Positions 1-64,000 of a DNA stretch of 64,000 nt are shown one piece after another. The stretch's first letter is position 1. Each line of letters begins with the position of its first letter. The notes under the pieces are model-generated. The model did not search any database. It saw nothing but the letters and a program-made list of their open reading frames with translations, and was not told where the DNA came from. Origin of the DNA: Fidelibacterota bacterium. GTDB lineage: Bacteria > Fidelibacterota > UBA8477 > JABMPR01. The position numbers and the translations under genes were made by a program. The stretch lies in the NCBI GenBank assembly GCA_018650795.1, contig JABIFG010000058.1, positions 9,497 to 73,496 on the forward strand, read 5' to 3'.

Positions 1-596
1 CGGCTTTTCGCGCTATCCGGGATAATCGTTGTTGAAGCCCAGATAAGTGATTCTGCAGATTTTTCCAATTGAGTTACGATTTGATCCAGATTGCTGGCGT
101 ATTGATCAAGCACTACTCGGTGTGGTGTAGTTGCGTCAGATTCAGTTTTCTTTTTCCTTTTAAGGTCATTCATACCCCAGTTAAAATGAATAACTTCCCA
201 CTGCGTACCAGCCAGCCATTTTTGGAGATTTTTGAGAGCTGATTTTGTATCCCCACCATTGGCTGGAATACGGTAAACATTTGCTATATCAGCTAATTCT
301 TCTCGTACTGCATGTGTGTATCCAACTGAGATTGCACCTCCCATTAGCAGGACATTGGGCAGGGATGGATCTGTATTCACAAATGCGAATGCGGGTTGTT
401 TGAGCTGTTTCTCCTTCAAGCCAGCGACCCACAGTTCCTGATCTGTATATATTGTCTTTCTGATTGAGGCAACTGCTACCGATTTTTGTTTGACTGACTC
501 AGGGGCAACTTTCACTGTGTTGGCTGTGGTTTCCAAACAGGCAACCAGATTAAATGAAAGGACCATAATTGTGGATAGGAGCAATCCTTTACCCAT
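1..596 (-). CDS. SGNH/GDSL-family hydrolase lipoprotein (putative carbohydrate esterase); the 3' end runs off the window start
   Basis: My own reverse-complement translation from the ATG at 596 gives MGKGLLLSTIMVLSFNLVAC LETT... This has a lipoprotein-type signal and a FNWGMND block typical of SGNH hydrolases. The frame stays open to position 1. It is absent from the ORF track because there is no stop codon in the window. Confidence 0.5.
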   Translation of the reverse strand, partial: MGKGLLLSTIMVLSFNLVACLETTANTVKVAPESVKQKSVAVASIRKTIYTDQELWVAGLKEKQLKQPAFAFVNTDPSLPNVLLMGGAISVGYTHAVREELADIANVYRIPANGGDTKSALKNLQKWLAGTQWEVIHFNWGMNDLKRKKKTESDATTPHRVVLDQYASNLDQIVTQLEKSAESLIWASTTIIPDSAKS

Positions 597-650
597 TTTA
601 GCATTTATTTTCTTTGACATGTTTCTCTCTTCCCTCTTGATGATAGTTTT

Positions 651-2201
651 CTATTTGAATTCAATCTTGTAAGCAAAGGCGTGTTGCCCCATTTGATTTT
701 TGGGGAGCTGGACAGTCAGGTGGTCAGCCGTGTTTTCCCAGCTGAGATTCCCCTCATATCCTAACAAGGACACTTTGCTTATGGGTCTGAAGTGCTCAGA
801 ACTCTCACCCAATGCATTAATCATGAGTTGTCCAGAATCGTCCCATCCCAGAGCTATTACATAGAGCACACCGTCATTGGCAGTAAAGCGGATATCCTGA
901 GGCACATAGCTCACCTTGTTTTTACGCTCGCTGAAAGCACCACCGATTTCCTTTGTAGGACCTTCGCCATACTTTAGCCAAGGTCTCGTATCATAGATGG
1001 CTTCACCGTTGACCTTGAGCCACTCTCCCATGCCCAGAAGCGTTTGCTGAGCACCCTCAGGAATCGATCCATCTGCACTGGGGCCAACGTTTAATAGTAG
1101 ACAACCATTTTTACTCACAATATCAACCAGGACGTCGATGAGTTCATTTACTGACCGATAATCTGAATTTTCTACATGACTCCAGGAAACATTGTCAATT
1201 GAAGTATCTGTCAACCAGGGGAACGGAGCTAAACTATCCATACGTCCGCGTTCAAAATCTAGAATACCTGCTCCAGCCGGGAAATCGTCATGCTTGTACG
1301 CAACACCAACATCCTGGCCTCTTTGAGCAGACTCATTGTAATAATATGCCAGAAACCTTTTTTTATAAGCCTGAAAATCATCTCTGGATTCACGCCAAAA
1401 CTTTTTTCTCTCCAGCCCCGAATCAAACCACAAGAGATCTGGATGATATTTATCGATGACTTCGATAGTTTTCTCTTCCCAGGCTTTCATATAAGCCGGT
1501 GTGGGTGCATCCCCTACCTCATGGATTGGTGGAAACATTCCATAGGGACCCGCCAGATCTGGATTCTGGGTATCAAAGCGGTGATCTTCACGGAAAGACG
1601 GCTCAAAATACCACCATTTACGGGCATGATGAAGGGAAGCCATAAATTTCATATCCTGAGCCCTGATAGCTGTGGCAAGTTCTCCGACTATGTCTCGTTT
1701 GGGACCTTTATCCATAGCATCCCACTCAGTTAGATCGCTATCCCACATGGCGAAACCATCGTGGTGTTCGGCGACTGGACCGGCGAACTGAGCTCCAGCT
1801 TGTTTAAAAAGATCGGCCCATTCCTGAGCATCGAATTTTTCGGCTGTGAAGAGGGGCACAAAATCACTATAGCCAAATTTGGTTTGATCGCCCCAGGTTT
1901 CAGCATGATGGGTAAAATAATTACCTCTTCGATGGTCTTTTTCGATATACATCTTACGGGGATACCATTCATGACCCCATGCAGGAATCGAATAAACGCC
2001 CCAGTGGGTATAGATTCCAAATTTAGCATCACTGAACCATTGGGGATCCTCATGTTTTACCAGAGACTCCCAATTCTCCTCAAAAGGTCCCAGAACTGGC
2101 TCTTGTTCAATGATTTCAGGTTTTGGCTGGCAGTTGATGATGAATAGAATACAACCAATTAGTAACAGCATCATTCTATCTTTGAGTTTGAACATCGCCA
2201 T
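651..2201 (-). CDS. alpha-L-fucosidase, GH29
   Basis: Contains the GH29 hallmarks KFGIYTHWGVYS, HHDGFAMWDS and LLNVGP. The likely start is MAMFKLKDRMMLLLIGCILFIINC, a signal peptide or lipobox. The longest ORF (to 2294) would overlap the upstream gene by 89 nt, so the internal start was chosen. Confidence 0.88.
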   Translation of the reverse strand: MAMFKLKDRMMLLLIGCILFIINCQPKPEIIEQEPVLGPFEENWESLVKHEDPQWFSDAKFGIYTHWGVYSIPAWGHEWYPRKMYIEKDHRRGNYFTHHAETWGDQTKFGYSDFVPLFTAEKFDAQEWADLFKQAGAQFAGPVAEHHDGFAMWDSDLTEWDAMDKGPKRDIVGELATAIRAQDMKFMASLHHARKWWYFEPSFREDHRFDTQNPDLAGPYGMFPPIHEVGDAPTPAYMKAWEEKTIEVIDKYHPDLLWFDSGLERKKFWRESRDDFQAYKKRFLAYYYNESAQRGQDVGVAYKHDDFPAGAGILDFERGRMDSLAPFPWLTDTSIDNVSWSHVENSDYRSVNELIDVLVDIVSKNGCLLLNVGPSADGSIPEGAQQTLLGMGEWLKVNGEAIYDTRPWLKYGEGPTKEIGGAFSERKNKVSYVPQDIRFTANDGVLYVIALGWDDSGQLMINALGESSEHFRPISKVSLLGYEGNLSWENTADHLTVQLPKNQMGQHAFAYKIEFK

Positions 2202-2205
2202 AATC

Positions 2206-4443
2206 CTATTTGACCAGTTGGAGGTTTTCACCAGAGTGATCTTCCAATGTTTCAGCACTCCAGAGTTCAATATTATTCTTCCAGATCCTCTCAAAACTCG
2301 GCTGGCTAAGCAATCCGATCTTCATGATGTCAATGGATTCAATCCCCATTGCTAGTGCGGGAGAGCCTTCTTCAAGTCGGACATCACCCCTGGCCATATC
2401 TTTGAATAGTGGATCGGCATATACTCCATGAGCCTCGTGCCCCAAGGCCTGAATCTGCTCTAAGGACTTCTTTCCGGCTTCCTGCATATCAGAATAAAAT
2501 AAATTGTAATCAGGATTTGCCAGATCCAGTAATCCTTTGAGCTTCTTTTCAACATTCGTGTTGTAAAATCTAACAGGAGTACCAATACCGTAGATAATGT
2601 TTTTATTTACTTTAGCACCTACAACGGTCTCAGGTCTAATAGATATTCCACCTCCAATGACGATGTTGTTTAGGATATAATTTGTGTGCTTTAGTTTGAT
2701 GCCATTGCCAAAAACAATATTCTGTTCCACATAGGATTCTTCCTGGTCGTCATCAAAGCGAATTTCGTTTGAAGCTTTGGTGGTCTTGTAAATCAGATTC
2801 CGTTTGATAATATTGCCTTTGCCTGCACATGACAGATAGATAGCATTTCCATCACCCAATACTTCCATGACATTATGAAATTCATTATCCTGGACCACAT
2901 TGTTGCGAGCATGTGCAAATTTTAAGGCTTCCTCTGCAGTCTGAGGATCATCCGTTTCTTCCCAGCGAATGATCTGCATATTTTCTCGAATTCTCCTTGG
3001 AATTGCGTATCCAGTCCACTTCACAGAATCCATGATCCCAAAATAGCGTGGACGGACACCGCTCAAGACGATGGCATCATAGGGCAAATCATGGATATAA
3101 TTGTTCAGAACTTTATTCTCTCCGCTCTGCCAGATAAAGATTCCAGGACTATGTAGATAGAGTTGACCAATCCTGGACATCTCATTGTCGACAATGCTAT
3201 GGCCGTAATTTACATCCTTAACACCAGGTCCATATCCAGCGAGCAAGATGCCTGTGCCACCGAGATTATCAATCTTGTTGGAGCGAATCTCAATATTCTG
3301 GCCGTAAAGGTCGATGCGGATTCCCCCACTCCCTGCATTTCGAAAATCACAGGCAATAACCCTACAATCCTGTGCTGATCTGAATCTGAGGAGGGTATTG
3401 TCCTTGTCAAACATATCCCAATCATGCTGAATACCACGGTCTTCCTTCGTCCAGGTATCCCGATCAGTGCCTGTGAAAGTCAAGCCCTTGAATTGAATTC
3501 CTCTAACAGGGATATCACCTTTAACTTCGTAGACATTTTTTCCTTCCACGCGTACAAGCGTCGGTAATGTGGGAGCTTGAATATTATCTCCGGGTGTATC
3601 TCCGGTTGGCCACAGGTAAAGCTTACCTGCCTGTGAGTCCAACACCCATTCACCAGGTTGATCCAGAGCTTCCAGAACATTCTCTACCCAGCAGGTCTCT
3701 TTCCAGGGTTTGTTTTTGACCTGACAGAGACGATAGGTTCCAGGAAGTGTTGTTGTAGCCAATAAGTTTTCTTCGTCCACGCTTTCCAGGGTTAAATAAT
3801 TAACCAACCATTGATGGGTCGGTCGGATAAAAATCTCAACATCTGATAGATTTGGCCAATCTTTGATTACGCCTTCCGGATAGTGCAAAATTTGTAGATC
3901 TTCCCATCTGTTGGCCAGGGTTGGGTTGGGACAGGCTGTGGTTGGTTGAAAGCCCTTAGAGCGGGCTCTGGGTAGTAGTGTTTCACCGTCATAGAGGGTT
4001 TTAAAGTTCCATTTGTCAGGTCCTTGATTGTTCAAGTCGAGGACATAAACATTTCCGTGCGCGATGGCGGGTAAAGCTTCCGGTGGGGAAGCAAGTTTTT
4101 GCCATCCGCTGAGTACTTTGGTGGATGTGATGATGGGTTCTGCGCCTTCTGCTGCTTCCCAACTGATTGTCTGACCTTCACCTGCACCATCCTTCAATCC
4201 CAGAACCAGCGTTTCATCCAGACGATAGACACCTCCACTTAGAACTACAGAGATATCACCGGTGTACTCATTACCCAGTGCTTCGCGAACCAATGTTTGA
4301 GCTTTTGTAAGGGTTGCAACAGGAGCATCCATGGTGCCCATGTTGGCGTCAGCGCCAGTTGGTGAGACGTGGATGGACATAGATTTCTCATCACATCTAT
4401 TGAACAGGATGGCTAGTGCTAGAATTAAAACTTTAAATTTCAT
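2206..4443 (-). CDS. secreted right-handed parallel beta-helix protein (pectin-lyase fold), candidate glycoside hydrolase or lyase for sulfated fucan
   Basis: 745 aa with an N-terminal signal (MKFKVLILALAILFNRC). The start SIHVSPTGADANMGTMDAPVATLTKAQ is typical of DUF1565/beta-helix proteins. Repetitive G/N-rich rungs are present (NAGSGGIRIDLYGQNIEIRSNKIDNLGGTGILL). There is no T9SS CTD. Confidence 0.6.
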   Translation of the reverse strand: MKFKVLILALAILFNRCDEKSMSIHVSPTGADANMGTMDAPVATLTKAQTLVREALGNEYTGDISVVLSGGVYRLDETLVLGLKDGAGEGQTISWEAAEGAEPIITSTKVLSGWQKLASPPEALPAIAHGNVYVLDLNNQGPDKWNFKTLYDGETLLPRARSKGFQPTTACPNPTLANRWEDLQILHYPEGVIKDWPNLSDVEIFIRPTHQWLVNYLTLESVDEENLLATTTLPGTYRLCQVKNKPWKETCWVENVLEALDQPGEWVLDSQAGKLYLWPTGDTPGDNIQAPTLPTLVRVEGKNVYEVKGDIPVRGIQFKGLTFTGTDRDTWTKEDRGIQHDWDMFDKDNTLLRFRSAQDCRVIACDFRNAGSGGIRIDLYGQNIEIRSNKIDNLGGTGILLAGYGPGVKDVNYGHSIVDNEMSRIGQLYLHSPGIFIWQSGENKVLNNYIHDLPYDAIVLSGVRPRYFGIMDSVKWTGYAIPRRIRENMQIIRWEETDDPQTAEEALKFAHARNNVVQDNEFHNVMEVLGDGNAIYLSCAGKGNIIKRNLIYKTTKASNEIRFDDDQEESYVEQNIVFGNGIKLKHTNYILNNIVIGGGISIRPETVVGAKVNKNIIYGIGTPVRFYNTNVEKKLKGLLDLANPDYNLFYSDMQEAGKKSLEQIQALGHEAHGVYADPLFKDMARGDVRLEEGSPALAMGIESIDIMKIGLLSQPSFERIWKNNIELWSAETLEDHSGENLQLVK

Positions 4444-4473
4444 GTTCTTTCCTTCATTGATTCAAATTACGAT

Positions 4474-6114
4474 CTAATCCCAGGCTTGTTCTCTGACTCG
4501 CATCAGGTCTGGATATTTCTCATCGGTGTCACCATATTGCTCTTTCAACTTCAGCAACTCCAACTTGAGTTTTTTAATCACTGCTGAGTATTCAGGATCT
4601 TCGTATACATTTTTCAATTCGCCTGGATCATTTTCCAGGTCATAAAGTTCCCAACCTGGAGGAGATGGACGATAATGATCCAATGCTTCAGTTGTTTTAT
4701 CCATGGTTTCGGAGGTTTTTTCCCCAACCAGACCCAAACCCAAACCATAAAAGAAGATGAGCTTATATTTATAAGTCCTGATACCGTAATGAGCGGGGAC
4801 ATTATGATGGGCCATGTGCATCCAGTATCGATAGTACATTGATATCCGCCAGGTCTCTGGGATATCACCACTTAACTGAGGAAGAAATGATGCTCCTTGC
4901 ATGCTGGAGGTTTTTTCTCCACCGGCTATATCCAGAAACAAGGGGGCAAAATCGATATTGAGGACCAGGCTGTCGTCAACACTTCCTGGTTCAGTAATAC
5001 CGGGGTATCTGGCGATGAAGGGCATTCTCAAGGAATCCTCATACATCCAGCGTTTATCATAGTAGTCGTGCTCTCCCAGAAACTGGCCTTGATCTGAGGT
5101 ATAGATAACCACTGTATTTTCAGCCAGACCACTTTGATCCAGATAATCCAACACTCGACCGACATTTTCGTCAATGGCTGCTACACAGCGCAGATAGTCC
5201 TTTATGTATTTCTGGTATCCAGACCGCTTTATTTGATCCGCGTCCATTCCTATGGCATCCAGAGCACCAGTTGGCCATTCTTTGCCAGCGCTCCCCTTCT
5301 CCATTCGTTTACCCAGCTTATAAAGATTGGAGCCGTAGCCCTGGGTAGATTCAGAACGATGAGACTTATCTTCCCAAAAACTGGGGGGTTCAGGAACCTC
5401 AATGCCATCAAGTAGATGTTCATAGCGGGGTGGATATTCCCAGAGACCGTGAGGTGCTTTATGTTGACACAGGAGAAAAAATGGTTTCTCATCATCTCGT
5501 GCCTCAAGCCATTTCAGCGTTTCTTCGGTAACCACGTCAGTGGCATAGCCTGGATAAACTTTCTCATCACCCTCTTGATTTTTCATGACGGGATCAAAAT
5601 AGGTACCTTGCCCCAGTACGCCGGTCAAGACATTCCAGTGATCAAATCCCTGGGGATCACCATGGAGATGGTATTTCCCAATAATTGCGGTTTCATAACC
5701 AGATTTCTGCAACTCATGGGCCACATGCTTGGTACCCGTCGGTAATGGATCATCAAGAGTTCTCACACCATTGATATGACCATACTGTCCTGTAAGGATA
5801 CTGGCACGACTGGGAGTACAGATGGAATTGGTGCAGAAGCAATTATCAAAACGCATCCCCTCCTTGGCGATCCGATCAATATTTGGTGTGGGCAGTGTTT
5901 CTGCCAGCCAGCCCTTGTATGCGCTAATGGCGTTGGCAGCATGATCATCTGACATGATGTAAAGAATATTTGGTTTCTTCTGGGTGGACTTTTTACTGGA
6001 TAGGCAGGATAGCAATGAGGATGAGCCTGCTAGAGCTAGACCTCCAACTGCAATCTGTTGCATGAATTTTCTACGGGATAGGGGTGTTGATTTAGTATTC
6101 ATCATAGCTCTCAT
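4474..6114 (-). CDS. S1-family sulfatase (formylglycine-dependent), Tat-secreted
   Basis: Tat motif SRRKFMQQIAVGG; sulfatase signature MSDDH...CTPSRASILTGQYGH (C-x-P-x-R). Confidence 0.9.
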   Translation of the reverse strand: MRAMMNTKSTPLSRRKFMQQIAVGGLALAGSSSLLSCLSSKKSTQKKPNILYIMSDDHAANAISAYKGWLAETLPTPNIDRIAKEGMRFDNCFCTNSICTPSRASILTGQYGHINGVRTLDDPLPTGTKHVAHELQKSGYETAIIGKYHLHGDPQGFDHWNVLTGVLGQGTYFDPVMKNQEGDEKVYPGYATDVVTEETLKWLEARDDEKPFFLLCQHKAPHGLWEYPPRYEHLLDGIEVPEPPSFWEDKSHRSESTQGYGSNLYKLGKRMEKGSAGKEWPTGALDAIGMDADQIKRSGYQKYIKDYLRCVAAIDENVGRVLDYLDQSGLAENTVVIYTSDQGQFLGEHDYYDKRWMYEDSLRMPFIARYPGITEPGSVDDSLVLNIDFAPLFLDIAGGEKTSSMQGASFLPQLSGDIPETWRISMYYRYWMHMAHHNVPAHYGIRTYKYKLIFFYGLGLGLVGEKTSETMDKTTEALDHYRPSPPGWELYDLENDPGELKNVYEDPEYSAVIKKLKLELLKLKEQYGDTDEKYPDLMRVREQAWD

Positions 6115-6155
6115 TCAATTTATTCCATTTACCAAACTGTGTGCTTGATTCGTCC

Positions 6156-6310
6156 GTCATCCTGAGGCTCTCGAAGGATGATAGTCCAAATCCGCTTCCC
6201 CCTTCGACGAAGCTCAGGGTGACACTCCTGAGTGCGCGATTGGGAGAGGGTGACACTTCGACCAGCCTTCGTTTTCAGCTTCGGCTGGCAGGCAAGCTCA
6301 GTGTCCGGTA
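6156..6310. repeat. Intergenic dispersed element with inverted-repeat ends (GTCATCCTGAGG ... GCTCAGGGTGAC), followed by a degenerate second copy
   Basis: gtcatcctgaggctctcgaaggatgatagtcc ... cttcgacgaagctcagggtgac at 6156-6223, then gggtgacacttcgacc ... agctcagtgtcc. Related copies occur at about 18535, 38886 and 57978. Confidence 0.5.
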
Positions 6311-6315
6311 AACAA

Positions 6316-8490
6316 TTATTCAGCAGTGAAGCTCCAGACTGGTCCTTTGATGACCTTTCCGCCAACGATGTTGTCTATTCTCCAGTAGTATGTTTTGCCT
6401 GTTTGAAGATTCCCGGGTGCAAAGATATTGTTCTTCTGTTTCCCTTTATACTCAATTGATTTGGGTGAAGCCTTGCTAACTGCCTTATTCGAATTCCCAA
6501 AGTAGATCAGGTTTGTTTCAGATTTGTAGGCTGACAGCCATATGAGATCAGTATTTTGTTTCGCCGCAGTGTTTTTATTCCTAGGAATAGGAATGCTACT
6601 GGTGGCTTCCTTTCTGCCTGGAATCCAATACTCCTTTGCTCCAAATTCATATGCACCAATATCTGGAGCGTTCCCCAGATATTTTTCCGAGCGATCTGAA
6701 ATAACCTTACCCGCGTCCACAATTTCAGCGCCTACTATCGGTCTGAAGTCCCAGTTATCAGGATCTCTTAGCTGAGTTCGGTAATCACCCTCGTTTTCAT
6801 AGGCGTTCCAGTTGTGATCTGCAATTCCGGGTACCGGTGTGAATTTTTTGCGATGGCCGGAGAGTTTACCAGCAAGGTTGTTGCGAGTTATCGTACCCTT
6901 ATTCGCCCCTCCATTTACATCAGAATCATCCAGGATGATGAGTCCATTCAAGCCCATTGCAAATGTGGTATTGTTGAAGCAGAAATGTCGCTCGCCTTTG
7001 ATCATGATGCCGCGCTCAGATTCCCACATGACGTTATTATTCATCTGTCCCCCATTCCCCCAACGTACTGGCGGAATTGGCGAATCGAACCGAGCACCGC
7101 TTTTAACCGTATTGCGGAACCAATTATTACGAATGATTGATCCTGTCTGTCCGGTGATCTTCACCTGGGTGATAGATCCGTCACTCTGTAGAAAACCTGT
7201 ATTCCACACGTGATTCAATTCTACTAACGGAATGCCACCGGCACTGATGGTTGAAGAGGCAGCGCAGGAGTGAACTGTATTTCTCCGAAAAATGTTATGC
7301 TTACCATTTAACATGATTGAAACCTGCAGGCCGGGAATACTGGATACCGAATAATCGATGTCATGAAAGAGAGAGTTTTCGACTCGATTGTGGGTACCCT
7401 CCATATAAAGTGCATGCCCATCTGTATAAGCAAATGAGCAATTCAGAATGGTACTATTTGATGCTTTTTTGGGACTCTTTTGTAGAAATACTGTGGATTC
7501 ATCATGCTGCTCATCACCAAGTAATCTCTGGGTATAGCTTGGATAAAGAAAATTACAATCTTCAAGTTGAATGTAGGTACAATTTTCAAATTTCAAGGTT
7601 GTCCCATAAAAGTCAATACCTCTAATGGTGATAAAATGACTATTAGCGAATGCTGCGGCATAGGTCTGGACTTTACCACGTAGATCTGCTTTAGGTTTTC
7701 CACCATCAGGCTGCCACAGGTAAATCGTTTTGGATTTCTTATCAAAAAACCATTCATTCTGAGAATCCAGGAAATCCAGTAATCCTTCGAGGTAGTAAAA
7801 ATGATGTTTGGGGCGGTAACCTTTGACTCTTTTAAAGGAAAATGCCTCTTCACCCTTTTTATGGGATTGAACCTGGCGTGTGGTTGAAGTGAATGAACCC
7901 ACATTAAGGATGGCCATAGCTCCTTTTATGGAAAAATCGAGGCTTTTTAGCTGATGGGGGGTTTCAGGATCATTATATAGTTTTTCTCTGGTGTCCTGCT
8001 TATGGAGCCCCCTGGCCCAGGTTTTCTTCTGATCCCAGACTGTATTATCTGAATATTGGGCATTGGGCCATCGGGCTGGAACAACCATTTCATTGTTCCA
8101 GAAGAGCTGCCACACATCCTGCTTCATTTTTAATTTATAAATGTTTCCGCTATGTTTTTTCCAACGTCCCTTGACATCAATCGTACCATCAAAAACAACT
8201 TTCTCATCGGGGTAAGCTAAAACTACCAGGGGTTTATCTTTTGAACCCTCAATGTTTTTCAGTTGATTCTCAAAGTGGTAGTTGCCCTCTCTTACAAAAC
8301 AGGTATCGCCGGGCTGCATCCCCGATAATGCTTTTTTGAGGCTTGCGAAGGGTGCCTTCATATCGCCCATATTACGATCACTACCATCCACTGCCAGAAA
8401 GACATTTTCGGCTAGGACTGGTTGTGCTAGAGCCAATATTAACAGGACTATACGGATATTGGTTATAATCATCGTATCATTTTTTTTCAT
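6316..8490 (-). CDS. DUF1565-like right-handed beta-helix protein with a C-terminal FN3-like domain (paralog family A)
   Basis: Signal peptide. NVFLAVDGSDRNMGDMKAPFASLKKAL matches the YYVSPxGSDxNxGTxxxPF type of start. Family motif DVWQLFWNNEMVVPARWPN. The C-terminal about 75 aa (YFGNS...TYYWRIDNIVGG...WSF) recur in the paralogs at 52942-55404 and 55386-57905. Confidence 0.65.
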   Translation of the reverse strand: MKKNDTMIITNIRIVLLILALAQPVLAENVFLAVDGSDRNMGDMKAPFASLKKALSGMQPGDTCFVREGNYHFENQLKNIEGSKDKPLVVLAYPDEKVVFDGTIDVKGRWKKHSGNIYKLKMKQDVWQLFWNNEMVVPARWPNAQYSDNTVWDQKKTWARGLHKQDTREKLYNDPETPHQLKSLDFSIKGAMAILNVGSFTSTTRQVQSHKKGEEAFSFKRVKGYRPKHHFYYLEGLLDFLDSQNEWFFDKKSKTIYLWQPDGGKPKADLRGKVQTYAAAFANSHFITIRGIDFYGTTLKFENCTYIQLEDCNFLYPSYTQRLLGDEQHDESTVFLQKSPKKASNSTILNCSFAYTDGHALYMEGTHNRVENSLFHDIDYSVSSIPGLQVSIMLNGKHNIFRRNTVHSCAASSTISAGGIPLVELNHVWNTGFLQSDGSITQVKITGQTGSIIRNNWFRNTVKSGARFDSPIPPVRWGNGGQMNNNVMWESERGIMIKGERHFCFNNTTFAMGLNGLIILDDSDVNGGANKGTITRNNLAGKLSGHRKKFTPVPGIADHNWNAYENEGDYRTQLRDPDNWDFRPIVGAEIVDAGKVISDRSEKYLGNAPDIGAYEFGAKEYWIPGRKEATSSIPIPRNKNTAAKQNTDLIWLSAYKSETNLIYFGNSNKAVSKASPKSIEYKGKQKNNIFAPGNLQTGKTYYWRIDNIVGGKVIKGPVWSFTAE

Positions 8491-10900
8491 TTTTCTTCCA
8501 CTGGTTGTTGAACGAATAAGATATGGACATTATAAATCGTTTTGAATCATACTCAGAAATGTTTCTTGCGAAGAAATCTGTTCGATAATCAATTTCCTTT
8601 TCATCTCTGAGTGTGTCAAACACATCGGATACTTTCATACTTAAATTCACTTTGCGATCCCACAGATAAGTCTTGAGAGAGACATCAGTGAATTGTCTGG
8701 TGGCATTACTCCCCTGCCAGGTAATACGGGGTGATTCATACTTGTGAATGATTTGAAAGTAGTGTTGCTTTTTCAGGTTCAGGTCAAGTTTGATTTTTGC
8801 CGAAGTAGTAACCTTCTGGCGTTTCTTAAGTGATTCATCCCCTTCACTCAACAGCATACTATTAAAGTGTACAATACTGCCTGATATTTTCATGAAAGTA
8901 GCAGTCTTGTAAACCCAGTTTATATCTCCTCCTATTGCTTCACCAGAGGAAAGATTATCTGGATAAATGTGGGTAATACTATCTGATACAATTTCAATCT
9001 GATTGCCAATTATATCATCGATTTCCCTGTAAAATAGTGAGCTGCTGATAGTGTGTTTTTCGTTTCTCCATATGTACTGTAATTCATAGTTATCAATTTG
9101 CTCAGGTTTCAAATAGGGGTTACCTGTTTTCAAAAAATAGGTTGAGGTATTTATGACCTGCGGATTCAACCTGTTGTAGGCTGGTGGTGATATTCTACGG
9201 GAATAACTGAATTGCAGCGTTTGCAGCGGTGTAATCATCCTGATGAATTGAAGTGAGGGCAGGACCTGATCATATCTATTATTGACACTCCCTGTATCAT
9301 TATGGACCGACTCATTGGTGATTGATTCCAGACGTGTTCCCAGGTTCAATTGGTAGTGTTCAGTTGAATAGCGATAAGAGATATAGGATCCATGCATGAT
9401 TTCGTTGTATGAAAAGGGTCCTCCCCTAAAACTATCCTGACTCCAGCCCGATTCATCCACCAACAACGAAAAATAATCATTCCGGAGTAGATTGTTGTCG
9501 GAGCGAAATTGATATCCCAGATCGATTTCATGTTGACCCAGCGCAGGTAAAGACCAATCTATTTTAATTGTTGTTTGATCGCGATCATCATCGCTATGGA
9601 GAGAGTCGCTTTTCAGATTGCCTGAGACAAACCCCTGAGGATCAAAATTCTGTTTTTGATCATTTCCATCACGCGCTGAGGCTGTCAGTGATTGAGTGAA
9701 GAGTACATTCAAATTGGATCTGGATGTTTTTGCATCAAAGTTATAGATCAGGGATATTTCATCTCGTTCCCTTAGATCTGATGATTCCTTTTCCTTCTCA
9801 GTAAATCGCTGTAGCATCTGCGTACTATCCAATCGATCTGAGTGCGTTGATCCAGTTAGATCCTTCAAGCGAATATTTATTAAATAAGTAAGCCTGAAGG
9901 CGTGTCTTTTTGAGGCTGACCATCTTGTGCCCATTCTGTATTGTCTTGTCAGACTCTGTTTATCATTTTCCCCTGTAAGATTTAAAAACCATGGGTTGTC
10001 GGAATAGGTTTCTCTCCAATACCGGGTGTCGCTTGATCGTGTAAACAGTCTATCTGAGAACTCACCAAAGGCATTAAACCCTTTCACATTGGTAGATGCA
10101 TTTGCAGATATCTGATAGTCACCGGAGTCATGATATCCAAGACGAAGTCGGCCGCTACTGCCCTTCTTTTTGTGCTTTTTGAGCTTGATATCGATAACTC
10201 CACCTGATGAAGATTCATATTTAGCAGAAGGATTAGGAATGACTTCGATGGATTGGATTGAGCCAGCTGGAATTTGAGAGAGCATATCTTCTAAATTGGT
10301 TTTGACACCATCAATATAAATGGCTGCTTTCTGACCCCGAATGGCTGCAGATTCGTCCTCATCAAAGGTAACGCTGGGGGCATTTTCTAACAGGTCTACT
10401 GCTGTCTCCCCTTCCACGGATGCAGAATCACCAACTGTGATTACAGTTTTGCCAGGCTCAAATCGAACATCGGGAGCTTGAGCGGCTGCAATTATCTCTG
10501 GACTTTCCAGGTTTGCCTGAAGCAGGTAGAGGTCCCCAAGGTCAACCAGGGAGTTTGGAATGGATATATCTTTGATTTGATGTGTTTCATAGCCGATATA
10601 TTGAATTTCAAGATCGTATGTCTCAGGTAGTAACAAATCAATCGTAAACACACCCATCTGATCTGATGTTGTACCAGTTACCAGTCCAGAATCTGAACTT
10701 TGAAATATCAAAATATTTGCACCCAGGATAGGATTGTGAGTTTCAGCATCAAGGAGTTTTCCCTTCAATATGGCATTGGACCTTGTTGATGGATTTTGTG
10801 ATAGAACCAATATAGGTATGAGAACAGTGATAAGAATACGGGTCGTGGTTCTCAAAGACAAACCGAGCTGTGAAGATTTTTGTTTAGATTGTGATACCAC
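8477..10900 (-). CDS. outer-membrane beta-barrel, TonB-dependent-receptor-like protein with an N-terminal carboxypeptidase-regulatory-like domain
   Basis: CarbopepD_reg-like region ILKGKLLDAETHNPILGANILIFQ...GVFTIDL. Plug-like region AVDLLENAPSVTFDEDESAAIRGQKAAIYIDGV...GSIQSIEVIPNPSAKYESSSGGVIDIKLK. A long barrel ends ...ISYSF, then a basic extension NNQWKKNEKK. Confidence 0.7.
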   Translation of the reverse strand: MVSQSKQKSSQLGLSLRTTTRILITVLIPILVLSQNPSTRSNAILKGKLLDAETHNPILGANILIFQSSDSGLVTGTTSDQMGVFTIDLLLPETYDLEIQYIGYETHQIKDISIPNSLVDLGDLYLLQANLESPEIIAAAQAPDVRFEPGKTVITVGDSASVEGETAVDLLENAPSVTFDEDESAAIRGQKAAIYIDGVKTNLEDMLSQIPAGSIQSIEVIPNPSAKYESSSGGVIDIKLKKHKKKGSSGRLRLGYHDSGDYQISANASTNVKGFNAFGEFSDRLFTRSSDTRYWRETYSDNPWFLNLTGENDKQSLTRQYRMGTRWSASKRHAFRLTYLINIRLKDLTGSTHSDRLDSTQMLQRFTEKEKESSDLRERDEISLIYNFDAKTSRSNLNVLFTQSLTASARDGNDQKQNFDPQGFVSGNLKSDSLHSDDDRDQTTIKIDWSLPALGQHEIDLGYQFRSDNNLLRNDYFSLLVDESGWSQDSFRGGPFSYNEIMHGSYISYRYSTEHYQLNLGTRLESITNESVHNDTGSVNNRYDQVLPSLQFIRMITPLQTLQFSYSRRISPPAYNRLNPQVINTSTYFLKTGNPYLKPEQIDNYELQYIWRNEKHTISSSLFYREIDDIIGNQIEIVSDSITHIYPDNLSSGEAIGGDINWVYKTATFMKISGSIVHFNSMLLSEGDESLKKRQKVTTSAKIKLDLNLKKQHYFQIIHKYESPRITWQGSNATRQFTDVSLKTYLWDRKVNLSMKVSDVFDTLRDEKEIDYRTDFFARNISEYDSKRFIMSISYSFNNQWKKNEKK

Positions 10901-11014
10901 TAGCGAGTGCTTGCTTATCTTTTCATTTAATATTTATGGACTTAAAACATCCTCCAGCGAAAGGGCGCGCTTATTCACCCTTTCGCTTTTGTTTGTGGAG
11001 GAGTGTGTGAGACT

Positions 11015-13606
11015 CTATTTCATTAACACCATCTTTTTACTTACTGAGGAACCATTAGCTGACAAGGTGTATAGGTAGACTCCACTGGGAACATGCTGAC
11101 CTAAGTCATTTGTCGCATCCCAGCTTACCGTATAGTTGCCACCACTCAGATAGCTTGAGGACAAGGTTTTAACTTCCTGCCCTAAGGCATTGTATACCGT
11201 TAAGACAGCATAACCTGATTCAGCCATTGAGAATCCAATCTCTGTATTAGGATTGAAGGGGTTGGGATAGTTCTGGCTCAGAGCATAGGATGTTGGAATC
11301 CCTGGCAATGAGGCAACAGAAAGCGGTTCACAAGACTGTGGGAATGGTAGGTTAGTATCAGTATTGTGCTCACCAAAACAATGCTCATCCAACACGAATG
11401 TTGCAGCAGCATCATCTATCATGAAATCACGATTCTGGGCAAAACCCGATTCGTTATCAAGAGAGTTGATACCATATTTGCATTGCTGTGCCTTTGCCTG
11501 ACCAGCTGTGTAGAGATATGAATAGGTATATTTCAGACCTTCAGTGTCAGTCTGGGTCATTGCCCATTCACCAACACAGGTTACATCATTACCCCAATCC
11601 CACCATTGGCTAAGAACACCATTAATGGTCACACCATTCACTTCAGACCACATTGTGATATCATCAGAACCAGTCTGAGTGTCTATCAGTGTGTCACCTG
11701 CATCCAAAGCGCGGTAAGCAGATGAGATGTCCAGGTTGAATGTCACGCTAACATCCTGAGTGATAATATCATCAGGAGTGACATCAGCGAAATACGCTAC
11801 GGCTTGGAAAATTTCGCCATAGCCATTTTCATCTGAATCAGTTTCATCCCCGGTTGCTGTGAATGAGCGGTTTGGTGAACCTTCCCAGATAGCTTGATCA
11901 ACATCGCCACCAGTAAGGATTACGAATTTGTATTCGAATCCTGAACCAATAGGCACTGCATCAAAGCTGGAAAGATGGGTATAGACATTGGTCTGCTCTG
12001 GATCCAGAGTCATCTGGATAGCGCCACCCCAGTTGCCATAGTTGTCATGGCCACCACGGATAACAATCAAATCACCATTACCTGGATCAAAGTTACCATT
12101 CAGTAACTGAACCGTCATATCTGCCTGAATAAAGACTTCAACATCAGCAGTTCCCACAGGCTCCTGGTTACCATACCATACTGTTGGGAGGATATTTTCG
12201 CCAGCCACTACAGTATACATACGGTTGTCAATACCTTCTGAGGTATCCCAGTTGCTGTTAATCCGGAACTTGTACTCCATTGGACCTGCAGGAACACTAA
12301 AAGTACCTTCATAGATACCGTCAGCATCGCCATCAGTCAACATGTCACCGCCACCCCATTCATTCAGGGTACCAGCTACATCGAGAACATCCGTACCAGG
12401 TACAAATGTACCGAGAGTTGTCTGGAAACTCATGTCAACACTAAATGTGACAGGATTGCCTGGTGTAACCGCAGGTGCCCAACGGGGATCACCAATAGAT
12501 GAGCCACCTTCTCCTGCTCCAATTAAAGGCGATCCCGCCTGTAGGGTTAAATCACCAATGGCGGAATCCACAAAGAGCGGATCAACCTGAATATTATTCG
12601 CACCATGAGTACCGCCTACGGGTGTATCCCCCGCAGCACCATTGTTATACCAATTACAATAATCTACGGCAACAGCCGATGTCGTTGTTCCACCTGTTGT
12701 TTTACAAGGCTCGTCCGCCACGTTTGTGAATGTTGTGTTATTAACATAGGAATCAGTAGCTGCAAATTTGACAACAAAACCATCATGATTCTCACCTGGA
12801 ATCCCGATGTGGTCAAAGGTACTATGATCTATGACCACCTTACCATCTGAAATACCATCCGGATCCTGCATTTTGAGGAATATTGCTGAGTTGGTTGTAT
12901 TCCAGATCGAACTATTTGTAAACTGAAATAAATTCCTGAGTCCCCTATTATTGGCGGAGTGATTAATTTTCCGGCCACCGGTCCCATCAAGATCGTAAAT
13001 GTAACAACCATCAAAAATTAAAGTATCCAGGACACCTGGGAGACCATCTGTAGCGACTTGAACACCATCAATAAAAACACCAGCATTATCGACATAGTCG
13101 ATACCATCAAAGACCATGGAGCCATCGGCCAGGATAAGTGTATCTGGAACTCCGGTGATGCTCATTGTTAGCTGATGGGCATGGTGCATATCTGTGTTAT
13201 AGAACTTCCAGTTCACTCCAATATCGGCCCGGTTACGAAACATGCGTGTTGTTTTTGCTTCCGGTTCTCCATCCATGGTTAGCTCAATATCAGCAATGGT
13301 TAAGGAAGCATAAGTGAAAAATTGAGTTGCCTCCTGAGTTTGTGCTACTGCTGTGTCAGCATTCCAGAGAAAAGAAATCACTGGTTTACTGGCTAGACCT
13401 TCAGCCGCTTTTATGGTGAGTGGTACATAAATGAACAGCGGATCATTGGCGTAGACACCCTCCTGCTCTAGGATCAACCTATCACCTGCTGCTGCTGTGG
13501 CCAGCGCAGCTTTAATGGTATTCTCTCCTGGCTGGACCATAATGTCCGTAGCCATTATTGGTAGCGTCATCGCTATCAACAAAATGCACATTAACATCTT
13601 CTTCAT
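11015..13606 (-). CDS. large secreted multidomain protein: beta-helix-like region, two CBM20-like beta-sandwich modules, type-A T9SS C-terminal sorting domain
   Basis: Signal MKKMLMCILLIAMTLPIMA. CBM20-like blocks VTFSVDM...EYKFRINSNWD...NRMYTV and EYKFVILTGG...GSPNRSF. CTD LSQNYPNPFNPNTEIGF...GVYLYTL...KKMVLMK. Confidence 0.6.
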   Translation of the reverse strand: MKKMLMCILLIAMTLPIMATDIMVQPGENTIKAALATAAAGDRLILEQEGVYANDPLFIYVPLTIKAAEGLASKPVISFLWNADTAVAQTQEATQFFTYASLTIADIELTMDGEPEAKTTRMFRNRADIGVNWKFYNTDMHHAHQLTMSITGVPDTLILADGSMVFDGIDYVDNAGVFIDGVQVATDGLPGVLDTLIFDGCYIYDLDGTGGRKINHSANNRGLRNLFQFTNSSIWNTTNSAIFLKMQDPDGISDGKVVIDHSTFDHIGIPGENHDGFVVKFAATDSYVNNTTFTNVADEPCKTTGGTTTSAVAVDYCNWYNNGAAGDTPVGGTHGANNIQVDPLFVDSAIGDLTLQAGSPLIGAGEGGSSIGDPRWAPAVTPGNPVTFSVDMSFQTTLGTFVPGTDVLDVAGTLNEWGGGDMLTDGDADGIYEGTFSVPAGPMEYKFRINSNWDTSEGIDNRMYTVVAGENILPTVWYGNQEPVGTADVEVFIQADMTVQLLNGNFDPGNGDLIVIRGGHDNYGNWGGAIQMTLDPEQTNVYTHLSSFDAVPIGSGFEYKFVILTGGDVDQAIWEGSPNRSFTATGDETDSDENGYGEIFQAVAYFADVTPDDIITQDVSVTFNLDISSAYRALDAGDTLIDTQTGSDDITMWSEVNGVTINGVLSQWWDWGNDVTCVGEWAMTQTDTEGLKYTYSYLYTAGQAKAQQCKYGINSLDNESGFAQNRDFMIDDAAATFVLDEHCFGEHNTDTNLPFPQSCEPLSVASLPGIPTSYALSQNYPNPFNPNTEIGFSMAESGYAVLTVYNALGQEVKTLSSSYLSGGNYTVSWDATNDLGQHVPSGVYLYTLSANGSSVSKKMVLMK

Positions 13607-13644
13607 ACCTCACTCCTTTGTTTTATTAAAGCTATCATCCGATT

Positions 13645-15252
13645 TTATTGAATTTTAAATGCATAGGCGATGTCACAAGGCTTTTCATCAGGGAAACTAA
13701 TTTCGAGACCTGCGGCTGTTCTTTTCCATTCAATTTTACCAGTATTTCCTAACATCTCAACACTGCTGATTTCCCCTGGAAAATAATCGGACCCCTCGTT
13801 TAATGAATGGACTATAATTTTTCCACTTTCTGGCCAGTTAAGAGTTGTAGCATACAGCGTTTTCCCATCCTTGGATTGGGTAAATCTGATATCCTGGGGT
13901 GAAAATTCCTGGCGATAATTCCAGCCTGGTTTCATCACTCCTTTTTGGGTGGCCTTCATTGTGGCTAGTTTTGTGGGACCTTCTCCGAAGATCTTCCAGG
14001 GTCTGGTACTATAAATAGCTTCCCCATTCACTCGTAGCCATGCACCAATTCCCTGCATAATTTCCTTTTCCTCTTCAGGGATAGATCCATCTCCCTTGGG
14101 GGTCAAGGAAAGCAGGAACACGCCACCACGACTGACCAGATCAATAAGGCTGCGTGTGTGATAATCGGCCTTATCTTTATAAATTTTATTGTGTTCATAG
14201 GCCCAGGGATAGGCAATCGCTCGATCGATGAGAAACCAGGGTTCCACATCCTCGAGCATATCTCGGCCATTTTCATAACTCAAAAGACCAAACTCATCTG
14301 GAAAGTTAAATTTTCCGGCATGCTTGTTTGCCACAACAACTTCCTGTCCGCGGGCATCTGCCTTGTTAAAAAAATGTGCTATGGCTTCCTGGACATAGGA
14401 AACGGGTGGTGTATCATTCTTCATAGACGTGTTGAGACCGTCAAACCAGATAAAGTCGGGTTGATAATTATCAACCACTTCAATAATCTTTGCCCGCCAC
14501 TGGTTTGAGAAATCCTCGCGCGTCGAATGACCATCATGCCAGTAAAAATCGCTGTACTGTGGATCGAAGAGATCAAATTTTTCTCTATCCTCTTCAGTCC
14601 ATTTTTCCATTTTGCCACCAGTAGCAAAACCATAGGTACGTCCATGATGGAATGTAGCAGCAAGTTTCATATCTCCCCTTGCCCTCACTGCCTTCGTTAT
14701 TTCCCCAAAAATATCCCGTTTGGGACCCATATTTTTTGAATTCCAGCGGTTTACCTTACTGTCCCACAATAGAAAACCATCATGATGGACCACGCAGATG
14801 CCCCCAAATTTTGCTCCGGCATCGGCCATGACCTCAACCCACTCCTCAGCATCAAATTTATCAGCAGTGAATTGCGGGATAAGATCGATATAGCCAAAGT
14901 CTTCCGGTTTCCCATAGGTCTCGGTCATGTAGTCATGTATTTCCGGCTTGTTAAACTCGCGTTTGTACATGGATTTGAGAGGTGCAGCGGGACCGCCATT
15001 GGCAACCACAGAATAGATACCCCAATGGGTGTAAACACCAAATTTGGCATCTTTCATCCACTCCGGAATTTCATCTTTAGAAAGAGATTCCCAATTTGCT
15101 TCATAAGGTCCAGTAACCTGTTTTTGGGCAAGCACTGGTTCAGGAATGATGCTCTGTTCCACTTTTTCTGGCGCACAAGATGCAATGATGGCCAGAGACA
15201 AAACAGCTAGAAGCAGGTAGGTGAAGTTATTTTTGATGGACTGCATGATCAC
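13645..15252 (-). CDS. alpha-L-fucosidase, GH29 (tandem paralog 1)
   Basis: KFGVYTHWGIYSV, HHDGFLLWDS, LLSLTPKGDG. Signal-peptide or lipoprotein N-terminus. The start appears to be GTG at 15252 (or ATG at 15246), preceded by AAGAGG. Confidence 0.88.
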   Translation of the reverse strand: MIMQSIKNNFTYLLLAVLSLAIIASCAPEKVEQSIIPEPVLAQKQVTGPYEANWESLSKDEIPEWMKDAKFGVYTHWGIYSVVANGGPAAPLKSMYKREFNKPEIHDYMTETYGKPEDFGYIDLIPQFTADKFDAEEWVEVMADAGAKFGGICVVHHDGFLLWDSKVNRWNSKNMGPKRDIFGEITKAVRARGDMKLAATFHHGRTYGFATGGKMEKWTEEDREKFDLFDPQYSDFYWHDGHSTREDFSNQWRAKIIEVVDNYQPDFIWFDGLNTSMKNDTPPVSYVQEAIAHFFNKADARGQEVVVANKHAGKFNFPDEFGLLSYENGRDMLEDVEPWFLIDRAIAYPWAYEHNKIYKDKADYHTRSLIDLVSRGGVFLLSLTPKGDGSIPEEEKEIMQGIGAWLRVNGEAIYSTRPWKIFGEGPTKLATMKATQKGVMKPGWNYRQEFSPQDIRFTQSKDGKTLYATTLNWPESGKIIVHSLNEGSDYFPGEISSVEMLGNTGKIEWKRTAAGLEISFPDEKPCDIAYAFKIQ

Positions 15253-15261
15253 TTCGACCTC

Positions 15262-16863
15262 TTATTTAATTCTAAACGCGTAAGCTGTGGTGCATGGCTT
15301 TTGCTGAGGAAATATTATTTCCAGACCTTCTGATGTCCTGGACCACTCAATTTTTTCAGAACTGGCCAGCATTTCAACCGAGTTGATCTTTCCAGTGTAG
15401 AGTTCAGAACCTTCTCTGAGCGACGTGACAACAATCTTACCATCTTCAGGCCATTCCAGAGCCGTTGCATAAAGGGTTTTGCCATCTTTTGACTGAGTAA
15501 ATCTAATATCCTGGGAGGTGAGCTTTTTGCGGTAATTCCATCCAGGTTTCAGGGTACCCTTGCCGGTTTTTTTCATGGCTGTCAAATCTGTAGGTCCTTC
15601 ACCATATAATTTCCAGGGGCGGGTATTATATATAGCCTCTCCATTAATTTTTAACCAATTACCAATTCCGGCCATGATCTCTTTTTCCCTCGCAGGGATT
15701 GAGCCATCACCTTTGGGGGTCAGTGACAGCAGGAATATTCCACCGCGACTTACGAGATCGATGAGACTACGTGTATGATATTCTGGTCCATCTCTATATT
15801 TTTTATCGGCTTCATAAGCCCAGGGATAACCAATAGCACGATCGATGAGGAACCAGGGTTGCACATCACCGGCCATATCACGACCATTTTCATAGCTCAA
15901 CAAGCCGAAATCATCTGGGAAATTGAATTTACCACCAGCATTCTTATTGGCGACCACAACTTCTTTGCTCGATGCATCAGCTTTATTGAAAAAATGGGCA
16001 ATTGCATCCTGAACATGTGAAACGGGAGGTGTATCATTTTTCATTGATGTATTCAGACCATCAAACCATAGAAAATCTGGATCGTAATTATCTACCACTT
16101 CTATAACCTTGGCACGCCACTGGTCAGAAAACTCCTCACGGCTAGAATGACCATCATGCCAGTAAAAATCTTTGTATTGGGGATCGAAAAGATCAAACTT
16201 GGATCTTTCCTCTTCGGTCCAGATATCCAGTTTACCGCCTGTGGCAAATCCATAGGTACGACCATGGTGGAAGGTGGCTGCTAATTTCATATCTCCACGG
16301 GCGCGGACTGCTTTGGTAATTTCACCAAAGATGTCTCGCTTTGGTCCCATATTCATTGAGTTCCAACGATTCACTTTTGAATCCCATAGCAGAAAACCAT
16401 CATGATGCACGACGCAGATGCCACCAAATTTGGCTCCGCCATCAGCCATAACATCTACCCATTCCTCTGCATCAAATTTTTCAGCCGTAAACATGGGAAT
16501 GATATCTACATATCCAACATCTTCAGCTTTACCAAAATTTTCGAGATAATGATCGTAGGTTTCCTTTTTACCCTGACCTTCTTTGTAGATTGACTTCAAA
16601 GGAGCACCGGCACCACCTTTGGCGATGACTGAGTAAACACCCCAATGTGTATAGACTCCAAATTTGGCATCTTTGATCCATTCAGGAATGTCATTTTTAG
16701 CCAGTGATTCCCAATTCGGCTCATACCCAACCATAGAAACACTCGAAGGGGTTGCTGGAGCTACTGGAGCCGGTTCTGGGGTAGTTTTAGGGGGCATACA
16801 GGCTGTTAGCAATATCAGGGCTAGAATAGATGCAATAGCGACTCTGGCGATTGTTGATCTCAT
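15262..16863 (-). CDS. alpha-L-fucosidase, GH29 (tandem paralog 2)
   Basis: About 75% identical to the product of 13645-15252 along the whole length (DAKFGVYTHWGVYSV..., HHDGFLLWDSKVNRWNS...). Lipoprotein-type signal ...LLTAC. Confidence 0.88.
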   Translation of the reverse strand: MRSTIARVAIASILALILLTACMPPKTTPEPAPVAPATPSSVSMVGYEPNWESLAKNDIPEWIKDAKFGVYTHWGVYSVIAKGGAGAPLKSIYKEGQGKKETYDHYLENFGKAEDVGYVDIIPMFTAEKFDAEEWVDVMADGGAKFGGICVVHHDGFLLWDSKVNRWNSMNMGPKRDIFGEITKAVRARGDMKLAATFHHGRTYGFATGGKLDIWTEEERSKFDLFDPQYKDFYWHDGHSSREEFSDQWRAKVIEVVDNYDPDFLWFDGLNTSMKNDTPPVSHVQDAIAHFFNKADASSKEVVVANKNAGGKFNFPDDFGLLSYENGRDMAGDVQPWFLIDRAIGYPWAYEADKKYRDGPEYHTRSLIDLVSRGGIFLLSLTPKGDGSIPAREKEIMAGIGNWLKINGEAIYNTRPWKLYGEGPTDLTAMKKTGKGTLKPGWNYRKKLTSQDIRFTQSKDGKTLYATALEWPEDGKIVVTSLREGSELYTGKINSVEMLASSEKIEWSRTSEGLEIIFPQQKPCTTAYAFRIK

Positions 16864-16897
16864 TTCATTTCCTCAATTTCATAATTGGTTTCAGTAT

Positions 16898-18442
16898 TTA
16901 TTTCTTTTTTTTCTTAATTCTTTGCTTGTTGCTGACTTTCCACCCTCCAAGAGTGGGGCTCCACTTGCTCAGGGGTTCAAAATCAGGATCACCATAGTCT
17001 CCCCCACTATGGCTTTTCTCAGCGGAGGCTAAAAAGCGTTTCAATTCAGTTTTCAATTTTTGGGCATGGTCCGGATGATCGGCTATGATATTGTTTTCTT
17101 CATATCGATCCTCGTACAGATCGAATAGCATATCTTCTTCACCCGTATCGGAGTAGTTCGTTAGAAATTTATATCGATCATCAATCATTCCTGCGGTTGG
17201 AGAACCGTACATAGAACCTTTTCCCGACTGAAATCGAAAGGGGATTGGTTTGCTACGTTTGGATTCATCCCCAGACAGAAGCGGCATAATGTTTAGTCCA
17301 TCAAGGGCTCGGTGGTCTGGAAGATCAACTTCAAGCGTCTCCATAATGGTTGGGAAATAATCCAGTGTGGAAGCAGGTCTTTCCATGATGCTTCCCTGCT
17401 TAGCTGGACCAGCTGGCCAATGCAGAAAGGCAGGTGAGCCGACTCCCCCTGAAAAGAGGCTCCGTTTTCTACCTCTGTGTCCCCCAGTAACTCCGGGTCT
17501 ACCCTTTTCAGGACCATTATCACTGCAGAACCACAACATGGTGTCATCCAGGACTCCCAGGTTGGTAAGTTCAGTTTTTAATCTGCCGACTTGATCATCA
17601 AGTGCTGTAATGCAGCCATAATAATTCTGCTCAAGTTCTGTGTACTGAGAGTACATCGCCTGGTAGTCAGGACCGGCTTTGACGGGTGCATGTGGTGCGT
17701 GGAACCAGATCACGGTAAAAAATGGTTTCTCTGCCTCAACTGACTGATTAACAAAAGGCAGGATGCGATCCATCATGATGCGACTGTCATCACCGTTAAC
17801 GTTATCTATAACGCGCTCGCCATTGTGCCAGTACGGATTTTCTGTCGTTGCAGCTTTCTCCCCTGTTGGTCCGTAAGGATCCCAGGTGGCTACAGCATGA
17901 TGTGTGACAAAATGTTCATCGTACCCAAACCATTCTGGTAGGGCGAGATGTTTATCCCCTGAATTTTTACCGGTGTATTTGCGATTCGGGCTACCCAAAT
18001 GCCACTTCCCAAAGTGGCCGGTAGTATAGCCAGCCTGTTTGAGCATTTCAGGAAGCGTAACTTCCTGTGTTGGCAAGGCTCCCTGATTGGCTTTCCATAT
18101 CCCGTATCTAAAATAATGACGTCCGGTGAGACAGGTTGCTCGAGTTGGAGAACACACTGGAGCTCCTGAATAAAAACGGTCCAGACGAACACCTGAGTTG
18201 GCAAGATTATCCAGATGAGGTGTTTTGATAATGGTATTTCCATTCCAGCCAACATCACCCCAGCCCATATCATCTGTCATCATTAAAATTATGTTTGGGC
18301 GCTGCTTTTTTTGTGGAGATGTTATTGTGCTGGTGAGCGCAGAGCTACCACCACAGGCTACAAGACTGCCAGCCGCGATAATTCCTGCCATAAATTCTCG
18401 GCGAGTCATTGATTTGTGTTCAGTTTTTAGATGGCGTGACAT
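16898..18442 (-). CDS. S1-family sulfatase, Tat-secreted, with a C-terminal poly-lysine tail
   Basis: Tat motif MTRREFMAGIIAAG; MMTDDMGWGD...CSPTRATCLTGRHY; ends ...SNKQRIKKKKK. Alternative start at M12 (position 18409). Confidence 0.88.
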   Translation of the reverse strand: MSRHLKTEHKSMTRREFMAGIIAAGSLVACGGSSALTSTITSPQKKQRPNIILMMTDDMGWGDVGWNGNTIIKTPHLDNLANSGVRLDRFYSGAPVCSPTRATCLTGRHYFRYGIWKANQGALPTQEVTLPEMLKQAGYTTGHFGKWHLGSPNRKYTGKNSGDKHLALPEWFGYDEHFVTHHAVATWDPYGPTGEKAATTENPYWHNGERVIDNVNGDDSRIMMDRILPFVNQSVEAEKPFFTVIWFHAPHAPVKAGPDYQAMYSQYTELEQNYYGCITALDDQVGRLKTELTNLGVLDDTMLWFCSDNGPEKGRPGVTGGHRGRKRSLFSGGVGSPAFLHWPAGPAKQGSIMERPASTLDYFPTIMETLEVDLPDHRALDGLNIMPLLSGDESKRSKPIPFRFQSGKGSMYGSPTAGMIDDRYKFLTNYSDTGEEDMLFDLYEDRYEENNIIADHPDHAQKLKTELKRFLASAEKSHSGGDYGDPDFEPLSKWSPTLGGWKVSNKQRIKKKKK

Positions 18443-18477
18443 GGAATAATCTTATCCCTCATTCACTTTAGGTATAA

Positions 18478-18498
18478 TTGGTATACTAATATATACCA
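18478..18498. promoter_or_regulatory. Inverted repeat TGGTATA-N6-TATACCA about 40 bp upstream of the sulfatase start; instance of the recurring GTATA/TATAC operator-like motif
   Basis: ttggtatactaatatatacca. Related palindromes at 31148-31165, 38811-38820 (TAGTATACTA), 42731-42739 and 52869-52887 (AAGTATActtaaTATACTT), all upstream of transcription-unit starts. Confidence 0.3.
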
Positions 18499-18534
18499 TA
18501 ACAAGGTGTATTCAAGGGAATTCGGGGGGTTTCA

Positions 18535-18650
18535 GGTAAGGAGACTGAGCTTGTCGAAGTCGGTTGGTTATCACCCTATGGTAATGGACATTTCGTCCTT
18601 CGACTCCGCTCAGTATGACAGCTCAATGTCCGAGGAATCTTATAGCTTCA
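18535..18650. repeat. Copy of the dispersed intergenic element (CTGAGCTTGTCGAAG ... CGACTCCGCTCAGTATGAC)
   Basis: Shares the CTGAGCTYGTCGAAGT core and a CTCAG(G/T)ATGAC end with the copies at 6156, 38886 and 57978. Confidence 0.4.
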
Positions 18651-20157
18651 GGGTATATCCTAGCATAATGCGATCGTTTCTATCAGTGATATAATGCATG
18701 CTGGTTGCGAAGTAATCCAGATATTTTAGTTGTTGCCAGCTATAAGCAATATCAAAAGTACCCCAGAGCATGTCGATGGCTATCCCACCTGAATAGATAT
18801 CCTGTTCCGGTCCTCGATCGATAAATGGCGATCGCCAGCCATGAAATTCACGGCTACCTGTTTGATAACCACCCGCAAGCTTTACCCTGCTATGGATTTT
18901 GTAAACAATTCCTAATTTCATGGTCAATACGTCAACCCAGGGTTGGTAACCATCTAGTGTTTGACTGGTATCACCCAGGCTGATTTTTGCTTCCGATAAC
19001 GGATTCCAAATCAAATCGAAGTAAACCTCCAATTGATCTTTTGGTTTTACAGCTATGCCAAAACTGGATTTTACCGGTAACGCGATATCCATTGATATTC
19101 CGCTTGTATCCAGCACAAAAGCTGAATCATCAGGTTGAATAAACCAATCTGCATCAGAATATTTACGAGTCATCGTGGCAGGTAAATCAAACTGAAATCC
19201 TGCCGAAAAATCAGGGGTATGAAACTGTAGTGACAAATCTAGAATATTTGCCGACCAATCACTATCCGCAGTATTAACTTTAGCAGCAGTTGTGTCATCA
19301 TAATAAAAGGCAAAACCACCATTGGGACGCCACTTATAATCTCCATAGTGTGCCCATGATATATTGTCATTTGTTGTGCCGGACAGTGATTTCATGCCAA
19401 TACCAACATTCGCCCATTCAAAAACTTCGACAGCCAGTGCTGCCTGAAGCACAGCCATATCGCCTTTCCGCTCTCGGACATATGTAAACTGGTGCAAATC
19501 CAGGGTATCGCCATCAGTATTCAGACCTGGATCAGCCCAATCCCCGATAACAGGATCGAGATAGGCTTCATTCTGATCATAATCGTATATATTCTGGTTT
19601 CGATAAGCCAGGGCTAATGCAATCGTCCGTCCACCAAAAATCGCAAGGGGTAAACCTAGACTCACATTTGAAATACCTGAGAGTTCCAACTTCTGTTCCC
19701 AGTCCCGTGCTTTATAATCCCAGAAATTCAAACCAGTATCATTCACCTTGATATCATCAGGTGTGAGCAAATTAAATAGGGAATCCACCCAAATACCGTT
19801 GTTACTATGTACAGGTTGGTAAGTTTTATCTATAATACGCAGAATAAGGGGGTCAACCCTATCTTCCATCATGACCATATTTTCAAATTGATTTCGATTC
19901 GAGATATGACCATTAAATTGAAATTGAATTCCTTCCAAACCGACTAAACCGGCTGGATTACGAAAGATATCATTCAGAGTTCCATCACCTGCCACTCCCG
20001 CGCCAGCTTTTGCCAGAGTCCAGGGGGTTTCGGTTTCAAGGTTTGCCATCCCATGCAAGAGAATCACCTCTCCATTCCCCTGCCCCAAAAGCGAGAGAGG
20101 GAAAAAGGCAATGCTTGCCAGAGTTAATATTACAGTGATTGATTTAAATTTATTCAT
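18640..20157 (-). CDS. long PorV/PorQ-like (FadL-like) T9SS-associated outer-membrane beta-barrel, 505 aa
   Basis: Signal peptide. N-terminal block AKAGAGVAGDGTLNDIFRNPAGLVGLEGIQFQF shares the xxA(R/K)xxxxGxxxxxxxxxNPAGL signature with the shorter PorV-like proteins and with its 514-aa paralog at 44802-46346. Ends in alternating barrel-type strands ...LGYTLKL. Confidence 0.5.
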   Translation of the reverse strand: MNKFKSITVILTLASIAFFPLSLLGQGNGEVILLHGMANLETETPWTLAKAGAGVAGDGTLNDIFRNPAGLVGLEGIQFQFNGHISNRNQFENMVMMEDRVDPLILRIIDKTYQPVHSNNGIWVDSLFNLLTPDDIKVNDTGLNFWDYKARDWEQKLELSGISNVSLGLPLAIFGGRTIALALAYRNQNIYDYDQNEAYLDPVIGDWADPGLNTDGDTLDLHQFTYVRERKGDMAVLQAALAVEVFEWANVGIGMKSLSGTTNDNISWAHYGDYKWRPNGGFAFYYDDTTAAKVNTADSDWSANILDLSLQFHTPDFSAGFQFDLPATMTRKYSDADWFIQPDDSAFVLDTSGISMDIALPVKSSFGIAVKPKDQLEVYFDLIWNPLSEAKISLGDTSQTLDGYQPWVDVLTMKLGIVYKIHSRVKLAGGYQTGSREFHGWRSPFIDRGPEQDIYSGGIAIDMLWGTFDIAYSWQQLKYLDYFATSMHYITDRNDRIMLGYTLKL

Positions 20158-20170
20158 ACTTATATCCAGC

Positions 20171-21163
20171 CTATCTCATCACATAGCTCAGACTAAAACG
20201 CTGAACGTATTGCAAGAAGTCATCATAATCATTATATGCATAATCGAATTTAAAATTTCCCAGGGCTACCCCAGCTCCCAGACTGAGTCCCTCAGTGAGA
20301 TAATTGATTTTATATCCTCCCCGCAAGAACAGTCTTTCTTTCAAAGCCCATTCTGCACCCACGTTATACTGTTGATCATAATCCCTGGGGGCTAGCAGAT
20401 CTGCTGCCAGAGTGAGTCTTTGAAACGAATTTGTCCCCATCAAGCCACCTTCTGGACCAAAGCATTCAGTGGCGAATCCTAAAATAAGTACCTGAGGTGC
20501 TGAAAATCCCTTCTCTTCAAATACGATGTCATCTCCAAAATGACGAACAACTGCACTGGTTCGTAGTGTTCTCCAGCCGGAGCGATAGAGCACACCACCA
20601 TCAAAAAGGATTTGATCGTCCTTGGAATAAATGAGGTCTTCCTGCACAAATTTGGCAGTGATACCAAAACTGAATTTATCTGTTACAGCTCGGGCATAAG
20701 TCAGACCCAACATGAGATGATTAGGAGAAAAGTAATCTTGAGAAGTGGCAAATGCCTGGTATTCCGCCAGACTGGAGACATTGGTTGTATGGAGTATTTT
20801 ACCAATATCATTGTATTGATACTGTATGGCAAACGTGCCTAACCGGGTTCCGAAGAGTGCAACACCTCCCATATTTCGGACATCTGCAAAATAGTTATAC
20901 ATAGACATAGACAATTCATATTTCCCTGCGTCAGTTAGCCCGGCAGGATTGTAATATACGCCATCAGCATTATCAGCCACTGCCGTAAAAGCTTCGCCCA
21001 TACCGTTGGCTCTGGCATCCGGTTTTACCTTCAGGAATTGAAATGCAGTTGTCCCCTCTTTAGTCGTCTGAGCATCAATTGTTGAGAGTGCTAACAGCAG
21101 ACACAAGGGCAAGACTATTGATTTGATTCTCTTCAATTTCATCATTCTTTCTCCTTGGGTCAC
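20171..21163 (-). CDS. PorV-like T9SS-associated outer-membrane beta-barrel (PorV/PorQ family), about 325 aa
   Basis: TAFQFLKVKPDARANGMGEAFTAVADNADGVYYNPAGLTD is the characteristic PorV-type N-terminal motif. C-terminal aromatic-rich beta-strands ...QRFSLSYVMR. Paralog at 46348-47433. Likely start MMKLKRIK (21145). Confidence 0.55.
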   Translation of the reverse strand: MTQGERMMKLKRIKSIVLPLCLLLALSTIDAQTTKEGTTAFQFLKVKPDARANGMGEAFTAVADNADGVYYNPAGLTDAGKYELSMSMYNYFADVRNMGGVALFGTRLGTFAIQYQYNDIGKILHTTNVSSLAEYQAFATSQDYFSPNHLMLGLTYARAVTDKFSFGITAKFVQEDLIYSKDDQILFDGGVLYRSGWRTLRTSAVVRHFGDDIVFEEKGFSAPQVLILGFATECFGPEGGLMGTNSFQRLTLAADLLAPRDYDQQYNVGAEWALKERLFLRGGYKINYLTEGLSLGAGVALGNFKFDYAYNDYDDFLQYVQRFSLSYVMR

Positions 21164-21165
21164 AG

Positions 21166-23445
21166 CTAGCGAATAATTACAAACTTTGTCATGGTCTGCT
21201 GTCCATCTGGTGTCTGAATGGCAACAAAATACACACCTGGAGCCAGGAGCATGTTATTCTCATTCACGAGATTAAAAGTGAGCGATCCACTCTCAGAGTT
21301 TTCATGCTCAATGCTTTGTACTTTCTGACCTGCAAAACTATAGACACGAATTGAGCATTTTTCAGGAAGTCCAAAAATACTGACTGCATTTGCAAGTGAG
21401 ACATTTTGAAAGCCACTTTCCAGAATAAAGGGATTTGGGACAATAAAAATGTTCTCAAGATCCCCTTCGGGACCAATATCCCTGCGATGTTGAGTCATAT
21501 TTGTTTTACCACTCTGAAAACCATTTACATCCCGCGTAGTAACTGAATAAAAGGCCACATCTGAAAAGGCGAAATCGATGTCATCATCTATATATTCGTA
21601 GATATTTTCAGAATTGACCTCCCCCGCTGAAATGGCGACTAATCGTTTCCAGGGACCAAGACGATTAAAACTTCTCCAGATATAAAATGAGTCCAAGGCA
21701 GCAGAGGAATGAGTAAAATCTTCAACTGCTCTTGACCAGGTAATATGGATATTGGCATCCTCATCGTTACTCACCTTAAGACCTGGTGCAGGAACTGGAA
21801 CATAGACATCATACACGCCATCTGGCTCCGTCCAATCCGGCCAACAGACGACTGAATCCTCCGCCCAGAGTGAATCATGTTCGATGTCCCATCCGGTATA
21901 GGCTTTCCAAGCCTCTCGAGCAACGTCCTGAACTGAGATAACCCCAGTTTCTGCATTGACATAATCGGGATATCCAAAAGTATCCAAATATCTGAAGGTG
22001 CTATCTCCTACTGTGAGTTCAGCATTAATATCAGGCGCTACACCCCAAAGGTCTGATTTCTGACCACCTCCAAATACCCTTTTACCTGGATCTGAACCAT
22101 ATCCAACGACCTGGGCAAAACTGAAATGAAGAATATCACCCCTGTTAATAGTATAGGGACCACAAACAAATGACGAGGCAGGCGCTTCTGCACTTTTAGG
22201 TTTATACTTGGGTCTTCCAACCCAAAACATTGGATGCTCATTTGGATCCGGTGCGTCAAGTTCTGGAAATTTACCTTGGGCCCGGCTATGTGTCTTATAA
22301 TGTGGTTTGTTGATGAGCGATGTAGAAACAAACCAACCAGCATTCTGGATAATCCCCCAGGGCTGCTTGATAGTTAAATTCTCATCCCATTCAAAGTCAG
22401 CTGCATGTTGAGCATATTCCATTGTTGTCAGATGAAAGGTCGTATCATTTGTATCAAGAACTGTCAGATGCTCCCTATCCCAATGAAGCGCTGTATGCCC
22501 CGCAGCCTGTGGTGCCAGCAATCCACCACCATTCAAACCAGTAGACGAAAACTCCCAAAAAAGATCCTCATCCGGTTCAGGATGATATGGCTTGGAGTGA
22601 TCCTGCTGGGTGCTAATGCTCTGGCAATAAAACATGGTGTAGTCTGTATCGAAACTGTTGTATACATCACCCCTGAAAATTCCTGGTTTCCAGTACCAGG
22701 AACCAAAGGTTCTCTGAAAGCTCATCATGTTAGGTGGTATAGCCGTATGGAATGCAAACAAGGCATCTACATAGGTATCTACTGAGTCCTGCTCTATAGT
22801 GTTTTCATCATAGTCCGTATTGCCCGTAAATTCCAGTTCATACTCATGGAAAATGATATCATCCAGCATTGGATAGCTGTATTGACGAGTGACCCTCGTA
22901 ACTGTCATACCCACACTGGTAGCAAATCGAGTGTGAATGAGCTGTTCAGCCTCATTTGGATCGAAATCAGGATTGAGACTACCATCTTCAAGCAGAGGAT
23001 AGTTGGTTTCTTTCCAGAATTCAAGTGGCCAGCACCAAACTTCATATTCCATCTCTGGACCGCCCGAGCCCACCATTCCAGCGAATGAAAAGTGTTTTTG
23101 ATCAACTCCCAGTTTTCCTGGATGGTTCACACCAATATGGATACCACCTCCCAGACCGTTGTGTTGACCATAATATTCAATATTATCAATAACAGTCCTT
23201 GACCAGGCTGGCCATTCGGTCATAGGTGTATTGGTTGATTCAATTCCATTATTTTTGTAGGGGGCTACGAAGACTCCCGTGTTATAAAAAGTCTCATGGA
23301 GGGTACCGCGATCATGGACCAAACGCTCACGTTGAGCCCATAAGCCAGAAGTAATACTCATCAGCAATATGACATATAATACCAATTTTAAGCGATTTGA
23401 CATAGCAGTCTCAGTTGAACTTTCCTGATATATATAGTTCATCAT
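21166..23445 (-). CDS. large secreted protein of unknown function with a type-A T9SS CTD (unrecognised family; paralog of 47430-49793)
   Basis: Signal (MSNRLKLVLYVILLMSITSGLWAQ, probable start 23403). Conserved blocks shared with the paralog: EWPxxSxTVxxxIxYxGQHNxxGGGIHIGxNxxxK, HFSFxGxVGxGGPE and GGLLAPQAAG. CTD IFIVPNPF...GVYFVAIQT...KFVIIR. Confidence 0.6.
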   Translation of the reverse strand: MMNYIYQESSTETAMSNRLKLVLYVILLMSITSGLWAQRERLVHDRGTLHETFYNTGVFVAPYKNNGIESTNTPMTEWPAWSRTVIDNIEYYGQHNGLGGGIHIGVNHPGKLGVDQKHFSFAGMVGSGGPEMEYEVWCWPLEFWKETNYPLLEDGSLNPDFDPNEAEQLIHTRFATSVGMTVTRVTRQYSYPMLDDIIFHEYELEFTGNTDYDENTIEQDSVDTYVDALFAFHTAIPPNMMSFQRTFGSWYWKPGIFRGDVYNSFDTDYTMFYCQSISTQQDHSKPYHPEPDEDLFWEFSSTGLNGGGLLAPQAAGHTALHWDREHLTVLDTNDTTFHLTTMEYAQHAADFEWDENLTIKQPWGIIQNAGWFVSTSLINKPHYKTHSRAQGKFPELDAPDPNEHPMFWVGRPKYKPKSAEAPASSFVCGPYTINRGDILHFSFAQVVGYGSDPGKRVFGGGQKSDLWGVAPDINAELTVGDSTFRYLDTFGYPDYVNAETGVISVQDVAREAWKAYTGWDIEHDSLWAEDSVVCWPDWTEPDGVYDVYVPVPAPGLKVSNDEDANIHITWSRAVEDFTHSSAALDSFYIWRSFNRLGPWKRLVAISAGEVNSENIYEYIDDDIDFAFSDVAFYSVTTRDVNGFQSGKTNMTQHRRDIGPEGDLENIFIVPNPFILESGFQNVSLANAVSIFGLPEKCSIRVYSFAGQKVQSIEHENSESGSLTFNLVNENNMLLAPGVYFVAIQTPDGQQTMTKFVIIR

Positions 23446-23454
23446 AGTAGTCCC

Positions 23455-26379
23455 TTAAAAAGTCCACTGAACGCCAAGGCGAAAATAGCGAGGAGCGTTT
23501 TGATAGTAGCGAATGTGCTGGGGGAAATCCATGGGAGAATAATCACTTTCCACCATAACAGCATCGATGTCGCCTGCCTCATATTCTTCAATTGCTTCAA
23601 AGTCCTTAAATAAGGAATAGGCATAAACCTTTTCGTTCAAGACATTAAAGATAGTGAGGTTAAGGTTGAGTTTCTGTTTCCCAAAACGCATGTTCTTAGC
23701 AATTTTCATCTGAAGATTATTCTCGTCAGGACCGACTTTATTGAATTTTGTTCCAATTGCTTCTTCAGGACCATAGTACGTATAGGGTCTTCCCTCTTGA
23801 AAAGTGAATTTCGTATTGACTGAGATACCAGAGATAGGTTGTACTCCAAAGATCTGGGGTCCGAACCCGCTGGGAGTTTTATAGCCGATATTTGTGATAA
23901 TCCTGTTTCGGCGATTATAGTTCATGATCACATCTTCAGGTTCCGGCGCGCGATTATTCTCATGATCAAAATCATAGCGCCCATCTGAACCTTCCTTGTA
24001 TGATAGGGTAGCGTCAAAGGGTGTGGGGTTCTTGCCAATTGCTTTCTGGAAATTATAGCGAACGCTCATATTAAAGTTGCCCTGTTTTCTAACAAGACTC
24101 AAACTGAAGCCCTTGATATTGGCATAATCAAGATTGGCAAATCCCTTATAATCAGATCCGGTTGAATCCTCATAGAAGACCGTCTGCACCAGATTTTTCA
24201 CATCCTTATAATAGGTCGAAATATTTAACCTGAAACCAAAGGGTAGTCCCTGAACCAGACCAAAATCATAGGCATTGGTTCGTTCTGGTTTCAATCGGGC
24301 ATTACCCAATTCATCAACCTCATTGCCTGTAATATCATAATAGCGACGATAGATTTTGTCAAAATTGGGACGCTGAGTAAAACTTCCATAGTTAACATGA
24401 ATCACCGAGCGATCATTGACCGGATAAGAAAAGCCCAACCTGGGTTGCAGGTGGTAAACCAACTCGGTTTTGGCAGTTTCTGCTAATTCAGGATCGTTAA
24501 AAGGTCCACGTAAACCTGGTGGTAAACTCGCATCATAATTCGGATTAGCAGTCGGATGGAAAAGATTTGTAAAATATTCATAGTTATAATTATAAAAGTC
24601 AAAACGTAGACCAATATTTGCAACCAGACCCTCGAATTCCATCTTGTCCTGGACATAGAAAGCTCCCTCGTAGGGTTTCTCATGATATGTCAGGATTTGA
24701 GCATTTGGTGAACTCGCCGATGCAGACCGCTCCGTACGCAGATCATAGCTAAATAGTTGCCATCCAGCTTTTATCAAATTTCCCATGTTGAGTTGTTTAT
24801 TCCAGGATCCATAAAAGCGCAGGGTGCTGGTCTCCTCAGTAGTATAGCTATTTTCCAGGACCTTATTATTCAGATCACCAGGTAACCAGATGGGCGTATT
24901 AAAATCGCTCCCAAAATTTGAACCCATCCATTCAGGATCACGTACAGGATATCTGTGAGCATAGTCCGTGGTAAAACTCCTCAGGTTCATCTCCATATAG
25001 GACTTTTTACTAAATATGTGCTCCCAGCGAAGACCATAATCTGCTGCCTGGTTTCTATCACGGTGAGGGCCATAATCAGGATTGAAAATTTTAACATACC
25101 TATTCCCAACACTCCAATTGAGCTTATCGGAGGCAAAGTAATTCAGGGAAATGATTAGTTTGTTTGAGAAATCCGGTGCCCATGAAAAATTGGACATGAG
25201 CTGTCTTGATTTATTTGGAAAAGCGGTCAAGACTTTGGTTCCATCTACCTGCTGTCTGACTGCCAGAAAGATTCTGGTCTTGTCAGACACGGGTCCACCA
25301 GTTGAAAGATCAATGCGGTAATCCGTCACTTCATCATACGACAATCCTATTTGTCTGGCAAAAGCCAGGTATTGAGCCCGAGCAAACTGAGCCACTTTAA
25401 GACTGTCCTCATGGGTGGCATTTTCGAGATCCACATAATTAGCGTAGGAGCCATTGCTATTCCAGTTAATCAATGATTGACTGGAATCCTGCTGACTGAC
25501 CTGAAGCCAATTCTCTGCGTCCCCTCCAAACAGATTGTGAGGTCTGACATCTTCGCTCCAGGCAGATCCACCCCAGTGATTATAGTGCGGTAATGTTCCG
25601 GAGTAATTCACCTTGGTACTCCAACGCTTTCCGCCTGTTTTGGGGACCATATTGATTACCCCTGACTGAGCATTTCCATACTCAGCCGAGAAACCTGAGG
25701 TAAACACTTCCACCGCCTGAAGACCAGAGGTCATCGGCTTAAAGGAAGCTTTATTGGATAATGGGTTTACTATACTAGCTCCACCGATCAGATATTGAGT
25801 TTCGGCTTCACGACCTCCACGAACATTATCTTCAACAATATCAGCATTGAGATCAATAATATCCTGGACATCGTAGATTCCAGCCACTTCCTCAAGTTCT
25901 GACATGATATAGTTCTGTTTAGTAGCGGTGAGATCTTTTTGAATCATGTCAGATCGGAAGGCGGTTACCAGAATATCATCCAGGAGTAATGATTCGGAAC
26001 TCAAGTCAAAAAATATTTCAGTAGTTTTGTCTACGTCTATGCGCACCATTTCAATCTTTTTTGACTGGTAGCCCATCATGTGGGCTTCGACATTGTAAAA
26101 ACCAGGCTCAAGATTAAGGATATAGAAACGACCATCAAGATCTGTGGCAGCTCCAAGAGGTCTACTCAATGGTTCGATTTCTCCACCGACCCAGCGCTCA
26201 TTAATAATAACGTTGGCACCAATCAGTCCCTTATCAGTTCCAGTATCACGAACAGCTCCAGAAATTTTACCCGTTTGATCTGCCATTACTGAGGATTGAA
26301 TGATCAGAGCCATCAGTATGGCGCTTTTTATTCGTTTTATCATTTTTGGGGATTGTGGCATAAAGCCTCTCCTTAGCAT
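23455..26379 (-). CDS. TonB-dependent receptor (carboxypeptidase-regulatory-like N-domain, plug, 22-strand-type barrel)
   Basis: GKISGAVRDTGTDKGLIGANVIINE...DGRFYILNLEPGFYNVEAHMMGYQ; plug ...TSGFSAEYGNAQSGVINMVPKTGG; terminal YFRLGVQWTF. Paralog at 49828-52746. Confidence 0.8.
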   Translation of the reverse strand: MLRRGFMPQSPKMIKRIKSAILMALIIQSSVMADQTGKISGAVRDTGTDKGLIGANVIINERWVGGEIEPLSRPLGAATDLDGRFYILNLEPGFYNVEAHMMGYQSKKIEMVRIDVDKTTEIFFDLSSESLLLDDILVTAFRSDMIQKDLTATKQNYIMSELEEVAGIYDVQDIIDLNADIVEDNVRGGREAETQYLIGGASIVNPLSNKASFKPMTSGLQAVEVFTSGFSAEYGNAQSGVINMVPKTGGKRWSTKVNYSGTLPHYNHWGGSAWSEDVRPHNLFGGDAENWLQVSQQDSSQSLINWNSNGSYANYVDLENATHEDSLKVAQFARAQYLAFARQIGLSYDEVTDYRIDLSTGGPVSDKTRIFLAVRQQVDGTKVLTAFPNKSRQLMSNFSWAPDFSNKLIISLNYFASDKLNWSVGNRYVKIFNPDYGPHRDRNQAADYGLRWEHIFSKKSYMEMNLRSFTTDYAHRYPVRDPEWMGSNFGSDFNTPIWLPGDLNNKVLENSYTTEETSTLRFYGSWNKQLNMGNLIKAGWQLFSYDLRTERSASASSPNAQILTYHEKPYEGAFYVQDKMEFEGLVANIGLRFDFYNYNYEYFTNLFHPTANPNYDASLPPGLRGPFNDPELAETAKTELVYHLQPRLGFSYPVNDRSVIHVNYGSFTQRPNFDKIYRRYYDITGNEVDELGNARLKPERTNAYDFGLVQGLPFGFRLNISTYYKDVKNLVQTVFYEDSTGSDYKGFANLDYANIKGFSLSLVRKQGNFNMSVRYNFQKAIGKNPTPFDATLSYKEGSDGRYDFDHENNRAPEPEDVIMNYNRRNRIITNIGYKTPSGFGPQIFGVQPISGISVNTKFTFQEGRPYTYYGPEEAIGTKFNKVGPDENNLQMKIAKNMRFGKQKLNLNLTIFNVLNEKVYAYSLFKDFEAIEEYEAGDIDAVMVESDYSPMDFPQHIRYYQNAPRYFRLGVQWTF

Positions 26380-26510
26380 AACGGTGTCAATCTTTTGAAG
26401 CCGTGCCTCCAGGGATTTTCAGATTTCGTTGGCAAAAACCCGCCTGGTCAAAAAATCCCAACTCAGTTCCAGTTAGCCCGCACGGGCATTAGATATTTAA
26501 ACATTTTTTT

Positions 26511-26547
26511 CAAAAAAGAGGGCAGTCCGTATACCAGACTACCCCCT
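26511..26547 (-). terminator. Rho-independent terminator downstream of the 1500-aa gene
   Basis: Minus-strand reading AGGGGGTAGTCtggtatacgGACTGCCCTCTTTTTTG: 8-bp stem (one G·U), 9-nt loop, T-run. A second hairpin GCCCGcaCGGGC lies at 26477-26488. Confidence 0.55.
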
Positions 26548-26572
26548 ATTTAATCTAGAACCTCATCTCAAG

Positions 26573-29500
26573 TTACTTGAGTAAGATCATTTTTCTAGCT
26601 TGACCGTAGCTGCCAGCCTGGATACGATATATATACATACCGGCGCCAACGGGTCGACCATTTTGATCAGTACCATTCCAGATAGCCGTATGATAACCAG
26701 CATCTCTGGACTCGTTCACGAGCGTTGATACCAATCGACCCTTGAGATCATAGATACTCAAAACAACCTGTGAAGCTTCTGGAAGTCCATAGCTTAAAGT
26801 GGTTGCAGGATTAAACGGATTGGGATAGTTATTTTCCAAAACATAGTCATCGGGAATGATACCTTCAGCATGAAGACCTACTGCTGTAGCATCTACAGTC
26901 AGTGTAAATGGGCCATTAGAAGCTGATACAGGATCAGCAACACCGTCTGATATGGACATCGTCCATGATCCAGCGGCTGTTCCATCATCCGGCAGGGCGT
27001 CTGCAAGTGCAGCATAGGTGATATAGGCCATAGAACTTCCCTCAAGAATAAGATCGTTTGCAAGGAATCCTAAATCATCTGATCCCTCCAAAGTTATCTC
27101 AAGTTCATCACCATCCACATCAATCAGATCGGACCATGTAAACCATAGTGTATCACCGAGTGTTGTGGAAGTAATCGTAACTGTTGTGGCATCTGCTGGT
27201 GTATTCAATGCAAAGTCCGTTGGTGCATCGTTAACTGCATTCACAGTCACCATCATGGTATCGCTGACTGTGGCTCTGGTAGTTGGATTGCTGGCGGTAA
27301 AGACGATTTCAGTGCTACCATTGGCATCAGGCAAGAATTGCAGGGTAACCACGTTGTCTGTAACCGATGCAAAGACCAGTGATTCATCACCAATCACATG
27401 ACTGTAAATCAGTTCTTGATCAATATCAATAAAGACTGTATCCAGATCGACCAGCAGCAGATCCGCAGCATCCTCATCTACCATGACATCGGCAATTGGA
27501 TTGATGACGACTGGCAAATCATCAACTGGACCAACGACGAGTACAAAACTGGTTGTAGCATCCAATAGGCCATCGCTGACTACAACATCAATGTTTGCTG
27601 TACCGCTCCAGTTGGCAGCAGGTGTCAAAGTCAGCATAGCATCAACCAGGAAGGAAGGCACCACGTTGGCTTCATCTGAAGTTGCCGAATACGTCAAGGC
27701 ATCCTCTTCAGCATCAACAGCGATGATGGGCACCACCAGGATTGTATCTTCACCAGTAAACTGTGCTGGAATGTCTGTAATCACAGGTGCAGTGTTGGGC
27801 ACAAAGGTTCCCCAGTTACGGTCACCAATATTGTCCCCATCGCTAGCAGCGCCCACATAGGCAGATGTTGAAGCGAGGCGAAAATCACTGGCTGCGACAT
27901 CAGCAAACATAGGATCGGCCACACCGATGCAGTTCGTTGATGCTGGAACTTTGTCATTATTGCGTGAATCAAAGTTAAACCAACCACTATAATACAATGA
28001 ATCTGGATAGGCATCGATTGGTTCAGCAGTATTTTTTGTCACATTCCATCTCTGAACATTTGAGAATATGTTATTCCCAACAAATGTCCCTGCTTCACTA
28101 CCGAACAACTTGATTGTGTGGTTATTAGCAATACTATAAAATGTACAATGGTTTATAGTTACGATTGAAGGATCTGATCCATCATCGTAATTTGATATTC
28201 TAATGGGAAGGATCAGATTTGAGAAAGTACAATCTTCGATCAGGATGACAGAAGCAGCTGGAATGGTATCGACATCGCTGGGGTTATTTGCATCACCCAT
28301 AAAATCAAGCGGTCTGGCAAACAGCAAATTTGAAAATTTGCTGTTCGTGATACTTAAAGTATCCAGACTAGAACCATCTGAAGTGCTTTCCAAAAATTCT
28401 TGTCTGACGGCTTTCTCACCATTTCTGAAATCACAATTGTCAACCACAAGGTTATTGATACCGGGTTGGCCATAATCCATCAGCGTATCACTGTATACTA
28501 CAAATACGCCAATCGTATCTGTGGCCATTGCCAGATCTTCTTGACCAAAAACCAGACCTTGCAGGCTTATATCAGCCCAGGCTCGAATAAGATTTTCGGT
28601 AATATCTCCTTGTCCATAGGCAAACTCTATTACAGGTTTTTCGGTGAGCCCATCAGCTGCTTTGATTGTTATTGGCTTATCCACAATGAAAGTCGTGTCT
28701 GTGTACATTCCTCCATCTGTGGTGAGCACAATAATATCACGAGCATTTGCCGTGGCGATGGCATTTGATATGGCATACATACCTGCTGCCACTTCAATTT
28801 CATTACCGCCTGGTCCCATGTCGACCATATCATATCGCAGGGTTCCCATTATCTGATAGCCATCGTCGCGTGGATCTGATGAATCATACTGGGTGACAAC
28901 ACCCTTGAGATCCATGAGTACCTGAGGAGGATACCAACCGTCTAAATCGGTATCACTATCAATCCTGAGTGTAACTGTATTGGTGCCATCTGTCAGATCG
29001 ACACTGGCACTGTTTCCGTCAGTTGGCCAGGTAGATGGGTCAACGAGATAAACATCATCAACTTTGATAAATGAACCTTCATTGGCCTCACCCAGTAGAT
29101 CCAGGGTGATTAATGTTGGTACTCTTGCGTTTTCCGTACTCAGGACAGAAACACTGGCAGCGGTCACCTCAAGTTGGGTCAGACCGTTATACTGACTCAC
29201 CTCACCAAAGACCTCTACTTCATCTCCAATATTTAGAACTAAGTCCGTTCCGTCTGCATGTAATACAATTCCGGCTGTGGCATCCTGAATGTGATAGGCA
29301 CGATAGTAACCACCATAGTCAGGAGAAGTTACAATACCCATAACATGAACCAGATCCCCGAGTTTGTCTGGAACTAAATTAGCATCGGAGTCTAAACGAG
29401 CATCAGCAATGGAGATTACTGGTAGTACAATAGAGAAGGCTGCGTCACTCACATCTGAAACAGCTCCATCCTCCACTACGGTTAGACGGACACTGCAAAG

Positions 29501-31075
29501 CGTGGAGAGTTCATTTGGAATAGTCCAGGTATAGGTACCCAGGGTTGCATCCACACTGGCTGCTAATTCAGTCCAGGTAGTGCCATCGCTGGTATACTCA
29601 ATCTGTACATTGGAAATAAATCCAGAATCCCACGTAATTTCATAGTCTTCACCAACTTGCCATTCTTCGCCACCGTTTGGAGCAGTGAGCGTAACATAAG
29701 GAGATACAATTGAGAAGGTAGCATCTGACACATCAAAGGCTGTTGCATCTGCAGCATCTGAAATCTTTACCAAGCATGTGGGTGAATCAGCAACTGGTAG
29801 TGTCCAGGCGTAGGTCCCCAGAGTAGCATCCACAGAGGCAGCAATTTCAACCCATGTGGCACCGTCATCTGTCGTATAATCCAATTTGACATTTGTAACA
29901 TTGTCGGTTACCCAGGTGATATCATGACTTGTGCCCTGCAACCAGATTTCTCCACCGTTGGGTGCCCCAACGACGATAACGGCTGCACCGTCAGCTCCGT
30001 ATTCAAAAGCACCAATATCAAAAGGAGTCAGGCGAGCATAGCCGCGTGCATCATTCAGAGGGATATCTATACTATTAATAGCGGTTGCATCACCAGCATC
30101 AATGGCAACTGATCCCGGATTCAAAGCTATAGTTGGCACACCAAGAGTAGTATTGTTAGCCGCTACATCCGAAGCCAAATTTAATGCTGAAATATCATAG
30201 ATATTATTCGTTCCGAGCAAAGTACCCGATATTCCGACAGTGTCGCCGACAACGTTATAGTCGCCATCAATAGCCTGAGTCGCTGGATCAAAAAGTGAAA
30301 TATCATATGCTGAATTGTTGGCAATAATATTATTTTGTAAATAATAGGTGCCAGTATTCCCTGAATTATTGGGACGCATGACGATACCACCATCATTATC
30401 AACAATAGTACAGTTGATGATAGTCATCTTATACGTGTCCTTATTCCATAATTCGACAACACCTTCGAAACCGGTATTATTGGATATGGTACTATTCAGC
30501 ATCACGGCGCCATCTTTTTTTACGATACAAACCGCAGCACCAGTTTGAGCAGATTGGCCTTGGTTATAGTCTATGGTGCAATTATCAATCATTAGCCTGG
30601 ATCCAGCTCCACCGATTCCAGCCCCTTTTTTAGCATTCACCATTTTGTTTCTGGTAACATGCAGGTTTACTAGAAAGACATCGTCTTTTCCACTTGCGAT
30701 CTCAATTCCGGCACCATGGCTCGATCCATTTTTCTGAGCGTGCTGCACAGTCATGTCACGAATCACAACATTTGGTTCAGCATTTACTAAAAACACAGGA
30801 TCAGTATCTACACCTGTCTCAGTGGTAGGATCAACAGCCTGGGCCTGGACAATCGTCTGGTCTGCGCCCTGTCCCATAATCACTACTGCAGCGCCGACAG
30901 TAACTGTCTCGGTAAAAGTTCCTGCAGCAAGACTGACAGTATCACCTGCAGCTGCACCCAGAATTGCTGTATTAATACTTTCCCCTACAGCGACGTTATG
31001 AGTTATTGCCTGACCCAGACTACAAAAAACAGTCATTGCCAGAATCAAACTAAAAATGGTTAGCTTTCTAAACAT
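26573..31075 (-). CDS. giant (1500 aa) secreted multidomain protein: N-terminal beta-helix, three tandem ~55-aa beta-sandwich repeats, second beta-helix region, cadherin/Ig-like repeats, type-A T9SS CTD
   Basis: Signal MFRKLTIFSLILAMTVFCSLGQA. Beta-helix rungs NCTIDYNQG.../NNTGFEG.../NCTIVDNDGG. Repeats GGEIWLQGTSHDITWVTDNVTNVKLDYTTDDGATWVEIAASVDATLGTYAWTLP (three copies). VNAVNDAPT and VTDNVVTLQFLPDANGSTEIVFTASN are cadherin-like. CTD ENNYPNPFNPATTLSYGL...GMYIYRIQ...RKMILLK. Strong SD AAGGAGAGAGCACC-ATG. Confidence 0.75.
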   Translation of the reverse strand: MFRKLTIFSLILAMTVFCSLGQAITHNVAVGESINTAILGAAAGDTVSLAAGTFTETVTVGAAVVIMGQGADQTIVQAQAVDPTTETGVDTDPVFLVNAEPNVVIRDMTVQHAQKNGSSHGAGIEIASGKDDVFLVNLHVTRNKMVNAKKGAGIGGAGSRLMIDNCTIDYNQGQSAQTGAAVCIVKKDGAVMLNSTISNNTGFEGVVELWNKDTYKMTIINCTIVDNDGGIVMRPNNSGNTGTYYLQNNIIANNSAYDISLFDPATQAIDGDYNVVGDTVGISGTLLGTNNIYDISALNLASDVAANNTTLGVPTIALNPGSVAIDAGDATAINSIDIPLNDARGYARLTPFDIGAFEYGADGAAVIVVGAPNGGEIWLQGTSHDITWVTDNVTNVKLDYTTDDGATWVEIAASVDATLGTYAWTLPVADSPTCLVKISDAADATAFDVSDATFSIVSPYVTLTAPNGGEEWQVGEDYEITWDSGFISNVQIEYTSDGTTWTELAASVDATLGTYTWTIPNELSTLCSVRLTVVEDGAVSDVSDAAFSIVLPVISIADARLDSDANLVPDKLGDLVHVMGIVTSPDYGGYYRAYHIQDATAGIVLHADGTDLVLNIGDEVEVFGEVSQYNGLTQLEVTAASVSVLSTENARVPTLITLDLLGEANEGSFIKVDDVYLVDPSTWPTDGNSASVDLTDGTNTVTLRIDSDTDLDGWYPPQVLMDLKGVVTQYDSSDPRDDGYQIMGTLRYDMVDMGPGGNEIEVAAGMYAISNAIATANARDIIVLTTDGGMYTDTTFIVDKPITIKAADGLTEKPVIEFAYGQGDITENLIRAWADISLQGLVFGQEDLAMATDTIGVFVVYSDTLMDYGQPGINNLVVDNCDFRNGEKAVRQEFLESTSDGSSLDTLSITNSKFSNLLFARPLDFMGDANNPSDVDTIPAASVILIEDCTFSNLILPIRISNYDDGSDPSIVTINHCTFYSIANNHTIKLFGSEAGTFVGNNIFSNVQRWNVTKNTAEPIDAYPDSLYYSGWFNFDSRNNDKVPASTNCIGVADPMFADVAASDFRLASTSAYVGAASDGDNIGDRNWGTFVPNTAPVITDIPAQFTGEDTILVVPIIAVDAEEDALTYSATSDEANVVPSFLVDAMLTLTPAANWSGTANIDVVVSDGLLDATTSFVLVVGPVDDLPVVINPIADVMVDEDAADLLLVDLDTVFIDIDQELIYSHVIGDESLVFASVTDNVVTLQFLPDANGSTEIVFTASNPTTRATVSDTMMVTVNAVNDAPTDFALNTPADATTVTITSTTLGDTLWFTWSDLIDVDGDELEITLEGSDDLGFLANDLILEGSSMAYITYAALADALPDDGTAAGSWTMSISDGVADPVSASNGPFTLTVDATAVGLHAEGIIPDDYVLENNYPNPFNPATTLSYGLPEASQVVLSIYDLKGRLVSTLVNESRDAGYHTAIWNGTDQNGRPVGAGMYIYRIQAGSYGQARKMILLK

Positions 31076-31147
31076 GGTGCTCTCTCCTTCGAATTAAATT
31101 CTTGAACAGATACTATAAAATGTTGCTACATATAATTAATGGTAATA

Positions 31148-31165
31148 GTATACTAATTATACCCA
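31148..31165. promoter_or_regulatory. GTATA-N5-TATAC palindrome about 80 bp upstream of the 1500-aa gene
   Basis: agtatactaattataccc in the 290-bp AT-rich leader region 31076-31362. Confidence 0.3.
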
Positions 31166-31362
31166 CCCAGACAAATACTATTCTACTTTTTTCCTCCCCG
31201 AAAAGCCTTTTGTTATAGGGTTAGGCTAATGTATGTTGAAAAACTGGGTGGAAATAGTGGAAATTTATTGATGATAATTTTTATCAACTTATGAACTGTT
31301 TTCCCCAGTTTCACCGTCCATACCTTAGATACTCTCATTGAGTTCTATTGTCATTAAATGCG

Positions 31363-31698
31363 TTACAAACTTATACCAAAGTACTGCAACACCAACTGGT
31401 CTAATCCCGTATTCTCAAGCGCATGCCGTTCCCCTGCCTCAACAACCACGGTTATACCCGTCATGAGATCGTAATGACTGCCCTCTATGGTGATAACTCC
31501 AGATCCACTCTGCACAATGAATATCTCAATCAGGTCCTTATGAACATGCTCCTCCACCTTTTCACCTGGGGGATATGCCGATTGTGCCAGGGTAGAAATA
31601 TTCCCGATCTCATGATATTTCAATATGACCTGCTTCTTAATTCTTGGATTGTGAGAAACAGAATCTTGAGGCAATTCTTTAAGATTAACAAGCTTCAT
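31363..31698 (-). CDS. cupin-domain protein
   Basis: 111 aa; GEKVEEHVHKD...EIFIVQSGSGVITIEG...VVVEAGERHALENTG is the two-motif cupin_2 signature. Confidence 0.7.
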   Translation of the reverse strand: MKLVNLKELPQDSVSHNPRIKKQVILKYHEIGNISTLAQSAYPPGEKVEEHVHKDLIEIFIVQSGSGVITIEGSHYDLMTGITVVVEAGERHALENTGLDQLVLQYFGISL

Positions 31699-31713
31699 AT
31701 TATTTATGCCTGG

Positions 31714-33222
31714 TTATCCCTCGTCATAAAACTGATAGTCCCGGTGATTGTGCAGGTGCTTCCTGGCATATTTTTCATTGGAGAAATACTTCCAGACTTT
31801 CTTGCCCTTTTTAGTTTTGAAAAATGGATCGGCTGCCTGTATCGGTGGATACTGTTCCAGAACCTTCTCAAAATATTTTCTGGCTTTCAATACATCAGGA
31901 TCGGAGGAATCCGACACATTTTTATATCCATGTCCGTCTCTACTATCCCCACAATCGTAAAAACGCCCCTGTGGCATATCCAGAATTGGATTCAGGGCTT
32001 CAAGCAAATAACGTCTGGTACGCATGAGCTGCGTTGTGCCAACTGCACTATAAATCCAGTCCCTGTGCGCGTCTGAATCACCATTAAAAAATGGTTTCAG
32101 GCTCTTGCCGTCGACTTCATAGCCACGGGGTAAGTCACCACCAGCATATTCAACCACCGTTGGCAGGATGTCTGAGAGATCTGTCATTTCTGCAGTGAGT
32201 CCACGCTGTTTCACCGGACCACCAAAGGCTACAAAAGGAACGCGACAGCCCCTCTCAACTCCTCGAGATTTTGCGGTGGAACCTGTTCCATTGTCTGAAC
32301 AATAAATAATGATGGTGTTATCAAGAATATCCAGATCTTCCGCTTTTTTGATAATTTGCCCAACCAAAACATCGATATACTCATTCATAGCGGCAAAACG
32401 AGCCTGTTTCTCGCCTGATTCCAATCCGCCACCGATTTCACCCTGTTTACCGCGCAGCGGTGTGGTGGCTGGTCCCTTTCGAGTACCATGTGGTGCGACC
32501 ATGGGGTAGTATGCCAAGAAAGGTCCCTTTTTATTTCTCTCCATAAAATCACAAACAAAATCTGTAAATATCTGTGGTCCATAATCATCAGGTTTGGTAT
32601 CTAGCAATTTATGATTCTGGATAATCCCGGGGTGCCAATAGCGAGCAGTCGTAGCTTCATCTTCCCAGGCGCCTTTGTGTTTGGGTGATCCCTGTAGCTT
32701 TTTGATTTCACCTTTTGATTCCCAGAGGCAGTATTCTTCAAATCCACCCGTTTCAGAGTAGGGTGTACCTCTACCAAGATGCCATTTCCCTGCAATAGCC
32801 GTGGCATATCCAGCCTGTTTGGCCAGTTTCCCAAAACTATGATGATGGGCATGCAGATCTTCACTATTTTTTGCAACAGGATATTTGAAATTATTATGAT
32901 AAAATCCGGTACGATTCGCATATCGGCCTGTCATGATCATCGCTCGTGTCGGGCTACAAATGGCGCTGGACCAGGCGGTATCAAACTGAACTCCCTCCCT
33001 GGCTATTCTATCGATATGGGGAGTTTTTACCTCGCTATTTCCATAACAACCATACAGATCGGGACTCACGTCATCTGACATGATCAGAACAATATTCGGA
33101 CGATCCCCCGATTTGCTTTTCTTACCAAAGATTCCTGAATGTGCTAGTTGTGGTAGCGATATAGCAGCAAGTCCAACACCTGCTTTGCTTAAGAATTGAC
33201 GTCTATTCAGGTTATTTGTCAT
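31714..33222 (-). CDS. S1-family sulfatase, Tat-secreted
   Basis: NRRQFLSKAGVGLAA; MSDDVSPD...CSPTRAMIMTGRYANRTG. Confidence 0.9.
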   Translation of the reverse strand: MTNNLNRRQFLSKAGVGLAAISLPQLAHSGIFGKKSKSGDRPNIVLIMSDDVSPDLYGCYGNSEVKTPHIDRIAREGVQFDTAWSSAICSPTRAMIMTGRYANRTGFYHNNFKYPVAKNSEDLHAHHHSFGKLAKQAGYATAIAGKWHLGRGTPYSETGGFEEYCLWESKGEIKKLQGSPKHKGAWEDEATTARYWHPGIIQNHKLLDTKPDDYGPQIFTDFVCDFMERNKKGPFLAYYPMVAPHGTRKGPATTPLRGKQGEIGGGLESGEKQARFAAMNEYIDVLVGQIIKKAEDLDILDNTIIIYCSDNGTGSTAKSRGVERGCRVPFVAFGGPVKQRGLTAEMTDLSDILPTVVEYAGGDLPRGYEVDGKSLKPFFNGDSDAHRDWIYSAVGTTQLMRTRRYLLEALNPILDMPQGRFYDCGDSRDGHGYKNVSDSSDPDVLKARKYFEKVLEQYPPIQAADPFFKTKKGKKVWKYFSNEKYARKHLHNHRDYQFYDEG

Positions 33223-33255
33223 AAATCTTGCCCCATCATTAAAACCTATTTTTCA

Positions 33256-35400
33256 CTATTTGACCAATAAACACTTTTTGACCAATGTTCTCGACCGCGA
33301 TCGAAGCTGAATCATATACACTCCAGAACTAATATTCTGTGGATTCCAGCGAATTGAGTGTTCTCCTTTGGTGTAAGATTGATTAATTAACTCTGCAACA
33401 TGTTGTCCGCTTAGTGAGTAAACATTCAATCTAATTCTATCCACCTCACCTAGTCTGAATTTGATCAGCGTGGTTCCATTAAAAGGATTTGGGAAATTCT
33501 GCTCCAGTGAAAAATCGTGGGGTGAATTTATATTGGTACCCCTCGAATCAATAGCGACTGGGAAAGTCTGCGGCTCCCAGGAAATACCAGCCGTCCAATG
33601 CTCTCCACCATATTCATAAGCCCCCAGGTCAGGAGCCTCCCCTAGATAGCCATCGGTAATTCCTACGATCTCAAGACCAGCATCGATAAAAGGAGAATCC
33701 TCAATGGGTCGAAAATCATAATTCTCAGGATCAACCAAATAGTCTTCAACAGAATCCTCTGTGATCCAGCCATTCCAGTTATGATCATAGATTCCAGGAA
33801 CAGGATAGGCGTCATAATTACTTGAACGATGTCCCGAAATTTTATCTGCAGCATTATTACGCGTAATGGTGCCCTCATTGCCACCCAGATCAATGAGAAC
33901 AATGATTCCAGTATTTGAGGTGTTAAAGCAAGTATTGTTCAGAACACGATGATCATGTCCTTTGAGCATATGTCCTGACTTTATATCCCAGGATACATTA
34001 TGATGCATGGTGCCACTGTGGCCGTCGCCATCTCCATCAAAGCGAATCCCATACTTTGGACTATCGTGAACCCAATTGTAAGCTGTTTCTGAATCGATCT
34101 GCTGATTTTCCATATAATGAATGATGGCACCATCACTCTGCAGATAACCTGTATCATACATGTCATTGTACTCAACCAGGGCCATATTACCGGGATTAAG
34201 TCCGGATGAGGCACCCGTTTTGTGAACAGTGTTTTGGCGAAAAATATTATCATTGCCGCCCATCTTTAAAGTAGTCATGACCGAGGACAAGTCGGTAACG
34301 GTGTAGTCGATATGGTAAAAGTAGCAATCCTGGATGGTGTTATTCCCACCATCGGTTTCAATTGCACTTCCATCCGTGTATTGGAAGGAACAGCGTTTCA
34401 CTATGCAATCACTGCTACTGTTAATGCGGGACATTTCAGGTTCTACCCCAGTCACACCCAACATTCGCTTATAGCAGCTGGGATACATAAAATTGCAACT
34501 ATCCACTTCAGAATAGTTGGAATTATGAATATTGAAGGTCGTCCCAAAAAAATTGAGACCTTTAATTTTAAAGACATTGGAATTGCTCACATCAAAAAAA
34601 TAGGACTGGGTTTTCCCACGAATATTCAAGCCCGTCGGATTCGCATTTTCTGGAGCCCAAAAATAGAGTTCCATAGATTCATGATCATAGAACCACTCCC
34701 CTGGCTGATCAAGAAATTCCAGCTTATTCTCAAAAAAGTAATAATGATGTTTTGTACGATAGGCAGATTCAGGTATAGGGTCGAAGCTGAAGGAATTACT
34801 CCCCTGAGTATGACCGGTAACTTCTTTGGTGTAAGAACGAAACGATCCGGTATTAAGAATAGCGAGTGCTCCTTCCACGCTGAATATAAGATCAGCCAAC
34901 ACTATATCACCATGCGGGTCATCCACTTCGGCCCCATTGGTACTCGCATTCTCATCTCCATGTGCCCAATTCTCCTCCTGGTTCCAGATCGTTCCATCAT
35001 CAAAACGGGCATTGGGCCACCGGGCCATGATCATTTCATTCTGATCGACAAAGAGTTGCCAGATATCTTCATTCAGGGTTGTTTTGTAAATCGATCCCTG
35101 ATGAATGGTCCAGGTAGAGTTTATTGGGGCGGTCCCATCAAGAATTACAATCTCATCTTGATAAGGACGAAATGTGAGTTGTGGTTTACCGGACACCACA
35201 ACCTCTTCATGGTAGGTACCTCCACGAATGATACATACATCCCCAAATTGCATTGAATTGGCAGCGAATTGTATCGAAGCATAAGGTGCCTCAAGCGTAC
35301 CAGAATTTGTGTTGGAGCCTGATGGTGCAACAAAGTATTCTGTAGCATTCAAACATGAGAGTCCCAACAGACAGGGTATTATGTAATCAAGAATTCTCAT
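33256..35400 (-). CDS. DUF1565-like right-handed beta-helix protein with a type-A T9SS CTD (paralog family A)
   Basis: TEYFVAPSGSNTNSGTLEAPYASIQFAANSM; DIWQLFVDQNEMIMARWPN; CTD LEQNFPNPFNGTTLIKF...GVYMIQL...KKCLLVK. Confidence 0.7.
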   Translation of the reverse strand: MRILDYIIPCLLGLSCLNATEYFVAPSGSNTNSGTLEAPYASIQFAANSMQFGDVCIIRGGTYHEEVVVSGKPQLTFRPYQDEIVILDGTAPINSTWTIHQGSIYKTTLNEDIWQLFVDQNEMIMARWPNARFDDGTIWNQEENWAHGDENASTNGAEVDDPHGDIVLADLIFSVEGALAILNTGSFRSYTKEVTGHTQGSNSFSFDPIPESAYRTKHHYYFFENKLEFLDQPGEWFYDHESMELYFWAPENANPTGLNIRGKTQSYFFDVSNSNVFKIKGLNFFGTTFNIHNSNYSEVDSCNFMYPSCYKRMLGVTGVEPEMSRINSSSDCIVKRCSFQYTDGSAIETDGGNNTIQDCYFYHIDYTVTDLSSVMTTLKMGGNDNIFRQNTVHKTGASSGLNPGNMALVEYNDMYDTGYLQSDGAIIHYMENQQIDSETAYNWVHDSPKYGIRFDGDGDGHSGTMHHNVSWDIKSGHMLKGHDHRVLNNTCFNTSNTGIIVLIDLGGNEGTITRNNAADKISGHRSSNYDAYPVPGIYDHNWNGWITEDSVEDYLVDPENYDFRPIEDSPFIDAGLEIVGITDGYLGEAPDLGAYEYGGEHWTAGISWEPQTFPVAIDSRGTNINSPHDFSLEQNFPNPFNGTTLIKFRLGEVDRIRLNVYSLSGQHVAELINQSYTKGEHSIRWNPQNISSGVYMIQLRSRSRTLVKKCLLVK

Positions 35401-35447
35401 TTTCTCAAGTCCCTGGATTTCCTGGTACGCTGCTATTAATCATCGAT

Positions 35448-36932
35448 TTACTTTAAGTATACCAGTTTTTGACTGAGTGTCTGCGTACCTACCCGCAGTC
35501 GATAGAAATACATGCCAGTAGAAACATTGTCTGGAACAAACATAACTTCATGATACCCAGCGTCCATTGAAGCATTCACCAATGTTTCGATATGTTTTCC
35601 ACTCATATCAAATACGGCTAGTTCCACTCTGGTATTCTCATACAATTCAAACGGGATAATTGTGGATGGATTGAAAGGATTGGGATAATTGGTCAGCAGC
35701 CTGAAACTCTCAGGAATTGTGTGACTTTGATCAACAGCCGATGGATCCCCCATGGACTTAAATCGCACCCCATCTACATAGGCCGTGGCATCTCCATCGT
35801 AGCCATCATCCGTGATGAATCGGATTTTAATACTGGCGAACGTTGCTCCTTCAGGAGCTGTTTGTAGTCCAGTGGATATGGTTTGCCAGATGGGTAAATC
35901 ACTGGTGAAGGATGTATTTAGGGCGGATCCAACAGTCACCGAATCAATATCATCCCAGCGCAACAACATTTTTATCTTTACGCCAGGATCGCTGTCATAA
36001 AACCAACTTGAGAATTCGTACTCCTCACCAACAACTACGGGTATGAAGTTTTGATTCATTTCACGATTACCATCATTTGAGGTCCAATTTGCAACGGCCG
36101 AGAACTCACCTTCCAGCACTTGTTCGGATTCTTTGGAAATTGTAAAGGCTTCAGAATTGTTTATCGCCCAGAAATCGGGAGGTCCAGTGTCGCCTGAATC
36201 AGCCCAGGTCTCAAACCCGCCATTTTGCTCGATGAAGGTGCAGGTGTAGAAACAACTCCCATCATCTTCTGTTGCACGCGGATCATAATTACATGCTGTT
36301 ACATCAGTACAACCGGGAATCCCTGTTGCGCCGGGGATGATCACAGAGGCTTTATCGACATGGACATATCCAGTTCCCGTCCAGGAGGAATCAACATCTA
36401 CCGTCCTGATTTTAAATTGGATATTGGTGGCACAATCTGGTGCAGCCAATACTCCTGAGGTTATTTCCTGCCATTCCAGGGAGTCTCGACTGGCGGGGGA
36501 ATTATAGGCACTCCCAGCACAATCATTACCATCAGCATCAAACCATTTGAGGAGAAATTTGGTAAACATGGTTGAATCCGTATCCAGAGCCCACATGGAG
36601 AATATATATTCCTGACCACCGGTAATAGGGATATCATCCTGAATCAATTCACCATTTGCTGTATTAAAATAGTCCAGCCGAATACTGTAATCACCTTCAT
36701 AGACGAGCTCCGTCTCTTGACTGGCGCTCACGCGTGCTGTATTGTTAATTCTCCAATAGTCCGGTGGTCCATTCACCCCACTTATATCCCAGGATTCAAA
36801 GCTATTGTTGAGTAGTAGTTCTGCTTGACTCAATGCCAAAACTGGCAAAATCAGCGATAAACATAATGCACTCAGGTTTAGGTGTAATTTTGTCTTCATA
36901 GTTCCTCCTGAATATTTGCTTGAATCAATCAA
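35448..36932 (-). CDS. secreted protein with two tandem CBM4/9-like carbohydrate-binding modules and a type-A T9SS CTD
   Basis: Two ~200-aa repeats starting NNSFESWD...GPPDYWRINN and QNGGFETWADSGDTGPPDFWAINN (NGGFE is the CBM4/9 hallmark). CTD LLTNYPNPFNPSTIIPF...GMYFYRL...QKLVYLK. The same module type is at the C-terminus of the 58065-59867 product. Confidence 0.6.
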   Translation of the reverse strand: MIDSSKYSGGTMKTKLHLNLSALCLSLILPVLALSQAELLLNNSFESWDISGVNGPPDYWRINNTARVSASQETELVYEGDYSIRLDYFNTANGELIQDDIPITGGQEYIFSMWALDTDSTMFTKFLLKWFDADGNDCAGSAYNSPASRDSLEWQEITSGVLAAPDCATNIQFKIRTVDVDSSWTGTGYVHVDKASVIIPGATGIPGCTDVTACNYDPRATEDDGSCFYTCTFIEQNGGFETWADSGDTGPPDFWAINNSEAFTISKESEQVLEGEFSAVANWTSNDGNREMNQNFIPVVVGEEYEFSSWFYDSDPGVKIKMLLRWDDIDSVTVGSALNTSFTSDLPIWQTISTGLQTAPEGATFASIKIRFITDDGYDGDATAYVDGVRFKSMGDPSAVDQSHTIPESFRLLTNYPNPFNPSTIIPFELYENTRVELAVFDMSGKHIETLVNASMDAGYHEVMFVPDNVSTGMYFYRLRVGTQTLSQKLVYLK

Positions 36933-36959
36933 ACAGGTCTTAAGATAAAACGTTGGGGA

Positions 36960-37307
36960 TTAATCATTATGATAAACTTCTTCCATACGTGCCCATTGCT
37001 CACCCGTTTGTCGATTCCTGATGGGTATCTGGCAAGGATCGGTTAGCTGCCACCAGGCTTGATTTTCTGGTTCCTCGCTGAGGAGTTGCATATCTGCTGC
37101 AAAATCATTTCCTGAATATTCGAAATGGCTAAACAGATAGTATTTCCCATCATCCAATTGATGCAGATAGATTGTATAGTTATGAATATTGTATTTCGAT
37201 AGAAGGTGTCGGACGCCAGTATGAGAATCGGCGTGTAAGGATTTGTACTCTACGATCTTTTCCTCTCGCAGTTCGACAACTTTTCCATACCGTTCTCTAT
37301 TGGTCAT
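36960..37307 (-). CDS. rhaM: RhaM-family mutarotase (L-rhamnose mutarotase-like; plausibly 6-deoxyhexose/L-fucose mutarotase here)
   Basis: 115 aa. HNYTIYL...YYLFSHFEY...QAWWQLTDPCQ...MEEVYH aligns with the E. coli RhaM blocks HNYAIYL...LFATVEI...QRWWKYMTDVM...LQEVFYL. Confidence 0.65.
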   Translation of the reverse strand: MTNRERYGKVVELREEKIVEYKSLHADSHTGVRHLLSKYNIHNYTIYLHQLDDGKYYLFSHFEYSGNDFAADMQLLSEEPENQAWWQLTDPCQIPIRNRQTGEQWARMEEVYHND

Positions 37308-37335
37308 TGTTCGTCTCCAGTGCTTAAATGCTCAA

Positions 37336-38703
37336 TTAAATGTTGAATTTCCTGAGCCGATTAGCAAATATTCTTTTCATTCGATGACCTTTTGTCTGAC
37401 TCACTGAATACCCATTGTGGCTACTCGCATCGCTATAAGTAGATCCAACTGAGTTCGATGATCGTGACGTACTATCAGGAGACTCATTGAAATCCATCAC
37501 AGCTTCAACTAATAATACAGCATCCAGGACATCATATGAGAGATCTCGGTTCATATCAATAATCAGAAGTTCGTCTTCATTTGCGGGAATTCCTGATTGA
37601 GATACGATCTCCATCAACCGCTGCAAATCCAGAACATCTAATAGGCTATCCGCATTCACATCGCCGAAAAAAATGTGCTGACCCAGCAGGAATACTTTAG
37701 CTCCGGGATTGGCGTCACCAATAGCAATCGCCAGACCTGGTTCATACATATAGATATCCCTGATTGAGAATCCATAGATATCATTGCCGCCAAAACTTTC
37801 ATCCTCCCAGGTTTGCCCGCCATCGCTGCTTGAGTGTATTACTCCGTAGCCACTACTGGATACTGTAATCCCTCCAATCATAATATTGGAACTATCTGCA
37901 TAGCTCACTGCCTGATATTTTGCTGAATTATTTGGATCCAGGTTTAGATCGATGAAGTTTTGACCACCATTATGTGTCATCAAGGCAGTGCCATTGGTTC
38001 CCACAACAGTCCAGTTATTCACATCAAATGCATCAATATCCTGAAAGACGGGTGTACCGGCTGAGTGGATGAGGACACCCCAACTCTGACCGCCATTGGA
38101 TGTTGATACAAGAGCCCCCTTCTTCCCCGCTGCGATCCAATTATATTCATCGATAATTTCAAGCGCCATGGTGCTAGCATTATTGTGGATACTAGGAAGA
38201 ATGTCATTCAGAGCTGAATTCATTTCCCAGGTTTCACCTGTATTACGAGACGTAAAGAGCTTACCTTTTTTATCCATCACGATGGCGGTGCTATCATTCA
38301 ACCATCTGACCCGACGAATAGATTCAGGTGTATCGAAGCTGTTGTAGGTCCAGCTCGTCCCACCATCGAGGGTTCGCATGTTCATCACATTGGATCCACC
38401 AACAAAACCGGTGAACTGATCTCGAAAACTTGTTGTGACCATCGAAATACCATTGTCAGCGGCTGGACAGGTCAAAAGTTGCCATGACTGTCCATAATCC
38501 AGTGTTTTCAGGACACCACCTTCAGGAATTGAATTTAGAGCACCACCGACGGCAACGTAAGCCACACCATCTTCAAGTATAGAGATTTCATTCAATTTGA
38601 TAATGCTGTCATCGACAGAAACTTCATTCCATTGAGTAAAGCCTTGTGATAAAATCAAAAAGCCAAGTATAAGCCATTGGAAGTGAATATTTTTTTTCAT
38701 CAT
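37336..38703 (-). CDS. BNR/Ycf48-like beta-propeller protein with a C-terminal dockerin-like module (no T9SS CTD)
   Basis: Signal peptide. Six Asp-box/BNR-like repeats (TLDYGQSW, TLDGGTSW, SRNTGETW, STSNGGQSW, THNGGQNF, SSDGGQTW). Dockerin-like duplicated Ca-loop GDVNADSLLDVLDL...IDMNRDLSYDVLDAVLL (D-x-N-x-D-x3-D-x2-D twice). Ser-rich tail. Confidence 0.65.
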   Translation of the reverse strand: MMKKNIHFQWLILGFLILSQGFTQWNEVSVDDSIIKLNEISILEDGVAYVAVGGALNSIPEGGVLKTLDYGQSWQLLTCPAADNGISMVTTSFRDQFTGFVGGSNVMNMRTLDGGTSWTYNSFDTPESIRRVRWLNDSTAIVMDKKGKLFTSRNTGETWEMNSALNDILPSIHNNASTMALEIIDEYNWIAAGKKGALVSTSNGGQSWGVLIHSAGTPVFQDIDAFDVNNWTVVGTNGTALMTHNGGQNFIDLNLDPNNSAKYQAVSYADSSNIMIGGITVSSSGYGVIHSSSDGGQTWEDESFGGNDIYGFSIRDIYMYEPGLAIAIGDANPGAKVFLLGQHIFFGDVNADSLLDVLDLQRLMEIVSQSGIPANEDELLIIDMNRDLSYDVLDAVLLVEAVMDFNESPDSTSRSSNSVGSTYSDASSHNGYSVSQTKGHRMKRIFANRLRKFNI

Positions 38704-38810
38704 CCTGGATTCACAGTCCTATCATATTGTATATATAACACTAACAGAAGCAGTCCTATTTTTAATGTATTTATATAGTAACATCAATCTATTGTGTCTT
38801 TATGTATATT

Positions 38811-38820
38811 TAGTATACTA
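38811..38820. promoter_or_regulatory. 10-bp perfect palindrome TAGTATACTA inside the shared block TCAATCT..TATGTATATTTAGTATAC, about 110 bp upstream of the gene start
   Basis: The same block (tcaatct...tatgtatatttagtatac) recurs at 42716-42739 upstream of the paralog that starts at 42611. Confidence 0.35.
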
Positions 38821-38885
38821 TATATTTTAATCATTCCAAGGAATACCTAAACAGTTATTTAGTGACACCAGAAAGTGAGAATTGT

Positions 38886-38978
38886 GTCATTCTGATGGAG
38901 CGCAGTGATAGAAGAATCTTGGTCCTTTTGATGGAATCCTTCTTATGGATCAAGATCCTACGCGGTGCTCAGGATGAC
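38886..38978. repeat. Copy of the dispersed intergenic element with clear terminal inverted repeats (GTCATTCTGATGG ... GCTCAGGATGAC)
   Basis: gtcattctgatggagcgcagtgatagaagaatc...cgcggtgctcaggatgac. The internal sequence resembles 6156-6190 (gtcatcctgaggctctcgaaggatgatagtcc). Confidence 0.5.
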
Positions 38979-39003
38979 GGGGAGAAATGACATTTCGATG
39001 GAC

Positions 39004-39041
39004 AAATAAAAAGAGGCTGATAGCCTTTCAGCAATCAGCCC
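39004..39041 (-). terminator. Rho-independent terminator downstream of the 39070-40908 gene
   Basis: Minus-strand reading GGCTGATtgctgaaaggctATCAGCC followed by TCTTTTTATTT: perfect 7-bp stem plus T-run. Confidence 0.6.
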
Positions 39042-39069
39042 CTGATAAGTCAAAATCAATGACTCTATA

Positions 39070-40908
39070 CTATTTCATCAGGATCATTTTCCGGGTCAGG
39101 CTATGCATCCCCGATGATAATCTGGCAACATAGATACCAGACGGCATATTGGTCGCACTGAAGGTCAAGGTATATGAACCTGCAGTTTGATAGCCCTGTA
39201 CAAGTTTGCTGATCTCATTACCATTGACATCGTAAATCGTAAGTTCAACCACTCCACTCTCAGCTAAATCATAGCTCAATTGAGTCGAGGGATTGAATGG
39301 ATTGGGATAGTTTGTATGTAGAGCAAATGTCTGTGGACTCAGTCGACCATCGATTGAGACAGGACTAACCAGAATATAATCAGCCTTTGTCACAGTCACC
39401 GAAGCACCTGCCAAATCTCGTACAGTCAAACTCACTGAATAAGTTCCTGCCTCACTGAAAGTATAGCTCGGATTCTGAACATCTGAATCCTCAGTACCAT
39501 CATTATTAAAATCCCAACTCCAACCGATAATGCTAGATGCACCAGCTGTGGAAAGATCAGTAAATGATACTTCCAGAGGAGCTAGACCTTCAGTTACTGA
39601 AGCACTAAAATCTGCTGTAGGTGCATTATATGGATTGATTGTGATGATGACGTCATCGGTATCCGTAGCGCTACTGTCATCTGTAACCGTTAGTGTGACA
39701 GTATAGGTTCCAACCTCAAATGCGCTGGAGGCAGAAACACCTGAAGCACTGCCACCCTCCCAGGCCCAGTCATAACTGACAATCGAGCCATCACTATCCG
39801 ATGAGCCTGATCCATCCAATGTCACAAAGACGGATTGATTTGGTGCGGCAACATCAAAAGTTTGATCAGCTCCGGCGTTAGCGACTGGAGCATTGTTGCC
39901 ACCGCCGCCTCCGGAGGGATCACCCAGTTGATAAATTCTCCCACCTGGATTGAGATCTCCCAGAGCAATAACTGTGGTCGCATCATACATGTGAATCTCT
40001 CGTACCGTACAAGAGGTTGTACTGGGTATATCTGCTTCTGTCCAGGTAGCACCACCATCTGTGGTTTGATAAATTACTCCAGGACTTCCTGATCCCAGAT
40101 TACCACCTGCCATGGCATTATTTGCATCTAGATAATCTAAGGATTCAAATCTTGCCGCAGAGTTTAAAGTCATAGTTGTAAAATTTGCTCCCCCATCAGT
40201 TGTCTTGAGGGCAGAGCCATTAGTCCCAACAATCATCCAGTTATCCACATCAATAGCATCAATACCCAGAAAGACTGGCGTACCCAGACCCTGTGGCAGA
40301 ATAGTCCATGTGGCACCAGCATCCGTAGTTTTTGCGATAGCTCCCTTTTTCCCAACACTGACCCAGGTATTGTCATCAAGGAATTCCATATCATAACAGC
40401 CTGCTTTGCTGTGAATCGTTTGGAGTACATTTACAAGTGCACGACTCGAAGTCCAGTTCACACCTGCATCTTCGCTGATAAATACCTTACCACTATCGCC
40501 AACAGTGATTACTGTAGTAGCGCTCAACCATTTTGAGACCCAGAATGAATTTACTGCCTCAAAAGCTGGTGTTTCCCAGGTGGCACCACCATCACGAGTT
40601 ATCATGACGACATGGTCTTTGCCAGTGACGATTCCCAGGTTTACATCCCAGAAGTCTACTGAAAGCATCCCGGTCGGTGTCGTTGCTGCCGGGCAATCCA
40701 ATTCAGTCCAGGACGTTCCCCAGTCAGTGGTTTTTAAAACACCACCATAGGGTATATCTGTCTGATTGCCGATGGCGATATAGGCGGTCCCGTCATCCAG
40801 GATACTTATCTCCTGCAGTCGACCATCTGGTACAATTTCAGTCTCGGTCCATTGGGCAAACACAATTGATATTAGCAATAGTGCTGATACCCCTATTCGT
40901 TTAAGCAT
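39070..40908 (-). CDS. BNR/Ycf48-like beta-propeller protein with two PKD domains and a type-A T9SS CTD
   Basis: Propeller repeats (TTDWGTSW, TRDGGATW, EDAGVNW, TTDAGATW, TTDGGANF, TTDGGATW). Gly-rich linker. PKD regions ...VTLDGSGSSDSDGSIVSYDWAW... and SWDFNNDGTEDSDVQNPSYTFSEAGTYSVSLTVRD. CTD LHTNYPNPFNPSTQLSYDL...GIYVARL...RKMILMK. Confidence 0.7.
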   Translation of the reverse strand: MLKRIGVSALLLISIVFAQWTETEIVPDGRLQEISILDDGTAYIAIGNQTDIPYGGVLKTTDWGTSWTELDCPAATTPTGMLSVDFWDVNLGIVTGKDHVVMITRDGGATWETPAFEAVNSFWVSKWLSATTVITVGDSGKVFISEDAGVNWTSSRALVNVLQTIHSKAGCYDMEFLDDNTWVSVGKKGAIAKTTDAGATWTILPQGLGTPVFLGIDAIDVDNWMIVGTNGSALKTTDGGANFTTMTLNSAARFESLDYLDANNAMAGGNLGSGSPGVIYQTTDGGATWTEADIPSTTSCTVREIHMYDATTVIALGDLNPGGRIYQLGDPSGGGGGNNAPVANAGADQTFDVAAPNQSVFVTLDGSGSSDSDGSIVSYDWAWEGGSASGVSASSAFEVGTYTVTLTVTDDSSATDTDDVIITINPYNAPTADFSASVTEGLAPLEVSFTDLSTAGASSIIGWSWDFNNDGTEDSDVQNPSYTFSEAGTYSVSLTVRDLAGASVTVTKADYILVSPVSIDGRLSPQTFALHTNYPNPFNPSTQLSYDLAESGVVELTIYDVNGNEISKLVQGYQTAGSYTLTFSATNMPSGIYVARLSSGMHSLTRKMILMK

Positions 40909-40960
40909 ACTTCCTCCCCTGTCGCGTTTTAATCTGTTTCAAATAATGCCACGCTTCTTA

Positions 40961-41009
40961 CTTATAAATAAAGTGAGGAGATAAAGCCTGGAAGACCCTA
41001 TCCCCTCAC
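40961..41009 (-). terminator. Probable Rho-independent terminator downstream of the 41037-42611 gene
   Basis: Minus-strand reading GTGAGGGGAtagggtcttccaggctttaTCTCCTCAC followed by TTTATTTATAAG. The stem is imperfect. Confidence 0.35.
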
Positions 41010-41036
41010 CATCAAACTTTAGAACGATTGATCATA

Positions 41037-42611
41037 TTATTTCATCAGGATCATTTTCCTGGTCGTGCTATTCATACCTGAAGTTAATCTGGCAACATAG
41101 ACACCTGATGGCAGGTTGTTCGCACTGAAGGTCAGTGAATGTGATCCAGCGGATTGGTAGCCTTTTACCAGATTACTGATTTCATTCCCGTTCACATCAT
41201 AAACCGTCAATTCAACCATTCCACTCTCAGCGAGATCATAGCTGATCTGAGTCGACGGATTGAAGGGATTGGGAAAATTAGCATGGAGATCAAATGTCTT
41301 TGGACTCATACGGCCATCAACAGATACGACTGCATTGACTATAATAATCACTTCATCAGTAGCTGTTTCACCACCATCATCAGTTACTGTAAGTGTGATT
41401 GAATAAGTACCAGCTGCAAATTCTACATCAGCTGTCTCACCGGATGCTGTTCCACCGTCCCAGGACCATTCCCAGGCAGCTACGGTTCCATCGGAATCTG
41501 AAGATCCAGATCCATCAAGTGTAACGGTTACTCCCAGACCAGGTCCAGTTTCATCCATAGTTTGATCAGCACCTGCATCGGCTGTAGGGGCAACATTGCC
41601 AGTTCCAGATCCTGGATCACCAAGGATGTAGACATAACCATCAGTAGTCCCAACATCACCAACAACGATAACGTCTGTGGCACTGAACATATGTACATCA
41701 CGGACGCTATAGTTGTACAAATCTGCACCTGCAAATGTTTCAGCAACCCAGGTTGATCCACCATCAGCGGAAGACATCATGACACCATTACCATCGATAT
41801 ACTTACCGCCGACAATAAGATTATCAGCGCCAAAATTATCGATACAGTACCAATCAATTGTGGCTTCAGGATTAGCACCTAAATCGGCAATATTTGGGCC
41901 ACCATCACTGGTAAACAATACTTTACCCTGTTTACTCACAGCATACCAGGAATTAGCATCAACGGCTGTTATATCCTGGAAAAAGACCGTCCCAGCTGTA
42001 TGGGTAACTGCTGTCCAGGAAACACCCCCATCTGTGGATTTCAAGATCGCACCCTTTTTGCCACAGGCCAGCCAATTATTTTCATCAACGATTTCCAGAG
42101 CAGTAATATTCGCACTGCCATGAACACCAAGAAGCGCTGTATTCAAGGCAAAATCCTCGGTCCAACTCGCTCCGTTATCTTCTGTATAATAAAGAATACC
42201 TTTAAAATCCACTGCCACAAATCTGGTATCTGTGATCCACCGGACTTTATTGGTCTTATTGGGACCACCTGGACTTACACCGGAGGTCCAGGTTTCTCCA
42301 CCATCCAAAGTGACCACCATGTAACCGATGGGTCCAGTAGCAAATCCGACACCAGTGTTGTTAAAAGCAACCGTCAGAAGGGAGCTAGCACCTTCACCAG
42401 CATAATACATCAGTGTATCCCAGGTCGTTCCATAATCAGTAGTTTTCAAAACCCCGGAATAGCCAGTTCCACCTAAAGCGACATATGCCAGACCATCATC
42501 CAGTACCTGAATTTGATTTAGTTTTCCCATCGTTTCAACGACCACTTCTGTCCACTGTCCAAAACCAAGCGACATGCAGATAATTGTCAATACGAGTAAC
42601 TTTTTAAGCAT
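41037..42611 (-). CDS. BNR/Ycf48-like beta-propeller protein with a PKD/Ig-like domain and a type-A T9SS CTD
   Basis: Paralog of the 39070-40908 product. The CTD and the last ~250 nt are about 80% identical at nucleotide level to 39070-39320. PKD-like ...VTVTLDGSGSSDSDGTVAAWEWSWDGG...TYSITLTVTDDGGE. Confidence 0.7.
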   Translation of the reverse strand: MLKKLLVLTIICMSLGFGQWTEVVVETMGKLNQIQVLDDGLAYVALGGTGYSGVLKTTDYGTTWDTLMYYAGEGASSLLTVAFNNTGVGFATGPIGYMVVTLDGGETWTSGVSPGGPNKTNKVRWITDTRFVAVDFKGILYYTEDNGASWTEDFALNTALLGVHGSANITALEIVDENNWLACGKKGAILKSTDGGVSWTAVTHTAGTVFFQDITAVDANSWYAVSKQGKVLFTSDGGPNIADLGANPEATIDWYCIDNFGADNLIVGGKYIDGNGVMMSSADGGSTWVAETFAGADLYNYSVRDVHMFSATDVIVVGDVGTTDGYVYILGDPGSGTGNVAPTADAGADQTMDETGPGLGVTVTLDGSGSSDSDGTVAAWEWSWDGGTASGETADVEFAAGTYSITLTVTDDGGETATDEVIIIVNAVVSVDGRMSPKTFDLHANFPNPFNPSTQISYDLAESGMVELTVYDVNGNEISNLVKGYQSAGSHSLTFSANNLPSGVYVARLTSGMNSTTRKMILMK

Positions 42612-42849
42612 ACACCTTCTCCTTTAATGTTAAATAAATATGAAACCTCGAGTTGCCTTCCTAAGACACTCTCATTTTCCAATAATTATATACTGTAAAA
42701 ACCATTATGTTATTCAATCTTATGTATATTTAGTATACCTATTTTTTATAAAAAAGCAAGTCTAACATTCTAACATTCTGTGTAAATCTTGTGACCCTAA
42801 AGCTTTACAAATTAGAGTGGAGGAATCTATCGATCCTTCAGAATTATTA

Positions 42850-44763
42850 CTACCTAACCAACAACATTTTTATGGTATCAGACCGATTTCCCAAAATCAT
42901 CCTACAAAAATATATGCCTGTATGTACAGATAATCCTGCGTCGTTTAAACCATCCCAACTTGCTACATGTTGACCAGCAGGCATATTCTCGTTCTGTAGA
43001 ATTGCAACTTGCTTTCCCCTGGTATCGAAGACCACAAGGGAAACCGGACCAGCCTGTGAAATACCATATTGAATGCTGGTACTGGGATTAAAAGGATTAG
43101 GAAAATTTTGATGCAACATGATATCCTCTGGATTAACCGGATCATATTCATCCACGCTCAATAATATCTCGGCCTGGATTTCGGAGCCCCCCGGTCCTGC
43201 CAGGATCAAATTATCAATGCTGAATTCCACTGGTCCCGTAAATGCAACGTCAATAACCTGCATGGGAAGTTGTATCAGGAGTCCAGATTCAACATTGATC
43301 TGACCACCCCCAATATTTACACCCAGAAGACGCGTGTTTCCCGCTCCTGTGCTAGTAAATGTGGATGCTGATTCATTTCCCGGTGCTAATTCTGGTGTTC
43401 CAATTTCAAAAACGGATGGATCAAAATTAATATCTGCCTGAAACCCGGAAATCATCCCATTATATGAAATGTGAACAGGGACATTTTGCCATTCCAGAGT
43501 ATTATGAACTCGAGTCATTGATTGCGATGAAAGCGTCGTACCAGAAACAATCGACCTGGCAAGTGCAGAATCGTCAAGGATGGCTTCAATCAGCATAACC
43601 ACATCCAGGATATCGTTTGAATTATCACCATTCATATCCATAACCCGTAATTCGGTTTCCAGACCAGGATCACCGGTGGAAGTGATGATCTCAACCATGC
43701 GAGTTAAATCTGTTACATCGAGTTGTCCATCTCCAGTGATATCACCAAAGAACAGGGCTTCACCATAAAGGTATATACGTGAATCGGCACTTTGGGAATC
43801 ATGGTTGTAGTCCCCCACAGCTAGCGCATGGTCGTATCGATACATATGAATATCATTAATCATGATGGTGTTTTCATTGCCAGCGGTAAAGGGTTCATCG
43901 ATCCAATTCATTCCACCATCAGAACTGTAATGAATAACACCTGAAGAGGATCCATCCTGACCGCCGATCATCACATGATTCTCGTCGAAACAACTCACTG
44001 CATTATAATCAAAAGTATTTGAAGGATCGGGATAGAGCCTGGTAAAACTGTTACCCCCATCTGTGGTCTTCAGCACCCTCCCATTATTTCCAACAATAAA
44101 CCAATTATCAATATTTAATACTGAAATATCCTGGAAGACTGGCTTGCCAGCTGAATGTGAACATTCGCTCCACGTCAATCCATGATCCATCGTTTTGAGC
44201 ACCGCACCTTTCTTACCTACTACCACCCAATTGTCGTGATCGATGATCTCAAGGGCATAGGCTTTGGCTCTGCTGTTAACAAGATTTAACGCGGCTTCAA
44301 GACTAGTAGTTACCACCCAGCCCGCGCCAATATATTCAGTAGACCATATGATTCCATTTTCCGTTAACATTATTAACTCAGAAGAACCTATCCACCTGAC
44401 TGAGGAAATATCGTCTGAACTGCCAAACTGATCTAGTTGCCAGTTGGCTCCACCATCTTGAGTCCAGATATATTTCCCGTTTGAACCACCTACAACACCA
44501 TAATTCTCATTTTTAAACGCAATGGTTGATGCATCGTCAAGCCAGTCAACTGGACCAGAGGTTATAGTTATCCAATTTTCACCGTAATCCGTTGATTTGA
44601 TTAGCTCTGAACCATCTGAGCTGTGAACCACCGCAAATGCCAAGCCATCATTGAGGGTGCAGATTTCTATAATTTCACCCTCGTTTGGCACTTCAACTTC
44701 AACCCACTGTGGAAATCCAATTGTGAGACAAATAGTGATCAGTAAAAGCAGATGCTTAGACAT
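42850..44763 (-). CDS. BNR/Ycf48-like beta-propeller protein with a dockerin-like module, a cohesin-like module and a type-A T9SS CTD (scaffoldin-like)
   Basis: Dockerin-like GDITGDGQLDVTDLTRMVEIITS...MDMNGDNSNDILDVVMLIEAIL. The following ~140 aa (ISGFQADINFDPSVFEIGTPELAPG...LLGVNIGGGQINVESGLLIQLPMQVIDVAFTGPVEFSIDN) resemble a cohesin (core motif like CDFVFRYDPNVLEI). CTD LHQNFPNPFNPSTSIQYGI...GIYFCRM...KMLLVR. Confidence 0.6.
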   Translation of the reverse strand: MSKHLLLLITICLTIGFPQWVEVEVPNEGEIIEICTLNDGLAFAVVHSSDGSELIKSTDYGENWITITSGPVDWLDDASTIAFKNENYGVVGGSNGKYIWTQDGGANWQLDQFGSSDDISSVRWIGSSELIMLTENGIIWSTEYIGAGWVVTTSLEAALNLVNSRAKAYALEIIDHDNWVVVGKKGAVLKTMDHGLTWSECSHSAGKPVFQDISVLNIDNWFIVGNNGRVLKTTDGGNSFTRLYPDPSNTFDYNAVSCFDENHVMIGGQDGSSSGVIHYSSDGGMNWIDEPFTAGNENTIMINDIHMYRYDHALAVGDYNHDSQSADSRIYLYGEALFFGDITGDGQLDVTDLTRMVEIITSTGDPGLETELRVMDMNGDNSNDILDVVMLIEAILDDSALARSIVSGTTLSSQSMTRVHNTLEWQNVPVHISYNGMISGFQADINFDPSVFEIGTPELAPGNESASTFTSTGAGNTRLLGVNIGGGQINVESGLLIQLPMQVIDVAFTGPVEFSIDNLILAGPGGSEIQAEILLSVDEYDPVNPEDIMLHQNFPNPFNPSTSIQYGISQAGPVSLVVFDTRGKQVAILQNENMPAGQHVASWDGLNDAGLSVHTGIYFCRMILGNRSDTIKMLLVR

Positions 44764-44801
44764 TTATTGGATCCTTCTAACTATTTATGCAACATTCTGA
44801 T

Positions 44802-46346
44802 TTAAAAACCATATTTCAGACCTATCAGTACAGTACTACTATGCTGCGATACAAAATTAAGATAGGCATAAGCAGGTTCTAAATACTTTATATGCTGGTA
44901 TTCATAAGCTATGTCTAACTGAACCTTTATGATGGAGATGGATACCCCCGTTGTAAGGCTGGTGGATCGAGGACCTTCAGATTTATCTGCAACTCCCCAG
45001 GGTACATATGCCAGGGGTGTTGAACGATAACCACCCATCAGGGTCAAAAAATCTGCTAGATCATAAGATAGACCTAATTGATAATTCATTACATCCGCCC
45101 ATTGATATTGAGTCGAGTCAGAGACAATATCCCCATAGCCAAAATCTGCATATTGAAATGTCGCAGACTCGTATGGATTGAAGCCCATGTCAAAGGCGAT
45201 ACTCAAATCTTCTGTTGCCTGAATATTTACCCCAACTGTATAAGAAGCAGGTATATCAGCATAATCCTGGCCACTAAGTGGGATTGATGAGACTGAATCA
45301 GGGGCAGAGACATGCCGGGTATAGATCCAGTCCCTTTTAAGTCGATAGGGCAACTTGACCTGAAAACCGAAGTCGATAGTTTCATAATCCAGGATCAAAC
45401 CCAGATCCATATTCAGACCACTAAAACTTGACGTCCCACTTGTCCGGGTCACTAGTGAATCATGTGAAAAAACAAAACTTTTTGACCATAGATCCAGATC
45501 CGCTATTTTATCGAGAACTAACTCATCCTCAGTATCACCAGACAGACTATTCACACCCAATCCAAGTTGAATGACTTCGCCAGGACTATAACCGAGGGCA
45601 AATCGTAGAGAATTGACTACCCCTTGACGACTCCTGGTGAATTGTGACCATACCACATGGGCTGTATCATCACTGTTATCAAAAGTATAGTGCATATACG
45701 GTCGGTGTGCCAGGAAGGGATCAGTATGACTGTCATTTCGATCGTAGTCATCCACATTGTACTGACGTGAAAAGGATCCGCCCAGGACAATATCCTGTTC
45801 AAATAGCGTGATCGGTAAAACCGCGGAGATGGCGTTTAGGGGCAATCTTTTGGAGCGCTCCTCGATCCAGCTCGCAGCACTACGCTCGTAATGATAAACA
45901 CCCTGCTCAGGGATGCCAATGTCTTCAATATCCATCAGTAACCAGAGTGAATCGTCTGTAACACCATATTGTCCAGGATCAATTTCAAAACGATAGTCCA
46001 AAATCATACTTAGCATGGGTGTGGATTCTTGATCTCCCCACATTTTATTTTCCCATAGGGTGGTCTCGGTCGCTTTAGCAGAGAATGAAATTTGAAATTC
46101 CTCAATGCCATTCAAACCGGCTGGATTAAAATAAATCGATTCAATTTCACCTGATTTTGCTGCATAAGCATTTCCAGTCGCAAGCCCTCTAACGCTCAGG
46201 GGACTGATCTGCCCCAGACCCTGAAATCCGAGATCCGCACCATTCCCCTGTGCATAAACGCTGGTGACACACATCATCCAAAGCAAGCCTGCGCTGAATA
46301 AAACTGGAAGTCCACTTCTTTTCATTTTGTATCCTAAAGAATCCAT
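44802..46346 (-). CDS. long PorV/PorQ-like (FadL-like) T9SS-associated outer-membrane beta-barrel, ~507-514 aa (paralog of 18640-20157)
   Basis: SVRGLATGNAYAAKSGEIESIYFNPAGLNGIEEFQISF; C-terminal ...STVLIGLKYGF (terminal Phe). Probable start MKRSGLPVLFSAGLLWMMC... at 46325. Confidence 0.5.
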   Translation of the reverse strand: MDSLGYKMKRSGLPVLFSAGLLWMMCVTSVYAQGNGADLGFQGLGQISPLSVRGLATGNAYAAKSGEIESIYFNPAGLNGIEEFQISFSAKATETTLWENKMWGDQESTPMLSMILDYRFEIDPGQYGVTDDSLWLLMDIEDIGIPEQGVYHYERSAASWIEERSKRLPLNAISAVLPITLFEQDIVLGGSFSRQYNVDDYDRNDSHTDPFLAHRPYMHYTFDNSDDTAHVVWSQFTRSRQGVVNSLRFALGYSPGEVIQLGLGVNSLSGDTEDELVLDKIADLDLWSKSFVFSHDSLVTRTSGTSSFSGLNMDLGLILDYETIDFGFQVKLPYRLKRDWIYTRHVSAPDSVSSIPLSGQDYADIPASYTVGVNIQATEDLSIAFDMGFNPYESATFQYADFGYGDIVSDSTQYQWADVMNYQLGLSYDLADFLTLMGGYRSTPLAYVPWGVADKSEGPRSTSLTTGVSISIIKVQLDIAYEYQHIKYLEPAYAYLNFVSQHSSTVLIGLKYGF

Positions 46347-46347
46347 T

Positions 46348-47433
46348 TTAAAGAGTCATTCCGAGTGAAAATCTATTGATGGCTCCCAGATAGGAATCAT
46401 AATTGTTGAATGAATAATCCACTTGCACACCTTTAAAATGCAGACCAAAACCAAGGCTCCAGTTCTCTGTATCATAATTCAGTTTGTAGCCAGATCTCAC
46501 AAAAAGCAGCTCATCGTAAGCATATTCCAATCCAAAATTAAACTGCTGATCGTAATCACGGGGAGCCAACATATCCACCGCAAAGAGCAGACTGGATTTC
46601 GAGTTCGGTGAAGTGAGAATCGCATCTTTTGGACCAAAAACATAGCCAGAAATACCCATGACTAGAATCTGTGGTAAGGGATACTGTTTACCTGTAACTG
46701 TTTTGATTTCATCCGTATAAGTACTGTCATGGAAGATTCGCAGGGTGTCTTCATATTCAATAAAACTTACATCCTTACCAAAATGTCTCAGGACCATAGA
46801 TATTTTTACAGATTCATAACCCGTTTTGTATTGCAGACCTGTATCAAAGGCGATGAGGGAAGCTGACATCTCACTACCATTATAGGAATAATCCGCATTT
46901 TCCTTGATCTGCTTCGCTGTCAAACCGAATGCAAATTTGTTCGTAAGGGATGCGGCATAGGACAAGCCGATAATCTGATGTCCAGGGTTAAAAGTCTCGC
47001 CGGTAAGACCTGGATTAAAATCTCCGTTTTGATATCCCATTGCATCTACAGAAGTGACATTCATTTCGCCATAATCGGTGAATTGAGCCATCATACCAAC
47101 AGTTCCAAAATTTGGAAAGTTGTAGGCGGCTGAAAAGGCAGAGGTTTTTACATCAAAGAAATAGTTGAAATGAGAAGCCGAAAGATCAAGCTTATCAATA
47201 TCCGTCAGACCTGCAGGATTGATAAACATTGCAGATGCACCATCAACAAAGGATGATATGGCATCACCCATAGCCGCCGATCTGGCGGTGGGATTGACCT
47301 TAAGGAATTGAAATGCAGTCGTCCCAACCTTTTCCTGAGCCATCACGGAGGAAAGGAAAATTGCAGCACAGATGATGACCTGTCTTGCCCTGCCTGATCT
47401 TCTTTTCATAATTTTCTCTTCACTCCATATCAT
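46348..47433 (-). CDS. PorV-like T9SS-associated outer-membrane beta-barrel (paralog of 20171-21163)
   Basis: TTAFQFLKVNPTARSAAMGDAISSFVDGASAMFINPAGLTD; ends ...NRFSLGMTL. One-bp gap to the next gene and a 4-bp overlap with the previous one, so they are co-transcribed. Confidence 0.55.
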   Translation of the reverse strand: MIWSEEKIMKRRSGRARQVIICAAIFLSSVMAQEKVGTTAFQFLKVNPTARSAAMGDAISSFVDGASAMFINPAGLTDIDKLDLSASHFNYFFDVKTSAFSAAYNFPNFGTVGMMAQFTDYGEMNVTSVDAMGYQNGDFNPGLTGETFNPGHQIIGLSYAASLTNKFAFGLTAKQIKENADYSYNGSEMSASLIAFDTGLQYKTGYESVKISMVLRHFGKDVSFIEYEDTLRIFHDSTYTDEIKTVTGKQYPLPQILVMGISGYVFGPKDAILTSPNSKSSLLFAVDMLAPRDYDQQFNFGLEYAYDELLFVRSGYKLNYDTENWSLGFGLHFKGVQVDYSFNNYDSYLGAINRFSLGMTL

Positions 47434-49793
47434 TTGATAATGAAAAATTTGCCACCGGTGGTTTGACCATCGGGGGTTGAGACCGAATAGAAATAGAGAC
47501 CTGCTGCAATAATTTGGTCATTTCGACTGACCTGGAAATACTGATGAGAATATGCATCAGAATCATGTTCCAGTGTTTCCACCAGTTGTCCGGCATATGA
47601 ATAGATGCGGATAGTACATACTGCAGGTAATCCATAAAATCCGATCATGTTGTCTTCACCCGTACCGGAGAAACCTGATTTTTCAAAGAAGGGATTTGGT
47701 GTCACCACGATTTCACCCAATTCTTCCACTGCCCCTTGACTCCTTCTAAATGCTGGTAGGTCGGCATTATCGGGATCAGGAAAGATGTTGGATTTTCCAG
47801 ACTCAAAGCCCTCAGTATCAAAACTTGTAGCTGCATAGAATACGGCTTCGCCCATCTTCAGGGTCGAGTCTTCATCAAAGAATTCGTAGGTATTGTCTGA
47901 GTTCACATCTCCAACGCCCTTAGATATGAGTAATTTCCATGGCCCCAGAGGATTGTAGGCCCTATATAAATTGAATCCACCAAGATCGTTCACCGTATGA
48001 GGAAAATTTTCCACCGCCCGATTCCAGCGTACTCGCACTCCCTGCAGAGCAGTATTAGCCACTTCCACAATGGGTGCAGGCCATGGAATATCTTGAACTG
48101 AATAGTTCCCATCTCTCGCATTATTCTCAGGCCAATAGCGGAACTCACCGGCACCCCAGCTTTCAACAGGAGCCAGTGAATCGCCAGTGTACATCTCGTA
48201 AGCTTTGCGGGAAACATCCTGCACTGTGATTACATCTGAGTTCACATAGTCAGGATATCCATAGTCTGAGATGTAATGGCTGGTCATGACCACATCATTC
48301 CCCTCATCATTTTTAAGAATGACATCAAAGGAGTCGATGTTGACGGGCTTCATAAATAATACATTCGCATCGTGTGATCCCCCACCCATAATCTCGCGGG
48401 AATCAGTGCCATATCCCACTACTTGAGCCATACTAAATTCGATGGTGTCGCCCCGATGAATTGTATAGGGACCAAATGCAAACGCCTGAAGCGGCATAGC
48501 ATTGGCTTTTTTAGACGAGAAAGATCCCCTGCCGACCCAGGTCTCACCGACTCGTGGATCTGTCAAATAGCTAGTTCCGAAAGGGTTCCCTCGCCTCTCG
48601 GTTTCACTAGAGGCACCTTCGTAAAGCTTATTCAGACCAAACCAACCTTTGTTCTTGTAAATTTCCCAGGGTTGTCTGATTCGAAATACATTGGTATCTG
48701 GTTCATCAGGAAACTGAAACAGCTCATGATCATTCGCTTTCCAGGCATAGGAGGTTTCACCATCATAAACTGTCGTATCAGTGGCGATGTTGATTGCTGA
48801 GAGATGTTTTGTATCATAATAGAGCATACTCATGCCTGCAGCCTGAGGAGCCAATAGCCCGCCACCATTTTTACCGGTTCTGGCCCATTCTTCAAAAAGA
48901 TCCAGATTTGGTTCTGGTTTGGCCTTACGGTTTAAGGAACCATTTGTTTGTGTATCAAAATTAAAAAGGGTCCATAATTTGTGATCAAAACTCTGATGGT
49001 TTCCATCGCTTATGAGTCCAGGCTTCCAGTTCCAGATGCCACCATATTCAGGTTGACGCTGATAGGCAAACATGTTGGGACCCCAAGCCTGACCGAAAAA
49101 AACAACAAAATCTTCCCAGACTTGAACCGTGTCTAGTGTAGTAATACCACCGGAGCTACGCTCTATAGTAACCTCTTCAATGGTAGTAGGATCACTATCA
49201 GTATTTCCATCGAAAACCAGTTCATATTCATGAATGATCATGTCATCATAATCAGGATAACTCCAGGCTCGCGATACGCGGGTTATTGTGACACCCATAC
49301 TGGTTGCCCATTTGGCATAGATAATTTCTTCGGCTTCTTCAGGATCATACTCGGGGTTAAGACTTCCATCTGAAAGAATGGGATAATTCTCAGTTCGATA
49401 AAATTCGACAGGAAAATTCCAGATACCAATGGTTTCCTCGGGTCCACCACCTCCGACGAGTCCACAAAATGAGAAATGACGATCGGTCTGAAACGGTTTA
49501 TCATGAACATTTCCTGATATATGAATCCCACCGCCCATAGTGTTGTGCTGTCCATCATAAATGATGGTACCCTCAACCGTGCTGGAGTACTTGGGCCATT
49601 CCATCTGAGGGTGATCAACGATATCCATACCGTCATTGTGAAAGGGTGTGCTGATGATTCCATTATTATAGAGAGATTCACGCATCATTCCTCTGCGCAT
49701 TACTTTGTATTCTCGGCGTTGACCCCAGACAGACGTCAAAGTGAGCAAAAGCATGATGATCAGCGCAATCCAGGTCTTTTCATTTTTAAACAT
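47430..49793 (-). CDS. large secreted protein of unknown function with a type-A T9SS CTD (paralog of 21166-23445)
   Basis: Signal MFKNEKTWIALIIMLLLTLTSVWGQ. Shared blocks EWPKYSSTVEGTIIYDGQHNTMGGGIHISGNVHDKP, HFSFCGLVGGGGPEE and GGLLAPQAAG. CTD ...IVVTPNPF...GLYFYSVST...KFFIIK. Confidence 0.6.
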   Translation of the reverse strand: MFKNEKTWIALIIMLLLTLTSVWGQRREYKVMRRGMMRESLYNNGIISTPFHNDGMDIVDHPQMEWPKYSSTVEGTIIYDGQHNTMGGGIHISGNVHDKPFQTDRHFSFCGLVGGGGPEETIGIWNFPVEFYRTENYPILSDGSLNPEYDPEEAEEIIYAKWATSMGVTITRVSRAWSYPDYDDMIIHEYELVFDGNTDSDPTTIEEVTIERSSGGITTLDTVQVWEDFVVFFGQAWGPNMFAYQRQPEYGGIWNWKPGLISDGNHQSFDHKLWTLFNFDTQTNGSLNRKAKPEPNLDLFEEWARTGKNGGGLLAPQAAGMSMLYYDTKHLSAINIATDTTVYDGETSYAWKANDHELFQFPDEPDTNVFRIRQPWEIYKNKGWFGLNKLYEGASSETERRGNPFGTSYLTDPRVGETWVGRGSFSSKKANAMPLQAFAFGPYTIHRGDTIEFSMAQVVGYGTDSREIMGGGSHDANVLFMKPVNIDSFDVILKNDEGNDVVMTSHYISDYGYPDYVNSDVITVQDVSRKAYEMYTGDSLAPVESWGAGEFRYWPENNARDGNYSVQDIPWPAPIVEVANTALQGVRVRWNRAVENFPHTVNDLGGFNLYRAYNPLGPWKLLISKGVGDVNSDNTYEFFDEDSTLKMGEAVFYAATSFDTEGFESGKSNIFPDPDNADLPAFRRSQGAVEELGEIVVTPNPFFEKSGFSGTGEDNMIGFYGLPAVCTIRIYSYAGQLVETLEHDSDAYSHQYFQVSRNDQIIAAGLYFYSVSTPDGQTTGGKFFIIK

Positions 49794-49827
49794 GATGTAT
49801 CTTACCCTTCTACAGCAACTGATCGCT

Positions 49828-52746
49828 CTAAAACTTGATATTCACACCCATCCTGTAATAGGCTGGTGTGTTTTTATAAATTATTGCTTCTTCGATGTAT
49901 GGAAAATCCACATTTAATGTGTATACTCGAGCTCCATCATGCCAGATTTGCTCAAGCAATTCGCCATTTTCATCATAAATATTTTCCCATTCACCTTCAA
50001 CTCCATAGTCATGGAGATCTGATTTACGCTCACTGTCCCCACGGAAGACGGAATAATTGAAAACCTTATCATTCAGCAGGTTCATACCCTCGAAATAGAC
50101 AGTATACTCGTATGCTCTCAGATGGAATGTCTTCTGGAGACGTGCCTGAAGCTTGTTTTCCTCTGGTGTTCGTCGATTATAACGCTGACCTGCAACTTCG
50201 GGATCGAATGTGTAGGGACGCCCTGTCATCCAGTCATTGCGAATATTCAAGTTCCAACTTCCCATAGGTCGTGATCCAAATACTTGGGGACCAAATTTTT
50301 TGGGGCTTCTAATATTGAAACTGGTGACCAAACGGTGGGTGCGCTCATAGTCCATAGGGATGTCTTCGGGATCAGGTAATTCAATATCTATGCGCCCCGA
50401 TAATCTGTCCAATTCAAGATAGGTTACGGGTGCATCAAAGGGAGTGGCTGACTTTCCAGTAGCTTTCTGATATCGATAGCGGACAATTGCTGTGAATAAT
50501 TTGCTGCGCTTTTCAATACTGGCATGAAAACCTTTAATATTGGCATAGTCCCGATTGTCATAGGTGCGATAAACGTTGGTCTCTTCATCGATATAGGTCA
50601 CAGCCTGGATCAGATCTTTCACATCCTTATAATAGAGACTCACATCCATCCTGATACCAAATGGAAAGCCCTGGACCACACCAATATCATATGAGTTGGT
50701 TTTTTCAGGACGAAGCTGTGGATTACCCAGGCTATTAACACGACCCGTTTCTTCGATACGACGTTCATAGACATACTTCAAACCAGGTCGCTGGACGAAT
50801 TGGCCATAATTCATATGTACTACTGAAGCCAGATTGATGGGAAATGCTATTCCCAGACGGGGTTGCAGTCGGGAGAATGGCTTGGTGTCTTCACGCAAAG
50901 CATTATCTATATCCAAATAATCTGTTTGCTCAAAGTAAGGTAGGTCAGGATTAAAATCCGGATTGCGTGTCGGTGAGAAACGATCGCTGAAATAACTCGT
51001 GTTAAAATCGTAAAAATCCCACCGCAAACCAAGATTGGCGATCATTCCCTCAAACTCGAGTTTGTCTTCCAGGTAGAGAGCACCTTCAATTGGTGTTACT
51101 TTATACTCATTCAACTCATAATTGGTCTGACTTGTTACATTATTTTCAGCATAATTTTTGATATCGTAGGCGAAGACCTGAAGACCGAATTTGAGAAGAT
51201 TGTAATTTGTTAGTTGATTTGAAACTTGACTCAACAGAGAATAGGTTGTGTTTTGATTGCGATTTCTGGAATTAGCGAATTCATCACTATACATACCGTT
51301 CAATCCCAGTCTGGAGAAAAAAGGCAATGCATTGGAAGGTCCATATTGGGGAATTTGTTGATTTGGGTCACGAATGGGTGCAAGCTGCCATGAGCGGTTA
51401 TAGAGAATCCGGAAGTTTAGATCCATAAAAGCAGCTTTTGAAAAAACGTGTTCCCAGCGAAAGCGTAAATTTTGGGTTGTCCGCATCTTTTTAGAGTTAC
51501 CCTCTTCCCTGAAGAAAAGATCTCTCGAATTATTCACACCAATCGTATTACTAAAATTATAATTATAATCATAACCCATCACCAGTTTGTTAGTACTGCT
51601 CATATCATGGGTAAGATTTACCATTAAATCTCGACGAGTATCAGGCACTTCTGAGGGTATTATATTTGGTTTTGAATGATTGCCCAGGGCGAAAAAGATA
51701 CGTGTATTATCAGTAATAGGACCACCACTGCTAAAGTTCACCCGCAGATCTTGCCAGAGGTCATTATAATTTCCATCCAGCAGTCGCGAAAAACTTCGAA
51801 ATTGGGCATAAGCAAACATAGCTTGCTTTAAGGTATCATCGTAGGTGTGGGCAGCATATTTGCCACCACCCGTTTCCTCGAAATAAGGATTCTCTGAGTC
51901 TGTAGTCGAGGTCAACCAAAACTCTGGACCGCCAGCAAAGAGGTTCCAAGGGGTTTTGGAGGTGTCAAAAACACTGCCACCCCAGTACAAATCATGAGGG
52001 GCTGTATAAGCAATCTGTACATTCGTACGCCACTTATTTTTACCCTGTTTTGGAATCATGTTCACAACACCAGATTGAGTGTTACCATATTCTGCGCTAA
52101 ATCCACTTGTCACGACCTGAACTTGTTCCATACTGATCACCAGCGGAGTGTAGGCTTTGCCATTTTCCATGGGATCTACAATGGTTCCACCATCAACCAG
52201 ATACAGGGTTTCATTTTCGCGGCCACCACGAAAATGATCATCAACGACATCGGCTTGTAAAGCGATCACATCGTCAATTTCGTACATGGCTGTATTGTTT
52301 TCCATTTCCGACATGGCGTAATTTTGACGTGTGGCTGTGAGATCAACCTGTATGTCATCAGCCCGATAGGCTGTAACCACAACATCTTCACCTAGAATGG
52401 CTTTTGGTTCGAGCTCAAAATTCACCCAGGTTGTGCGGTCCGCATCCACACGTACTCTGGTTCTTAGTTCAGTACCATACCCCATCATCATGACTTTTAT
52501 ATCATAATCACCCGGTTCGAGGTTCAGAATAAAATATTGACCTTTGTCATTGGCTGCAGCACCAGCTGGATGGAGCATTTCTACCTGAAATTCATCAACC
52601 CAAGTGGTAGGGACCACGATGGAAGCACCAATCAGAGGTTCTTTCGTTTCCAGATTACGAATCACCCCAGCTATTTTGCCTGTTACACCTGCAAAGCACC
52701 AGCTTGTCATCATTATGATCAGGAAGAAAGCTTTTGTGCCTCTCAT
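49828..52746 (-). CDS. TonB-dependent receptor (paralog of 23455-26379)
   Basis: GKIAGVIRNLETKEPLIGASIVVP...GQYFILNLEPGDYDIKVMMMGY; TSGFSAEYGNTQSGVVNMIPKQG; terminal YYRMGVNIKF. Confidence 0.8.
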   Translation of the reverse strand: MRGTKAFFLIIMMTSWCFAGVTGKIAGVIRNLETKEPLIGASIVVPTTWVDEFQVEMLHPAGAAANDKGQYFILNLEPGDYDIKVMMMGYGTELRTRVRVDADRTTWVNFELEPKAILGEDVVVTAYRADDIQVDLTATRQNYAMSEMENNTAMYEIDDVIALQADVVDDHFRGGRENETLYLVDGGTIVDPMENGKAYTPLVISMEQVQVVTSGFSAEYGNTQSGVVNMIPKQGKNKWRTNVQIAYTAPHDLYWGGSVFDTSKTPWNLFAGGPEFWLTSTTDSENPYFEETGGGKYAAHTYDDTLKQAMFAYAQFRSFSRLLDGNYNDLWQDLRVNFSSGGPITDNTRIFFALGNHSKPNIIPSEVPDTRRDLMVNLTHDMSSTNKLVMGYDYNYNFSNTIGVNNSRDLFFREEGNSKKMRTTQNLRFRWEHVFSKAAFMDLNFRILYNRSWQLAPIRDPNQQIPQYGPSNALPFFSRLGLNGMYSDEFANSRNRNQNTTYSLLSQVSNQLTNYNLLKFGLQVFAYDIKNYAENNVTSQTNYELNEYKVTPIEGALYLEDKLEFEGMIANLGLRWDFYDFNTSYFSDRFSPTRNPDFNPDLPYFEQTDYLDIDNALREDTKPFSRLQPRLGIAFPINLASVVHMNYGQFVQRPGLKYVYERRIEETGRVNSLGNPQLRPEKTNSYDIGVVQGFPFGIRMDVSLYYKDVKDLIQAVTYIDEETNVYRTYDNRDYANIKGFHASIEKRSKLFTAIVRYRYQKATGKSATPFDAPVTYLELDRLSGRIDIELPDPEDIPMDYERTHRLVTSFNIRSPKKFGPQVFGSRPMGSWNLNIRNDWMTGRPYTFDPEVAGQRYNRRTPEENKLQARLQKTFHLRAYEYTVYFEGMNLLNDKVFNYSVFRGDSERKSDLHDYGVEGEWENIYDENGELLEQIWHDGARVYTLNVDFPYIEEAIIYKNTPAYYRMGVNIKF

Positions 52747-52868
52747 TAAGACCTCACTTATACCGCTTATTGGTTTACCAATAAAGCCTGAATCTTCTTA
52801 TCGACGAAGACAGCTGGTTTAAATGTTCTTTTGCGTCCAATTTTTCATATCAGTGCATTACACTTTAT

Positions 52869-52887
52869 TAAGTATACTTAATATACT
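52869..52887. promoter_or_regulatory. Inverted repeat AAGTATA-N5-TATACTT about 130 bp upstream of the TonB-dependent receptor gene
   Basis: aagtatacttaatatactt in the intergenic region 52747-52941. Confidence 0.3.
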
Positions 52888-52941
52888 TTTAACATGACTA
52901 ATAACAAGCACGACTCATGCAATAAGTAGCCCAAATAATGT

Positions 52942-55404
52942 CTATTTGATTAAGACGAGTTTCTTTGTCTGAGAAAATCCTTTGCCACTCAGGCGGTACA
53001 AGTACACCCCTGATGCCAGCAGATCTGCCTGAAAATCAACACTGTGATGTCCCTTCACCATAGAACGGTCAACCAGGGTTAACTCTAGTCCACCCAATAG
53101 GTTAAACAACTGCATTTTCACCTGTGATGCGTATGGTAAGGTGAATTTTATTGTCGTCTGCGCATTAAATGGATTTGGATAATTATCACTCAAATGAAAT
53201 TTGAATGGAGATTCCCTGTCATTATTCAGCCCTGATGCAGCGGAACCTACCAGAAAATTCCACTCATCACCCGTTACCCAGCCGGCAGGTGTATTGCAAT
53301 TAACTCTCCAATAATAAAGTTGACCCGGAATTAACGAACCCGGATCATAAATATTATTGACCTGCGTGCCCATTTCCGTGAGCTGACCAGATTCAGTCCC
53401 GAAGTAAACCTGAAAACTTGTGGCTTCCAGCCCCTTCAGCCACATCAGATCGGCGTCTGTCATAACATTGACTGCATCATGAGGTGGAACAGGTGTTGAT
53501 GCCTTTGATACGAGTCGTCCAGGAATCCAGTAGTTATCATCACCAAATTCATAAGCCCCAATATCCGGTGCCTCCCCGACATATCCTTCAGTGATTCCTG
53601 GAATGATCACACCGGCATCGATGAGTTCGGATCCCGCTTTGGGTCGAAAATCAAAATTATAGGGATCACGTAGCTCTTCCCGTAAATCAGTCCCCGTTTC
53701 ATAACCGTTCCAATTATGATCGTGGAAGCCAGGTATAGCGGTAAAACCATTATTACTTCCCGATAACTTGGTCGCCGCATTATTCATGGTGTAGGTGCTG
53801 TCATTTCCACCTTTATCGATTGAGATCTGGATATCATTCCGAGGTACACAGCCAAAGGCAGTATTATTATAGATAAAATGAGCGGTTCCCTTAACTCTGA
53901 GACCGCGATTCCCATTCATGGAAATACAATGATGAATCGTGCCATCATAAGCGCCTGGATCCCCATCAAACCGGATCACATTGTGGCTATTAGTATCATA
54001 ACACCAATTATAACCGATAATCATACCGGGTTGTTGACCTGGGGCAATCTGGATGTTGGATCCATCTATGCTATAATGAATGTTGTAAATATTGTTTAAC
54101 TCAATCAGATCCGCTTTACCGCCTTTGAGACCATTCCCCTTCCCGATGGTATGAATGGTGTTTCGTCTAAATATGTCGTCTTCCGATTTGCGACCATAAA
54201 CAGCCCCCTGTCGTCCCTGAGCCCACAGGATATGATGAAACAGACTATTCTCGATACGCCATCTACGGGTTCCGGCGCTATGAAAGGTAATGGCACAATT
54301 CTCTGAATATTCAAACACGCAATCATAGAATGTATCATCCTGACCTCCATCCAAATCAATATTGAGTGGCTGCTCGCGCACACCCAGCATGCGTTTGGAG
54401 TATGATGGATAACTAAAATTACAATGGTTAAATGTTCGATGGTCTCCCTGGAGAATGAGGAAATTTCCTGCATAGAAGGTTAAATTCTCAAAAAGAATAT
54501 TTGACGAATTATGAAGTTCCATAATCCTGTCTATGGTCCTTCCGCGTATGTCATGCAAAGAGGGATTTGCATTATCTTCGCACCACAAATACAATTCCAT
54601 AGTGGATTGATCAAAAAACCATTCTCCCGGACTGTCCAGCAAATCCAGCTTCCCCTCAAACCAGTATCGAGATTCAGAGCCGTCAGAATCTCGACTGACA
54701 TCCAGATATTCAGCCGTACACTCAAAGCTGCTAGAACCAGGTATGTGATTGGTAATTTCTTCCACAATAATGTGCTCTGAAGTGGTCAGTTTACCCACTG
54801 CCAGACCACCTGTTAAATCAACATTTAGACTTGCCAGGCTATGCACACTCTCATTATTCACGATATTGCCACCAACACCCTGCACAAAGATTGATTCATC
54901 CGTACAGTGAGCCCAGGAATTAATATCCCAAAAACTTCCTGGTTCAGGGAAATTTGGGTTGGGATGACCCCCACTGGAATAGTCGGGGTTGGTTGGATTG
55001 GCTAGATTTGGCCAACGTGCCATCTGCATCATGCGATCATTGACAAATAACTGCCAGATGGTATCAGTAACAGTTGTTTTGTAGATACTACCCTGATATT
55101 GAACCCAGTCAGATGTAATGAGCTTGGTCCCATCAATGACGCCCTCTTCACCTGGATAGCTTTTAAAGCTAAGGTTGGATTTATTCTCCATATTGATGAA
55201 TCCATAATGCCTTCCGTCACGTAGTTGGCAGATATCCCCGCTGGACATTTCATCGACAGCCCGCTGAATTGTCAGGAATGGAGAATTAATGGAACCATCA
55301 GATTCATCATCACCATACTCAGAGACAAAATACTCTGTAGCGTTCAGACATGACAGCAGCCATAAAAGAGCGACTACTCCTCGAATTATTTTATAAGCAT
55401 ACAC
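52942..55404 (-). CDS. DUF1565-like right-handed beta-helix protein with an FN3-like domain and a type-A T9SS CTD (paralog family A)
   Basis: TEYFVSEYGDDESDGSINSPFLTIQRAVDEM; TIWQLFVNDRMMQMARWPN; FN3-like MTDADLMWLKGLEATSFQVYFG...LYYWRVNCNTPAGWVTGDEWNF; CTD LSDNYPNPFNAQTTIKF...GVYLYRL...KKLVLIK. Confidence 0.7.
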   Translation of the reverse strand: MYAYKIIRGVVALLWLLSCLNATEYFVSEYGDDESDGSINSPFLTIQRAVDEMSSGDICQLRDGRHYGFINMENKSNLSFKSYPGEEGVIDGTKLITSDWVQYQGSIYKTTVTDTIWQLFVNDRMMQMARWPNLANPTNPDYSSGGHPNPNFPEPGSFWDINSWAHCTDESIFVQGVGGNIVNNESVHSLASLNVDLTGGLAVGKLTTSEHIIVEEITNHIPGSSSFECTAEYLDVSRDSDGSESRYWFEGKLDLLDSPGEWFFDQSTMELYLWCEDNANPSLHDIRGRTIDRIMELHNSSNILFENLTFYAGNFLILQGDHRTFNHCNFSYPSYSKRMLGVREQPLNIDLDGGQDDTFYDCVFEYSENCAITFHSAGTRRWRIENSLFHHILWAQGRQGAVYGRKSEDDIFRRNTIHTIGKGNGLKGGKADLIELNNIYNIHYSIDGSNIQIAPGQQPGMIIGYNWCYDTNSHNVIRFDGDPGAYDGTIHHCISMNGNRGLRVKGTAHFIYNNTAFGCVPRNDIQISIDKGGNDSTYTMNNAATKLSGSNNGFTAIPGFHDHNWNGYETGTDLREELRDPYNFDFRPKAGSELIDAGVIIPGITEGYVGEAPDIGAYEFGDDNYWIPGRLVSKASTPVPPHDAVNVMTDADLMWLKGLEATSFQVYFGTESGQLTEMGTQVNNIYDPGSLIPGQLYYWRVNCNTPAGWVTGDEWNFLVGSAASGLNNDRESPFKFHLSDNYPNPFNAQTTIKFTLPYASQVKMQLFNLLGGLELTLVDRSMVKGHHSVDFQADLLASGVYLYRLSGKGFSQTKKLVLIK

Positions 55405-57905
55405 TTTTGGACCGCCCTTGAATCACCGCTTTCCAACTGAATAAAGTAGACACCTGATGCCAGATCTTCTGCGTACAAATCAAATTTATGTTCCCCCCGA
55501 CCAAGCTCCTCACTTATCAGGGTACGAATATATCGTCCTTGAATATTGAACAGGGTCAAGCTGGTCATATCCATCTCAGGGATAGAAAATGAAATCCTGG
55601 TTTTGGGATTAAAGGGATTTGGATAATTGTTCTGCAATTTGAATCTGAATGGTAGAATCCCGCTGTCACCAGTACCAGTTGAAGGTTCACCGACTAGGAA
55701 ACTCCATGTCTCTCCAGTCACAACACCGGCTGGCGTCACACAATCCACTCGCCAGAAATATTCGCTCTCCTCCAACAAACCGGGCTCATAGATATTATTA
55801 GCCTGTGTACTCACTTGAACCAGATTGCTGGGACTTAGCCCAAAATAGACCCTATAACTGGTTGCTTCCCTCCCCTTCAACCACATCAGATCTGCATCCG
55901 TCATGACCATGTTAGATTCATGTGGTGGGATGGGTGTAGAGGCGTGGGAATATTGATAACCTGGAATCCAGTAATTGACATCCCCGTATTCATAGGCTCC
56001 AATGTCTGGTGCATCACCTACAAACCCGGCCGTAATGCTATCATACATAACACCTGCATCGATCAGATCACTGTCGAAGCGCGGTCTGAAATCAAAATTG
56101 TGAACATCTCGTACCTGCAAACTGGCATTTTCTTCTGTTACATATCCATTCCAGTTATGGCTCTCATTTCCAGTGAGGGGGACATATATCTGTCGATCGG
56201 AGGAAATCGCTTGTGCCAAATTGTTATGTACATTTGAATGAGAATTGTTATCAGTCCCAGCGGGAGTCAGCACTTTTATACCCGGTTCTCCATCAGATTG
56301 AATCTCCAGTGATGTATTATTGATTACATGATGATAATCACCTTTGATCTGCATAGAAGCAGGCACCTTCCATGAGACAAAATGATGGTCAGTGCCATTA
56401 ACACCGCTGCTCCCATCCCATCTACAACCGGTTTTGAAAGCCTGGAAATGCCAGTTGTAGCTGCGAATTCTTCCATCGCTGCCACCCCCGGGTCCATCCC
56501 CACCGGCACATTGCATGGCGCAACCATCATACTGAAAGTATCCAAATTTGGAAAAGCGACACATCGTTACATCCATGGAGGTATGTTTGACCATGACCTT
56601 CGAGCCATTCGTGTGGAAAGTACAATTCGTCATTAAGCTATTTTTATTTGAATTTGCCATGAGAGCCATTTGAGCCATCCCGGTAAAGCTGAAATGATGA
56701 AACAGACAATTATCAATCAGAATTCCATAACCCGATTTCATCCAGACCATACCATCCGAATATTCGAAAACGCAGTTGCGTAGCGTGGTAAATGTACCTG
56801 ACGAGGTACTAGTCGATCCATCCAGAACAGTAGTACCTTCATGGATTGCGGAAGCTGCAGCTTGCTCAGGTTCTCCCGCATAACTGTGTTCACCAAGCAT
56901 ACGTCGATACCAGGTCGGATAGGAAAAATTGCAGTCTTCAACGGTCACATGATGTCCATTGGGAGAATTGACGGTACAACCGAAGAAATTGATACCCCTG
57001 ATGGTGATAAAATCCATTTCATTCACACTGATGGCATATGATATGGTTTTGCCCCTGATATTTCGACCCTCAGGAGAAGCACCGTCTTCACACCAGACCC
57101 TGACAACGCCTGTCGTGTTGTCATAATACCACTCACCAGGGATATCCAGAGCACTGTTGGCTTCAATCATGAACTGACCCTGCCGCTGGTCGTGGGGATT
57201 CATAACAGGTTCATGGATCAAATCGTTACTTCCGGCTGAATGACTGAGAATATTGCGGGAAAAGGTTGACTCAGAATGAAAGTTCAAAATGATGGAACCA
57301 CCTTCAAAACTGACGCCTTCTGCTGCAAGATTGTGAAAGTTTGAGTTATTTGTAAGATTCCCACCTGCATTCCAGGTATTCACCATATGTCCCCAGGTAC
57401 CTTCCCAATCCCACCATGAGCCAGCTATGGGGGTATATTCATCTTCTTGAAACTGAATTGGATCGCAGGGATGTCCGACTAAGACATTGGGCCAACGAGC
57501 CGGTATCATCATGCGTCCATCAACCCAGAGCTGCCAGACATCCTGATCGAGGGTGGTCTGATAGATATTCGTTCCTGGCTCCTGAGTCCAGGTTACTCCA
57601 CCCAGATCTGAGAGCGCTCTGGAACCATCGAGGGTCACCTCTTCATCAGCGTAGTTTGAAATGGTTATGGGACCTGTTTTTGAACTAGTCACCACCTCTT
57701 CATGATAGACACCCTCCCGGATATAGATGTGATCCCCGGGTCCAGCCACATCAATAAAGGCATGCTCAAGCGTGGCAAAAGGGGCTGATATTGTTCCTGG
57801 ATTCGTATCGTCTCCATCAGTCGCCACATAATATTCTGTAGCCAGGAGCATGGGAGCCATGACCAAAAGGGATATGATGACGTATTTCACTTTATTAAGA
57901 CACAT
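55386..57905 (-). CDS. DUF1565-like right-handed beta-helix protein with an FN3-like domain and a type-A T9SS CTD (paralog family A)
   Basis: TEYYVATDGDDTNPGTISAPFATLEHAF; DVWQLWVDGRMMIPARWPN; FN3-like MTDADLMWLKGREATSYRVYFG...EYFWRVDCVTPAGVVTGETWSF; CTD LQNNYPNPFNPKTRISF...GVYFIQL...QKCMLIK. Its 3' end overlaps the start of the downstream paralog by 19 nt. Confidence 0.7.
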   Translation of the reverse strand: MCLNKVKYVIISLLVMAPMLLATEYYVATDGDDTNPGTISAPFATLEHAFIDVAGPGDHIYIREGVYHEEVVTSSKTGPITISNYADEEVTLDGSRALSDLGGVTWTQEPGTNIYQTTLDQDVWQLWVDGRMMIPARWPNVLVGHPCDPIQFQEDEYTPIAGSWWDWEGTWGHMVNTWNAGGNLTNNSNFHNLAAEGVSFEGGSIILNFHSESTFSRNILSHSAGSNDLIHEPVMNPHDQRQGQFMIEANSALDIPGEWYYDNTTGVVRVWCEDGASPEGRNIRGKTISYAISVNEMDFITIRGINFFGCTVNSPNGHHVTVEDCNFSYPTWYRRMLGEHSYAGEPEQAAASAIHEGTTVLDGSTSTSSGTFTTLRNCVFEYSDGMVWMKSGYGILIDNCLFHHFSFTGMAQMALMANSNKNSLMTNCTFHTNGSKVMVKHTSMDVTMCRFSKFGYFQYDGCAMQCAGGDGPGGGSDGRIRSYNWHFQAFKTGCRWDGSSGVNGTDHHFVSWKVPASMQIKGDYHHVINNTSLEIQSDGEPGIKVLTPAGTDNNSHSNVHNNLAQAISSDRQIYVPLTGNESHNWNGYVTEENASLQVRDVHNFDFRPRFDSDLIDAGVMYDSITAGFVGDAPDIGAYEYGDVNYWIPGYQYSHASTPIPPHESNMVMTDADLMWLKGREATSYRVYFGLSPSNLVQVSTQANNIYEPGLLEESEYFWRVDCVTPAGVVTGETWSFLVGEPSTGTGDSGILPFRFKLQNNYPNPFNPKTRISFSIPEMDMTSLTLFNIQGRYIRTLISEELGRGEHKFDLYAEDLASGVYFIQLESGDSRAVQKCMLIK

Positions 57906-57977
57906 TTGGCTACATCTTTCTGTTTGTCACTATTGATCTGATTCATAATTCGACGATGTGATGAAAAAATCAAGTAC

Positions 57978-58023
57978 GTCATCCCGAGCGCGATGTACTG
58001 AGCTCGTCGAAGTGGAGTCGAGG
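57978..58023. repeat. Partial copy of the dispersed intergenic element (GTCATCCCGAGCG...CTGAGCTCGTCGAAGTGGAGTCGAGG)
   Basis: Shares the GTCATCCYGAG and CTGAGCTYGTCGAAGT cores with the copies at 6156, 18535 and 38886. Confidence 0.45.
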
Positions 58024-58064
58024 AATAACACATAACACTTCATCACCAGTTCATTATCTCAAGT

Positions 58065-59867
58065 CTATTTCACAAGGATCATTTTTCTGACTTGACTCAC
58101 TCCCTCACTTTCTAAACGATAGAGATAGAGACCTGCCGGAAGTTTGCTGGCATCCAGTTTTACAGTATGGGATCCAGCGGTATAGTCCCCAGATGCAATC
58201 GAGTGAACCCAGCGTCCCTTGATATCAAACAACTCGAGGCTTATGTACTGATTATCCTCCAATTCAAATTGGATATTGGTACTTGGATTGAACGGATTAG
58301 GAAAATTTTGTGATAAACTAAAGCTCCTGGGTGCCCGACGAACCTGATCAATGCCAACAACCCCGCCGGGTCCGACCATAGACACATCATCGACATAGAT
58401 GGTTCCATCTCCATCCCAACTGGCATTGACATCTACTGTCCGCAATTTGAAGTCACAAAAAGCCACGCTATCCGGGGCGGTGACAAATCCGGTTGAAATA
58501 TGCTGCCAGCCCCCCTCATTAGCAGTGATGCCTGATTCGACATCAGAACCAACTCGGTCGTGCTCAGCGTTCTCCCATCTGATTAAAACGCGTCCTACTA
58601 CTGCTGAATCATTGTCAAAAAACCAGGCTGAGAATTTGTAATCATCTCCTGCAACTACCGGGATATCCTGTTGAGTGAACAGGCGGGGACTCTTAATGGT
58701 TTGTTCAATGCGAACACTCCTGGTTCCCCAATGAACTATAGATTCTTCTATGGAAGCTGTCACGGCGCTGTCTTTATCGAATGCCCAAAACTCAGGCATG
58801 GTATCGTTCCAGGTCTCGAAACCTACATTACTAAGGTGCTCACCTAAGCCAGCATAAATCAGGTCTGAAGAAAGTTTGGTACTAGGCAAACCATTTTCAT
58901 CTTGAATGTATAAGCTTACGCTGTAATGACCTGGATTTTCATAAATATGACTGGGAGACTGCTCAGTACTAGAATTTCCATCTCCAAAATCCCATTGATA
59001 TTGATTGATAGGACTATTGCCTGGCACTGAAAGATCAGTAAAATTAACCATAAGCGGAGCATCACCTGATGTGGGTGAAGCCGTAAAGTCAGCACTTGGT
59101 GCACCCGTCACTTCAGCTACCGGAGAATCATCGTCCCAGAGTGGATCGCCCACGATCGTACCATTGTTTCCGCTGGTACTGTAGTCCTGGGTTGAGGTTC
59201 CACTTCCTTCATTAAATTTCCAATATCCCTGAAGTGTAGCTGAGGAATTGTAATTCCCACCATCCGCTAAAACATCAAGAACATTTCCTTCGGCATAAAT
59301 AGCTGCAGCCTCTTCTGGATTCAAAGCTGAATTCCAGAAAGCAATTTCGTCCAGCTTACCACCATAATAACCATTGTTCTTGCGGGCGAATCTTAACTTT
59401 CCCGTATTATCAAGTGATAAGGTAGAGAAGGTATTGATAATGACAGAATCAGAGGCAGAACCATTAATATAAATATAGGCTGTGTCCAATAAGGTTCGAT
59501 CTACTGCCAGAATAATATTTACCCAGGCATTGGTTTCAACTTCAGTCATAATATCTGGTTCGGAACGCAGGGAAATTTCCTCCACACCAGCTACTTTCCC
59601 GAGAAAAGTAATGGCTCCCGTCCCGCCATTTAAGTTGAATTGCCAGAGGTTAGCGCCGTTTTGCTTTTTGGCCATGAACATCTTTCCATCTGCCCAGGAG
59701 TCTACCTTGGCCCATACAGAAATGCTAAAATCGCCTTCAATTAGATCAAGGGCAGGTGAATCCTCGAATTCTACAAAATCATTTACACCATCAAAATTCA
59801 AAGAATAATCCTCGGCATGGCTGATGCCGTATAATAGAATTAATACTATTACACTTATCTTTTTCAT
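58065..59867 (-). CDS. secreted protein with LamG/concanavalin-A-like lectin, PKD, CBM4/9-like and type-A T9SS CTD modules
   Basis: LamG-like LNFDGVNDFVEFEDSPALDL...FSISVWAKVDSW...GKLDEIAFWNSALNPEEAAAIY. PKD ...NFTDLS...YQWDFGDGNSSTEQSPSHIYENPGHYSVSLYIQDENG. CBM4/9-like LSNVGFETWND...EFWAFDKD. CTD LSQNFPNPFNPSTNIQF...GLYLYRL...RKMILVK. Confidence 0.7.
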   Translation of the reverse strand: MKKISVIVLILLYGISHAEDYSLNFDGVNDFVEFEDSPALDLIEGDFSISVWAKVDSWADGKMFMAKKQNGANLWQFNLNGGTGAITFLGKVAGVEEISLRSEPDIMTEVETNAWVNIILAVDRTLLDTAYIYINGSASDSVIINTFSTLSLDNTGKLRFARKNNGYYGGKLDEIAFWNSALNPEEAAAIYAEGNVLDVLADGGNYNSSATLQGYWKFNEGSGTSTQDYSTSGNNGTIVGDPLWDDDSPVAEVTGAPSADFTASPTSGDAPLMVNFTDLSVPGNSPINQYQWDFGDGNSSTEQSPSHIYENPGHYSVSLYIQDENGLPSTKLSSDLIYAGLGEHLSNVGFETWNDTMPEFWAFDKDSAVTASIEESIVHWGTRSVRIEQTIKSPRLFTQQDIPVVAGDDYKFSAWFFDNDSAVVGRVLIRWENAEHDRVGSDVESGITANEGGWQHISTGFVTAPDSVAFCDFKLRTVDVNASWDGDGTIYVDDVSMVGPGGVVGIDQVRRAPRSFSLSQNFPNPFNPSTNIQFELEDNQYISLELFDIKGRWVHSIASGDYTAGSHTVKLDASKLPAGLYLYRLESEGVSQVRKMILVK

Positions 59868-59894
59868 CTTACACTCCCCAGTGTTACAAAACGG

Positions 59895-61283
59895 TTAATG
59901 CTTCTTTATTTCTTTGGCCATTTCAGCTAAAACTGATCCAAAACGTTTGCGTCTCACTTCAGCCGTTGAAGCTAGATCCCCTACCGGCAGTGGCGATTTT
60001 TCGTCTGGATCGGTAATGACGTCATAGAAATTGCCATTGTTATAGAGTTTCCAACGTTCATCGCGAACCCATCTTGTAAATTCAGGCTTATCTGATTTCT
60101 TCTTTTTGGGTTTTTTATTTTTCTTATTCTTCTTTTTCTTCTTTTCGATCCCGCTGTCTTCAACGGCATATTTTCCTTTTTCAAAATGACAGAAAATATA
60201 TTCCTTGGGGTGACCCTGCTTGCCCTTGAGCTGAGGTACAAAGCTGACACCATCCACGATGAAATCTTTTGAAATTTTAGCTCCACCAATTTCTGCTACA
60301 GTTGGGAGAATATCTGAAAAATCAATGAGATCGGTATTGAGCTTATTGGCAGGTGCAGTCCCCTCCCAATAGGCAATTAAGGGTACATGAGTACCGGCAT
60401 CAATACTGCGGCCCTTTCCTCCACGGATCTTTTTACCATTAAATTTGGATGTGACCTTCTTATCTGTCCCATTATCACCTGTGAACAGGAGAAGTGTATC
60501 ATCTGCAATCCCAAGTTCCTCCAGATGATCAACCATTTTTCCCACGATTTTATCGGTATAGGCTACCATATCGGGGAAGTATTTGGTGTTGCGCTTGGAT
60601 TTTGAATCCCCTTCCTTGCTATCCGGTGTGGGGACATGGGGGCCATGTGTCAAAGCCATGGGATAATAGATGAAGAAGGGGTTTTTCTTATTCCGGGTCA
60701 TAAAATCCATGAGGAATTGTGAATAGATATCGGGGCCATATTTCCCATCAGTATCCTTAAGCACTTTCCCATTTTGGGTAATATTTGGATTCCAATAACG
60801 CGAGCCCTTGGATTCACGATCTACCTGCCAGAGACAGTATTCATCAAAGCCAGAATCTTCGGGTCGTGTGCCAGGAAATTCTTTGCCACGTCCTGAAAGC
60901 TGCCATTTGCCAGCGATAGCCGTAGCATACCCTGCAGTACCCATAATGTGTCCGAAGGTCTTCTCGCCCTTGTTGAGGGTTTCGAAAGCCACATAATTGC
61001 GGGCATTAGTTTTCCCAGTCATGATTTTCACCCTGGTGGGCGTGCAAACCGGTTGTGAGTGACAGTTCGTAAACCTGATCCCGCGTTTGGCCAGATCATC
61101 AATTCGTGGAGTAGAATATGATTGTCCACCATTGGCTGTTACGCATTCATAGCCAAAATCATCAGGCATGATGAGGATAATATTCGGTTTCTTTTTACCA
61201 AACGCTGCCTGAGCCAGCCCGCTTGGTATTGATAATGCCAGAGTACCTATTCCAGCGGATTTAAGAAATTCCCGTCGCTTCAT
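59895..61283 (-). CDS. S1-family sulfatase, Tat-secreted, with an internal lysine-rich insert
   Basis: MKRREFLKSAGIGTLALS; MPDDFGYE...CTPTRVKIMTGK; an insert EKKKKKNKKNKKPKKKKSDKPE lies near the C-terminus. Confidence 0.88.
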   Translation of the reverse strand: MKRREFLKSAGIGTLALSIPSGLAQAAFGKKKPNIILIMPDDFGYECVTANGGQSYSTPRIDDLAKRGIRFTNCHSQPVCTPTRVKIMTGKTNARNYVAFETLNKGEKTFGHIMGTAGYATAIAGKWQLSGRGKEFPGTRPEDSGFDEYCLWQVDRESKGSRYWNPNITQNGKVLKDTDGKYGPDIYSQFLMDFMTRNKKNPFFIYYPMALTHGPHVPTPDSKEGDSKSKRNTKYFPDMVAYTDKIVGKMVDHLEELGIADDTLLLFTGDNGTDKKVTSKFNGKKIRGGKGRSIDAGTHVPLIAYWEGTAPANKLNTDLIDFSDILPTVAEIGGAKISKDFIVDGVSFVPQLKGKQGHPKEYIFCHFEKGKYAVEDSGIEKKKKKNKKNKKPKKKKSDKPEFTRWVRDERWKLYNNGNFYDVITDPDEKSPLPVGDLASTAEVRRKRFGSVLAEMAKEIKKH

Positions 61284-61284
61284 T

Positions 61285-62802
61285 TTATTTCACCAGTTCA
61301 CATTTTAGAACAAAGGCATGTTCACAGGGTTTGGACTGGGGAAAAGTGACTTTCAACTCGGTCTCACTGAGAAACCAATCATTGATGGGTCCACTGCCCA
61401 GCATTTCAATTCTATTGATTTCTGTGGAATTTTTCTGTAATTCGCTCCAGATATCTTTTACCGTAGCTACTCCATTCTCAGGCCAATCCATGACGATAAT
61501 ATATAAGTCGTTATCTCTAGTAGTGTATCGAATATCACCTGCTGTGAATTCACCTTTACGGCGATTATGTCCACCACCCTCAACAAAAGTGGGTCCCTCA
61601 CCATAGCTAGTCCAGGGTCTGGTCCCATAAATGGCCTCGCCATTCATTTCAAGCCATTTGCCAATATCCAGGAGGCGTTTTTTTGATTCATCATCGATTT
61701 TGCCGTGCCGATCGGGACCTACATTCAACAGCATACTTCCATTTTTGCTGACAACGTCAATCAATTCATCAATGAGCCAGTTGGATGTGAAGTATTTGGG
61801 ATTTTTAATATATCCCCAGGAATTTGACATGACTGAGTTGTCAGTTAGCCAAGCCTCTGGACTCAATTCAGCCATTGAGCCTCTTTCATTATCCTTGATG
61901 CCAACACCTTCTGGCAGATTGTCCTTTTTGTAGGTAATGCCCACTTCTTTACCGGCAGCTTGAGCCTTGTTATAATAGTTGTGGATAAAGTCCTTCTTAT
62001 AGGGTTCAAAGGCTCCCTTCCCCCAGGCTCCGTCAAACCAGAGTAAATCAGGATCGTATTTTTCAATCACCTCTTCAATCTTGTGCTGCCAGTCCAGCAG
62101 ATATTCCTCGCTGTGAGGAGCTCTTTTTTCGTGGATAGGACCATACATACTTCCTACATAAGCATATTGGGGATCACCGGTATCATAACTGGAGTCATGA
62201 TCATAAAGGGACCAGTTACGGGCATGGTGAAAGGAGGTGACAAAATGCATGGAGCGTTTACGGATGGCGATTTCCAATTCCCCAACAATATCCCGCTTGG
62301 GACCCATTTCTTTGGCATCCCATTTGGTCAGATCACTATCCCACATGACAAACCCATCATGATGGACTGCTACGGGACCGGCAAAACGAGCTCCAGATTT
62401 TTGAAAAAGATCTGCCCATTCCTCAGCATCAAATTGAGCACCATCAAACATGGGTAGAAAATCCTTATAACCAAATTCAGACGGATGTCCCCAGGTCTTG
62501 GTGTGATGACCAAAAAAATCTTTCTTGCGGAAACCGTCTTTCTCATACATGCCATGGGGATACCATTCGGTATAGTAGGCTGGTACACTATATGGACCCC
62601 AATGGGTATAGATTCCAAATTTTGCATCCCTAAACCATTCAGGGGTCTGATGTTGCTTCAAGGATTCCCAGTCAGCAGTAAATGGTAAAGTAATTTCCTG
62701 TTTAGCCTCAGGCGTGATTTCAGTTGCAACCCGCTCATTAGCACAGCCATAAAGACATCCCATAATTATGGGAATCAGCAGCAATTCCTTATATTGCATC
62801 AT
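61285..62802 (-). CDS. alpha-L-fucosidase, GH29
   Basis: Lipoprotein-type signal ...IMGCLYGCAN; KFGIYTHWGPYSV, HHDGFVMWDSDL, LLNVGPDRHG. Confidence 0.88.
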   Translation of the reverse strand: MMQYKELLLIPIIMGCLYGCANERVATEITPEAKQEITLPFTADWESLKQHQTPEWFRDAKFGIYTHWGPYSVPAYYTEWYPHGMYEKDGFRKKDFFGHHTKTWGHPSEFGYKDFLPMFDGAQFDAEEWADLFQKSGARFAGPVAVHHDGFVMWDSDLTKWDAKEMGPKRDIVGELEIAIRKRSMHFVTSFHHARNWSLYDHDSSYDTGDPQYAYVGSMYGPIHEKRAPHSEEYLLDWQHKIEEVIEKYDPDLLWFDGAWGKGAFEPYKKDFIHNYYNKAQAAGKEVGITYKKDNLPEGVGIKDNERGSMAELSPEAWLTDNSVMSNSWGYIKNPKYFTSNWLIDELIDVVSKNGSMLLNVGPDRHGKIDDESKKRLLDIGKWLEMNGEAIYGTRPWTSYGEGPTFVEGGGHNRRKGEFTAGDIRYTTRDNDLYIIVMDWPENGVATVKDIWSELQKNSTEINRIEMLGSGPINDWFLSETELKVTFPQSKPCEHAFVLKCELVK

Positions 62803-64000
62803 TTCTTTTTCCTACTCTTCTTTATACTCAATTTGCTTTTTGCTAGTGCTTCTCGATATTTCTTAAATTCCTTTTTAGGAATAAGTCGGATTTTTTCATC
62901 CCATGACACGTGACGATCCATCAACACAGCCCATTCTGGATAGTTATTGCGCTGCACACAATTTTTCTTCCAGCGTTCAACTTCTTGATCGTAATATTTC
63001 TGCATCTGTCGCAAGGTTTTCTGCATTTCAGGCTTATCAACCAGGTTATGCATCTCTAAGGTATCTTCTTTGAGATCATACAATTCCTCTGCTGCCTGCA
63101 TCCCTTCACCAGCAAAAAACCAGTTGATGTACTTATATCTTTCTGTCACAACACCCAGTTCGTGTGTGGGTATAATCCCCCAGACATTCATGATAGGTAG
63201 TGCTTCGCGAAGCTTGTGTTTGGGATTTTCAACCATGGATCGCATGCTGATACCATCAACTGATTTTGGAATTTCCAGCTCAGCGTAGTCCATTATAGTC
63301 GGCATGATGTCTACACTCCCGGTTACTCCCTGACAGCGATATCCTTTGCCTGAATTTCGGTGTCGTGGATCCAGTATGACCATGGGAGCGCGGCTGGCTT
63401 CTTCATAGGGTAAAACCTTGCCACCAAAACCATGAGCACCACAGCTATAGCCATTATCGGTTGTAAAAATGATAACCGTATTATCGGCAATGCCACGTGC
63501 TTCCAGCTTGTCTCTGATCATCTTGACAGCGACATCCACCCCATACACCAATTGATTATATTTGCGCATGGTATCCTGATAGCGCTCACCCCTGAAGTCC
63601 TTATACTGCAGGTACTGCCGGCCACTTTTCGCCTGTTGCGGTAAATGCTCAGCGTTTTTGGTACCATGATTTTTGCGCTCATCCCAAACCGTATCAGCAT
63701 AAACGTGGTCATAGCGGGAATCTGGCGATCTGGGTGAATGGGGAGCTTTGAAACTCACAGAAAGACAAAATGGCTTGTCCTGCTCCATGGCCGTATCAAT
63801 AAAATCTTCAGATGCAGCCCCCAGGGCTCCACTAACATGAGGATACTGTTCTGCGTACATGGCGATGTGTTCATTCTCTTCTGTTTCATACTCACCCTGT
63901 CCGGGCCAACCATGCCAGACATCAAAAGAATCCATGGGCATTTTTTCATTGCTATGGTATCCAGATTTATCCGGTTTATCCGTGACTGCATACCCAAATT
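62799..64000 (-). CDS. S1-family sulfatase; the N-terminal part runs off the window end
   Basis: Sulfatase C-terminal core ...IIFTTDNGYSCGAHGFGGKVLPYEEASRAPMVILDP...DIMPTI; lysine-rich tail ...KSKLSIKKSRKKK. The frame is open to position 64000, and the C-x-P-x-R region must lie beyond the window. Confidence 0.8.
   Translation of the reverse strand, partial: FGYAVTDKPDKSGYHSNEKMPMDSFDVWHGWPGQGEYETEENEHIAMYAEQYPHVSGALGAASEDFIDTAMEQDKPFCLSVSFKAPHSPRSPDSRYDHVYADTVWDERKNHGTKNAEHLPQQAKSGRQYLQYKDFRGERYQDTMRKYNQLVYGVDVAVKMIRDKLEARGIADNTVIIFTTDNGYSCGAHGFGGKVLPYEEASRAPMVILDPRHRNSGKGYRCQGVTGSVDIMPTIMDYAELEIPKSVDGISMRSMVENPKHKLREALPIMNVWGIIPTHELGVVTERYKYINWFFAGEGMQAAEELYDLKEDTLEMHNLVDKPEMQKTLRQMQKYYDQEVERWKKNCVQRNNYPEWAVLMDRHVSWDEKIRLIPKKEFKKYREALAKSKLSIKKSRKKK

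Follow-up and report, generated by a model that had tools for sequence, protein, structure and literature searches.

Lysine-rich tracts on predicted S1 sulfatases of a marine Marinimicrobia gene cluster: conserved polybasic appendages and putative tethers for sulfated glycans

Three predicted S1 sulfatases of a marine Marinimicrobia gene cluster carry lysine-rich tracts, either as C-terminal tails or as an internal loop, which are real and conserved in composition. As the best explanation for them we tentatively propose a disordered polycationic tether, which would hold sulfated glycans in a non-specific and electrostatic manner. The association with sulfatases is a strong one. In a survey of 81 related loci plus the window (the whole stretch of 64,000 nucleotides analysed here), polybasic C-terminal tails were present in 41 of 233 sulfatases and in 0 of 294 conserved non-sulfatase neighbours (p = 3e-16). 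Within the window itself, a tract occurs in three out of five sulfatases versus none of the 26 other large ORFs (hypergeometric p = 10/4495 = 0.002). The features considered are as follows:

8480..8509, minus strand: NNQWKKNEKK extension after the last strand of a PF14905/TonB-type barrel, a family trait
16898..18442, minus strand: S1 sulfatase 1 (predicted), ORF of 514 aa, protein end GGWKVSNKQRIKKKKK (NKQRIKKKKK) before the stop
16901..16939, minus strand: polybasic C-terminal tail of sulfatase 1, KVSNKQRIKKKKK, following the TGxW end conserved in the family
59895..61283, minus strand: S1 sulfatase 2 (predicted), ORF of 462 aa
60084..60149, minus strand: Lys-rich segment of sulfatase 2 (IEKKKKKNKKNKKPKKKKSDKP), inside a longer low-confidence loop
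62799..64000, minus strand: S1 sulfatase 3 (predicted), cut by the window end, with the ORF open to the edge
62802..62876, minus strand: basic C-terminal extension of sulfatase 3, KKEFKKYREALAKSKLSIKKSRKKK

The sulfatase domain PF00884 was detected in sulfatases 1, 2 and 3 with E-values of 4e-56, 2e-45 and 5e-21, respectively (the last one for the truncated ORF), and the only other Pfam matches in the three proteins were PF16347 and a weak one to PF01663. The formylglycine (FGly) consensus C/S-X-P/A-X-R occupies invariant or nearly invariant columns in alignments A1 and A2, and reads CSPTR in sulfatase 1 (residues 97-101), CTPTR in sulfatase 2 (residues 80-84) and CMPSR in sulfatase 3 (at residue 78), whereas the invariant metal-binding Asp-Asp after the first strand is found at residues 57-58, 41-42 and 38-39. 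Moreover, a fold search with the model of sulfatase 2 gave a probability of 1.00 to many S1 structures. By these signatures the three tract-bearing enzymes are S1-type (formylglycine) sulfatases, their activity being predicted. Signals of the TAT type are seen in sulfatase 1 (TRREFM), together with a possible lipobox (LVAC), and in sulfatase 2 (KRREFL). In the survey, the Cys-type FGly motif was present in 38 of the 41 tailed and in 172 of the 192 untailed sulfatases.

The first-pass annotation had reported a poly-lysine end in sulfatase 1, a Lys-rich C-terminus in the sulfatase at the window end and an internal Lys-rich insert in the sulfatase between them, encoded by a polypyrimidine run, and all three descriptions hold. 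The tail of sulfatase 1 is encoded by AAG AAA AAA AAG AAA TAA, with the stop codon at 16898-16900, the full sulfatase 3 (P0241, 527 aa) ends in KSKLSIKKSRKKK, and the loop of sulfatase 2, EKKKKKNKKNKKPKKKKSDKPE, spans residues 379-400, where the plus strand is pyrimidine-rich. The view of these stretches as homopolymeric was right for the first tail, whose longest A run is 8, and not for the insert and the third tail, with longest runs of 6 and 5. Tracts in the window are 10-25 residues long, its own tails being short in terms of charge (5-7 basic residues), and range from about 5 to 45 residues overall, mostly at the extreme C-terminus.

Sequencing or assembly errors in homopolymers, leading to frameshifts, could create tracts of this kind, and the A8 run of the first tail would be the natural place for them. 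Such an artefact can be dismissed for practical purposes, because the alternative frames beyond that run soon terminate, the insert and the third tail lack any run longer than 6, and the same tracts recur in a great many assemblies obtained independently. The two findings that the first-pass annotation named as refuting, poor support for the homopolymers and absence from orthologues, were not borne out. An identical 462-aa sulfatase 2 protein appears in 229 indexed blocks of the sequence collection, tract-bearing proteins were found in MAGs and assemblies from NCBI, JGI, ENA and Logan, and similar tails occur in cultured isolates of Pontiella, Pelagicoccus, Labilibacter, Thalassotalea and Lentisphaera. 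Orthologues from a sister species, located in synteny, retain the tracts despite substitutions and a changed choice of codons. The counterpart of sulfatase 1 (82% identity) ends in NRQRNKKKKNN, encoded by AAG AAG AAA AAG, that of sulfatase 2 (400 of 462 residues identical) carries GKKKDKKKNKKVKKKKSEKPE, and a second allele reads EKKKKKNKKEKKSKKKKKDKPE. The sulfatase 3 orthologue ends in KSKLVKKKSKTSRKK.

With respect to their physical character, the tails contain about 50% lysine (46-58%), only 3-4% of hydrophobic residues and 6-12% of D+E. In structural models the tracts are predicted to be disordered or weakly helical. AF2 models the loop of sulfatase 2, which joins two beta strands in the C-terminal subdomain, as disordered (pLDDT 51-57, residues 371-400), and the extension of sulfatase 3 as a helix with a confidence that declines along it. 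Polycationic peptides bind anionic membranes, and periplasmic enzymes, PBP5 for example, can be anchored by an amphipathic helix at the C-terminus, so a cationic tail on an enzyme of the periplasm or the cell surface might attach it to anionic lipids, LPS or vesicles, preventing its loss or keeping it near the uptake machinery. The helix predicted for sulfatase 3 would suit such a role, and the hydrophilic domain of the human Sulf1/2 enzymes also gives cell-surface retention (PMC3890690). Nevertheless, we consider envelope retention rather unlikely. A general device of this kind should not be limited to sulfatases, and none of the 193 conserved neighbours bearing a signal peptide has such a tail; the tails are almost devoid of hydrophobic residues, and sulfatase 1 may already have a lipoprotein anchor. 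The anchoring to LPS or the outer membrane suggested in the first-pass annotation is weakened accordingly. An amphipathic membrane helix in sulfatase 3 was rejected, with a low hydrophobic moment (0.22-0.37) and a negative mean hydrophobicity.

The tails are not a peculiarity of one protein family or of AT-rich genomes. With the seed family excluded, they were found in 21 of 158 sulfatases and in 6 of 573 among all unfiltered non-sulfatase ORFs (p = 3e-10). Overall, the tailed sulfatases come from at least 8 sulfatase clusters, from 7 phyla and from loci with a GC content of 0.32-0.62. In the GC-rich genomes the lysines of the tails are encoded by AAG codons and arginine is commoner, a pattern that suggests that positive charge is maintained at the protein level, through selection on the charge of the protein. 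On the other hand, their distribution is patchy within each family, which indicates that the tail is not essential. With at least 7 K/R required within a 12-residue span of the last 30 residues, polybasic tails were present in 16 of the 120 homologues considered for sulfatase 1 and in 38 of the 120 for sulfatase 3 (73 of 120 at a threshold of 6), and 15 of 120 homologues share the conserved motif KRAAKAAARAKRK. A few non-marine relatives of sulfatase 3 (Solibacteraceae, Schlesneria and a soil Pirellulaceae), a very small sample, lack tails. A full-text literature search, which covered few papers from subscription journals, returned no description of basic tails on bacterial sulfatases.

These data also bear on the possibility of neutral growth of low-complexity sequence, whereby slippage in A-rich DNA, or the loss of a stop codon next to an A-rich spacer, would leave tolerated K-rich ends without a function. 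The tracts cannot be aligned between families, they vary from 5 to about 40 residues besides being patchy, and one variant (P0538) lacks the stop codon and is 11 residues longer, all of which would be expected from such a process. We hold it to be unlikely, however, given that neighbours from the same genomes and with the same composition remain tailless (0/294), that K-richness outlasts substitutions between species and alleles at a nearly constant length, that tails persist at 55-62% GC, and that a conserved motif has been kept among homologues.

A restriction to sulfatases would be accounted for by a role in their biogenesis, if the basic run slowed translation or export and so gave time to the cytoplasmic maturase for the conversion of Cys to formylglycine, or else helped the handling of the protein before export. 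Basic nascent chains and AAA runs do slow ribosomes, and the A8 run in the first tail fits with this idea. Yet the FGly motif precedes the tail by some 400 residues and is out of the ribosome long before the tail is synthesized, and tails in GC-rich genomes use AAG and CGN codons. Moreover, aerobic and anaerobic lineages use different maturases, FGE and anSME, and tails occur in both alike. The TAT-like motif showed no significant link with the tails in the survey (11/41 tailed versus 27/192 untailed sulfatases, p = 0.06), and neither did the lipobox-like motif (12/41 versus 43/192). Altogether, a function in biogenesis seems quite improbable.

A further alternative places the function in the nucleic acid, the A-rich 3′ end being a ribosome-binding or unstructured region for the downstream gene, or a slippery site, with the lysines as a by-product. 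Indeed, the last codons of sulfatase 3 constitute a Shine-Dalgarno-like region, AGGAAAAAGAAATGA, for the downstream GH29 gene, whose ATG is overlapped by the sulfatase stop; the first tail contains the heptamer A_AAA_AAG; and the barrel gene described below shares 14 nt at its 3′ end with the start of the gene that follows. As a downstream ribosome-binding site, no more than the final few codons of sulfatase 3 are plausible, and a frameshift site in the first tail was rejected, the heptamer being absent from the orthologue. As a general explanation we find the nucleic-acid role very improbable, since the first tail is followed by a 34-nt spacer with its own GAGGAAA site, the insert is internal to the sulfatase 2 gene, tails of 20-40 residues far exceed any ribosome-binding site, and GC-rich genomes are tailed too.

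The barrel protein encoded at 8477-10900 does finish in a basic extension, SYSFNNQWKKNEKK, as first reported, though the suggested connection with the sulfatase tracts is not supported. Its match to PF14905 (E = 1e-58, residues 396-795) places it in a family whose members usually bear a basic stretch behind the final strand: among 150 representatives, most barrels run on past YK(I/F)NNYK into a K/R/Q-rich stretch. This basic end is a PF14905 family trait, separate from the sulfatase tails.

According to the tether model, the tracts would be flexible appendages with a strong positive charge, borne by the C-terminal subdomain of exported S1 sulfatases, and their ligand here would most likely be fucose-containing sulfated polysaccharides or the oligosaccharides derived from them. 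Such a tether could raise the local concentration of substrate and allow the enzyme to stay on, or to travel along, the sulfated chain. As the ligand of the tether would be the same sulfate ester that the enzyme removes, the grip should weaken as the chain loses sulfate, which would explain why tails are found on sulfatases and not on the neighbouring fucosidases. The model fits with the sulfatase specificity, with the charge kept in GC-rich genomes and with the precedent of the basic domain of Sulf1/2; glycan binding by the tracts, and any effect on catalysis, are what we infer from these lines. Some observations count against it. Tails are lacking from fucosidases, GH29 enzymes making up 38 of the 107 neighbours sampled, and from other enzymes exposed to these polyanionic glycans, which a simple benefit from sticking to the substrate does not predict. 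The ionic strength of seawater screens charge interactions, and the tails of the window have few basic residues (5-7). The folded bodies of tailed and untailed sulfatases are also equally charged in the loci set (net charge of -0.99 versus -0.91 per 100 aa, p = 0.74), with no sign of charge compensation, which was rejected as an explanation. The same comparison in a single family with 5 tailed members gave a weak p = 0.047.

Sulfated polysaccharides from algae, fucoidan among them, degrade slowly and matter for marine carbon storage, and their breakdown is gated by sulfatases. If these tails do act as charge tethers, they would help to set how efficiently sulfatases work on polymers, a factor so far overlooked. 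They would be easy to lose, as trimming is common in constructs made for crystallography and assays, and also simple to engineer onto enzymes for tailoring bioactive sulfated glycans. The rule derived from our survey can be checked across entire sulfatase catalogues. More speculatively, disordered polycationic tails could form a module common throughout the carbohydrate sulfatases of bacteria, having arisen independently many times. As a minimal 'polyanion-binding domain', such a module would sense how dense the sulfate is, keep the enzyme attached to chains rich in sulfate and let it go upon desulfation, as a bacterial counterpart of the hydrophilic domain of Sulf1/2. It would affect how rapidly recalcitrant carbon of the fucoidan type is turned over in the sea.

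Among known C-terminal elements of exported proteins, the sorting signals of the T9SS and PEP-CTERM systems occupy the same position as the tails, which differ from them in having neither a beta-sandwich domain nor a PEP motif and hydrophobic helix. Many other ORFs of the window carry the T9SS C-terminal domain, and some homologues of sulfatases 1 and 3 have PF18962 where others have a tail, but Pfam detected no Por_Secre_tail domain on the three sulfatases. PEP-CTERM signals end in a basic cluster, with one example in locus L054, although no NCBIfam sorting model matched the tails; a sorting signal was rejected, as neither Pfam nor NCBIfam models cover them. The solved S1_19 and S1_16 carrageenan sulfatases (6BIA, 6B0J, 6PSM and 9FO1) and the sulfatase module 6HR5, the latter being the nearest solved relative of sulfatase 3, share the fold and the catalytic motifs, with identities to the sulfatase 2 model of just 20-27% in the fold search. 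At the insert site of sulfatase 2, 6BIA has a short stretch devoid of the Lys-rich insert, and the alignment of crystallised S1 chains with the window sulfatases stops at the folded core.

Short Lys/Arg runs hold proteins on sulfated glycosaminoglycans by charge in the Cardin-Weintraub motifs and the tail of EC-SOD, which are eukaryotic examples working at physiological salt, whereas the window sulfatases are bacterial degradative enzymes facing marine salt. A parallel for the loop of sulfatase 2 may be the λ-carrageenan sulfatase S1_8B, where a loop of ~40 residues (about 380-420) by the active site is disordered in the unliganded enzyme and becomes ordered on a λ-carrageenan tetrasaccharide, with Y389 and K393 contacting subsites +1 and +2 (PMC12549532). 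The loop of sulfatase 2 (residues about 371-402) is likewise modelled as disordered, the two being compared by residue numbers; S1_8B belongs to a different subfamily, its loop is not described as Lys-rich (PMC12549532), and its chain was not found by name among the PDB matches.

A precedent comes from Sulf1/2, whose basic hydrophilic domain has 12 basic residues in a row; small substrates are processed without it, whereas acting on heparan sulfate and staying at the cell surface require it (PMC3890690). This domain binds the sulfated polymer and has been proposed to direct both processive desulfation and retention (PMC3890690). It accounts for much of an enzyme of 870-875 residues, is placed between the catalytic region and the C-terminal one and has many acidic residues as well, whereas the bacterial tracts are of 5-45 residues, contain few acidic ones and sit mostly at the C-terminal end. 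Pfam revealed no homology with the Sulf1/2-type domain in the bacterial proteins, so the likeness would be functional at most. What both have in common is a basic segment of low complexity on a formylglycine sulfatase, which may serve a comparable, putative function in bacteria.

The minus strand holds all 31 of the 31 large ORFs of the window, which is a polysaccharide-degradation cluster with five S1 sulfatases and five GH29 alpha-L-fucosidases, together with beta-helix and GH141-like proteins, TonB-dependent receptors and type IX secretion C-terminal domains on many of its proteins; this gene content points to a putative fucose-rich, sulfated substrate. The exact 462-aa and 527-aa sulfatases of the cluster are recorded in 'Candidatus Marinimicrobia/Neomarinimicrobiota' MAGs. 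The first-pass annotation had described Lys-rich tails or inserts on three S1 sulfatases, and all three are indeed present:

16898-18442, minus strand: sulfatase 1, 514 aa, C-terminal end KVSNKQRIKKKKK
59895-61283, minus strand: sulfatase 2, 462 aa, with EKKKKKNKKNKKPKKKKSDKPE at residues 379-400 (window 60084-60149)
62799 to beyond the window end (64000), minus strand: sulfatase 3, full form of 527 aa, C-terminal end KSKLSIKKSRKKK

The enzymes themselves are ordinary S1 sulfatases, all three with the sulfatase domain, the C-x-P-x-R (FGly) motif, the Asp-Asp metal site and a twin-arginine-type signal peptide, to which sulfatase 1 adds a possible lipobox. Within the window, Lys-rich tracts occur in 3/5 sulfatases versus 0/26 other ORFs (hypergeometric p = 0.002). 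In several TAT-signal sulfatases a Lys run also follows directly on the signal peptide, ahead of the first beta strand (AAFGKKKPNI in sulfatase 2, window 61190-61200; GKKKKRPNIV at residues 24-29 of P0241, the full sulfatase 3; AKDKKKKRKPNV in locus L017). The run is missing from flavobacterial homologues of the Sec type (…SSFAQERPNIIF); it could be a means of avoiding Sec or else a second basic patch.

Support for the homopolymers behind these tracts had been questioned in that annotation. The three tracts are identical in cluster members from JGI, ENA, Logan and NCBI, an exact recurrence that rules out an artefact, an explanation to which we give practically no credence. The 462-aa protein, insert included, turns up in 229 indexed blocks of the assembly collection, a true homopolymer (A8) is confined to the tail of sulfatase 1, and the codons of the insert mix AAG and AAA with A runs of six at most. 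Whether orthologues keep K-rich tracts had also been asked, and all three are retained in a sister species with common gene order ('FCB group'/Neomarinimicrobiota MAG; loci L001 and L005). Its sulfatase 1, 82% identical, ends in NRQRNKKKKNN (codons AAG AAG AAA AAG), with the A run broken yet the lysines retained; its sulfatase 2 (400/462 identical) carries GKKKDKKKNKKVKKKKSEKPE, a further allele EKKKKKNKKEKKSKKKKKDKPE, and its sulfatase 3 ends in KSKLVKKKSKTSRKK. Tract composition and length thus appear conserved while the exact sequence drifts, as is usual for a constrained disordered segment. Set beside both the drift and the conserved composition, neutral low-complexity growth of the tails looks rather unlikely.

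The tail of sulfatase 1 (window 16898-16920) includes the heptamer A_AAA_AAG, a known -1 slippery site, past which the -1 frame would end at a TGA overlapping the start codon ATG (16863) of the fucosidase downstream. This heptamer is probably fortuitous, because it is missing from the sister-species orthologue. In one assembly, the L001 sulfatase 1 orthologue occurs as a variant (P0538) that has lost its stop codon, and the tail runs on as ...KKKKNNQSPNQEIEEMK until the next gene begins. Beyond the position of the window end, locus L005 (1020-2744) encodes a further TAT-signal sulfatase of 574 aa that ends in ...EKPEKLKKSKKSKK, so the lineage has basic tracts on four sulfatases or more.

In the wider families, tails were counted as polybasic from 7 K/R upwards in a 12-residue window inside the last 30 residues. 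The sulfatase 1 family has a conserved end ...TGxW, beyond which 16/120 homologues carry a basic tail (including Phycisphaerae, Planctomycetota, Labilibacter and Pelagicoccus), and a few show a T9SS domain where others have the tail. At the insert site of sulfatase 2, relatives at 53-60% identity have a loop that is hydrophilic and mildly basic, and more distant ones have none; a Lys-saturated loop, retained in Marinimicrobia orthologues and alleles, was found in none of the homologues up to 60% identical. In the C-terminal subdomain of sulfatase 2 the stretch lies between two strands, with an AlphaFold pLDDT of 51-57 versus a model mean of 90. In the sulfatase 3 family basic tails are the rule (73/120 at threshold 6, 38/120 at threshold 7), often with 20-40 residues, e.g. 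KKGKKNKDGKKNKKNKNKKNKKNKNKE, and with KRAAKAAARAKRK-like motifs in fifteen members and KKAERAAARAKK-like ones in seven; cultured carriers include Pontiella, Pelagicoccus, Lentisphaera and Thalassotalea. In the P0241 model, residues 503-526 are helical with declining confidence. A conserved Ala-rich basic motif, SPEKRAAKAAARAKRKAEQ or NPKKAERAAARAKK, occurs in the tails of 22/120 sulfatase 3 homologues (P0261-P0303), Pontiella sulfatireligans among them, so that conservation extends here beyond composition to sequence.

The specificity of the tails was assessed in 80 loci encoding sulfatase 3 relatives (one genome per species), where ORFs were called without overlap and sulfatases marked by profiles of the three families. 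Tails were found in 41/233 sulfatases versus 6/573 other ORFs (p = 1e-17), in 21/158 versus 6/573 when the seed family was left out (p = 3e-10), and in 0/294 non-sulfatase ORFs conserved in at least one other locus (p = 3e-16 against 41/233), including 0/193 conserved ones with a signal-peptide-like start. GH29 fucosidases made up 38/107 of the scanned conserved non-sulfatase neighbours. Clustering at 40% identity gave 40 groups, at least 8 of which contain tailed sulfatases; these represent, in counts uncorrected for shared ancestry, seven phyla (Bacteroidota, Marinimicrobia, Planctomycetota, Verrucomicrobiota, Kiritimatiellota, Lentisphaerota and Gammaproteobacteria). Since tails of different clusters cannot be aligned with each other, several gains or a long-term maintenance must be assumed. 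Genes of the sulfatase 3 family show linkage to those of GH29 fucosidases across phyla (L005-L084), and in the window and L005 the two overlap or abut.

Tailed sulfatases span a locus GC of 0.32-0.62, with AAG and more Arg used in GC-rich loci, which rules out a by-product of A-rich DNA; next to this codon usage, a nucleic-acid-level role of the tails is very improbable. A sorting signal or membrane helix was discarded, as no sorting-signal model matches the tails, their hydrophobic residues amount to 3-4% and their hydrophobic moment is low. A tie to export route or anchor type was likewise dismissed, the tails showing no significant association with a TAT-like motif or lipobox, and charge compensation for an acidic enzyme body was rejected by comparison. 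Retention at the envelope, to be read beside these results and the possible lipobox of sulfatase 1, is conceivable and unlikely. The FGly motif is of the Cys type in nearly all sulfatases, tailed and untailed alike, and a biogenesis role specific to sulfatases, for all the restriction of the tails to these enzymes, is quite unlikely.

The basic end of the TonB-dependent-receptor-like barrel protein (8477-10900, minus strand; NNQWKKNEKK, NNKWKKNDKK in the sister species), previously grouped with the sulfatase tails, is a separate matter. It is a short form of a PF14905 family trait, since most of 150 representatives (P0361-P0510) have a K/R/Q-rich stretch after the last strand, which as a rule leads into an acidic, Gly-rich end that closes with Phe or another aromatic. 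One such extension reads ...YKINNYKQKRERPRDDSG...GGDDF; the window protein (extension at 8480-8509) and its nearest relatives keep the basic part only. The gene end overlaps the start of the following gene by 14 nt. Elsewhere in the window, a four-gene cassette occurs twice (18640-26379, syntenic in L001, and 44802-52746), in the order TonB-dependent receptor with a CarboxypepD_reg domain, a ~760-790-aa protein (no Pfam match, C-terminal residues like those of window T9SS-domain proteins), PorV-like protein and FadL/TodX-like barrel; the cassette could encode a Marinimicrobia uptake module that works without SusD. The GH29 fucosidase ORF 651-2294 is listed from a TTG with an 89-nt overlap with the upstream gene, and its true start probably lies downstream.

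Judged from sequence comparison, the new element is a recurrent, sulfatase-specific polybasic appendage. A full-text literature search, with much subscription literature outside its scope, returned no description of polybasic tails on bacterial sulfatases. The appendage should be moderately surprising to specialists, is backed by strong comparative statistics and is directly testable. The best-supported reading is a putative polycationic tether for sulfated glycans, because the tails are exclusive to sulfatases among conserved ORFs, their charge is preserved at the level of the protein and two precedents exist. Such an enzyme would destroy the ligand of its own tether, which would thereby release itself, and we infer that this would be a reason why the fucosidases have no tails. 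Two points weigh against the tether: charge interactions are screened by seawater salt, and the window's own tails are short. As for the precedents, Sulf1/2 require their basic hydrophilic domain to act on heparan sulfate, can do without it for small substrates and are proposed to use it to guide processive desulfation (PMC3890690), and in S1_8B a disordered loop next to the active site becomes ordered on a lambda-carrageenan tetrasaccharide (PMC12549532).

Follow-up and report, generated by a model that had tools for sequence, protein, structure and literature searches.

The five palindromes of the form GTATA-N5-TATAC found in leader regions of this locus are probably the operators of a locus-encoded, autoregulated and sugar-responsive repressor. 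The window, the whole 64,000-nt stretch that was analysed, carries its genes on the minus strand throughout and belongs to a fucoidan-type utilisation locus that extends over more than 100 kb in a Candidatus Neomarinimicrobiota (Marinimicrobia) bacterium. Marinimicrobia are uncultured and abundant in oxygen-poor waters. To our knowledge, nothing is known of their gene regulation, and a literature search combining Marinimicrobia with fucoidan returned no relevant match. Fucoidan itself is among the most recalcitrant algal polysaccharides and is relevant to marine carbon storage. The locus encodes sulfatases, GH29 fucosidases, T9SS proteins and TonB receptors without a SusD partner, and the sequence covered for the window's species amounts to ~100 kb, nearly all within this locus. 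One of the receptors, TonB receptor 2, belongs to a family that is widespread in Marinimicrobia, KSB1, Ignavibacteria and Calditrichia, and identity among its homologues falls from a 100% cluster directly to 44%.

An earlier note on this DNA had described a palindromic core in five leaders, and all five of its sequences are present, each with an exact N5 15-mer (sites S1 to S5 in the table). Two of its coordinate ranges were off by one base, TGGTATACTAATATATACCA lying at 18479-18498 and AAGTATACTTAATATACTT at 52870-52888. At its third and fourth sites the core was recognised and the element under-described: both are full 15-bp palindromes, whose other half lies inside the longer block that the note had seen upstream of two propeller paralogs. 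That block is indeed common to S3 and S4, which precede paralogous BNR genes. The proposed placement upstream of transcription-unit starts also agrees with the positions found, as every site is found 5' of a gene, at a distance of 29-125 nt from its ATG. Pooled half-sites read GTATAYT on both arms and give an extended consensus, the 7-1-7 palindrome GTATAYT-n-ARTATAC. At S1, the N6 palindrome TGGTATACTAATATATACCA overlaps the canonical N5 site, resulting in three half-sites. Upstream of the window, the same contig carries two additional exact sites, giving seven in the window's species, and none of the ten arm positions varies among these. The full GTATAC hexamer arm flips relative to the gene, with S1a, S3 and S4 in one orientation and S2 and S5 in the other.

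Palindromic sites, predicted promoters, inferred transcription units and the candidate regulator gene (window coordinates unless prefixed by a locus handle)
Feature	Position	Strand	Sequence or elements	Context
S1, canonical N5 15-mer	18472-18486			29 nt from site end to ATG of sulfatase, 16898-18442(-)
S1, composite	18472-18496		GTATAATTGGTATACTAATATATAC	Three half-sites
S1, predicted promoter	18488-18515		-35 TTGAAT 18510-18515; -10 TATATT 18488-18493	Consensus scan
S1, inferred unit	11015-18442	-	Sulfatase, two GH29 fucosidases, 863-aa T9SS protein	Terminator hairpin in 10901-11014
S2	31148-31162		GTATACTAATTATAC	72 nt before ATG of 1500-aa T9SS beta-helix protein, 26573-31075(-)
S2, predicted promoter	31147-31174		-35 TTGTCT 31169-31174; -10 TATACT 31147-31152	Distal half-site used
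S2, inferred unit	26573-31075	-	1500-aa T9SS protein	Strong terminator hairpin near 26510-26545
S3	38804-38818		GTATATTTAGTATAC	100 nt before ATG of BNR-propeller gene, 37336-38703(-)
S3, predicted promoter	38812-38839	-	-35 TTGGAA 38834-38839; 16 nt; -10 TATACT 38812-38817	-10 is the promoter-proximal half-site
S3, inferred unit	31360-38703	-	BNR propeller, rhaM-type mutarotase, CBM/T9SS protein, GH141-like protein, sulfatase, small cupin	3' end approximate; compare gene calls in orthologous locus L020
S4	42724-42738		GTATATTTAGTATAC	112 nt before ATG of BNR/PKD T9SS gene, 41037-42611(-)
S4, predicted promoter	42732-42759		-35 TTGCTT 42754-42759; -10 TATACT 42732-42737	Consensus scan
S4, inferred unit	41037-42611	-	BNR/PKD T9SS protein	Terminator hairpin 40972-41010
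S5	52872-52886		GTATACTTAATATAC	125 nt before ATG of TonB-dependent receptor 2, 49828-52746(-)
S5, predicted promoter	52880-52907		-35 TTGTTA 52902-52907; -10 TATATT 52880-52885	Consensus scan
S5, inferred unit	42850-52746	-	TonB-dependent receptor 2, 787-aa protein, 361-aa protein in PorV-like position of the cassette (no Pfam hit), FadL-like protein, BNR/dockerin protein	
Candidate regulator gene	~81,859-82,956	-		Outside the window
Copy at regulator gene	L029:8728		GTATATTCGGTATAG	
Copy at regulator gene	L109:5479		GTATATTAGGTATAG	
Copy at regulator gene	L083:3024		GTATGTTAGGTATAG	48 nt before start codon
Copy at regulator gene	L076:7086		TTATACTCAATATACTGAGTATAG	60 nt before start codon

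The motif stands out sharply from its background. Five exact matches occur in 3,822 nt of intergenic DNA, against a mean of 0.005 in 3,000 dinucleotide-preserving shuffles, none of which contained more than one. All 5-mer/gap/5-mer dyads in 12 intergenic regions were also enumerated without bias. GTATA-N5-TATAC ranked joint first, present in six of the 12, and shared this rank with two sub-patterns that overlap it at the same sites; the maximum reached by any dyad in 200 shuffles was three. The mismatch spectrum is bimodal, with six exact, one one-mismatch and 21 two-mismatch matches. An exact match at 45685 lies within the coding sequence of the FadL-like gene, and both of its arms fail the 7-1-7 consensus; it is read as chance. 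The GTATAC at 26529 belongs to the stem of a terminator hairpin and was discounted as a site.

Across related species, with protein identities of 70-93%, the 15-mers are identical within intergenic DNA that has otherwise diverged. In species B and C, where the orthologue of the 1500-aa protein is 73% and 70% identical, they are 100% conserved; spacer identity outside them is 26-43% for S2 and S3 and 61% for S1. The S1 15-mer is identical in species B together with its flanks (L020:22594), and the S2 15-mer is identical with diverged flanks in both species B (L020:9915) and species C (L011:3535). Species B also conserves S3 (L020:2076), S4 (L002:19982) and S5 (L002:9861). At S3, conservation starts at the -35-like TTG and continues for ~8 nt beyond the site; identity in the remaining spacer is ~40%. 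The N5 motif is absent from seven alginate-type Marinimicrobia loci that lack the regulator described below and were found via homologues of TonB receptor 2 (L013-L019).

The earlier note saw no regulator gene in the window, correctly, and proposed searching the flanking genome for a transcription factor. Such a search leads to a 365-aa candidate regulator at the head of the fucoidan locus, ~17.9 kb past the window's right end. In the window's own species the protein is represented by a precomputed GntR+Peripla_BP gene call on the source contig, ending at L024:46 and followed immediately by the first sulfatase in the same orientation, and by 14 C-terminal residues from L024, LEPKLIVRKSCCNN, which match the regulator of species B. 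Its position at the locus head is the same in species B and in loci L109, L083 and L076. Pfam places a GntR domain at residues 12-74 and LacI-type binding domains (Peripla_BP_1/3/4) at residues 88-362. [quoted passage not shown] Because the recognition helix, SLITIK, is without the arginine used by AraR and NagR, no specificity rule ties the regulator to the motif.

In a set of 80 metagenome loci containing sulfatase relatives (0.93 Mb in total), homologues of the regulator are confined to L029, L083 and L076. Exact motifs are found in the same three loci and, outside them, once, in L103, inside a sulfatase coding sequence (Fisher p = 5e-5), which leaves no intergenic exact motif in any locus without the regulator. 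Moreover, a slightly degenerate copy of the motif precedes the start codon by 52-65 nt in all four available regulator genes, with distances of 60 and 48 nt given for the L076:7086 and L083:3024 copies. The earlier note had left open whether the palindrome is a lineage-specific promoter element or the operator of a dimeric regulator. The latter is now well supported by the regulator at the locus head, its co-occurrence with the motif across species and the copies at the regulator genes. The former has no support on its own, and what survives of it is that one half-site often coincides with a predicted -10 hexamer.

From these sequence features we infer physical binding, repression rather than activation, the promoter positions and the effector. 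A regulator dimer would bind GTATAYT-n-ARTATAC with one winged helix per half-site, the half-sites being one helical turn apart. At most sites, one half-site would be the -10 hexamer (TATAYT) of a predicted sigma-70-type promoter, and because of this coincidence a bound repressor would keep RNA polymerase out. The repressor would be released when a sugar derived from fucoidan, with L-fucose or a fuco-oligosaccharide as the most plausible candidates, binds the C-terminal domain. Release would de-repress no fewer than seven transcription units, of which five lie in the window and two upstream of it. The regulator would also repress its own gene via a weaker operator with the distal half-site TATAG, and the model expects GTATAnTnnGGTATAG ~50 nt before the regulator ATG in the window's species. 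Such a regulator would not explain control of the whole locus, because several units carry no site, namely receptor cassette 1, the 807-aa receptor and everything below 18 kb in the window.

One half-site coincides with the predicted -10 hexamer at many sites. Counted over 17 sites, a TTG precedes the motif by exactly 21 nt in 5, compared with 0-2 at any other offset, which gives the arrangement TTGnnn-16-TATAYT. The -35-like TTG is conserved in orthologous spacers between species. On these predictions, the palindrome is not itself a promoter but overlaps one. Not every site has a convincing -35-like element: at S2 in species B, and at the TonB-receptor sites in species C, D and E, it is weak or lies in the wrong place. 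The operator may therefore be placed differently with respect to the promoter from site to site, and activation may occur at some promoters. Downstream of S4, a sigma-70-like pair with a stronger score, ATAACA-17-TATAAT (42713-42685), is not conserved in species B and is probably not the promoter. The TAnnTTTG element of the Bacteroidetes-type promoter (-33 TTTG / -7 TAnnTTTG) was absent at all five sites, from 40 nt ahead of the site down to the start codon.

Several other readings of the palindromes were weighed. A lineage-specific core-promoter element, recognised by a housekeeping or alternative sigma factor and marking promoters, is improbable even though the sites lie at transcription-unit starts, each half-site (G+TATAYT) resembles a -10 hexamer and many sites have a TTG at the right distance. 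Sigma-70 elements are directional (-35 TTGACA, -10 TATAAT, 16-18 bp apart), whereas the arms here are symmetric, 10 bp apart and flip, and sigma-70 recognition would have no use for another -10-like hexamer on the opposite strand at a distance of 10 bp. At least three units of the locus that follow strong terminators are at least 3-4 mismatches away from the motif in their upstream spacers (26380-26572 before cassette 1, 10901-11014 before the 807-aa receptor and 40909-41036 before the 612-aa BNR gene). The motif is also absent from other Marinimicrobia loci and from the spacers that precede two genes outside the locus, those for the metallophosphatase and LacI; it tracks the regulator across loci, and its ten invariant arm positions exceed the usual constancy of a promoter element. 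The palindromes might also be the operators of a different regulator, either an unlinked global one or the LacI-family protein encoded ~8 kb past the window's left end (L005:21800 onward). This, too, has a low probability, comparable to that of a core-promoter element. The LacI-family gene does adjoin the locus on the source contig, and the cognate role of the GntR/LacI-type candidate is a proposed one. The LacI-family gene is, however, missing from that position in two assemblies with identical locus genes (L007 and L008) and has no site in its own upstream region, and it was rejected as the cognate regulator on these grounds. LacI-family operators are even-length palindromes with a central CG, while the site here is odd-length with an AT-rich centre (7-1-7). 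Against any different regulator, the GntR/LacI chimera co-occurs with the motif and carries a copy upstream of its own gene in four species.

An RNA-level element, that is, a 5' leader hairpin acting as an attenuator, processing site or protein-binding stem-loop, is very unlikely. The palindrome could fold if transcribed, and leaders of 29-125 nt follow it, but the predicted hairpins are weak (-1.7 to -7.9 kcal/mol), and four of the five sites equal their shuffles (z -0.6 to -1.4), with S5 marginal (z -2.35). Loop bases are conserved like stems with no compensatory changes seen, an Rfam search of the window gave no match, and the conserved island extends upstream to the -35-like TTG and not downstream. 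A chance product of AT-rich intergenic DNA, or a paralogous duplication of promoter regions, has almost no probability. Although the intergenic DNA here is AT-rich and S3 and S4 share a longer block upstream of paralogous genes, the flanks of S1, S2, S5 and the two upstream sites have no similarity to those of S3 and S4. The shuffles, the dyad enumeration and the conservation of sites at 70% protein identity already refute it. Known operators were also compared. A CRP/FNR-type site was rejected on its spacing, which is N5 in every canonical site versus 5-N6-5 (TGTGA-N6-TCACA) or 5-N4-5 (TTGAT-N4-ATCAA), and no cNMP-binding or Crp-type gene is present among the called genes of the locus. The only literature match for GTATAC operators, the CcdA/ccd operator, belongs to an unrelated ribbon-helix-helix system.

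The operator reading, which we favour, yields a defined operator (GTATAYT-n-ARTATAC), a candidate cognate sensor-repressor and a testable regulon. These could be used to predict fucoidan-responsive genes in metatranscriptomes, and the compact sugar-responsive switch is testable heterologously. Mechanistically, palindromic operators placed over the -10 hexamer and bound by an autoregulated local repressor are textbook, here in an unstudied lineage. If the repressor reading is true, control of a polysaccharide locus in a non-Bacteroidetes member of the FCB group falls to a classical one-component repressor in place of the Bacteroidetes-type systems. A broader proposal is possible, although we stop short of calling it probable: a single AraR-architecture repressor would sense a fucoidan breakdown product and gate the locus of more than 100 kb, with its T9SS-secreted enzymes and SusD-less TonB/PorV-like/FadL-like uptake cassettes, through half-sites that are -10 hexamers. 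This would be the first regulatory circuit to be defined in the Marinimicrobia (SAR406). It would also represent a control mode distinct from the Bacteroidetes paradigms, and the divergent recognition helix, with leucine for a conserved arginine, would define a new DNA-specificity class among GntR regulators.

Bacteroidetes polysaccharide loci are normally controlled by hybrid two-component systems, SusR-like regulators or ECF sigma/anti-sigma pairs, none of which appears in the Pfam assignments across ~100 kb of this locus. The best match to the DNA-binding domain is to NagR/YvoA (4U0Y/4WWC, E = 2e-13), which with DasR belongs to the HutC subfamily of GntR regulators. Like the proposed regulator, these proteins are dimeric repressors of sugar-utilisation genes that act on palindromes; their effector domain has the UTRA/chorismate-lyase fold, whereas that of the candidate is LacI-type. 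The dre consensus, roughly TGGTCTAGACCA, also appears to differ from the motif described here. FucR of Bacteroides thetaiotaomicron is a GntR-family, autoregulated, L-fucose-responsive repressor of fucRIAKUP (PMC3878776). It would be comparable with the proposed regulator as a repressor of fucose utilisation from the same superphylum, and differs in that its regulon is a single catabolic operon rather than a polysaccharide-degradation locus.

AraR of Bacillus subtilis has the same GntR plus LacI/GalR-type architecture and nearly the same length (362 aa compared with 365 aa). The candidate's DNA-binding domain aligns to the AraR N-terminal domain (4EGY, E = 7e-13) and its C-terminal domain to 3TB6 (E = 1e-27). 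The operator signature of the GntR family is (N)x-GT-N(0-15)-AC-(N)x (PMC1950556), and the palindromic operators of both systems fit it as GT-Nx-AC. AraR binds palindromic boxes at several promoters and a single box at its own gene (PMC1950556), an arrangement that may have a parallel here in the sites 29-125 nt before the start codons of seven units and in those at the regulator gene, the promoter positions being consensus predictions. The AraR box, ATTTGTACGTACAAAT, is 16 bp long, whereas the motif here is of odd length (15 bp) with an AT-only core and no GTAC core. Pairs of in-phase boxes ~40 bp apart, as used by AraR, were not seen here; some sites have a third half-site 9-10 bp away. In the recognition helix, the SRHTIR of AraR, with its critical R45, corresponds to SLITIK, with leucine in place of R45. 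Because the GTAC core is missing and R45 is replaced, the candidate is judged to be no orthologue of AraR and to share its architectural class only. AraR serves an arabinan regulon in Firmicutes, whereas the repressor proposed here would serve a fucoidan-type regulon in Marinimicrobia.

A recurring GTATA-N5-6-TATAC palindrome had been reported in five leader regions of the window, and all five quoted sequences are found there. The recurrence is real, but the pattern was too loosely described, since all five regions carry an exact 15-bp GTATA-N5-TATAC (S1-S5). The third and fourth sites, quoted incompletely, are full palindromes with their second arm in the reported ‘shared block’, while the N6 palindrome noted at the first site (18479-18498) is present but overlaps the canonical N5 site (18472-18486); S1 has three half-sites. 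The gene-like ORFs of at least 150 aa in the window are all on the minus strand, with three short plus-strand ORFs nested in longer minus-strand ones, so each site is upstream of a gene start. By dinucleotide-preserving shuffling, 0.005 exact sites are expected in the window's 3,822 nt of intergenic sequence, against five observed. When all 5-mer/gap/5-mer dyads are enumerated, GTATA-N5-TATAC is found in 6 of 12 intergenic regions (shuffle maximum, 3) and ranks joint first with two dyads that are overlapping sub-patterns of the same sites. Counted by number of mismatches, the matches form a bimodal distribution: 6 are exact, 1 has a single mismatch and 21 have two. The sixth exact match, at 45685, is intragenic and does not meet the extended consensus, and a GTATAC at 26529 is part of a terminator stem.

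Positions of sites, genes and other elements
Feature	Position	Detail
S1 (start)	window 18472	exact 15-mer
S2 (start)	window 31148	exact 15-mer
S3 (start)	window 38804	exact 15-mer
S4 (start)	window 42724	exact 15-mer
S5 (start)	window 52872	exact 15-mer
Esterase site	L024:15183	GTATACTGAATATAC; exact; outside window, upstream side; 37 nt before SASA esterase gene
Sulfatase site	L024:3912	GTATACTGAGTATAC; exact, fully symmetric; outside window, upstream side; 38 nt before sulfatase gene
Regulator gene	~window 81,859-82,956	same strand as first sulfatase; ends L024:46; 365 aa, GntR + Peripla_BP
Regulator gene in L029	L029:8796-9893	
Motif before regulator gene	L029:8728	GTATATTCGGTATAG
Motif before regulator gene	L109:5479	GTATATTAGGTATAG, with third half-site
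Motif before regulator gene	L083:3024	GTATGTTAGGTATAG
Motif before regulator gene	L076:7086	TTATACTCAATATACTGAGTATAG
Uptake cassette	window 18640-26379	
Uptake cassette, paralogous	window 44802-52746	
Spacer upstream of cassette 1	window 26380-26572	
Spacer upstream of 807-aa receptor	window 10901-11014	
Spacer upstream of 612-aa BNR protein	window 40909-41036	
cupin_2 gene	window 31360-31695	approximate; ~111 aa
rhaM-type mutarotase gene	window 36950-37300	approximate; ~115 aa
Fur-box-like palindrome	window 31272-31286	TGATAATTTTTATCA
REP/MITE-like elements	window 6115-6315, 18500-18639, 38850-39000, 57950-58030	
LacI-family gene	L005:21800-22238	~7.4-7.8 kb left of window position 1
Radical SAM/SPASM fusion gene	L029:6467-8590, L083:789-2870, L109:3337-5340	

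The sites are conserved between species. In the nearest named genome, Candidatus Neomarinimicrobiota bin BS150m-G71 (species B), the 15-mers of S1-S5 and of the sulfatase site are identical, spacer bases included, at orthologue identities of 73% (the 1500-aa protein) and 93% (receptor 2). The S2 15-mer is also identical in species C (locus L011; orthologue 70% identical), and over the three species its 15 positions are invariant, whereas the distal flanks are 26-37% identical. Around S3, the island conserved with species B comprises a -35-like TTG, the site and ~8 nt more, the remaining spacer being ~40% identical. Site turnover between species nonetheless occurs: in species C a TonB receptor is preceded by a one-mismatch site that is missing from its counterpart in the window, and the esterase site has one mismatch in species B. 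Two other kinds of element share these spacers. A Fur-box-like 7-1-7 palindrome, which differs from the classical TGATAATnATTATCA by one mismatch, separates the small cupin gene from S2 and is conserved in species B (L020) and not in species C. GC-rich REP/MITE-like hairpin elements (cores GAGCTTGTCGAAG / CTTCGAC..GCTC) occur downstream of genes in several spacers and, in contrast to the operator islands, diverge fast between species.

When both arms are pooled over 17 sites, the half-site reads (a/t)(a/t)a-GTATA-(C/T)-T, and hence the operator has the form GTATAYT-n-ARTATAC, a 7-1-7 palindrome with a -10-like hexamer, TATAYT, within each arm. The motif is preceded by a TTG at a distance of exactly 21 nt in 5 of the 17 sites and of 22 nt in 2 others (0-1 at other offsets); this TTG is conserved in orthologous spacers and yields a predicted promoter TTGnnn-16/17-TATAYT. 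At S2 it is the distal arm that has the better -35 candidates (TTGTCT-16 in the window, TTGCAT-17 in species C). From this TTG spacing and the hexamers in the arms, we infer that the operator would overlap either the -10 region or the start of transcription.

The window holds part of a fucoidan-type utilisation locus by its Pfam assignments, which include GH29 fucosidases, numerous sulfatases, GH141-like beta-helix proteins and BNR propellers with type IX secretion C-terminal domains. Its source contig is ENA ERZ27246008:k141_25944 (115.6 kb), on which it occupies record positions 9010-73010. Its two paralogous uptake cassettes each encode a TonB-dependent receptor with a CarboxypepD_reg N-terminus and no SusD partner, a ~760-790-aa protein without a confident Pfam match, a PorV-like protein and a FadL/Toluene_X-like protein. 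Other Marinimicrobia carry this cassette in alginate-type loci, and receptor homologues are present also in Ignavibacteria, KSB1 and Calditrichia; the cassette may represent a way in which FCB bacteria outside the Bacteroidetes import glycans independently of SusCD. Under the 150-aa ORF cut-off, small cupin_2 and rhaM-type mutarotase genes are conserved in species B and C. Sites of the window's species were scored over ~100 kb of its genome, nearly all within the locus; two further exact sites lie in L024, a flank of the window on its source contig, and none occurs in the 26 kb leftwards of window position 18,000, ABC sugar transporter and neighbouring LacI-family gene included. The operator is missing from the upstream spacers of three units preceded by strong terminator hairpins, namely receptor cassette 1, the 807-aa receptor and the 612-aa BNR protein, where the best matches have 3-4 mismatches and no obvious promoter motif is common to all; read-through or another regulator are possibilities for their control.

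The window encodes no transcription factor, as had been reported, and the suggested check of the flanking genome locates a GntR + Peripla_BP gene ~17.9 kb past its right end, directly upstream of the locus's first sulfatase. The 14 C-terminal residues readable on the source contig, LEPKLIVRKSCCNN, match the protein of species B, which has the same regulator-sulfatase arrangement; the full sequence was taken from L029, a locus of species B or a close relative. There, a GntR winged helix (residues 12-74), closest to NagR/YvoA and the AraR N-terminal domain, precedes a LacI-type binding domain (88-362), closest to PurR, RbsR and the AraR C-terminal domain. The recognition helix YDVSLITIKRALSDLI (residues 44-60) is conserved among regulators as YDVSLITIK(R/K)ALSDLI, consistent with one motif common to them. 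In L029, L083 and L109, the gene directly upstream of the regulator gene, at the head of the locus, encodes a radical SAM/SPASM protein that resembles anaerobic sulfatase maturases and carries a PPIase/SurA-like domain fused at its N terminus, the L029 copy also having a C-terminal SEC-C motif; farther upstream in L029 are genes for ATP sulfurylase, an arylsulfotransferase-like protein and a sodium:solute symporter.

Regulator and motif co-occur. Among 80 metagenome loci (0.93 Mb) of sulfatase relatives, regulator homologues are found only in L029 (100%), L083 (69%) and L076 (66%), and exact motifs only in these three, plus one inside the L103 sulfatase coding sequence (Fisher p = 5e-5); seven alginate-type Marinimicrobia loci have neither. 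In all four species readable there, a slightly degenerate motif precedes the regulator gene, 52-65 nt before the start codon (60 in the L076 copy, 48 in the L083 copy). The remaining sites in those species stand before genes of the kinds that carry sites in the window's species, namely the gene that follows the regulator and those for sulfatases, T9SS proteins and TonB receptors, the last with tgGTATATTAAGCATACca and tgGTATGTTTAGCATACca. The motif also fits the GT-Nx-AC signature of GntR-family operators (PMC1950556). The regulator would repress its targets until a fucoidan-derived sugar releases it, and the weaker TATAG-type site at its own gene may confer partial autorepression.

Of the two readings in the earlier note, a lineage-specific promoter element alone is disfavoured. 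A pure promoter element would not explain why the site is symmetric or why its full hexamer flips orientation relative to the gene; its presence is also patchy, the post-terminator units and other Marinimicrobia loci being without it, and strictly associated with the regulator. The Bacteroidetes -7 motif was looked for and is absent. Also unlikely is that the palindrome is the operator of the neighbouring LacI protein, whose gene on the source contig comes past the ABC sugar transporter, after a metallophosphatase gene. This gene is not conserved at that position, and its own upstream region lacks the site; in L007 and L008, assemblies with identical locus genes, unrelated genes replace it, which marks a variable left boundary of the locus there. 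An RNA hairpin fits poorly too, since hairpins predicted at the sites are weak and, for the most part, do not exceed those of shuffled sequence in stability, and Rfam gives no match.

An operator of the GntR-LacI chimera would resemble the AraR and NagR systems, in which a one-component, sugar-responsive GntR-type repressor acts on several promoters and on its own gene through palindromic boxes. Judged by its domains, the regulator has the chimeric architecture of B. subtilis AraR (PMC1950556). However, the operator here has odd length and lacks a GTAC core, and the recognition helix carries a leucine, conserved in 4/4 regulator sequences, in place of the arginine of AraR (VSRHTIRKA) and NagR (ISRMTVRQA), which is reported to be critical for AraR binding (PMC1950556). 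Because both the box and this residue differ, the regulator is, by sequence comparison, not an AraR orthologue. The mechanism itself is not new; the value lies in proposing, for the first time, a concrete regulon with its operator for a fucoidan locus of an uncultured phylum.

Follow-up and report, generated by a model that had tools for sequence, protein, structure and literature searches.

A conserved cassette of TonB-dependent receptor, type IX secretion cargo and two outer-membrane barrels as a candidate polysaccharide-uptake module in Marinimicrobia and related phyla

How might bacteria without SusD capture polysaccharides at their outer membrane? PULs are recognised today by the SusC/SusD gene pair, so their prediction is confined to Bacteroidota. 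Yet CAZymes are also plentiful in Marinimicrobia, Ignavibacteriota, Calditrichota and KSB1, phyla that abound in the dark ocean as well as in sediments and bioreactors. The stretch of DNA analysed here (64 kb, hereafter the window) is a fucosidase/sulfatase locus of Marinimicrobia (Neomarinimicrobiota), relevant to how recalcitrant sulfated fucans are turned over in an oxygen-poor water column. It contains five GH29 genes, whose products have lipobox-like N-termini, at least six sulfatases, with TAT motifs, and GH141-like/beta-helix CTD proteins. At least 12 CTD proteins are encoded in all, and a T9SS would therefore be expected in the host genome. As had been predicted, there is no SusD: none of the SusD families (PF07980, PF12741, PF12771, PF14322) was found among the 34 window ORFs of at least 150 aa.

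Positions 18640-26379 of the window hold four tightly packed genes on the minus strand, each with exactly the coordinates given in the original prediction. The intergenic gaps in this copy (copy 1) are 9, 2 and 13 nt, the second widening to 20 nt if gene 3 starts at an ATG, which is likelier than the GTG. A second cassette in the window (copy 2, 44802-52746) is an old paralogue of the first. A terminator-like hairpin between the receptor gene and the gene for an upstream 1500-aa CTD protein is likely, from its sequence, to delimit the cassette transcription unit at its 5' end; since the total of terminator-like sites across the region was not above that of shuffled sequences, this site was judged solely on stem length and position.

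23455-26379, minus strand: gene 1, copy 1, TonB-dependent receptor, 974 aa
21166-23445, minus strand: gene 2, copy 1, CTD protein, 759 aa
20171-21163, minus strand: gene 3, copy 1, PorV/PorQ-family barrel, 330 aa from GTG or 324 aa from ATG at 21145
18640-20157, minus strand: gene 4, copy 1, remote FadL-superfamily barrel, 505 aa
49828-52746, minus strand: gene 1, copy 2, TonB-dependent receptor, 972 aa, 38% identity to copy 1
47430-49793, minus strand: gene 2, copy 2, CTD protein, 787 aa, 40% full-length identity to copy 1
46348-47433, minus strand: gene 3, copy 2, PorV/PorQ-family barrel, 361 aa
44802-46346, minus strand: gene 4, copy 2, long FadL/BamG-like barrel, 514 aa, 26% identity to copy 1
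26517-26547, minus strand: terminator-like hairpin, 13-bp stem with seven GC pairs, then a T-run

The layout is conserved far beyond chance: receptor, CTD protein, PorV-like barrel and long barrel recur in the same order and on one strand in all related loci whose flanks are sufficiently intact. All four ORFs are complete in 62 loci, where median gaps are 21-24 nt. By record title, the MAGs carrying the cassette belong to Ignavibacteriota, Calditrichota, KSB1 and Neomarinimicrobiota (Marinimicrobia), so that the predicted order holds in four FCB phyla or more; some are labelled Bacteroidetes or Cytophagia, going by the record labels. Several genomes hold two or three copies. Distant relatives that share only the FN3 and CTD module of gene 2 form triads in three loci, in which the gene sits between a CarboxypepD_reg/Plug receptor and another gene; this next gene encodes a PorV-like protein in two of them and an unannotated 323-aa protein in the third (L089).

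The neighbours of the cassette vary by substrate, from fucosidases and sulfatases in the window to KduI/pectate-lyase-type enzymes, heparinase, alginate lyase or chondroitinase B elsewhere. GntR/FCD regulators lie upstream in 14 of 54 cases, and heparinase II/III, chondroitinase B and GH2 genes also occur there. In 47 of 55 loci the adjoining downstream gene codes for a CTD protein, and in 34 of the 55 it has DUF5123. A literature search found no description of the cassette in the searchable literature. We lean towards reading it as a four-protein outer-membrane polysaccharide-uptake machine, the counterpart of SusC/SusD in FCB phyla without SusD, in which the CTD protein would be delivered by the T9SS and tethered by the PorV-like barrel.

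Gene 1 is assigned to the TonB-dependent receptors, as a divergent member outside SusC/RagA. In copy 1 a signal peptide is followed by a CarboxypepD_reg-like N-terminal domain (residues 39-138), a putative TonB box and plug, and a barrel; the last residue is Phe. PF00593, the model for the 22-strand barrel domain, gives 69.2 bits in copy 1 and 73.8 in copy 2 against a Pfam cut-off of 27, and the N-terminal domain reaches 40-43 bits with PF13715 and PF13620 (cut-off 32), bearing out the expectation of a receptor with a carboxypeptidase-regulatory-like domain (69 bits and 40-42 bits for the two parts). Pfam Plug (PF07715) stays below threshold, with no match in copy 1 and 16.8 bits against 23.9 in copy 2, whereas the receptors of the distant triads do match it. 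Three motifs were located by reading the sequence:

25960-25980, minus strand: TonB box DDILVTA, copy 1 (residues 134-140)
52369-52389, minus strand: TonB box EDVVVTA, copy 2
25639-25713, minus strand: plug end VEVFTSGFSAEYGNAQSGVINMVPK, copy 1

Both the TonB box (DDILVTA/EDVVVTA) and the plug end, V(E/Q)V.TSGFSAEYGN.QSGV.NM.PK, are nearly invariant among 25 orthologues. The order of parts, a CarboxypepD_reg-like domain ahead of the putative TonB box and plug and then the barrel in a large TonB-dependent receptor, is that of SusC/SusD (RagA/RagB) systems. Unlike SusC, however, the cassette receptor matched the generic TonB-dependent model and not SusC/RagA TIGR04056 (no match at E<=0.01 in either copy), and a PDB profile search returned no SusC-like chain, only weak matches to PhuR and Cir.

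Gene 2 had been described as a 759-aa protein with a type-A T9SS CTD and no catalytic motif, and this description held. TIGR04183 scores 29.3 bits on copy 1 (cut-off 23), and no other Pfam or NCBIfam family was found; PF18962 reaches 20.3 against a cut-off of 27. Copy 2 falls below the TIGR04183 cut-off at 18.7 bits, yet its 40% identity to copy 1 runs through the CTD. The signal peptide of copy 1 (residues 1-37) ends at an SPI-type cleavage site between A and Q, with no lipobox. An AF2 model (pLDDT 81, pTM 0.83) is all-beta and divides into three parts:

21811-23334, minus strand: beta-supersandwich N-domain, about residues 38-545 (AF2 model)
21481-21789, minus strand: FN3 domain, about residues 553-655 (AF2 model)
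21169-21450, minus strand: divergent type-A CTD, about residues 666-759 (TIGR04183 and AF2 model)

The model contains neither a catalytic (alpha/alpha)6 or TIM domain nor a SusD-like fold. Of the two kinds of fold for which a Foldseek search had been suggested, SusD-like or glycan-binding, the first is absent; the supersandwich does resemble domains of carbohydrate enzymes, and the best structural matches of the N-domain are the non-catalytic N-terminal domains of GH15, GH65 and GH94 enzymes. By Foldseek, the closest T9SS structures are PorZ (21% identity over 129 columns) and then PorU, whose CTDs the C-terminal beta-sandwich of the model resembles. Among NCBIfam models, too, the CTD is matched best by the C-terminus of the PorZ model (E=5e-8), and it forms a distinct subtype when compared with 10 generic CTDs from the same window. 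The PorZ CTD is retained and bound by PorQ, and cognate PorV-like barrels have been proposed to shield CTDs from cleavage (PMC10202324).

Conservation of gene 2 is high, with about 40% identity between the paralogues; within the family, pairwise identity is 0.61 in the CTD, the most conserved part, 0.55 in the N-domain and 0.49 in FN3. Many Asp, Glu, Arg, His and Tyr residues are invariant. This is unusual for a binder of different glycans and fits a conserved structural or enzymatic role better. The invariant residues would also suit a reading in which gene 2 is an unrecognised T9SS-secreted beta-sandwich hydrolase or lyase, the barrels are its export adaptors and the link to the receptor is a matter of shared PUL-like regulation, and new fucanase families do keep appearing (PMC12786026, PMC11943901). 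We consider this improbable: the family occurs in loci for chemically different substrates, has no sequence similarity to any CAZyme in PDB or Pfam, and finds its nearest structural relatives in domains without catalytic function. The concern that the protein might be an ordinary enzyme linked by coincidence was not realised either, in that no enzyme family was matched and the model consists of supersandwich, FN3 and CTD.

If gene 2 is instead the receptor's surface partner in an uptake machine, as we favour, gene 3 is the candidate for holding it at the surface. NF033709, the PorV/PorQ family model, scores 157.8 bits on copy 1 and 161.8 on copy 2 (cut-off 90), and the gene 3 family profile matches PorV (6h3i_F) at E=1e-17. 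On these matches we class gene 3 as a true PorV/PorQ-family barrel, in agreement with the prediction of a PorV-type barrel from its FLKVKPDARANGMGEAFTAVADNADGVYYNPAGL motif, which is present; a generic FadL without PorV/PorQ likeness is not what was found. It falls below the equivalog cut-offs for PorQ (NF033711, 93.8 against 220), PorV (NF033710, 67.2 against 250) and PorVQ2 (47.4 against 325).

Gene 4 had also been proposed to be PorV/PorQ-like, on account of an N-terminal NPAGL signature. The motif is there, but family membership did not hold up: NF033709 has no match in copy 1 and 27 bits in copy 2 against the cut-off of 90. In an hhalign comparison the gene 4 and gene 3 families align in just 75 N-terminal columns, at a probability of 97.7%, and the NPAGL segment is all that the two have in common. 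The PorV-like profile aligns this stretch to TodX residues 11-40 as well; the motif is a general feature of the FadL superfamily. The best PDB match of the gene 4 family profile is BamG (9hiv_F), a weak one (E=1e-6, 30.9 bits), followed by TbuX, CymD and TodX with E values between 1e-4 and 5e-3; Toluene_X (PF03349) scores 24.7 and 25.0 bits against a gathering threshold of 29.7. Gene 4 can thus be placed in the FadL superfamily only; we class it as a remote member outside PorV/PorQ whose best solved relative is BamG. Its predicted model has a pLDDT of 30.

The FadL-like barrel BamG is docked on BamA, where it holds BamH, a surface protein (PMC12611786, PMC12578637). In the Bacteroidota BAM structures (9hiv, 9hj3) it does not transport, docks onto a larger barrel and grips its surface protein by extracellular loops. 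Gene 4 resembles it in having a conserved N-terminal tail, although the similarity is remote (with NF053685, whose cut-off is 250, 16.1 and 33.8 bits) and gene 4 exceeds it by about 75 residues, belongs to another operon and is multi-copy. With FadL, TodX and TbuX it shares the superfamily and the N-terminal NPA(GL) segment. Such relatives, and the membership of both barrels in the FadL superfamily, could point to lateral-diffusion channels for hydrophobic or amphipathic compounds that have nothing to do with the T9SS, leaving the CTD protein as ordinary cargo. This seems to us very improbable. Gene 3 passes a curated PorV/PorQ model at 158 bits, the closest solved relative of gene 4 is a non-transporting barrel, the surroundings speak for polysaccharide degradation rather than lipid or aromatic catabolism, and the CTD of gene 2 co-varies with the PorV-like barrel.

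This co-variation was measured by partial Mantel tests on distances among 55 complete cassettes, a test whose type I error is inflated on related sequences. The gene 2 N-domain pairs with the receptor (partial r 0.82), the signal lying in the receptor from residue 261 on (0.74) and not in its first 260 residues, the NTE and plug (-0.03). The gene 2 CTD pairs with the PorV-like barrel (0.43) and not with the receptor (-0.09), and the PorV-like barrel with the long barrel (0.56). The co-varying segments do not adjoin one another on the DNA, a pattern that speaks against simple linkage; the blocks may come from shared selective regimes instead of contact.

These pairings bear on a further explanation, in which genes 2-4 would be a private PorZ/PorQ/PorV-like secretion or attachment module for the neighbouring CTD CAZymes, gene 2 would handle cargo or lipopolysaccharide, and the receptor would merely be co-transcribed. 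Several observations fit it: the family of gene 3, the PorZ and PorU CTDs as the nearest to that of gene 2, the frequency of an adjoining CTD protein gene, and the fact that gene 2 stays highly conserved where the CAZymes of the loci differ, which suggests a substrate-independent role. We nevertheless regard it as unlikely, since the N-domain co-varies most with the receptor and not with the barrels, is a carbohydrate-enzyme-type supersandwich unrelated to the beta-propellers of PorZ, and comes with a receptor that is always the first gene, in the distant triads too. The PorQ-PorZ and PorV-PorU pairs of Porphyromonas gingivalis are alike in joining a PorV/PorQ-family barrel to a CTD protein whose CTD stays bound to the barrel (PMC10202324). 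They differ in belonging to the core secretion apparatus, outside which the cassette lies; the cassette is also multi-copy, diverged and always downstream of a TonB-dependent receptor, its gene 3 is below the PorQ and PorV equivalog cut-offs, and the body of gene 2 is unrelated to the PorU peptidase as well.

The uptake reading thus draws on the PorZ/PorU-like CTD subtype and the pairing by co-variation, which support the original prediction of a SusC/SusD-analogous surface module with a T9SS cargo partner. It is an analogy and not a homology, because the receptor lies outside the SusC family and its partner has no SusD-like fold. As in SusC/SusD systems, the gene for the surface partner, here a predicted one, directly follows that for the receptor, DUF5123 is often on the next gene, receptor and partner N-domain co-diversify, and there are several copies per genome in loci rich in CAZymes, sulfatases and regulators. 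In contrast to SusD, an all-alpha TPR lipoprotein, the partner combines a beta-supersandwich, FN3 and a T9SS CTD; two FadL-superfamily barrels are obligatory; and the cassette is found in Ignavibacteriota, Calditrichota, KSB1 and Marinimicrobia MAGs.

We infer that gene 2 may be exported and retained by its CTD, and that it may cap the receptor. All four proteins would cross the inner membrane by Sec, and gene 1 would be inserted in the outer membrane as a TonB-energised importer. Gene 2 would fold in the periplasm, use its CTD for export by the T9SS and then be handed over to its own PorV/PorQ-family barrel. This barrel would hold the uncleaved CTD, as in PorQ/PorZ and PorV/PorU, and so tether the protein to the surface without a lipid anchor, while the beta-supersandwich N-domain would serve the receptor on its extracellular side, either as a lid or as a partner that binds glycans. 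The long barrel and the PorV-like barrel could together form a scaffold comparable to BamG docking BamH to BamA. In the window, T9SS-exported beta-helix/GH141-like enzymes would cleave sulfated fucan outside the cell, the receptor would import the oligosaccharides, and the sulfatases with TAT signals and the GH29 fucosidases with lipoprotein signals would finish their degradation in the periplasm.

More generally, and more tentatively, the non-Bacteroidota FCB phyla (Ignavibacteriota, Calditrichota, KSB1 and Marinimicrobia/Fidelibacterota) might use TonB glycan importers with a T9SS cargo partner, held by a PorV/PorQ barrel through its uncleaved CTD, and a BamG-like barrel serving as scaffold. 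The triad, of which there are thousands of diverged metagenome clusters, might then be a PUL marker and its CTD protein the first T9SS cargo to take part in a nutrient transporter as a stoichiometric subunit. The conserved cassette would provide a marker gene set for the polysaccharide loci of these phyla and a mechanism that joins type IX secretion to TonB-dependent import. It would also offer a natural setting in which to test the idea that specific cargo is retained by cognate PorV-like barrels that protect its CTD.

SprF-type barrels are thought to be necessary for the secretion or anchoring of their own cargo. SprB-SprF and other type-B CTD cargo pairs resemble the cassette in that the cargo gene adjoins that of its own PorV-superfamily barrel, but the cassette CTD is type-A-like (TIGR04183), its barrel is of PorV/PorQ type, and its tie is to nutrient uptake, where that of SprB is to gliding adhesins. 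PorP/SprF models (TIGR03519 and PF11751) had no match at E<=0.01 in any of the four window barrels. A weak PorP_SprF flag appeared on a single distant relative (L088).

The cassette comprises four closely spaced genes on the minus strand (18640-26379), and the coordinates originally predicted for all four ORFs match those in the window exactly:

23455-26379, minus strand: gene 1, TonB-dependent receptor (974-aa ORF)
21166-23445, minus strand: gene 2, T9SS C-terminal-domain (CTD) protein (759-aa ORF)
20171-21163, minus strand: gene 3, PorV-like barrel (330 aa from a GTG start; 324 aa from the ATG at 21145)
18640-20157, minus strand: gene 4, long barrel (505-aa ORF)
26517-26547: hairpin with a 13-bp stem and a T-run, found by a terminator scan, dividing the cassette from the upstream gene

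Intergenic gaps are 9, 2 (20 with the ATG start of gene 3) and 13 nt. Terminator-like sites in the window are no more numerous than expected by chance, and only this long hairpin was singled out; a sigma-70 promoter scan also gave no excess (25 sites vs 21 +/- 4.7 in shuffles), and nothing in the window matched Rfam at gathering thresholds. A second copy with the same gene order (44802-52746, minus strand) is found 26 kb from the first within this locus. Its receptor, CTD protein and long barrel share 38%, 40% and 26% protein identity with their counterparts in copy 1, and a repeat search aligned the DNA of the two copies in short stretches only, indicating that the duplication is old. A recent origin was thereby ruled out, and the copies are old paralogues.

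A protein identical to gene 2 is already recorded from a Candidatus Marinimicrobia MAG. The gene 2 family forms 149 close clusters in a set of 5.8 billion proteins, with named sources in Marinimicrobia, KSB1, Calditrichia, Melioribacteraceae and Fidelibacterota, and among GTDB species representatives 157 loci were confirmed for it. Both copies, 90-93% identical to those of the window and likewise ~26 kb apart, are present in the nearest of these genomes, a Neomarinimicrobiota MAG from the Black Sea. When all eight cassette proteins of the window were searched by tblastn against 86 fetched loci, the order receptor, CTD protein, PorV-like barrel, long barrel on one strand was found in every locus with enough intact flank, ruling out a coincidental linkage of the four genes. 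All four ORFs are complete in 62 loci, with median gaps of 21-24 nt and narrow size ranges (about 940-1010, 727-804, 318-367 and 489-549 aa for genes 1-4), and several genomes hold two or three cassettes. One apparently barrel-less locus (L066) has 100-N scaffold gaps on its flanks and is uninformative. MAG labels such as "uncultured Cytophagia", "Bacteroidetes bacterium", "Lentisphaeria" and "Gammaproteobacteria", attached to 15 of 80 loci (e.g. L018, L033, L073 and L086), look like coarse or mis-binned taxonomy.

Directly downstream of the long barrel, usually within a few tens of nt of its end, a fifth gene of 420-560 aa (across loci L007-L086) encodes a CTD protein in 47 of 55 loci, with DUF5123 domains in 34, Beta_helix in 17 and Flg_new_2 in 15. 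Upstream neighbours include GntR/FCD regulators (14/54) as well as heparinase II/III, chondroitinase B and GH2 enzymes. These neighbours mark the cassette as an ancient operon, carried along with polysaccharide loci of differing specificity. In the window itself, DUF5123 proteins are placed otherwise, upstream of copy 1 (26573-31075) and at 11015-13606.

Gene 1 is a TonB-dependent receptor (PF00593, 69 bits) with a CarboxypepD_reg domain at residues 39-138, and its TonB box, DDILVTA (residues 134-140), and plug-end motif are nearly invariant among 25 orthologues. It does not match the SusC/RagA model TIGR04056, and its profile finds PhuR and Cir alone among solved structures, both weakly. We therefore place it in a deep, unnamed receptor lineage that has the SusC domain order.

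Genes 3 and 4 had both been predicted to be PorV/PorQ-like barrels, which proved correct for gene 3 only. Gene 3 scores 158 bits against the PorV/PorQ family model (cut-off 90), and its family profile matches PorV (6h3i_F, E=1e-17); it belongs to the family yet lies outside the PorV, PorQ and PorP/SprF equivalogs. By HMM, gene 4 falls outside PorV/PorQ. It is a member of no curated family and resembles FadL below threshold; the best match of its family profile, ahead of TbuX, CymD and TodX, is BamG from the BAM complex of Flavobacterium (9hiv_F, E=1e-6). The two barrels resemble each other (hhalign 97.7%) only over the N-terminal 75 columns, which include the NPAGL motif. This motif had been taken for a PorV-type signature, a reading that falls away: in the search with the PorV-like profile, this segment aligns to residues 11-40 of TodX, making NPAGL a feature of the FadL superfamily. 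Such FadL affinities, together with the transporters trailing BamG in the gene 4 search, are what could be said for both barrels being FadL-type channels; given the PorV/PorQ membership of gene 3 and the BamG match of gene 4, we regard this as very improbable. BamG is itself a FadL-like but non-transporting barrel that docks on BamA and whose loops hold the surface protein BamH (PMC12611786; PMC12578637). Word-indexed homologue searches with gene 4, whether started from one sequence or from a 32-sequence profile, recovered nothing beyond the query and one 73% relative, the family being too divergent for this kind of search; homologues were drawn instead from the related loci. An AF2 model from a 3-sequence alignment was too poor to use (pLDDT 30). 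The predicted signal-peptidase site of gene 4 leaves an N-terminal Gln, and across the window and loci L007-L086 the mature N-terminus is highly conserved (consensus AQHRGDNLSFQG).

The body of gene 2 matches no model in Pfam (2025) or NCBIfam (June 2026); only the CTD does. An AF2 model from a 40-sequence alignment has a pLDDT of 81 and a pTM of 0.83, and the protein runs from a signal peptide (A|Q) through a supersandwich N-domain (~38-545) and an FN3 domain (~553-655) to the CTD (~666-759). In Foldseek, the closest T9SS structures are PorZ (21% identity over 129 columns) and PorU. The predicted structure holds no catalytic (alpha/alpha)6 or TIM domain, and we consider it improbable that gene 2 is an unrecognised beta-sandwich enzyme. 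In an alignment with ten generic type-A CTDs of the window, the CTDs of both cassette copies form a separate subtype in which the PNPF motif is displaced by ~12 residues and a motif of their own, GLPxxC[ST]IR[IV]YS[FY]AGQ, appears. In NCBIfam this CTD best matches the C-terminal end of the PorZ model (E=5e-8), and its top PDB sequence match is PorZ again (5m11), weakly (E=0.054). Within the gene 2 family the CTD has the highest mean pairwise identity (0.61, vs 0.55 for the N-domain and 0.49 for FN3); its conservation of 0.64 compares with 0.46 for fifth-gene CTDs, an imperfect control in that the fifth-gene proteins are not orthologous. PorZ and PorU are cargo proteins that retain their CTD, bound to PorQ and PorV, and it has been proposed that PorV-like barrels protect the CTDs of their cognate cargo against PorU (PMC10202324).

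Two nearly invariant cysteines mark the gene 2 family, one in the N-domain (FAFCGGVG, residue 122) and one in the CTD (GLPxxCTIRI, residue 697), and a disulfide between them is possible; copy 1 in the window has Ala at 122 and keeps Cys 697. The predicted signal-peptidase cut of gene 2, LWA|QRE, exposes an N-terminal Gln at the head of a highly conserved mature N-terminus (consensus AQxREYRIHDRGMLHE). In both gene 2 and gene 4 these features recall the "Q-rule" of Bacteroidetes and the N-tail of BamG, which is likewise conserved.

Building on the established parts, folds, gene order, genomic context and co-variation, we infer export, CTD retention, contacts and glycan binding for a SusCD-analogous glycan import machine, a reading we hold with slightly better than even confidence. 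The T9SS would export gene 2, whose CTD would remain on the dedicated PorV/PorQ-family barrel (gene 3), so that the protein stays on the surface. Its supersandwich N-domain would be the lid or binding partner of the receptor barrel, glycan would be imported by the gene 1 receptor, and the long barrel (gene 4) would scaffold the assembly. Such a machine would work like SusC/SusD without being a member of that system: gene 1 falls outside TIGR04056, and SusD-family proteins are absent from the whole window.

Co-variation across 55 complete cassettes (L007-L086), measured as partial Mantel correlations, is suggestive as to mechanism; these are correlations on related sequences, and their permutation p-values are optimistic. 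The N-domain tracks the receptor (0.82, p=0.001), specifically from residue 261 on (0.74) as opposed to its first 260 residues, which hold the N-terminal extension and plug (-0.03). The CTD tracks the PorV-like barrel (0.43, p=0.001), and this barrel tracks the long barrel (0.56, p=0.001). Other pairs are weak: -0.09 for CTD and receptor, 0.05 for CTD and long barrel, and 0.09 and 0.02 for FN3 and its flanking domains. A finer split yields one block of receptor plug, receptor barrel and N-domain thirds, and another of receptor N-terminal domain, FN3, CTD and both small barrels. These blocks are non-contiguous on the DNA, which counts against simple linkage or recombination as their cause. Phylum-level phylogeny was rejected at this resolution as an explanation, the ratios of between- to within-phylum distances being alike for all parts (1.12-1.27). 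The cassette might instead be a locus-private attachment module serving neighbouring CTD enzymes, as the frequent CTD protein in fifth position would allow; we think this unlikely, the strongest correlation being that of the N-domain with the receptor. Separately, the receptor CarboxypepD_reg domain (residues 39-138, nt 25966-26265) is encoded farther from the two barrel genes than any other segment, yet it co-varies much more with the PorV-like and long barrels (r 0.66-0.72) than with the plug and barrel of the same receptor (r 0.47-0.57). This could point to a contact in the periplasm or to common machinery to which these parts are co-adapted.

The window is a single extended polysaccharide locus. 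Each of its 34 ORFs that reach 150 aa is on the minus strand, and they include five GH29 alpha-L-fucosidases, six sulfatases plus one fragment, several beta-helix/GH141-like proteins, and CBM, PKD and BNR proteins; at least 12 window proteins carry a T9SS CTD. The sulfatases begin with twin-arginine (TAT) motifs (RRKF, RREF, RRQF) and lack CTDs, and the GH29 enzymes have lipobox-like signal peptides, also without CTDs; CTDs are borne by the beta-helix/GH141-like, CBM and PKD proteins. Judged by these signals, the enzymes of this putative sulfated-fucan locus appear cleanly divided between periplasmic and T9SS-exported, the division of labour to be expected if depolymerisation at the surface were followed by import and periplasmic trimming. 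Endo-fucanases have been reported in GH141 (PMC12786026).

An exhaustive gene 2 profile search of 1.84 billion representatives recovered ~25 full-length clusters at 50% identity. At E<1e-10 it recovered 2137 clusters, and many of these have no more than FN3 and CTD in common with gene 2. Three distant relatives (L087-L089) were looked up. In L087 and L089 the gene directly before the relative encodes a CarboxypepD_reg/Plug receptor; in L088 an uncharacterised ORF, truncated by the contig, stands there. The following gene is PorV-like except in L089, where it encodes an unannotated 323-aa protein and where other genes occupy the place of the long barrel. This gene order suggests that the triad of receptor, CTD protein and PorV-like barrel may lie at the centre of a far larger superfamily. 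The searchable literature, which leaves out many subscription papers, returned no description of the cassette under Marinimicrobia, Ignavibacteria, Calditrichota, KSB1, PorV, PorQ, PUL or T9SS, and the Caldithrix genome paper mentions BtuB and thiamine receptors only. We did not find the combination of TonB-dependent glycan uptake with a cargo-plus-cognate-barrel T9SS adaptor described.

Several other features of the window deserve mention. A third TonB-dependent receptor (8477-10900, minus strand) is of an unrelated family, with OMP_b-brl_3, CarboxypepD_reg and Plug above threshold; it has neither a CTD partner nor barrels, and it starts at a GTG within the end of the upstream beta-helix gene, the two overlapping by 14 nt. 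Between a 1500-aa CTD protein and a sulfatase, 640 nt (31076-31713) hold no convincing gene and no Rfam match; a plus-strand ORF there (31423-32076, 217 aa) has no Pfam match, overlaps the sulfatase gene and is probably spurious. Four paralogous BNR/PSII_BNR (Sortilin-Vps10-like) proteins stand in a row at 37336-44763 (minus strand), three of them with PKD or dockerin modules and CTDs, and a 294-nt direct repeat of 80% identity (39067-39360 and 41034-41327) falls inside this run. The one at 42850-44763 (minus strand), directly downstream of copy 2, is a T9SS CTD protein that combines BNR/Sortilin-like repeats with a type I dockerin (E=3.7e-7) and a weak cohesin match, a cellulosome-type module in a Marinimicrobia surface protein.
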